A stretch of DNA of 36,089 nucleotides from Klebsormidium nitens. Taxonomy: Eukaryota; Plantae; Klebsormidiophyceae. The notes under the pieces were generated by a model that saw only the letters and a program-made list of their open reading frames with translations, had not been told where the DNA came from and ran no database searches. The stretch spans positions 1 to 36,089 of the forward strand of contig DF237703.1 in NCBI GenBank assembly GCA_000708835.1. Reading direction: 5' to 3'. The first letter of the stretch is position 1. Each line of letters opens with the position of its first letter. Shown piece after piece: positions 1 to 36,089 of the stretch. Made by a program: the position numbers and the translations under genes.

Positions 1-1828
1 AGGCAAGTGATGACGTGCCAATTCCCTTGCACGCAAAACACATTGGCGGCGTGGAGGCGCTGCAAGTGCCGTAGGTCTCCCTCTGCTCTCTCATGCAGCA
101 TGCACATCACCGAGCATGCAATGCTCATGACCATTGTGACTTCTCCCTTTCTCGAGGCTTCGGCTCCGATCATGCACAACACATGCGCTGACAACGCTTC
201 TTCCCGCACTCACTTGAAAGGAGGAGAACCTCCGCCACAGTTCACAATTCTTGCTGCCAATAGCTCGCTGCACTATGCAATGAACACTAGCGCCCTGTGC
301 TCGATGCACCTAGCTATGGAAACTTGCCTAAGAGAAGTGAAGGGATCACCTCTCGTCGGCCCTATGGGTTCGACCGGCACGAGTCTCAATCATGGGCTCA
401 GGTCTCGTACCCTAGACTCGGCCGGTAATCTCGGCGGTCTGCCACTAACCACACCCTAGTGGACTACCCTGGACTCTACCTGCGGGGCGCGCGCCACGCT
501 CGCAAGCCGGCCGCGGCTCGCCCTATCGCCGCCACGTGGCACGTCTGCGCCACGTGTCGCTATCTGGACACTACCCGGCACGGACCGCCCTCGGCATGGC
601 AACCCGGCCAGCTCCAAGCTACCTTGGCCGTTACCGTCCCGACAGGCCTATACCGGGTACCAATCCCTTAAGTTGCAAACCTTGGTCTGCAAGTCCACGC
701 CCAAACTTAACTGAACTCGAGTAACCCCGAACAACTCACAATTCCTAAATCCCATCTTAACCTCGAAAAAGCCTCCCATGGCCTATTCATGCCAAATTCG
801 GGGTCTCGGTGACGGTCCAAAACGAGGCTTCGCTGACGTTCGTCAAATCCGAAAACTGCAGGGTTTCAGCAACCCCGTAACCCTTATCCAAACCGCATCG
901 GGTCCCGGGTTTTGGGTTTGGGATGCCGTACGTCAGCTTAATTGAATTGTGTACACCACACGCGTACAAATTGGAAAAGACCGCTCGATCGGCAACTCGT
1001 TGCCTTCATCGTTCCTCATGTGCGTCCGACAACGACAACCCTTTTTGCAATTGACATCCGACCAAACTCCCAAGCCTAATAAAGGGCTGGGTGACGTTTT
1101 TTGCAGATTTTGGACATCCGGGATGTGCCCAAAGTCAGCAGAGACTCGGTCCGAATAGCCCAAAGCGGATGTCGGATGTCAACAAGTTCAAGACCCGGGT
1201 GCGCAATTTGCCTAAGAAACCCCACATCCCGATTTCGGTCAGATTTTCATTAGAATAATAAAATGGAAATGAATCTTTTGGAGGCCCGTGGTACCACATG
1301 GGTCTGTGGATCTCGAAGGAGGCTCGTTCAAGTTGAGAGCGTCCAAGTTGAGAGGTCCAAAAGACCAGATTAAATATCGTATTGGCAGCGGCTTCAAGAT
1401 AGCGATGGCCGCAAACGTAACCAGGACGATTGCGCAATTCTTCATGAAAACTTGAGTCAATTGTTGCCAACATTAGAACACGCATGGAATGATTAAGGAA
1501 GCTAGCATATTATGTTGGAAGTCGTGGTCGGTCAGGCGGCCAAATTGTTTAAGTTGAGGTAGGCCGTTGTTTAGTGGGTACTATTGGCCAAACCGGGCAA
1601 CTGGTTCCGCGAGAATATTTCAGATCGATGCATGAAACCTGGGCAGTAAATTGCCGGCATAGTAGTGCCCCGGTACTGGTTGAAGTGCGCACTAGGGTCT
1701 AGATTGAAGCTAGACTTGGACTCGATATGACTTGAACGTTTGTCATGTGATTGTCATTCATACTAAAAGTTGTTTGGCGAGTGTAAGGCACTCAGTTCTT
1801 TGTGGAGGCCCGACAGTTTCATGTGCGA

Positions 1829-2257
1829 GGCGTGGTCTCATAACACTTTTACAGCGACTGCACGAACGCCGACAATTGAAATGGCGGAGGGGTGGGTCGG
1901 CGGCTGGCGAAAGTGCCCGGTGGACGAGCGGGTAATGGGTCCGGCGGCGGCGGCAGCAGCCGGGAAAAGTACCCCGGGCGGACCCGCCCGCAAATACCAA
2001 GACGGTTTTCAATATATTGTGGTAGATTTAGGCTACTTGACATACGTATGAGATACTAGCAATGGATATGCGCTGATTTCGTACCCAATTAGGCCGTATT
2101 CTGCGTTATAAGCGCAGTTTTTAGGTTCTCAATTGCTGGGGGGTCAGCCTGGCGGCTGGCGTGAAAAGTTTCGCAAAATTCTGGGGGTCGGGGGTGTGGC
2201 GGCCGGCGAATTGTCGGCGTTCGTGCGGTCACTGTCAAAGTGTTGTGAGATCACGCC
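1829..2257. repeat. About 49-bp inverted repeat pair (1829-1877 / 2209-2257) enclosing about 330 bp; possible MITE or non-autonomous DNA transposon remnant
   Basis: GGCGTGGTCTCATAACACTTTTACAGCGACTGCACGAACGCCGACAATT matches the reverse complement of 2209-2257 with about 5 mismatches. No TSD found. Confidence 0.55.
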
Positions 2258-2501
2258 CAGGCTGAGAGTCGGACACTGAATCTTGCCGAGCATAAGCGTT
2301 AGTTCTCAACCCCGATCTCAACATGTTGCAGCCCTTGAAAAAATGCAGAAACGAGCAAGGATACGCTACAGTATTGAGCGACCATTTAACGTCTTTGTTG
2401 CAAATGTCCGGTCAAGACTGGCCATGGTCAGTGCTGCAAATTCTGCAGTACGGCATCGCGAAGTCACTCTGTAAAACCCAGGACTCACGCGCCAAGACTG
2501 C

Positions 2502-2505
2502 CTAT
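2502..2505 (+). other. 4-bp target site duplication CTAT (left copy; right copy 19229-19232)
   Basis: Left flank is C-CTAT|TGTGCTCTCT and right flank is AGAGAATACA|CTAT-G. The duplication does not extend to 5 bp. Confidence 0.85.
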
Positions 2506-3681
2506 TGTGCTCTCTGTATAGGCCCGCTCCATCAAGGGCCGCACCAGGTGTACCGACCAGTGAAAGATTGCCACGTGGCGACAGGAGACAGGTGCAGATA
2601 ATACGCGGCTCCGCAGTCGCGCCTCCGGGGCCTGAACACCGGATCAATTCAGCAGGATCCGGGGTTTAAGGATTAGGACTACGGGGGTGAAACTCCCCGC
2701 GTAGAGTAAACCTTAGCCGTAAGATTGGATTTCAGCGGTCGTTCCATACAGACCGGGGCCGTACGATGACAAGGGTAGATCTTGTCTTTTGATTTCAAAT
2801 AGGAAGTCTAGGCTAAGATGCGCGGAGTAGGTCCAGAATACTACCACAGTGATTAGTTCCGGAGTTCCGTCACCTTGCAAAGTGTTCCAGTACCTCACTG
2901 AGAATCTGCGCTAAGGCTATTTTGGTCCTTGTGCAGGTTCTCCGGAGACCTTCGGGACTTCAGGGAGCAAGTGACAACTCCGGACAGACTCCGTTACTGA
3001 GTAGTTACGTAACTTCATACTCCATTAGCCCGGCTTCTAGGACGATAGGACTTGACGATTAGGCATCCATTCCAACTTCTCTCGCTAGACAGCATCCTTG
3101 TAAAGCGCCGTTGTAGTGAGCAGGAAGGGTCCGCTGCCAGTGTTTTCAGCACGGTACCGCAGTGTAGCAGTGTGTTCTCCGCCAATCTCTTAAGGACACC
3201 GGTCTATAACCGGAAGCATTGTTCATCCGCCAGCCATTTATCCGCAGCTCCATTCAGTCTTTCCAGCGCTATTCAGCAGGTGGCATTCGCATGGCAGGTA
3301 TGTGCACCCATGGCAACCGAAGGGGACCTCCCGATATGGTGGCTTGACATGAGACGGGGCTCAACACGTTTGCAAGGCTGTATGTGTGTGTGGTGAAATT
3401 GAAAGTATTGCATGTGACCTCGACTCCTTAAGCTGGAGCGAGACTCAAATGGTATGGGACATTTGAGCATGTGTTGAATACTACTACTGTTTGCTAGGCT
3501 AGCCTGGTCAAGGGCCTGCCACCATCGACTTCCGCTGCGTAGATGAGATAGTCCCCCGCGGTTTACAGACAGGTACCCCCGGTGACTGTGCTTGTAACCC
3601 CGGAACTACTGCATCGCTACTCGACCTCGCTCTAGTTGCAACCCCGCGGTCAAGTGGGCTTGCTACGGAGGTGGTCCTCTC
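2506..3681 (+). repeat. 5' LTR (1176 bp; ends ...GGTCCTCTC with no terminal CA)
   Basis: Direct repeat of 18041-19217. Manual alignment gives about 19 substitutions and 1 indel (about 98.3% identity). Confidence 0.97.
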
Positions 3682-3692
3682 TGGTATCAGAG
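3682..3692 (+). promoter_or_regulatory. Primer binding site, tRNA-iMet type
   Basis: TGGTATCAGAG directly follows the 5' LTR and is complementary to the 3' end of initiator tRNA-Met (canonical plant PBS TGGTATCAGAGC). Confidence 0.92.
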
Positions 3693-3747
3693 GATTGGTT
3701 CCCTTTCTTCTCGACCTAAAGCAAACAGGTTTGGAAAAAGCAGGAAC

Positions 3748-3860
3748 AACAGGTGGACCCAGCCTTCAAGGGACAAAACAGGTGGACCCAGCCTTCAAGG
3801 GACAAAACAGGTGGACCCAGCCTTCAAGGGGAACAGGTGGACCCAGCCTACAAGGGACAG
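3748..3860 (+). repeat. Tandem repeat, 4 copies of a 29-bp unit in the retroelement leader
   Basis: AACAGGTGGACCCAGCCTTCAAGGGACAA at 3748, 3777, 3806 (26-bp variant) and 3832 (variant). Confidence 0.95.
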
Positions 3861-3935
3861 ATTATAGGTACCTACTTCTCTCTTCAGAGAAATCAGGAGA
3901 CTCCGGATCTGGATACTCAAGAGTCGGTGAGTGCA

Positions 3936-6400
3936 ATGGTGCAGCTCAATGGAGCCCCGGATCACGCTGATGAGATGAGTCTGATTGGAATTCGCACACG
4001 CCGTGGCACTCTACTGCAAGGGGCAACAGAGACCCCGGAACAGGTGAACCAAGACGGCGGAGCTGCCAATATCCAACAGGAAAGTCACTGGGATATCCCC
4101 TCTGCGCGGGACCCCTCTGACGACGTGAGCAGGGACAGGCACGTCTCTGCTACGAACTCCCTGTCTGAGCCCCGGCAGGGCCAGGCTGCGGACGAAGTGC
4201 CCAGGGGGACTCCACCCTTTAAGGAGAACCGGCCCAGCCTAGCCCCTCTCTTGGGCCAAGCCCCGGGGGGGCTTCTCCTCCGAAACAGGAAACTTGAATT
4301 GTTGCAAGGAGGCTACCTGCCCGGGACACAGGGACAGCTGGCGGAGGCAGAGGGCCGAGACCCCCCTCTCCAGGGAGCGAAATTATCGGGAGTACCAGAG
4401 GGCAGAGACCCCGTCCCCGGACTTCACTCGCAGCCGGTGTTACAGGAATGGCAACCGAGATCGACTCTGAACTTGAGCAGGACAGCGGAGCCAGCGTTTG
4501 GTCTCCAGAGCAAAACTTACCAGACGGTGGCACGAGCCACGACGCAGGTCAGTGGGCCAAGTAAAACCCCGGATGACTGGGAAGAGTTCCAGATGTATTT
4601 GACGTTTCAGAAAATGAAGAAGGAAAAGTCTCGGGGAACCGAAGCACAGGACCCGGAGCAGGAGGTTATTAAATACCAATTCGACAGGAGACACAGACTG
4701 CACAGGACTCTAACCCCCGGCAAACGTCGGAGGCCCTGACTCCAACTGCGCAGACTTATGTCTCAGCATCAGCCGGGGTCCAGGACCCCGTACCCCCTCA
4801 GAGGCTCCGGACACCGGAGCGCCTTTGGCACAACTACCACTACGAGGACAACAGAAGGGAGCCAGATCCCCCCCAGTTTGTACCCCCCTTTTCCACTCTG
4901 GCTAGAGCGGTTCGAGACCCCCCAGACAAGCCCCCGGAGGAACCCCCCAGACAACAGCGGGGACAAGCTATGTACCCCGCACAGGTCCCCGGAGGTGGCT
5001 TCCCAGGAGACCCGCCCCCGACGCCCAGCGTGAAGTCTGAACCGGAATCAGCGGTCAGGCCCCGACTTCAGCGAGGGGATGATTCCGCGGAAACCAAACA
5101 GCCTGACAGGACTCCCAGGATCTTTCAGCCCATCAAGGTGGTGACCTACAAGGGGACGAAGAAAGAGGAGGGCTTCCAGGCTCAGCGATTTATCAAGAGA
5201 ATGGAGACCTACCTCTGCAACACCCCGGGCCTCACCGATGGACAGATGGGACTCACGCTTTTCCACAACCTTACATATGGGGCTCAGGATTGGGTACAGT
5301 CTGCCGACGACGCCTACATGGACCTCACCGGCGAGTCGCTCCTCCAAAATTGGGATGCTCTAAAGGAGAAGTTTTTGAACAGGTACGGCTAGACCGACCC
5401 CGCCGAATGCGCCGTCAAACTGGGACAAGTACAACAGGCCAAGGACGAAGCGGTGGGTACCCTTGCTCAGCGCATCCGAGACTTGTTCGTGCAGGCTGAC
5501 GTTACCAACGAGCGACTGAAAGTCCACCATTTCAAGACGGCGCTGCGCAGCCTGCTCCGCGAACAACTTCATACCCGTGGCCCTACGACTTTCGAGCAGG
5601 CCGTCGAGATCGCAGAGGAGCTAGACCGCGGACTCTAGGCCCTGGAGAAAGCCCCGCAGGCAACCCCCAGGATCCCTACCAGGACTCCGGTCAGGGCTCC
5701 CAACTACGTCAGGACAGCGGAGGCCCAGGCCACTGACGATCCCGGCGATGATCCCCCCGAGGAGGACGGTGATACGGTGCGGTTTTCCCAGCAGGGCCTC
5801 CTCCCCGAACCACGCCCCCCGCGCGCGAAAACAACAAGAAAGACGCCCGCAGACTGCGCGACCAGAGGGACGGACCAAGGGAGCCACGGGACAACAAACG
5901 CGAACCACCGCGTGAACAACGCGAACAGCCCCGCGAACAGCGCGAGCCTCACAGGGACCCCAGGGAGCAACGCGACCAGAGAGACCTGCGCGAAAGAAAC
6001 AACGGCGGATGGGGGCGCCCGAGGGACAAGCCCCGCGACTGCTGGAACTGCGGTAAGACAGGTCACTTCAAAGTCGACTGCACGGAGAAGGAGAAGGACG
6101 GCCTAATCCGCTGGACGTGCGGAGACTGCCCCCATCCGGACCAGGACGACTACGAGGCGGAGACCGTCTATGACGACTACGAGTCTCCCTGCATTCTCCA
6201 CTCCACGTTGGACAAAGGGTGGGAAGAGGAGAAGCCAAAGGAGACACCGAGGCGCAGCCCCTCCGCACCACCCCGGCACGTAGCCCCGGCCACAGGAGAA
6301 CCCCCCCGGCGCACTTGCTACTCGTGCGGTCGCCCCGGACAACCAAAGCCGCATGTCTCGGCCGCCTGCCCTAATGGAACCCCCAAACCGGAGCCTAAAG
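3936..6400 (+). pseudogene. gag: gag: long disordered N-terminus, Retrotrans_gag-like capsid region, CCHC nucleocapsid
   Basis: Capsid-like segment FQAQRFIKRMETYL...NWDALKEKFLNRYG*TDPAECAVKLGQVQQAKDEAVGTLAQRIRDLF...FKTALR...PTTFEQAVEIAEELD (4970-5635). Zinc knuckle CWNCGKTGHFKVDC at 6040-6081. In-frame TAG at 5390 and 5636; frameshifts at about 4673-4736 and about 5825. Start at ATG 3936 and fusion of the 3753-4739 ORF to gag are inferences. Confidence 0.85.
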
Positions 6401-7020
6401 TACAGATGGCTACGGGCCCCCTTGGATGGGAGCACGAACCGGAGTTGGACCTTTCCGACGATGACTACTACGAGGAAGACACCTGCGACAACGTCAGGGT
6501 CACCCGCGGCGGCCGCGAGCTACTGGACGAGAGAGGCGCCCGAGTCAAACTCCCCGCCAACCGGGTCCCCATCATGACTACCGGACACATCGTCCCTTTG
6601 CAGGTACCAACAGGAACGTATCGGGGCACGCCCAGCGGCATGCGCCCAGGGCTCCCGGACCGACCCCCGTTGATAGGCAGCCTAACCCCGTCAAGACGAC
6701 CCCGGGGCATCGCCCCGGCCACAGAGAACGCCGCAGGACGAGCGACGTCAGCCCCCCCGGTTCCGTGCCCCTCTGTCTCCGGCACTTTTCCGTTGAGCTG
6801 GTTCCGCTCAGAGGCCTATACGGCTCACGGCAACCCGCAGCTCCTGCAGGATATGGCGCGCACACTGAAGAAGGTTGGACAGGCTAGCACGGCTCCTAAC
6901 CCGGATGACTTCACCGGTGCTGCCAACGTGCGGAACGCCACAGCCTCAGCTGCCTCTTCCCCGCCCACAGAGGACGAGCCGGTGGTCGAACGAGTGTTTG
7001 TCAATCCCCTCATCCGAGAG

Positions 7021-7380
7021 AGCATTGCGTACGTCGCCGCACGCATAGGCGGGGTACGCGGCTTGGAAAGACCAACTTGCATCGACTCCGGCGCGGACGT
7101 CAACGTTATGTCCCTGGAGACCGTCAGAGCCGCAAGTCTGGAGCACAAGTTCCGCCCAGGAACCCCAACTTTTCTGCAGGCAGATGGAAGTAGCACGACC
7201 GCGGCAGGCTGGGTCGACACCGCCGTTGGACTCGGCAAAAATCTTGAGATCTGCGCACGTTTCCTGGTACAAGACAACTTGAACTACGACGTCTTGTTGG
7301 GAACTACCTCCATGAAAAAGGTCAACGGCGTCATCAATTTCCAGAAAGGCAGGTTCGAGTTCCAACTGCCGCGGAGCCAC
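7021..7380 (+). pseudogene. pol: Retropepsin aspartic protease domain, in frame with the gag NC region
   Basis: CIDSGADVNVMS (DSGA at 7084-7095), LQADGS flap and YDVLLG motif. Confidence 0.9.
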
Positions 7381-8581
7381 AAGACCTGCGCTCTCAACCT
7401 CATCACGCCTCCGAAACGCGCACGGGCTCGACCACAAGTCACGGTGATCAATGCAGGAAGACACCGCGTAGGACCGTTTCCGCCGCCGCCAAGCGCTCAC
7501 CTGCTCAGACAGCGGGATGGCGACACCGGGGTACCCCAGCCAGGACTGACCCAGCTCCCTGACGACAGCGACTCTAACGGCGTTCCCTCGCTCCTCTACT
7601 GTAGCGACTCTGACGACGACGACGACGATTGCGGCGGCATGCCAACTCTCCTGCCCCCCTTGCCGACCCACGCCGATCCGGACTGGACGCCCGCCGACCG
7701 CCGGCCCCTTCAGTTCACTTTGTGGGTTCGACCCGACACACCGGCAAATACGGCGGCTGCGCTCGAACGCGCAGGCGACCTCAGGATTGCAGGTCTCGAA
7801 ATCGGGGAGCTGCTCCGGACCGGGCAGCTATAGGTGCGAGAGACGGAGACTCCAGCACGCCAGGTGCTTCCCCCAATAGACTACGACACCGACGAAGACA
7901 TGCCAGAACTTGTGGACGACGAACCCCGGACTCCACCCGCGGTTCCCAACCCCGTCTTCAGCCACAGCGCCTGGCTGTCGGCCCCGACACGCCACGGCAA
8001 AAGGTGGCGCGCCGACTGGAGACGCCCTCACTCGACGACCGTCCGGCAGCTGACTTACATGGACGACACCGTCACGTGGATTCACCAGCCCACAGCGGAC
8101 TCCGAGGAGGACGAGCCGACTCCGGCAGATGCGGAACCCCTGTGCTGCTCGCCCGTCACCATGCCGAAAGATCCACCAGACGAACCAGACCGGGGAATCA
8201 TCCTAACCTCTCCCCAGGCCATGCGCCGGTTTTTCAACACCATGGCACAACAGGGTGACTACAGCGACGAATACGCCACGGCGCAGATCGACACCTACAC
8301 GCAGGCCCATCGCCGCTTCAACGTCGACGAGTTCCTTCACCCTGTCCCAACCAGCCTGCTGGAGAAAATACCCCCGGAGTTTCGCGCCAGCGTCCTTTTG
8401 GCGGAGGCGGAAAGCGAAGCCATCTCCCCCGACCCGGACAGCGGGCAGCGCGATCACGCTGACTGGGACAACAACCCCTTTGGACTCCACCTCCCGGCGG
8501 TCCAGCTAGCAACAGAGTGCGCTCAGGTGGAAGCCCAGTCCCTGCCCCGACTCCCCGACGCAGAACAGTACGTGGGAGGCG

Positions 8582-10010
8582 GTGCGACCCCAGCTACAGA
8601 TTGCGGAGAGTCTAACCGACGAAGAACGGAGGCGGATGACGGAGGTCTTACAGAGACACCCTCACGCCTTCTCCAAAGACCCTTCCGACTTGGGACTCGT
8701 GCGGGGCTTTACCCACAGGATCGACACCGGTGACATCAAGCCCATCAAAAAGGGCAGCCGTGCCCACAGCCCCTTTGAGAAGGAGGAGATTGACAGGCAG
8801 CTCAAACCAATGGAGGACTACAACGTCGTACGCCCCTCGAGCAGCCCCTTTGCGGCCCCGGTAGTGCTCGCCAGGAAGAAGAACGGCAAGTGGCGTTTCT
8901 GCGTCGACTACAGGGACATCAACGCCGCGACCATACCCAACAGCTACCCTCTACCGCGGATTGAGTCGATCTTCTCCAAGCTGGGCCCCGCGAAGCAATT
9001 CACCTCGCTCGACGCACAGTCTGGCTATTGGCAGATACGCATGCACCCAGACGACATCCCAAAGACGGCGTTCCTAACCCACCGCGGTCTGTTCGAGTTT
9101 CTGCGCATGCCCTTTGGGCTGACAGGGGCCTCGGGGACCTACCAGATGGCGATGGACCAGACGCTGAAGGAGGAGATCAACGGACCTAACCCCGTGGTGA
9201 CGCAGTATCTTGACGACACGCTGCTTTACACGGAGCACTTTGACGACCACTTGTTGGCGTTAGACAGAATCCTCACCAAGCTCGAAGCCATCAACCTCAA
9301 GCTCTGCCCCTCGAAGTGTCAATTCGGCGCTGACGAGACGGAGCACTTAGGGCACCTCATCCGGCACAACCAGCTCCTGCCAACCCGGAGAAGGTGCGCG
9401 CGGTGCGCGACTGGTACCGGCCGATCAACCCCACGGAGATCAAGAGTTTCCTCGGCATCCTTGGCTACTACAGGATTTTTATCCCCCGCTTTGCGGCGCT
9501 CGCCAAACCCCTGCACGACCTCACCAAAATCGGAGTCCCTTACATCTGGGGCGATGACCAGGAGCGGGCCTTCTACTTGATGAAGCAGGCGCTGATGGAC
9601 GCGCGGGCGCTCACCCGGCCGGACTACACCAAACCGTTCCTGTTGGACACCGACTTCAGCAAACTCGGCATCGGAGCTACTTTAAGTCAGCTCGACGACG
9701 AGGGCAAGGAGTGCCCCGTCGCGTTCGCTTCCAGGGCGCTACACGGCGGAGAGGTCAACTACTCCGTCACGGACGGGGAGCTGCTAGCGATGGTCTGGGC
9801 GATCACCGACAAGTTCCGCTCCCACCTGTACGGCGGACCAACGTTTACCGTACGAGTCGACCATAATCCGCTGGTCTGGCTGCATCAGCTGACCAACCTC
9901 ACAGGACGGCTCGCCCGCTGGCATTGTAAGCTGCTGGAGTTCAACTTCAAGGTCATCTACCGCCCCGGCCGGCTGCACTCCAACGTCGACCCCCTCTCCA
10001 GGAACCCCGT
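8582..10010 (+). pseudogene. pol: Reverse transcriptase and RNase H (Ty3/Gypsy type), 1-nt frameshift at about 9380
   Basis: RT motifs SSSPFAAPVVLARKKNGKWRFCVDYR, YPLPRI, SLDAQSGYWQI, KTAF, MPFGL and YLDD (9206-9217). RNase H motifs FLLDTDFS..GIGATL, NYSVTDGELLA, VDHNPL, RLARW, YRPG..HSNVDPLSR. Confidence 0.97.
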
Positions 10011-11429
10011 CGAAACCCTTCCCTGGGCCTCCAACGAAGACCCCGACGAACTCCCCAGCTACGCGGCTCCGGACTTCGAGTACCCACCCACCCACCCTCA
10101 TGTCCGGATTTTGCAGGTCGCTTGGGACGGCGACTTCTGCGAGGGATGGAGTTTGAACCACTTGAGCTCTTTACCCCGGTACCCGACAGGGACAAAGAAA
10201 CGGAGATGGAACTCGAAGCCCCGGACGTGAGCCCCGCAGGAGCCCCGGTCAAGACCATACAGGAGGACGAATCAGAGGAAGATCCCCTCAACCGTACAGG
10301 CCGCGACGACTTTTTTCGATGAGGAGACGGATACAATCCCAGACACGGACGAGAACTTGTTCTTCCGACCTTGGTCTGATGACGAGTGCCCAGTGGTGTT
10401 TCATATGACGCTGGAAGACCCCGGACAAGGGGTACAGAGAGCGCAGACGCAGGCACCCGACTTGCCGCCCGCTGAAGACTTGGAACGAGCGCCAGGAACG
10501 GAGTCTCTGGACGAGCCGCCCGACGGAGGAGCCAGCACTAAGGGGAGTCTCAAAGACGCCGCCTGCTGATCACTCCACGCTGCCGCAGACGCAGGCACAG
10601 GAGAGAGAGACACCGGACTTTGGCGGAGACCTTGGAACGCCGCAGTAAACGACTGAAACACAGGCATCCGATCTGCCCATCGCTAACTTCCTTTCACAGG
10701 CACAGACGCAGTCTCTAGACGAGCCGCCCATCGGCGCAATGGAGCCAGCACAGGGGAGCGCCCACGAGACGCCTTCCGCTGACCGCTTCGCGCTTTTGCA
10801 AACGCAGGCACATGAAAGAGAGACGACGTCTACGGAGGAAGAAGAAATGATTGCCATGCTCACGGGCAACCTGGACCAGCATCTCGGCTGGGACACACAG
10901 CAGATTTTGGAAGGTGCCACGCGCTCGACCAGGGCAGACAGGATGAGAAAAGAACCGGAGGGGTTTGACGCTGATGTACTGCAGGTACTAACGAGACAGC
11001 GGAACTTCGTCCGAAACGGAGGATACCAGACCCCGTTGTCCCAGTCGACCCTTGTCGAAAGGGTCGCCATAACCATTCTCACCGCCTGCCCCGGTGTGCC
11101 CCCGGACGAGGTCCTCGCCGAAGCCAAAAAGGCTATCCTGAATATGAGGGAGGACTACACTGAGAACATCATATCTGCGGTCCGAGACAACCTCCGCAAT
11201 CGCAGCCAGCCTGCGCTTAGCGAGGGGATTGAGGAGGGCCCGGCAGCGGAGACCGCGGCCTCAGCGGCTTTTGACCTGACCAACTTACCCCTCCCCGAAC
11301 CAGAGGAATATTTGATTGAGGATCCACAGGTGGTCGCCTACTTGTGCCGGGGTCAGCTCCCAGATCTTACGGAGCTCAACGTCAAGCAGCGAAAGGAAGC
11401 TAGACGACAGATCCGCGACAGGGCCCAGC

Positions 11430-12674
11430 TATGAGTATCTCAACGGCAGGCTGTGGAAGTTAGACAGGCCCCGCAGGAAACCCAACCAGATCCCCGGACC
11501 TACGACCAGACGAGCGGTTCTTTCGACAAAAGAGAAGGAGTTGGTGCTCAAACAGATGCACGACCTGGGAGGACACCCCAGCATCCCAAAGACACGGCGC
11601 CTGATCAAGGAACGCTTCTTCTGGAAACGTATGTACGAGGAGATCAGGGATTACATCGCGACCTGCGCTGCCTGCCAGATGACTGATCAGCCCACCACAG
11701 AGCGTACAGACGGCCGCACTCTAACCAGCACGGAGGTCGACCTCCCCCTGGAAAAGGTCGGGTTTGACCTGCTCGGACCCTTCCCCAGGATGTCGGAAGG
11801 CTTCGAGTACGTTTATATCTGGTATGACTACTTCTTCGGATGGATCGGCGCCGGACTTGGCCGGAGCAAGGACTCGAAGGAGGTGGCTGCCTTCCTCAAA
11901 ATGGACTTGTTTGCAGCGCACGCGTGCCCCGCCGTCATCGTGATGGACAACGACGCTTGCGTAGGCGAGGTCAAGGAGCTATGCGACCAGATGGGATCGC
12001 TCGTGCAACTCATCATAGCCTACTGCCCCCGCATGAACGGCGGGGCGGAGGCCTCGGTGAAGCTGGTCACAAAGAACATCCGGAAGCTCATCCTCCAGCA
12101 CGGACTTGAGTGGGCAACGCACATCTTTGAAGCACTCCTAGTAGTGCGAATCTGTTACCGTACAGCCACCAGGTTGAGCCCCTTTGAGATCATTTACGGC
12201 AGACTCCCGGTGCTCCCAGCGGAGCGCCTCCTGCAGACCCGGTACAGGATTCAGGAACCCACCTCCGCGGAAGGCGAGGCGCGAGCAGAGGAGGAGTTTG
12301 ACGGAGCAGTGCGCGGCTTGTGCGAGTCCAGGAGGCTCAACATTCTTCTCAGACAAGCGCATCAAGCCAACATGCGCGCAACCGCGGCTGCAAACAGGGA
12401 CATATCATAGATTCGCGCTGAGGCGGCCTATCAACGCCGGCAACACCGGGGAATCTATAGGGTAGCCAACCTTGTCCCCGGACAGCTGGTCATCATGAAA
12501 AAGGCCAAGCGCGAGCACAAGTTTGACACCGGATGGGAGGGACCCTACAGGTTTCTCTACTTCTATGACGAGGCTGCGCAGGTGGCAGTGCTTGAGGACC
12601 AGACCGGACAGCGCTGGACGCGTCACATTGTTATGCTACACCCCTATCAGCCGCGCGCGGCGGCCCAGGAGTAG
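11430..12674 (+). pseudogene. pol: DDE integrase with HHCC zinc finger and GPY/F motif; no chromodomain
   Basis: HDLGGH...FFWKRM...CAACQ, catalytic-type motifs GFDLLGP / VMDND / NGGAEAS, in-frame TAG at 12408, then GWEGPYRF and a stop at 12672-12674. Confidence 0.93.
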
Positions 12675-13120
12675 TAGTACGCGCGACACTACACCGCGCG
12701 GCTTCCGCGTCGATATCCCCGACGCGCGGAGTTAAAATCCTAGGGACTTAGGTTGACCGGCGATCGAGACTAAATTTACCGGCCCGACTAGCGAGCCCAA
12801 ACTCCGGAGCTTTTACCCGGAGCTTACTCCGGAGCTTCTTCCCGGAGTTACCAGGAAACGGCGGACCAAAACCCCGTCAAACCCTGCAATTGAAACCGCG
12901 CGACCATCGACACAGGCGCCGGGCGTAACAAACTCCGCGGTAGACCCCGGAGTCGTCATTTTGCAGATTGCCAAGCCCCGCATTTATTGCCCCGGATTCA
13001 GACCGCAGCCTGTCACATCAACCTTCTACTCAGCGGATATCCCGGCGCGGCAAGTTGCAGGGCTGACTGGGATTTGAAAGAGTGACCGGGGGAATAGGAA
13101 CCTGTCACATCATTGGTGCC

Positions 13121-16100
13121 ATGACTAGTAAGGATCAGTCTCTGAGAGCTCCCAGGGGAAATCCACCGGAGAACCCCAGGCAGGCAGGAGACTTGCATCC
13201 CACTCCTCAATCACCAAAGATTCAAGTGGACACAGATCCAGGGTTCAAGTTGAACAAGCGTAAGAGGGAAAAGGGCGCCAACTTTCAGAAAGGCATTGCA
13301 ACCTCCCCACCAGTCAGCGCCAAGAGACCCAACAGGTTGGAGGCCCTATGGGCAGCAGCGTCCGCGGTGTTGATACCGCCAGCAGGTAGTTCACCCCAGC
13401 AGGGAGGGATGGCAGAGGAGGCAGAGGAGACTCCGGGGCATGCTCAGTATACAGGGAAGCAGCAGGAGGGAGTGTGGAGACCAGCCCCGGAAGACTCATT
13501 CAGACAGGGTTACGGGGACATCCCGGCGTTGTTTGATGGTGAGAAGAAGGATGTTTGGGAAAGTGCCATTGCATTGTTCAAAGGAAAGAGGGAGAGTAGC
13601 AACAAGGAGACACTGGAGTCGGAGGCTCTGAATGTGATTGGGTCTGTCTTTCCGGGGTTGCAGGAGGAGCAGGTGGCTCCCCATGTTTTAAGCCAGGTGC
13701 AGGTGGTTGTGTGCTTACCGGAGGATTTTGATTCCTCTGAGTTCTACCAATACTATGAGCAGAACCCCAACCGGTTGCAGACGGCGGTCATCCTCCCCAA
13801 GCCCAAATCCAAACCCAAACCAAAGCAGGTTCCACCCCCCTCCCCACCGGATACGGAGATACTCACAGGAAGCCAAGTACCTATTGCACAGATGACTGCT
13901 GCAGGTGCTAGGAAGCAGGCCCGCAAATCCAGGTCAGCAACACCCAAACCGCAGGCAGTGGTCACCTCCGTGAGATATCCAACCATCTTCTCCTCTTTTG
14001 AGCAGGGAGCAGGACCCTCCGGAGCTGGTGAGGAGGCAGACGTTGAGGAGATCCCCCAGATCACCACGGAGAAGCCCCGGTCCAGACCTGCCACCAGAGG
14101 ATTGCAGAGGGCCATGGCCGCTGTTACCACAACAGGTCCCCCCTCCCCCGCTTCCCAGAGACCCCCGCCCCAGACCTGGAACCTCTCCTCACTCCGGACT
14201 TTTGTTCTGAACAAACGTCAGGCCCAGCAGCTGGCAGTTGCCCAAGAGTTCAAGAAACTCCGGAGTGACTACCAGCCCCCCCCTCAGCCCAAGCTAAAAC
14301 TTTCCACGTCCCTCACCGGGTACGCCCTGACAGTCCTTAAAAGGGATTTCCCGGGACTAGCCACCACTGACACACCGGGACAGCCATCCCTCCTCATCTC
14401 CCAGGGCAACCCCATGCGAGACAGCGACGGGATGACCCAGCAGGTGGCTCGCAGGCTGGCGACTTGGGCAGCGGCCTACCCCCAGGGACAGGACCCCCAG
14501 ACCAAAAACCCCCTGTACGTCAGTTTCAACGAATCGGCGTTTCGAAGGCTAGCCAAGTAGGTAGTCCAGGGGCCCACAGCGGTGGGGGAATCAGCGGGAC
14601 TTCTGACCGAAACCGGAAAGTTTGTTCTTTTTCGGGGCGAGAGCGTGAGCGAACTGGAGCGTAACGACTTTATCCCCACCCTCTACCTCCGCAAGGATGG
14701 CAAAGGCGCGGTAACCCTCTCCAGAGTTGGGGACCTCCGGACTAAGGAGGACATGGAGAAGTTCCGCTCCAACCTGGACAAGCTGACCACGGAGATGGAC
14801 ACCCTTGGGGAAGTTCTCTCTAAGGAGAAACTGAATGGCCACAAAGCCCCGGTCTTGGACCCCGGACAGAAGGTCTTCCACACCCTCCCCATCTACTTCT
14901 CCCTCGGGCTGCGGATCTTCCTCCCCCCCGTTCCCACACCGGACGGAAAATACTTCAAGTTCACTAGGTGGGAGATTCCTCGACAGCACGCGGTGGACCC
15001 CAAAACTCTGACCCCCGGTGACCCGCTGTTCGTCATTGATGACAGCAACAACAGGTTTGCCGGCGTCTGGTTCACGGCGTTCTGTGACTTCCCGGATCTT
15101 CCCGACGGGGGTGGACCCTGCCCTGTGGACCTCCTCCACTCCGCCTCTGACATAGACGCGATGGCCGCGGCGTTCGCCGTTGACGGAACAAAACCAGTTC
15201 CGGCCAACAACACCCGCTTCATATTCTACAGATTTATGGGGGGGTACCAGGGCGGGGATTGGACTCCACAGTTTTGCCCCGTATCGCAGTTCCGGGCGGT
15301 GCGCTACCACATTATGGAGGCCCGAACCTACGCCAAGAAAGGAGAGGAACGCTACCTCTGCCGCGAGCTCTCTTCCACCGAGTCCCCCGCGGGGATGGTC
15401 TTCACCCCTGGGTTTTACCAGACTCCGCCGGAACAGGGGAAGCCTAAAACCAACATCCCCCAGATCAGCATCTACTCCGAGTACATCTCCTGGCTCGACC
15501 GCCGGCTGGTCCCCTTCCCGGAAGCCGCCGTGACGGAGTTCAACAACCTTACACATCCCTACCGGTGGTTCGAGGATTTCAGGCTACCAGATGACCTCTA
15601 CCCCTACACTTCCCCGTGCGCGCCAAAGGGCATCCAGACCTGGGTAGCGGAGCTTTGGGATCAACAGGGAAACGAAGACGACGTGGTCTGCATCTATGGC
15701 AAGACGGAGCTCCCCGTATTCCCAAGCCTGGCAGAGGAGCGCCAGGAGACCCTCAGAACGCAGCAGCAGGAGGCCGCCAGGGAGACCCCCGGGTCGAAGC
15801 GGAAGGCGGAAGGGCCAGCAGAAGAAGTGGCGAGGAGAGGGAAGAAACGAGGCCCGACGCGGAGCCCGGCGCCGGGGCCAGCGACGAGGCTGTCTGCTCT
15901 GGTTGTTTTCGCCAGAAACCTCATCGCCGGAGGTCCGGACAGATTTGACGAGAACGTGAGCCAGTTGATGCTCACCTCCTCCCCGGCGGCAAACTCCCCG
16001 CAAATTTCCGGAACAAGGACTGGTACGCCTTCTTGGCGGAGATGGACGACCTCATCCCACAGATTACCCTCAACCCCCTCGACGCGACGGAGTCGCCTCT

Positions 16101-17950
16101 CTTCGAGTTGTTCCTGCAGATCGCCACGGCAGTCGCCCCCCTCTCTCGAGATGCCGCCAACATCTTTGTCAGGCTGGCAAACGGCGTCCTCAAAAGACAG
16201 GACCTGGCGGAGGTTCTCCGTTTCTGGAGGAACTCTGAAAACAAACCCAGCGACTGTGATAAGCGGGACAAGGAGCGCGACGACGCCGAGCGGGAAGAAG
16301 AAGAGGAGGAACATGAGGAAGGAGGCGGGGACAAGGGAGCGCCGGAGTATGAGGAAGAAGGCGGTGTGCCGGGGGGGAAAGGAGGAAGCCCGGGTGCGAG
16401 AGAGGGGACTCCGGAAGGCGGAGACGAGCAGGGCGGTGAAGAAGGCGGAGAACAGGGGGGCTCCGACAAGCCCCGAGATAAGTCCCCAACTGCCGGCCTG
16501 GGCGAAGTTCAGCAGACAGCGGCGCTGGACCCCGGACACCTCACATGGCGATTTAGCGGCGCGCAACCGCGCAACTTGCACGGGTTCAGGTCTCCTTCCC
16601 CCCGGCGCGGGGTCTCGCAGTCCTCATCCGAGGAGCGGACACGACGGGGACGCTCCGCGAGTCGTTCCGTTTCCAGCGGACGCTCCAGCTCGCCGTCCGG
16701 AACGCCCCCCGGACGCGCGGTAAGGTATCGCTCTGTCTCCCCAGTACTTACGCGCCCAGCTCGTACAGAGACTTTCCCCCCAGCCGTTTATCGGTTCGAC
16801 CCCGACGTGTTCGAACCAGAGGGGTCAGAGCAGGTGTGTTACTCGACGGATGAGCCGGACGACTTCGCGGACCTGGGGGAGGGAGAGGAGGAGAGCCCCA
16901 CGGAGACCGACCCCGACGCGCCCAAACCGGGGCCGCCCTCCGCATCCAAGGGGGATGGCAAGTTCCCGTCGCCAGAAGGGCGCCCGAAAGGCGGGGTTAC
17001 AAACGGAGCCAAACCCCCAGTGCGGAGCAGACTAATCCCCCAGAAGAGACCAGTCCAGGAGAGACTGTCCGGGCCTTCCGGCGGCGAAAAGACCCCGCTG
17101 AAACACCGTCTGGGCCCGTCCCTCACGACCATCCCCGTTCGTGAGCGACTTGGCCCCGTCAGAAACGACGCCCTCAGTCACAGCCCCAAGACGGAGCCCC
17201 AAAACCCCAACGGGGTGAAAAAACCGTTTAGGCCCCAGACCCCTTTCCCGAGAGAAGAACGACGAGGTGACCTCCCCGCTACGCGATCCTTCGACAGCGG
17301 TGCAAGCTCGCCTCGGACCCCTCCCTACACCTAAACCCTCCGCCTTCGACCGCCTTTACGGTGCCCCGGTGACCGCGCAAAAGCGCACTCGTTTCGACGA
17401 GATCCCCACAGGAATCACCGTGGTCGAGGCAATCAAGACAGTGAACCAGCTCCGCGAACAGGTTAAAACGGCGGAGCGAACGAAGGAAGCGCTTGAACTC
17501 GCAGTACAGGCACTCCGCGGGGCAGATGCAGCGGCGGGGGAACAGAGCGACTGCGCGGCGCTGGCCCAAAAGGAAATGGAGATTTCTAACCTACGCATGC
17601 AGATTGCCGTGGCGGAGCACACCAAGATGGCCGTGGCTAGACGGGAGACGGAGAAAATCCACGAAGAAGTGGCGGAGTTTATGAAGGGGAATCCCAAGCG
17701 AATGAAGAAGCTGGCAGGCTTCTCCCCGGAGCGTGAACACTCCGGGCGTGGTGAGGCATCACGGCGGTTGGGACCCCCGCCACCCAAGCATTTCACCGAT
17801 TCGGGCCGCACCAGGACAAGGGAGAGGTCTCCTGCCTCTTCCGTCATCACGACCGCGGCGGAGCGCCCCACCACGGGGGCGCTGCGACTGCGCAACATGA
17901 TTGGCGCTACCCAGGCTCGTCTTCAGACAGGCTGGGACGTTGCGCCCTAG
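13121..17950 (+). pseudogene. Large additional sense ORF (about 1,600 codons when repaired) of unknown function inside the retrotransposon
   Basis: ORFs 13082-14560, 14582-about 15997, about 16000-17220 and about 17222-17950 join into one frame after repairing one TAG (14558) and two 1-nt homopolymer indels. Codon and GC character match gag-pol. No TM or signal peptide seen. Confidence 0.8.
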
Positions 17951-18020
17951 ACAACATCTTCATTCTACCATTTACATGTAAGTCTCAATGATTCTCCTCG
18001 CTCCGGGACGAGCTCTTAGC

Positions 18021-18034
18021 GAGGGGATAGAGAA
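18021..18034 (+). promoter_or_regulatory. Polypurine tract region
   Basis: GAGGGGA-T-AGAGAA upstream of the 3' LTR. The exact plus-strand priming site cannot be read from sequence. Confidence 0.75.
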
Positions 18035-18040
18035 TACAGC

Positions 18041-19228
18041 TGTGCTCTCTGTATAGGCCCGCTCCATCAAGGGCCCCACCAGGTGTACCGACCAGTGAAA
18101 GATTGCCACGTGGCGACAGGAGACAGGTGCAGATAGTACGCGGCTCCGCAGTCGCGCCTCCGGGGCCTGAACACCGGATCAATCCAGCAGGATCCGGGGT
18201 TTAAGGATTAGGACCTACGGGGGTGAAACTCCCCGCGTAGAGTAAACCTTAGCCGTAAGATTGGATTTCAGCGGTCGTTCCATACAGACCGGGGCCGTAC
18301 GATGACAAAGGTAGATCTTGTCTTTTGATTTCAAATAGGAAGTCTAGGCTACGAAGCGCGGAGTAGGTCCAGAATACTACCACAGTGATTAGTTCCGGAG
18401 TTCCGTCACCTTGCAAAGTGACTCAGTACCACACTGAGAATCTACGCTAAGGCTATTTTGGTCCTTGTGCAGGTTCTCCAGAGACCTTCGGGACTTCAGG
18501 GAGCAAGTGATAACTCCGGACAGACTCCGTTACTGAGTAGTTACGTAACTTCATACTCCATTAGCCCAGCTTCTAGGACGATAGGACTTGACGATTAGGC
18601 ATCCATTCCAACTTCTCTCGTTAGACAGCATCCTTGTAAAGCGCCGTTGTAGTGAGCAGGAAGGGTCCGCTGCCAGTGTTTTCAGCACGGTACCGCAGTG
18701 TAGCAGTGTGTTCTCCGCCGATCTCTTAAGGACACCGGTCTATAACCGGAAGCATTGTTCATCCGTTAGCCATTTATCCGCAGCTCCATTCAGTCTTTCC
18801 AGCGCTATTCAGCAGGTGGCATCCGCATGGCAGGTATGTGCACCCATGGCAACCGAAGGGGACCTCCCGATATGGTGGCTTGACATGAGACGGGGCTCAA
18901 CACGTTTGCAAGGCTGTATGTGTGTGTGGTGAAATTGAAAGTATTGCATGTGACCTCGACTCCTTAAGCTGGAGCGAGACTCAAATGGTATGGGACATTT
19001 GAGCATGTGTTGAATACTACTACTGTTTGCTAGGCTAGCCTGGTCAAGGGCCTGCCACCATCGACTTCCGCTGCGTAGATGAGATAGTCCCCCGCGGTTT
19101 ACAGACAGGTACCCCCGGTGACTGTGCTTGTAACCCCGGAACTACTGCATCGCTACTCGACCTCGCTCTAGTTGCAACCCCGCGGTCAAGTGGGCTTGCT
19201 ACGGAGGTGGTCCTCTCTAGAGAATACA
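18041..19228 (+). repeat. 3' LTR (core 18041-19217) plus 11-nt extension T-AGAGAATACA ending in CA
   Basis: Direct repeat of 2506-3681. The extension duplicates 18028-18038 and is followed by the TSD CTAT. Confidence 0.95.
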
Positions 19229-20299
19229 CTATGACATCATCGAAATTGACCGTACACGGTACGAGTCGGAGTCACGACTTCAATTTTGTACGGCGCTCGA
19301 GTCGGCGACAAGACCCGACTCGGTAGTACCTATTTGGAACCGCTTGACTCAACTGGTCGCCGCCCCAAGCATGACACAACTCAAAACTGCCGGCCTGATG
19401 GGGTCGCCGGGGTCGGGGGGGGTCCCGGTCCCCGGGAAGTTTTTGAGCGTCGGGCCGGCCGGACCAATCAGAAGTTCTTTCGGAAGAGGCATCGGACGGC
19501 TTCGATAACCTTCAAAACTTCTCAGGTACTGAATCTTGCGGTCGAAATAACTTCTTGTAACTTCTCCGCATCTCCCGGAAATCGATCGGACGAGTCACAT
19601 AACTTCCCAACCTGTGAAAAGGGGCGTCCATCGGACGGTAGAAGAAACTTTTGCAGGGTCATCTAGCGGCGCAGAGGTAAGGAAGTACTCAAATTTTAGA
19701 AGGTGCCACGCTGGCAGCGCTGCCAATGCTCTAGCCTCTGTGAAGCCTCGGAAGTTGGAAGGCGCCGCAAGAATCAGGAGCTTAGCCTTGCAAGTTGCCA
19801 GCCGTGCTATTGCAATGCAGCATGAGTCCATGGTCGAAATAGCGGCTTGGCAGCCTTCAAAGAGCTCTGAGCATGCTGCCTCAGGCCAGATTGCACACCG
19901 TCTGGGTCGAGCGGCTGAATGGCGGCAGGCATGAAAGTCATCCCTTGGAATTGGGCACAATTGCCAACTAAAAGATGCCCGAAAGGCGGCTCTGCAAGAG
20001 CTGAAATGCAACAAGGCAGAGGAGAGCTCTGCAAGATCATGGAAAGTGTGGCCTGTTTAGCAGGCAGAGCACTCAGGGTGAGCTGCCAGACGTTCCTGAT
20101 ATGATCAAATATTCTGTGGTGCTGAGCATTTTGCATCTTAACATGCAACGTATTCCAATGACTGCTGTTCCTTTCACCTGATGTGACCTGGCGCCGTGAC
20201 TCAGCATGTTTTCAAGGTTTTCAGGCTTGTATACACGAATTTTCTGTGCACGTTCTCCGGCAGTTCTACCTTCAGCGACCACTTACGTGCAAGTAGATT

Positions 20300-23050
20300 G
20301 ACTGAAGCGATACGATCTTGCTGGGTGCTCTCCTATGCTTTGAGTATTCCTTTCTGAGTCTCTTCTCCAGAAACTTCAAAAGTATGTTTGTACTATCGAC
20401 CTTATTCTGCTGCCTGTGTGTCCACCAGTGCCTTTGATCGTTGAAGCTGCCTCTTGTCAGAGATTAGATTGCATTGCCATCTTTGAACGGATCACAGTGT
20501 CCACATAGTATCTGTTTGTTGGAACCAGACTTTTCTGTCCTTGAAAAACCAGGCTGGACCAATGTGTCTTCCAATCGAAAGATCAGAAATGTCTCCTAGT
20601 CCCTCAATTACGTGGGCACTGTGCAGAGTGTATCAAGTCAAGAAGCCAGCACAGGCCTGGCTTGTCAATTCTATGTCGGAACTTTTCTTACATTTGTCAC
20701 GATGATCAGCCATCAGCAAGACAGGGGTCTGAGCAATTCTTTTGGAATGTAAGACGTCTTACCAAACAGTAAATGACTAGGATTGTCAGCGATGTAATAT
20801 CCTTATTGTGGTAAGCTGAAAGCTGGGGGTAGCAGCGAGCAAAACGCGTTCGCATGTTGAAACGAGACCTTTTAATCTGCTATTCAAGAATGCTGGTTTC
20901 AATTGGAATGGAGGGCAAATGGTTTTTAAGCCCCAGTAGTAGCACAAGTCTTGGTAGCATGAAGGCAATGGCAGCAACACCTTGATCACAAATTTACTGG
21001 GGCGAAAGAAAGTCTCGTTGTTGTTAGTGCAATAACCTGCAAAATTGTCAAGGAAGGCGCGACAATAGCAATAGAAGAGCGCCAACTTGTACGGTTTATT
21101 TTTGACTGTAAAGACTGTCGACAAGCACTTTCTTATTCCTACAGGTAATCACGCCCGGAGACTGGGCAGGCTAAAGACTTTAGAATGGGCCATAAAGGTT
21201 GTAGCAGCGGATGAAGTCCTGTTGCGCGTTGTCACGCGCCCGCGGCAGTACAATTGAGAGAAGAGGGGCGCGTTTACAACCCTGCATTCACCCACTGTAA
21301 GGTGAGAGGACTCCAGCTGATATTTAGAAATGTTCCATCAGGGCATCGTTCTTGAAGGGGTGGCTGCTTAGAATGCTACAATCTGTTACGCTATTGATAT
21401 GGCAGGCCACTCCCTGTAAATGGATCCGCGGTGAACTTCGAGGAGGAGTGTTACATGCATCCCTGTCATTAGTGGCCCAGTGGGCCCTCTTCAAACCAGC
21501 CTGGTCACTGCGGATGGCCCTTGTGCTTGCTTGAAGCGTTTGTCTTGGCAGTTGCGCAGGGATTACCTTAATGAACTTTTAAGCTTCACATCAACAAGTA
21601 CTTTCATTCTTAATGCCAAAGCAACATCACTGGCTTCTCCAGTGAAGATACTGGCCCAGAGATATGCATTACGACTACTGTTTACTTGCATCAGGCCATC
21701 CTCAATGTCTTGAATTTCTTGCAAAGCCATATTCGATCCACCTTTGAAAGTAGTAGCTTCAGAACGTCCTTTTTTGTCCTTCTGTTTTGCAGACCAGAAG
21801 CTGGGCCTCATTTGACCCAGAGCGGAGAGAACTTTGCCAGGCCAAGGTACGGCGCCGCCATTTTGTGCAAGGTTCGCTCTTCTTCATCTTCATGTCCAGA
21901 GATTGCTGTGTCATGTCGGGATTATCTGCAACACATTTCCCAACGTATGTTGAGGCACAAATCGTTGGCTGAAAATCTCCAACGGGATTTTGCGATTTTG
22001 GTGAGTCTGCGTGGCCACTTCGGTTTAAGCAGATACGTTTCTCGCTCTGAAAATGTCGGGGCTTCCTGTGTTTCCTTGCAGATCAGAGTTGCACATTTAG
22101 AAAACAAAATAATGTACGTTCACGCACAAGCGTCCCTGAATGTGTTCCCTGCTTTGGTTGCGCTAAACGACGTGTTTGCAAGATATTCTGATGTCCTGAT
22201 ATTTTTTCATTGATGCAGGGCCCACATTCGAAGGGCCAGCTCGGTGGCACAAGGGGGCTGGGGGGTAGTTCGTACAATTGGGGATGTTCATAGGTCGGGT
22301 CCCGTCTATTGGAACAAGGAGGGCCACAGAAGGAATGTGCTGATGTGATTGTTTTTCCCAGCTCAGGTGCCAAGTAAAGTCCCTTCAATGCTCATGACGC
22401 TCTCTGAAAGGCCAATATTGGAGATGCACGCGAGCGCTCTTTAAAAGTTGCTTTGCTGCTCTTTGAGATGCACAAAGTCGAGACGTGACTTACTTGCACC
22501 TGGCGGCTATTAGGACAAGAGCGATGCATCCTCAAAGCTTCCATGATGACACCCTTAAGTCCTAGATATTTGGTGGGTCAATTCTGAGCATGCGGATTCA
22601 TGTGTCTCGACTTGGTCTGCCATAGGTTTGCGGCTTTAACAGTGATAACAATATTCAGAGCATGGTCGCCGATTCATGATGTGCCAGTACGTCAAAAACA
22701 TTACAAGGACCTCGTAGTCGAATGTATCTCTGATCTGGAGGAACGATTGGCATTAGTCCATTCACATGTTTGTAAAACTGCGTATGTACATGGCTGCCAA
22801 CGTGCCAATACAAGGTGTAGATGGCACAGATTTACAAAATAAGTTGCGGCTCGTGACCGCGCCCGTGCCATGATTCCATCCGGCTTGATTTCAAATCTGC
22901 ACTACCCATTCTGGAGCTTACTCTTTATCACGATGCCCTAGTCCTACAATTTTTGAACAACATCGATATAAAAAGCAGTGCCACAGTGCGCTATATCCAA
23001 GTTTCAAGTGATAGTAGATACTGCATGGTCATAGATATCCCTCGTCAGAG
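20300..23050 (-). pseudogene. Degenerate unidentified coding relic (possible transposase or viral-type gene)
   Basis: Minus-strand frames read as protein-like for hundreds of codons with scattered stops (e.g. 21690-22210 and 22560-23040: ...IRDTFDYEVLVMFLTYWHIMNRRPCSEYCYHC*). A 175-aa shadow ORF lies on the plus strand. No family motif recognised. Confidence 0.3.
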
Positions 23051-23355
23051 TCCACGTTAACTATTTATTAGGTACTATATATGCGCTGTGCAGCAGCGGC
23101 CGTGGCCCGCCAGGACACATACTTTGAAATCTCAGCTTCAGCGGCGCCCCCGGGAAACGCGGCGACATGGGCTTAGGCTATAAGGTAAATTCAACGATTT
23201 CGATGAAACGGAGCCCGAATTGCTGTTTAGAATGCCCGGAAGCTGTATCGAAAGTGACCCGAACATTTAAACAGTTCCTCTACGAAAGAAGCAGTTGTAG
23301 CAACCCGAATTGGCACCGCTGCGGCTCCGCCGCAACAATGTCGCGCTGAGGAACC

Positions 23356-23390
23356 ATAAGGGGTCGGGCCCTGCGGGCCCGAGCCCTTAT
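23356..23390. repeat. 16-bp-stem hairpin / palindrome
   Basis: ATAAGGGGTCGGGCCC-TGC-GGGCCCGAGCCCTTAT, 1 mismatch, 3-nt loop. Confidence 0.8.
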
Positions 23391-24121
23391 CGCCTCCGGC
23401 GATGGCCGGCCCGACCCTTTGAATTTTCGCCGGGGTCCATGTCCACCCCTTCAGTGGGGCCGGACTGCTTGTGCCAACGCCCACTCCCGACCTGCAGCTA
23501 TTGACGGTTGCAGGGAATTGTACCTTTCTCAAATGTAAGCTGGCCTCTCGCAAATGATGACCAGGTCAGCTAGCAAAGTGAACTCTTGATGCAATGCAAA
23601 AACCGACAGCATCATCATGAATAGTTTTGTGGCTCAAGGCATTGATAAAGCATGAGACGGTGACCATACAAATGCGTCCATAGTCGCCATTTGATTAGGA
23701 TTACATGTCATGCTTGTCGTCGCTAGATGCTGTTATGCTATTATTCTCGTCACTACATAGATTCGCGGTCTGGTCAGACTTTGCAGCATATATTGTTGAG
23801 CTATGGGACTGCGAGACTGCCGCGCCTAACATGGCTCGCAGATAATTAAATTGGAGCGAACTCGCTACATAAGTTGTCCGGATTAGAAGCCTGTCATACA
23901 TGCGGGCAAGACCATGCCAACTCTAGCAAGTACAGGGTCAGGATGACAACTATCCTTCAAGTAGTTACACACTTTACAAGCTACATCACTGTAATATAAG
24001 CATATAAGCAACTTTTTTTTCAGTCCGTGTCTGTCTAATGAGTGTGCGCCACTCATTTAGCAGCAAATACATCAAGGACATGGGACAAAAGGACTGTATA
24101 GTGAACGCATGTTCCAGGGTG

Positions 24122-27100
24122 CTATTGCGACTCCCTTTGTAAAAGCGTAAGCTCTGTCTCCCAGTCAGCTTGCTCAGAACCATTGGCTTCTAGCTTAACG
24201 ACCTGCAAATAGACACCCCAATAATGCCACTGACGAAGTTACGATGGCAAAATTTCAGCTTCGAATATTTGCAACTTTTCCCCACATTTCAGAAAGTCGA
24301 GCTTCGGCCAAAAGATGCTGCCGCCCAGCAGACTTTCTTGGGCGCACTCACAGAAGGCGTGCGCTCAACGAGGCAGCTGGAGGCGACCTACCTCTCGCGA
24401 CCTTCCCGTGTCTTGCTCTGGCCGAAGCCAGTTCAACGACACCCCGCAGTTGATAATACTAGGCATCAACCGGAACATGATTGGAGTGGTTACCTGCACA
24501 AGACGGAAAGGAGCAATCGGCTTTGCACACGGAATGCCAAGTGAGTTGCTCTTCATGAAAATATCGCCGGTTTCCGGAAGCTGTTGTCTTAACGGAAGCG
24601 TTTGATGGCAAGGCTCCAGAAATTATCGAGATTCTCCACGCGTTATGGCATTGCCAGCAGGCAAGCCACCTCTTTGGCTGAATACGCCGGAGAACTGAAG
24701 TTTCTTTTCCAAGCACTCCTTGATGAGATTGTCTCTTCAGAAAATCCACTGTTATCAGTCGATTAGCCGGCAAAATATCATGAGGTTGAGTCCTCTGTGA
24801 TCGATCCATTGGGCCGTACGTACAAAACGTCAAGCAAATCCAAAAGTTCAGAAGTATCCACGAAAGAGAGCATCTGTATTTTGTGGCAGAGCATCTCCAC
24901 AATCTCTAGGCTGATCCCTCCGGCCGTTCAACACGAAGTGTCAACACAAACGAGCATAAGCCCGAACAAAAGCAATCTAATTGGAACGCACTTACGCGCT
25001 GATCCACATAGAAAGTAGCAAAAGTAGTAGCAGTTAGCGGAATCCTTTTGCAACTTTGCTCCCTTTCTGCTTTACGCTCCGAAAACACGAGGCCATGAGC
25101 AGACCTGACAAGCAGAGCAGGGACTTACCAGACTCAGGGCAGTAGTTCCCAGTAGCAATAAGTAAACCCGCCGCTGCAAGCACGCGGCGCATGCATTAGC
25201 AGTTGTCGCATTAACCTAAGGGCACCCAGATGACTAGTTCGTTGAGCAGACCAGAATATTTCGCTTCGGAGTTACTTCAGCTAGTGGCCATGCTTCTAGA
25301 TTCCGCACCGATGCAAGCCTGGGGCTGAAGGATAGCAGACCCCTGCAATCTTTCCAAGCAAGACAATGCGAGGTGCAGCGCAAGCGAGAAAAGCTCAAAG
25401 CTGCCGCCCACAACGGCAGAACCTTGCAACCAAAGATGCATACTGAAAGCAAAGAGTCTTGGAGGTTAGATAAATATTAGCCCCAGATGCCGGAATCCGG
25501 GGGTTCCTGAGCTCCTAAAGGTTTGAACACTAAACGCCCAAGGTCTAAGCCTATATTCTTAACACCTTGGGAAACTGTGTTCCGGGGCCTGTCTGCAGAG
25601 TGCGCACCTCAATCAGATTCACGTTGGACGCTCGACTGAGCAAGACAAACGCAAATTCGCCGATCTGGGCCAGCGAGATGCCGACCTACGCATGGAAGAG
25701 GGAGTCAGCGGGGGCAGCAATAGGGTTAAAGCGGCTTCAGTGAAGGGGACTATAGCAGGGGGCAGCTTCAAAACTGGAGATAACTCTGCAGTGACTTGTT
25801 CGGAACTGTTCGATGGGCACCAGGTAGGGCACAATACTTAACGCCAGCTCTAAGCATCACGATCTTCCGAACATCGAAGTTTCATGCACTGTAAATCTGC
25901 AACCTGCTGTTGAACCCTGTTTCCAGAAGGAAGTCCAAATGGCAATCTGCACAGGATGAGGGGAAGACGTGCACGGCAATGATCTGGAAGAACCTTTCGA
26001 CAAGTTACAAGTACGAACCAGAACTTATTTTTGGATCCTAGCAGTTCACAGGTCCAAGGATCCTGACCATCAGTGCGGTGCGCAACGAGTAGCCAAAGCC
26101 GCGCACAACAGTGGTGACGAGAGTGGTCTTGACGACGAACACAAGGACGACAGAGAGGCAGAGAATGTCCTTGTGCTGCCACAGGAAAGTGGGGTTCATC
26201 AGCATCCCAATGCTGCTGAGGAACAGCGCTGCAAACACGTTGCGCACCGGCTCCACCTGCAACCAACACGAGAATTAACAAGAGTTGATTTCAAGCTTGA
26301 AACTTGTCATGTTGCGGAGTTTTGTGTCTAGGCAAGTGCCTCAAACACACTTTGCAGCAGCTCCGCCTAAGCCGTCGACCATAGCTTCAGGACGCTGGAG
26401 AAATCAAAACCTCTTTGCCAAAAGAATCTGGGATTGCAGGCGGAATGTGCTAAGTTCTCAAACGAGAGTGCGGGAATATGGTCTTCTGAAGAACCGGACT
26501 CTAGAGCTCCACAATGCCAGCAAGGAGAACAATTCATGGCTCAACCACCAAGCTCCTACCTTCACAGGGTTGGTAGACTCGGAAGAAAGCACTTTTCGCA
26601 CAAAAAAGGGTAGAAAACGCGGATTGCAAGAGCAAGCCATCAGCTACAAACAAAAGGCGGAAAATGATAGACAGGAAAAGATGAGACTCCAAGATTCGAA
26701 CGCTGACTCAAGCAGAGAAAAAAGACAGCAGAGACAAACACGGGCTTATCCAAAGCAAGGAGCATCGTTAGAAACAACATGTTGAGGGACAGCAGGAGTC
26801 ATACTTTGACCTTCGTCGGACTTTCGTCGAGTTTAATAACAGTGTTCCACAAAGTCAGCAAACATGAGAGCATGCAGACCAACCGCCACCCAGCAGTTGA
26901 GAATACGGATAGAGCCAGAGGGCGGAATAGGAGAGGCCGCACCTGATGCAAGGTGTGCTCTTGGTACTGCGTGGATGAGATCATGACACCGGCCGCAAAG
27001 GCCCCCAGCTCCACACTCAGGCCGCACTGGTCCGTGACCTGCAAACGCGCAACATTGAGGGTTGTCTGTTGAAGCTTCAGCATCTCAGGTTTGTGATTTA

Positions 27101-30100
27101 GGATGTTGAATGCAGATTCCTGGGTGTACAAGTCAGATCCCATTCCCAACGACTCGAACAGGATCTGGATCGTCCAGATAGAAGGCACACTCGGATTTCG
27201 AGGAGAGACAGAGTAAGCAAGAAAAGTCGAGTGAGCGAGCAGGACAACCGTGCTTCGTTTGAAACATCTGTGTGCCCCACATCCTCTTGTGCAGACATAT
27301 CAATAGCACTAAACGCTCAAAGCAGGGTTTCTGGGGGATACGACTTCCCCAACCAGCTGGAACCCTGGGCAAAGCTCGTGTCATCACTGATGAAGCCCCC
27401 TGTGACATACGATCCCCAAACTTGGCAGGAAGCCAGGTCTTCTGAACGTTGCAGGAAGCAAAACGGTTGGCTCACCCAGGCCACGGCTAGGCAGAAGGCG
27501 ATTGCGAACAGCTGGAACAACTCGTTGGACTGCAGCACACGACTACACACGTCAGAGATGGAGCATCATACAACCAAACAGTGAGCAGCATGAATGTTGT
27601 CCTTGAGCACGGAAGCAATTCCTATACCGCCGTTTGGACAGTAAAGCTCTTGCCTGAATTTACTCCACAGAAGGGTGGGGCTTACCATCCAGCCGCTCAG
27701 ACCGCGCACATTTCAGAGTCCTGAAGCACTACAAATCGGGGAACTTGCCTGGGCAGAGAGCCTGGCGACGAGCTCCAAGACTCGTGGCAGTAGGAGGCGC
27801 GCCGCTAGAGTGGCCAGCGCCAGGAACATGCCCAGTAGCATCACCCTGACAAGAAATGCAGAGGTTCTTGCGTCGTCAAAAGGAATTGTACCTGGATTTG
27901 CAACGAGACCTACTCTAGTCCCGGAAGCTGGTCTATCTGGGACCAGAGCATTGGAGCCCCATAAATAGCTCTCAATGGAAGATAGAAGGGAAGCACTTAC
28001 GGAAGGGTGCGAGAAGGTCATGGCTGACATCAGGCAACAGCCTACAAGTCCTTGCATCACACAGTGTCACCCTCGCTAGTACTCGCTGAGTAAATGGTTA
28101 TGCCCGTTTCCTGAACGGGTTTGGCTGATCCAAACGGTCCACGATCAAGGAACGAAGGCAAGACCCGAAGGAAGGGCAAGGTCGACACAAGGGCAACTTT
28201 GATGCAAGCATTGTCCAAAACTGCCTCACGAAACCCGACTGCCTTGCAGCTTTTGGGTGGTGTTTGAGTCCGACAAAGGTTTCCAAGCCAGGCACCGTGG
28301 TTAGCGCAGGTTGATTGTACTTGCCAGATCGTACAAAGTGGGACTAGCAGGGAGAAGAACGCTGTTTGAAGTGCGTTGCGTGCTACGACTGTGATAACAC
28401 CAAGGATTGAAAAGCGCTTGAAAAGCTAACGTGTTTCGTCCAAGCTTCACAAGTACACGGGACCACTGTGCAAGTTCGGTCTGCAGCCTCACCGCATTCT
28501 TTTGGCGAGCTATCACCCGGAGCAAGGCCCCACATTGTAGCAGGTGCAAGCTCGCAGAAGGTCAGGCCAAGCACCAAAGAAACGGATGAATCTGATCTTC
28601 AACAGTTGTGGCGACCTTAGGGACAGTAACAAACACAGCCAGAGCGCACTTACTCGCGAGACATAGAGATGACCCCCTGGGCGAAATTGCCGCCCCCCAG
28701 GATGGGCAGCAACGCAAAAAGCATGCCCACGCAGCAGTCCTGGCAGCCAGCCCATATTTTGTCAATAAACACGGAGCTGTTTTTAAGAGGAACAGAGGGG
28801 GTCGTGAGAGGGGAAAATGAAGTAGAGGAGTGAAATCCTGCAAAGTCAAAAGTAATTACACCGGAAGGTAAGGACGACAATGAGCAACAGAGGAAGCACG
28901 GGCCAGTCATACGTAACAAACAAACTACGACGGGGATGGGGAACGACCTAGCGAAGGAAGGGGAGGGACCGGATGCCTCCGTAGATTCAGCTGAATTTTC
29001 CAAAAAGCTGCGACACCAGGAAAGTCTGCCCGTTCGGCATTGGGACCTTGCTGTTGCTGCTGCCCGTGATCTCACCTGCAAAATGAGCGTGCCCACCGTA
29101 ATCTGACCGGGCAGAGAGCTCATGGAGCCCTTTTCGCCCAAACACTTCAACACCTGTAAGAAAGGGGAGTCGGGTGACAAAACCGGCCAGATCTTTCCGA
29201 AGTGCAGTGCACAGGACCTGATACAGGACAATACAGTTTTGACGACGGTAAGGAAGCACGCTGGTACGATTGCAGATACGATACAGGTGCAAGGTAGGTA
29301 TACATTATAGATCTGCATAACAATGTGGGTCAAAATAGGTTTGCTGATCCTCAATAAAAACTCTGAAAGCAAAAGCTGCAGAACAGCAATCGAACACGAT
29401 GGTGCAGCGAAAGCTTGGACAAGACGCCCGGACAGTGAAAGACAAGCTACTTGACAGTTCACAGAGGTAATCCTGCAAGGCGCACTGCTTACCACAGCCG
29501 TAGAAGACATCGACATGAAGGCGCCAACGAAGATGCCCTCGGACACGTTGCCCCCCGCTAACTGCACATGCCACATGAGTGTTATCATCTACCCGTGCAG
29601 CAGAACGGCCAAAATTGGACGTAAGGATGGGTTTCAAGAATGTCGACAAGCAAAGAGGGTACAGAAAGAACGCAAAGCAGAGCTTTGACGAGCTTGCTGA
29701 CCGCGCACATCGCAGTGAGGAACAGGCACGCTGCTCCAACAAATTCGCGGACGTCGTACTTGCGCTAGTGCCCCACAGACGGCCATGAAAAGGCCGATCT
29801 GGAGGAGCCCTCCGAACACGGCCACATTTTGCACCACACGCAGCTGCAAGGTAAAGGGGAACATGGCTCACGACCACAAGCTGGGCAACAGATTGTTGTA
29901 TCCAGTTTCAATTGCCCCATAACCAAGGCTGCTGTCTAGCCAGGTCCAGAAAATGAGCTCCGATTGCAGAGATGACAGCACTTGGGGCAACCAGGCCAGC
30001 TGCATTGCAGGCTGTCGTGTTCCTCAACGTCATGGTGCGCTTGTTGCCAGTTCCAGGGAGCTGACAGAACTTTTAAATTTACTTTGGTGAGCTGGAATCC

Positions 30101-33100
30101 GCTTCCGACAGCCAAAGACAGCCTTTTCGATGCTGGACCCAACACTTTTTCTTGTGATCGCAGCGGGCTGCAGACCGGCAAACCTTAAAGAAGTTCTCAT
30201 GTCTGCGCTACTCTGTTGACCAATTATAATCAAGTGCCACATCCCCAGATCCTATCCAATGGAGCCAAAGATCCATCCCTCGTCTTGGCTCAATACTTGA
30301 CAAAATCAAGGTACAGTATCTTTCGAGAAATTCTCCATCTGGAGCTGGCGATTTATTCCCTCACCTTAGCGGCGGAGAACTCTAGGCCCAGCGCAAAGAG
30401 GAGGAATACCACCCCTAGCTGCGCGAGCGTCTCCACCTGCGAAACACCCACAGGTGCTGATGACCAATTGGACATATTGTCTGCAGCTCTTAGCGCGTGG
30501 TCCTAGGATCCTAAAAGGTGACTTCGGAAGTGACTTTGGGGCTGAACATATCATGTGCAAAAGGACCGATAAGGAGACCGCTGAAAATCGATCGCCAAAG
30601 CAACGTCTGGCAGTGTCATCGTGGGGACGGATTTGAGGCAGGCGCCCTCGGGGCAGGCCGTTGGGCGTAGAAAACAAGCTAAGAGCCCATACATGGTAGA
30701 GATCCTTCAGCCCATCTAGGCAACATCTTCAGTAACAGAAGGCCTCGGACACAAGTGGAAGCAGAAGCGATTGAATGCGGGTCCATAACACGGGTTGGTC
30801 AACGCCATCTCCCCTTCTTGCAAACAATCCGACGGAGGTCTTGGAAACAAGATCCTAAGAATGCTAAGTTCTTTCAGGTCGCAAACCACCATAAGTTGGC
30901 AAGATCCGCATGCTTCGCCAGCATATGACCTGTTAACACGTAAAAGGAACTTCGGTGACCATTCGGGTACTTGTTATGATGCGTCAAACAACTGAACGGA
31001 TGTTGTTACCCTCTTCAGCATACTTGTGATGGAGCCTCAAAACATCGCCGCAGATGGCCGAACATGCTCGCCAAAAAGGAAAATGCAATCTGAGACAGCG
31101 ACATGAATTGAGTAAAGTATCGTTGCCGTCTATTCTCGCCGAAGAAACATTTCTTCTCAAATACCTTCATAATGCAGACTCAAAAGAAGGATTCGTGTAG
31201 TCACCTGGACCAACTCGTTGATGAGGCCAAGGCAGCCGGGACCAATGAGCGACCCTGCAGCAATGTAGCCCGTAATCACTGGCTGCCCCAGCAGCGCAAA
31301 GAGGACCCCACCAACCGCCGCAGAAACGATCACGATCACAAGGTCCGCGATGAATCTGTTGAGGACCACAGGGAGTACGAGGGATTGCAATGGAGCTTAG
31401 GGGAGCAGCACGACTCATAGGGAAAGTCTTCGGCATGTGCTGGCAGACACAGCAGCTCAGCTTTGGGCACCTAAGCAATACTCAGTCCAAAGCCTGAAGA
31501 TCCTGGCGGTAGGCCAACCAGCGCCTGCTTCTGACTAGCAAAGAAACTACCGAGCAAAGGTCTGCAGAGTGTCTTCTTTTGTAGATATACTTTTGGTAGG
31601 CCGCAATGCCTTTTATAAAAAATCCAATCACAAACCACCAGAATTGCGGAATGAATGTTCCTACAGCCCTGTCCTACCATTGCAAGTTAGCCAAAGAACG
31701 CGCCGCTGCTCAAACCACGAGCAGTCGCCTTCTTCATTAAGAACCAACCTTGAAACGTTGTTCACAGCCCCACGTCTACCACCCAAGTCCACCTAGATTT
31801 GACTTTTCAGGTATGAGTCAGGGGAAGGGGGGCGAGGCCGGAAACTCACTTGAGGTCCTGCTGGAGCATCATGTTGCCATTGGCAGGATTGGAGATGACA
31901 AACACGTTGTCCTGCGCGCAGGCACTGAAAGATTTCAACATCTACCTTATTTGGTCTTAAAGCGCCTGGTAGTGAACATCTTGTATGATTGTACTCAATG
32001 TTTGTCTCAGGCCACTCAAGTTATGCATAAAGTTGAAATTATGGTGAAGTCAGCACAAGTCAATGCTATCTAAGAGCTGGAAATCTGAAGGAGGCAAGCA
32101 CTAAGACCAGGCGGTGCAAGAAGGGGGAAACAGGAGGGCTTGAATTCGAGACTCAAAGGGGACCAGGCAGCTTTATCAAGTGGCTCCTATTTAATTACCT
32201 ACTTCAAGCTAACTTGCTTCCACCGGTTTTGCTATAAGCAACGTTTACGGTTTCCCAATCAAATACTCATACGAACCTTCGCAACTCCCCCAGCTGACAG
32301 GACGCCCTTCACAAAATTTTAAGCAGCAGTTGAAGCTGGGGTGCAGAGAGACGACCTTCAGTCCTTTCTGTTCCTTTCAAAATGCCAACTGTTCCCTTGA
32401 AGCTTCCTTCTTCAGCTTTCGGCCTACCTCCGCATCAATGAGCCGCTCCACGTCTTCAGCATCCCCAGTTTTGTCCGTCTTGATGAGATCCCCCAGCTCA
32501 AAGGAGTGTGCCTGGCTCTCACTGCACACTCAACATTGGGTGGGGTGAAGCACTGGCAAGTGGCAAACTTTCAAAGGCCCTTCTCTGCAGAGTTGATTGG
32601 TCAATCCCTTTCAAGGCACATTGACACCCTAGCGTTCAACGAACAAAAGCAGACATTACAGGAAAGGCTGCATCAAGCTAAGTAGACAGGAAAGGGAAGG
32701 TACAATCAGGTCAAGCACAGGTCCTGCTAAGCTGTCACAAGAGCCAAATTCAGCACACGGCATTCGGGTCCTTCTTACTTGGAATCAATTTTGTGCGTCG
32801 AAACACGCGCCACCGTCTCCAGCACAGCCTGCAGGAAGATTTGAAAGCACTGATTTGAAAGCACTGATTTGAAAGTACTTTGCTAATGAAAGCACTGATG
32901 GTGGTAAGCACAGCTAGCCCTTAAGCCATGCAGAGGGGGCCAATAGCGAAGTTCCAGCGACTTTGTCTGCTAGCCTCATTGTCTTGTCAAGAGCAGCAAG
33001 CTTTCAACCAAAGCAGACTCAAGCGGCGCAGATCGGCACAGGACTGAACCCGGAATCTGTCGCTGTCTTGGAACCCACTTCTGAGAATCCAACAACTTCT

Positions 33101-33938
33101 GGCACTGCAAATCCAGCCAAACACTGGGAATCAGCAACCTTTCAAACAATGATCCGTAGTGTCCCATGACAATATCCTGACTACTGACTCACGTTCTGCG
33201 CCTCCACACTGCTATTGAAGTTGCTGATGCTCGTCCTGTTGACGTCTGCACACAATTGATACGCAACAGGTCAACCAAATATCGGAGCTTTCCCCAAAGT
33301 CAACAACAAATAAAGCTCTTCTGAAAGCCTCCACGTTTGGCAGCCAAAGCAACATCCAAGCTCAGCAAAGACAACGCTTCTACCTGCATTTCCCCAATCC
33401 TTGATGCAAGCTCATATTTTTGGAAGCAATCAAAGTTTCAACTGACAAACGAAATGCACGGAACACAGAGCGGCAGTGTCCGGAACCTCCCAGATGCTGT
33501 ACCTTTGTGCAGCTCCTCGTCCGGGAACTCCTTCTCCAGCACTTTGTCAAGCATGTGCGCCAGCGTGCCCCCCCCTTCCGAATCACCGTAGTCCTCATCG
33601 TTGTCACCCCCAGCGATCTCTAGATCCAGCGGAAGTGGCCCTATGACTCGATTTTCTACAGGCAAGGGCTCCAACTCCTTGAAGACCTCCTTTGAATCTC
33701 CAAACAGCTCGTCATCCAAGTGTGGATCAAAGTCTGCTTCTTTCAAAGCACGCGCATAAGCTGCCCCCGCCCACCGCCCCTCTTTTGTTGATATTGTCCG
33801 TCCCTGCACAAGCAACCCACTGGCCAAGTCCCCTGGCCTGGGAAACGCGCGACCCCGTGCCCTTGCCTGGACAGCACTTGCGAAGAGCCCCAAGATAAGA
33901 ATGACAACAGGCAGGAGGAAGCACCTGAGAGATGTCAT
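24122..33938 (-). CDS. KEA: K+ efflux antiporter, CPA2 family, KEA4/5/6 (endomembrane) clade; about 658 aa, 19 exons
   Basis: Exons (minus): 33938-33503, 33245-33193, 32828-32779, 32521-32428, 31911-31850, 31355-31205, 30436-30365, 29843-29760, 29561-29493, 29153-29076, 28739-28654, 27845-27749, 27529-27476, 27038-26943, 26256-26068, 25685-25608, 25173-25129, 24493-24392, 24202-24122. Phases are consistent and the total is 1977 nt. Motifs match Arabidopsis KEA4-6 as I recall them: MLDKVLEKEFP, AVLETVAR, DLVIVIVSA..GG..FALLGQPVITGY..AGSLIGPG, GIFVGAFMSMSSTAVVLK, GQITVGTLILQD, ELGAFAAGVMIS, SLAQIGEFAFVLLSRA. The last exon is the least certain. Confidence 0.93.
32838..32899. repeat. 14-bp tandem repeat in KEA intron 2
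   Basis: GATTTGAAAGCACT x2, one variant copy and a partial fourth copy, next to the exon 3 acceptor. Confidence 0.8.
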
Positions 33939-35719
33939 TGCTCAATATAGACCATTAGGCCAGACCAGTGCATTAAAGGATCTGGTGTGGGTTGGATTCA
34001 ACGGTGATGCATATGGGAGCGGCAAGTCGGCCTAAGGGGTGCGCGTCGACCGTAAACCTACTAGTACTTGGCCTCCAGTGTTGCATTTGTAGTACCGCCC
34101 ACGCTGTTCAACCATTTCCTCGCTGACCCCTTCCAACTTACGCCTTCCACAGCCTGCAATTCTACACCTCCATCTGAGCATTACTGCGAGCCACTGTGAC
34201 TGCCCCGGCTCCGCTTCGTCACTCCAGCAACCTGCATTTCTGCACAACCACCTGAGCATTGGCAGCCCCTGCCCAGGAGCTCCTTCGTCATCCCAGCACG
34301 TGAGTTATATTGCCACAGTCCCTGCTTGACAAGGCCCTACCACCTCTCGCTAGCACAGATAATGATCAATCTCCAGAATCTCCTCCAAGCTTGGCCACTT
34401 GAATTCATGGTTTAATTTTCACATGCTTCCTAAGAGCAAATTGCCAGTACGGTGAGTCCAGCCAACTCGGGGGCACGTGCTTCTGCGGCGAATTTATACC
34501 TGTAGTTCAATGTGACTTTTCTAGCCACGGACAATCTGCGTGTGGTCTCTCTCTCTTTAATCCCCCCCCTTTTTGGGACGTAGGTACGTATGTTTGCAAG
34601 TCTCAACTCTCGGCGGTACGTAGTACGCACCGTAACACGTACCGTAGTACCGGGGCCGGCGGTTGCCGTACGGACGATTACAAAGTCACATACGTATGCT
34701 CCTATACGTATATACGCAAGTCATCGATTATAGACACTACGTTTATATTATTTCCAATAGACTTATACGTATATTGTTAGTCACCGCTTATATATGTAAA
34801 TATTCGGAATATACACCTAAGCAGCCTGCTGTCAGTATATCAATACCACAAGCACAATATTCAGCCGACCGGCCTGCCTGGTGCGAGGCGCCCCGGGCAT
34901 CGCCGCGGGGTAAACCGTTACTCTATCACCTGCTCGGTACATACTACCACTGGCTGCCGCTATTGGAATATGAACTCCAGCAATCAGTCTGTTCGCACTT
35001 GTTAGCAATTCTCTCAGCACTCTCAGAGCAGGCAACGTGTGGTTCCTTAAGGGAGCGTACAAGGACAGAAGAAGGCGTGCTGGAGGATGGTGGGCTTCTC
35101 ATGTACGATGGCCAGATCGATACACCACCGCAAGCTCGCCCAATACCAAAGGTGCGGCGACAGCTGCAAACAGAGTCTAAGTGTAAGTTAGTTGGGCTCG
35201 ACGAAGCATGAAAAAGAGAACGTGCAAATTGAAAAGAGTACAAGGAGTCCAGCCGGGGTTGTGATGCGCGGTCTGCAGTGATGTGTAATCCTGCAGAATG
35301 TTGCGAGACGATAGCGCTTCGACACACCGGTAGACGTGCATGATAGTGTAGTGCTGAGAAGTTTGCTATTGCCGACGACCTGAGTCAGGCGCGGAAGCAT
35401 TTTTGCGACGTTAAATGGAGGCCCTTTTTTCAAATCTATTGCAAGGCTCGCTACCATATACGAAGCCGACCAGCAAAGCCCGCAAGTTTCAGAGGGAAGG
35501 ATTTCGCTACTCACCTGTTGTCTTAATTGCTTTTCACTCGATCCTGATGCCCTTCCACCAAACCTTGTGATTACGAGCACGTGCTCCTAACGAACACCCA
35601 GGTGGCGCGCGACGATCGCGTCCACGTGGCAACGGATCAACTGCAGTTGTCAGAAAGAACAATATTCAGCAAAGTTCACTGAGAGCAGAGATTTATGGAT
35701 GAGGAAGAGAAGCTTTTGG

Positions 35720-36089
35720 TCAGATTAGATTCCTCCAGAAAGCTACGCGCTCTGCGATCGGCTGAAAGGTAGAAGGGTACCGACGTTTGATCGGTTTTCA
35801 AACTTGAATTTTGTCATCATGACAGGGAATATATGAGATGTAAAGCCCGTTTGGATCTTACCATCGATCAACAGTATCCTGCACGCGGATCTCGCGGGCA
35901 ACGCATTTCGTTACCTTTGAGCTTTATACAGACACTCAACTACAGCTGCGTAATGTTCCGCATGTAGCCTAATTTGCCCAGCGAGCGCGCGTACCTGATC
36001 CAGAAGCTCCCGCCTCTTCACGTCCTGCCCCAGGTCCGGCAGCCTTGGCGCCCGCGCACACGAGCGCGCTCGAGCTGCCGTGCGGTATC
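35720..36089 (-). CDS. Probable 3' end (last two exons) of an unidentified neighbouring gene running off the window
   Basis: Exon 36089-35995 (...CARAPRLPDLGQDVKRRELLDQ|GTACGC donor) joins phase 0 to exon 35761-35720 (acceptor CTACCTTTCAG|PIAERVAFWRNLI*). Confidence 0.45.

Follow-up and report, generated by a model that had tools for sequence, protein, structure and literature searches.

A decayed Ty3/gypsy element of 16.7 kb, with reading frames broken by frameshifts and stops, was found in a contig of Klebsormidium nitens (the window, meaning the whole stretch of 36,089 nt that was analysed), with an overall layout of TSD-A-PBS-internal-PPT-B-GC-A-B-TSD, where A is the LTR core and B is the sequence AGAGAATACA. 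The 5′ LTR ends without B and a B-GC stands behind the PPT, and the same arrangement was observed in the sequencing runs X20, X21 and X4. By its proteins the element is a Ty3/gypsy element, but it is a variant rather than a canonical LTR element, and its permuted layout is a family trait rather than a one-off; that the permuted ends are real and family-wide is, in our judgement, nearly certain. As the best account of their origin we propose, with moderate confidence, a ligated or circle-like 2-LTR precursor in which the integrase makes a 2-nt staggered cut at CA^GC-TG. The initial annotation of the window had read the ends in a similar way, as the mark of integration from an end-to-end junction through an internal palindrome; the family-wide architecture, the logic of the join and the geometry of the cut held, whereas the by-products that it predicted were so far not among the forms listed, and its claim that no such layout had been described has to be corrected.

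Layout of the element and sequence of its ends

The coordinates of the features are collected in Table 1. The domain order (gag-PR-RT-RH-DDE integrase), a tRNA-type PBS adjoining the 5′ LTR, a PPT preceding the 3′ LTR, TG...CA ends and a 4-bp TSD are shared with canonical Ty3/gypsy elements (Metaviridae). In the latter, unlike in the window element, a CA precedes the PBS (6 of 6 control pairs), nothing like B-GC lies between PPT and TG, the LTRs are equal and the integrase is D-35-E; the two equal TG...CA LTRs bounded by PPT and PBS, by which Ty3/gypsy elements are recognised, were not found here. The TSD (CTAT on both sides, with a chance probability of about 3e-3) is within the 4–6 bp range of Ty3/gypsy elements, its length resting on the window copy, the single one for which both flanks were seen.

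Table 1. Features of the permuted Ty3/gypsy element, in window coordinates.
Feature	Coordinates	Strand	Basis
Left TSD, CTAT	2502..2505	+	Sequence; in run X4 the LTR start is preceded by this copy's left flank
A1, 5′ LTR core, starting TGTG and ending CCTCTCT, no CA; last T is the first PBS base	2506..3682	+	Sequence; core-to-PBS join also in X4 and X20
PBS of initiator-Met type (TGGTATCAGAG...), putative tRNA pairing	3682..3695	+	Sequence
Leader tandem repeat, 29 nt, 4 copies	3748..3859	+	Sequence
gag zinc knuckle (about 6040-6087) and aspartic protease (about 7039-7317)	5773..7833	+	Pfam matches; upstream gag frames carry stops
Reverse transcriptase, frameshift at each end	8510..9580	+	RVT_1, E 2.4e-28
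RNase H	9334..10230	+	RT_RNaseH, E 8e-31
DDE integrase: N-terminal extension, HHCC finger, D-33-E core, GPY-type C-terminal part	10649..12674	+	Profile and alignment comparison
Extra 3′ ORF region, no assigned function	13067..17950	+	ORFs, about 4.9 kb
PPT, GAGGGGAT; purine run extends into B, 13/14 purines to 18034	18021..18028	+	Sequence; common to sibling families
B1, AGAGAATACA, U5-type attachment arm behind the PPT	18029..18038	+	Reverse complement against LTR start, 8/10
GC spacer between CA and TG, missing from both element ends	18039..18040	+	Sequence
A2, 3′ LTR core	18041..19218	+	LTR alignment
B2, AGAGAATACA, right element end	19219..19228	+	Sequence; same join with other flanks in X20 and X21
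Right TSD, CTAT	19229..19232	+	Sequence; bridged by record 6 of X1

All the strings and positions given in the initial annotation were confirmed in the window sequence. The two LTR cores are identical at 1158 of 1177 aligned bases, with one gap, and none of their differences lies beyond column 783 of 1178 (p about 3e-4). Dating of the insertion from LTR identity was rejected, since the differences are unevenly spread and run contigs differ from the assembly, in which the LTR copies may have been merged. B occurs exactly twice in the window, from 18029 (behind the PPT) and from 19219 (behind the 3′ core), the chance probability of finding it directly behind the 3′ core being about 1e-6 per place. 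A single occurrence was found both for ACAGCTGT, at 18036, and for the PBS string, at 3682, with no B before the PBS. Core and PBS overlap by one base, the T at 3682, which closes the former and opens the latter; the same base stands ahead of each copy of B.

B is 10–11 nt long and is followed, between B1 and A2, by the GC spacer. B, read as its reverse complement, agrees with 8 of the first 10 bases of A, so that B and the start of A constitute an ordinary attachment-arm pair, set head to head around GC; the 22-mer at 18029–18050 is self-complementary at 18 of its 22 positions, a value equalled by 8 of the 36067 window 22-mers. The A2-B2 join forms a perfect 10-bp palindrome (19214–19223; 53 such palindromes are present in the window), which would give the cDNA short inverted repeats at its ends, such as a single protein could hold together. 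A fold-back model finds no support, a single-strand DNA hairpin at the palindrome being no stabler than shuffles (z 0.65). The position of the PPT cut site is uncertain. As for the PBS, its first 11 bases are also present in the control loci L030, L055 and L057, and in X20 it carries an A>G variant, a wobble-type change, which was also seen in L044/L053; no tRNA gene was found in the 36,089-nt window.

Recurrence of the junctions in run contigs and other samples

Contigs from 8 of the 22 listed runs (X1, X2, X4, X5, X6, X10, X20 and X21) were aligned to the 3′ LTR region, with X5 giving no end information; such contigs drop rare forms. Runs X1, X2 and X4 are from the probable source sample, X20 belongs to study P12, X21 to P13 and X6 to P3. 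In the probable source sample, record 6 of X1 covers positions 19189–19288 with 0 differences, record 9 of X2 connects the internal region with the LTR across PPT-B-GC, and in X4 the core continues into the PBS and the window's own left flank precedes 18041. As these contigs span them, the window junctions are not assembly artefacts.

Independent insertions, in which the initial annotation had expected the same architecture, indeed share it. A contig of X20 departs from the core at 19218 into GGTATCGGAGG, which is the PBS without B, and another contig of the same run (1 contig) matches through B and exits at 19228 into a different flank. In X21, 3 contigs exit at 19228 with an agreement of only 0.58, which corresponds to unlike flanks, and a second right end in X4 differs by an additional A and by the variant AGAGAGTACA. 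On the left side, an LTR match starting at 18041 with unmatched sequence ahead was found in records 25 and 26 of X6 and in record 19 of X4; one X21 record starts from 18038 and one X10 record from 18040, and these two left ends may be due to chance or to a retained spacer. Five of the six joins seen were identical. The string PPT-B-GC-TGTG is common to sibling families that differ on both sides of it (X1, X2, X4, X6, X20 and X21), and the bin that contains it is the depth peak of the LTR (179 vs 21 in X4, 4266 vs 58–1315 in X6, 140 vs 22 in X2), depth being distinct from copy number.

Among 13 control loci of at least 7 kb, LTR pairs are present in 6, which represent about 2 families, and each of these loci shows CA-T-PBS; the remaining ones comprise 2 with contig-end overlaps only and 5 without an LTR pair. 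The metagenome scan returned at least 80 distant gypsy loci, of 32–46% identity, which served only as controls, and no lineage member was present among the matches listed. Neither the viral contigs nor the prokaryote genomes searched contained a match to the junction pattern, and RT and integrase searches of the viral contigs gave 0, 1 distant and 0 loci.

Integrase and other proteins

The gag zinc knuckle was matched by Pfam zf-CCHC (E 6.6e-7), and two protease models gave E-values of 5e-4 and 1e-3, both short of their cut-offs. The RT is 99% identical to P0001, which is filed as Klebsormidium nitens. In a tree of 137 RT sequences, for which 7 of the 8 close relatives were long enough (P0046 was left out) and 18 of 81 loci were taken in, the 7 lineage RTs formed a clade of their own (support 1.0, stem 0.62), with a weakly supported sister group (0.82) in a tree built without labelled REXdb references for the plant lineages (chromovirus, OTA, Phygy and Selgy).

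No Pfam match to a tyrosine recombinase, a DNMT or a ligase was obtained in the 59 longer ones among the element's 117 ORFs (70 aa or more), a search that a decayed or very divergent tyrosine recombinase could escape; the 7 lineage proteins scanned likewise gave no DNMT match. That the longer ORFs encode no ligase or recombinase by Pfam is an observation that speaks against a ligated circle. In the extra 3′ region, a single relative, P0136, was found for the part at 14561–15790 (58% identical residues across 56% of the query), and the extra ORF had no Pfam family and no Atlas match, its fold model being unusable (pLDDT 31).

The integrase of the window copy is interrupted by one frameshift and one stop, and its N-terminal extension is lineage-wide. 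A profile built from 13 lineage proteins matched the integrases of Ty3 (E 3e-16) and PFV (E 8e-14), against both of which a 2-residue deletion is seen after the second Asp. Spacing was counted in the 83 stored domains having both columns (14 of the lineage and 69 others): D-33-E is present in 13 of the 14 lineage domains (the remaining one being 31), and D-35-E in 66 of the 69 others. At the column of the loop Gln, 13 of the 14 lineage domains have W or Y and 58 of the 69 others have Q, the window copy having R. In a wider set of 175 domains from 145 further proteins, 5 were D-33-E; each of them carries W, Y or F in the position of the loop Gln, and these aromatic residues were found there in 0 of the 170 non-D-33-E domains. 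The structure model of the integrase was confident for the first 135 residues only, and a fold search gave only known integrases, with low TM-scores. The D-33-E spacing with its aromatic loop is the trait of one clade, a correlate of the permuted ends and not a test of them. In the PFV intasome the loop bearing the conserved Gln parts the viral DNA strands, and it may be speculated that a bulkier loop residue would suit the opening of an internal duplex.

Origin of the permuted ends and its meaning

The need for a join was derived from the standard reverse-transcription scheme. Because the tRNA primer at the PBS sets the right end of the cDNA by what precedes the PBS, this end would read CCTCTC(T), with no CA. 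The right-hand B of the parent could not template the right end of the progeny, as in plus polarity it lies beyond the 5′ end of the minus strand; the minus strand offers templates for B at two places only, the PPT and the left end of the cDNA, and therefore B would be attached afresh to U5 at each insertion. Under tRNA/PPT priming we thus infer that the A-B join is made anew in each cycle and not inherited, and the idea that B is regenerated by an end-to-end join, already put forward from the window alone, is logically sound. When the window's own ends were joined in silico and cut after CA on both strands of CA-GC-TG, both observed ends were obtained and GC was lost. A join followed by an internal cut is, in some form, likely.

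According to the route that we propose, a linear cDNA primed by tRNA at the PBS and, for its plus strand, at the PPT would have a B-GC-A start and a CA-less A end. The U5 end would then be joined to B, most simply in an intramolecular manner, by way of a 2-LTR circle or of a circle-like synapse, and the single T at the join could be a tRNA-derived base, the last base of the PPT or a 1-nt overlap of both. The integrase would cleave the palindrome beside the join, leaving two CA-3′OH ends with 5′-GC overhangs, and ordinary strand transfer would generate the 4-bp TSD, with GC dropped during repair. With the 3′ LTR serving as the source of B-GC and the 5′ LTR as that of the CA-less U5, the layout would renew itself at each cycle. 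More tentatively, and at slightly below even chances, we suggest a Ty3/gypsy clade in which the LTR-LTR junction form is the obligatory precursor, the two attachment sites are kept inside the element as a single palindrome behind the PPT, and this palindrome is opened in a restriction-enzyme-like fashion by a retuned D-33-E/aromatic-loop integrase.

A 2-LTR circle would contain two identical palindromes, one behind the join and one behind the PPT, so that unbiased cutting would give an equal share of tandem-5′-LTR copies ending in PPT-B. Tandem-LTR and one-LTR copies had been predicted in the initial annotation and did not turn up: the tandem joint (19228 to 18039) was not present among the joints listed in 8 runs, nor was a PPT-B-flank end (a loose end behind 18038) among the loose ends listed in 8 runs. 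The missing forms point, weakly, to a cut that is tied to the join.

The proposed cut geometry has a biochemical precedent, as PFV integrase was reported to cut the 2-LTR junction after CA on both strands, giving 5′-AT cohesive ends indistinguishable from processed ends (PMC1180852). HIV-1 integrase tetramers were reported to cleave their own junction with 4-base overhangs, a cellular role being left open by the authors (PMC1905944), and 2-LTR circles to feed integration after raltegravir removal (PMC4372172). The junction cleavage described for PFV / HIV-1 resembles the one proposed here in that a CA-NN-TG palindrome is cut after CA on both strands into processed ends with 2-nt 5′ overhangs. 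In those viruses, as described in these reports, the palindrome arises from the join and, because linear DNA integrates, the route is optional or disputed, whereas in the window element the palindrome is pre-encoded 10 nt from the join and a linear cDNA would lack the right-hand CA, thus making the join obligatory. The circle model of Panganiban and Temin, as recounted in PMC11054761, was abandoned when infected-cell extracts integrated linear DNA with 2-base, not 4-base, 5′ extensions (PMC11054761). This classical test cannot separate the routes in the present case, because the spacer is 2 bp and a junction cut gives 2-base extensions as well.

The main rival is a template jump of the RT that does without a closed circle, because HIV junctions made by host end-joining are reported to be exact in only 52–58% (PMC1905944), against five identical joins out of six here. 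Via the shared T, the 3′ end of the plus strand would switch to a minus-strand B, located either at the PPT or at the left end, and copy B-GC onward, and the integrase would then trim each end to CA by a long 3′ processing. Such a jump would require no ligase, would account for the exact joins and for the unlisted tandem and one-LTR forms, and its cDNA ends would form 5-bp inverted repeats (through the palindrome at 19214–19223); one shared T does stand ahead of both B copies, but a one-base overlap is little, and one X4 join has an extra A. Moreover, a self-complementary 2-bp spacer would be unneeded for a jump, yet CA-GC-TG is kept across sibling families. We know of no printed account of efficient end-to-end jumps by an LTR-type RT, which also counts against this route, and we consider it clearly less likely than the joined precursor.

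A one-ended integration completed by host repair is far less probable. A linear cDNA would indeed carry a single terminal attachment arm, so that the integrase could join the left end and the CA-less right end would be repaired by copying B from the other end, but the window copy has a clean 4-bp TSD, and the right ends stop exactly at the CA of B in X20, X21 (3 contigs) and X4, which argues for concerted integration at a CA end. The layout also corresponds to the A1-B1-A2-B2 split direct repeats described, together with a tyrosine recombinase, for PAT, Toc, Kangaroo, Ngaro and Viper (PMC4157794). This would allow a PAT/Ngaro-like route in which priming truly takes place elsewhere than at the PBS, the transcript extends across the right-hand B, B2 is directly inherited and a recombinase or the integrase inserts a circle. 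Compared with the elements of that description, the window element has a DDE integrase, a PBS, a PPT and a TSD; 2 bp separate its B1 from A2, and its B is very short. The scanned element ORFs gave no tyrosine-recombinase match and a DDE integrase is present, B is only 10–11 nt long, the ends are TG...CA with a TSD, the PBS is kept in X20 with a wobble-type change and the PPT is kept across siblings; we consider the PAT/Ngaro-like route as improbable as the one-ended integration. Finally, a one-off deletion, a misassembly or a B2 taken from the host target sequence, which the uneven LTR differences and a possible merging of LTR copies by the assembly might suggest, can practically be discounted, since run contigs span each of the four junctions, which were met again beside different flanks in other studies; B2 as target sequence was rejected, as the flanks behind B differ and the TSD lies outside B2, and both grounds on which the initial annotation had allowed for its own failure, a one-off or misassembled copy and a host origin of the extension, thus fall.

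A layout of this kind has been noted once before, in contrast with what had been claimed at first. For KnitGypsy-Dnmt3 of Klebsormidium nitens, the legend of Fig. 4c gives DIRS-type repeats (A-coding-B-A-B) together with Gypsy domains (de Mendoza et al. 2018, PMC5890265). By this description the two elements share the alga, the Gypsy domains and a DIRS-like repeat order; KnitGypsy-Dnmt3, unlike the window element and the 7 lineage proteins, in which none was found, has a Dnmt3-type domain in Pol. Repeat lengths, end sequences, TSD and mechanism were not found in the section of PMC5890265 that describes it, nor was the KnitGypsy name in other open-access papers. The window family is a new Ty3/gypsy variant, whose layout that section records but does not explain. 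No account of a join-then-cut route for any LTR element was found in the open-access literature.

LTR elements are held to integrate a linear cDNA bounded by PBS and PPT, circles being dead ends. A linear cDNA of this PBS/PPT-bounded kind cannot yield the integrated ends found in several independent copies, so that a join-then-cut step would be written into the genome itself. The element also offers a defined 22-bp substrate and intact natural integrases for testing the cleavage of an internal palindrome, which is a matter of dispute for HIV-1 and foamy virus. The elements from which REXdb was compiled had paired LTRs with TG/CA termini (PMC6317226), and surveys with such a requirement likely miss or mis-delimit families of this kind, which may therefore be commoner than recorded. 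If the join-then-cut reading is true, the abandoned circle-junction model would describe the normal life cycle of a natural element, and the family would represent a DDE-integrase counterpart to the split-repeat recombinase retrotransposons.

Integrase clade and the additional ORF

A D-33-E spacing, together with W, Y or F at the position of the loop Gln, was found in a small integrase clade that includes the integrase of the window and the related database proteins P0012, P0121-P0138, P0143, P0150 and P0165. An N-terminal extension is conserved across this clade, and a long helical insert is present ahead of the GPY part. Downstream of the integrase, an additional, globular-looking ORF returned neither a family match nor a usable fold in family search and fold prediction; one relative, the database protein P0136, was found (58% identity).

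Features of the element and of the remaining window
Feature	Position	Strand	Observation
Inverted repeats	1829-2257		49 nt, 90% complementary, 331 nt apart; MITE-like
5' LTR core	2506-3682
Integrase	11316-12410
Additional ORF	14561-15790
3' LTR core	18041-19218
Dispersed repeat	19429-19477		Very high contig depth, many unlike flanks (sequencing runs X1, X2)
Na+/H+ exchanger match	26802-27299	-	Weak (E 3e-5); probably a host-gene exon

LTR differences and variant ends

In the 1178-column alignment of the two LTR cores, all 20 differences are confined to columns 1-783 (p about 3e-4), an uneven distribution for which assembly merging, gene conversion and a chimeric LTR are alternative explanations. 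Among contigs of run X4, from the probable source sample, a second right end was detected at 19219. It contains a single additional A and carries the variant AGAGAGTACA, which is explained either by imprecise joining or by origin from a sibling family. A divergent left end was carried by record 9 of run X21 (another study), whose match starts at 18038 (window 18038-18041) and in which a non-PPT flank is followed by AGC and then by TGTG; this AGC is either fortuitous or a retained GC spacer.

Termini of the LTR core

The core starts with TGTGCTCTCT (2506-2515) and ends with GGTCCTCTCT (3673-3682), alike at 8 of 10 positions, and the reverse complement of B, the 10-nt attachment arm, matches the core end at 7/10. 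The likeness among core start, core end and B may be a trace of how the permutation arose.
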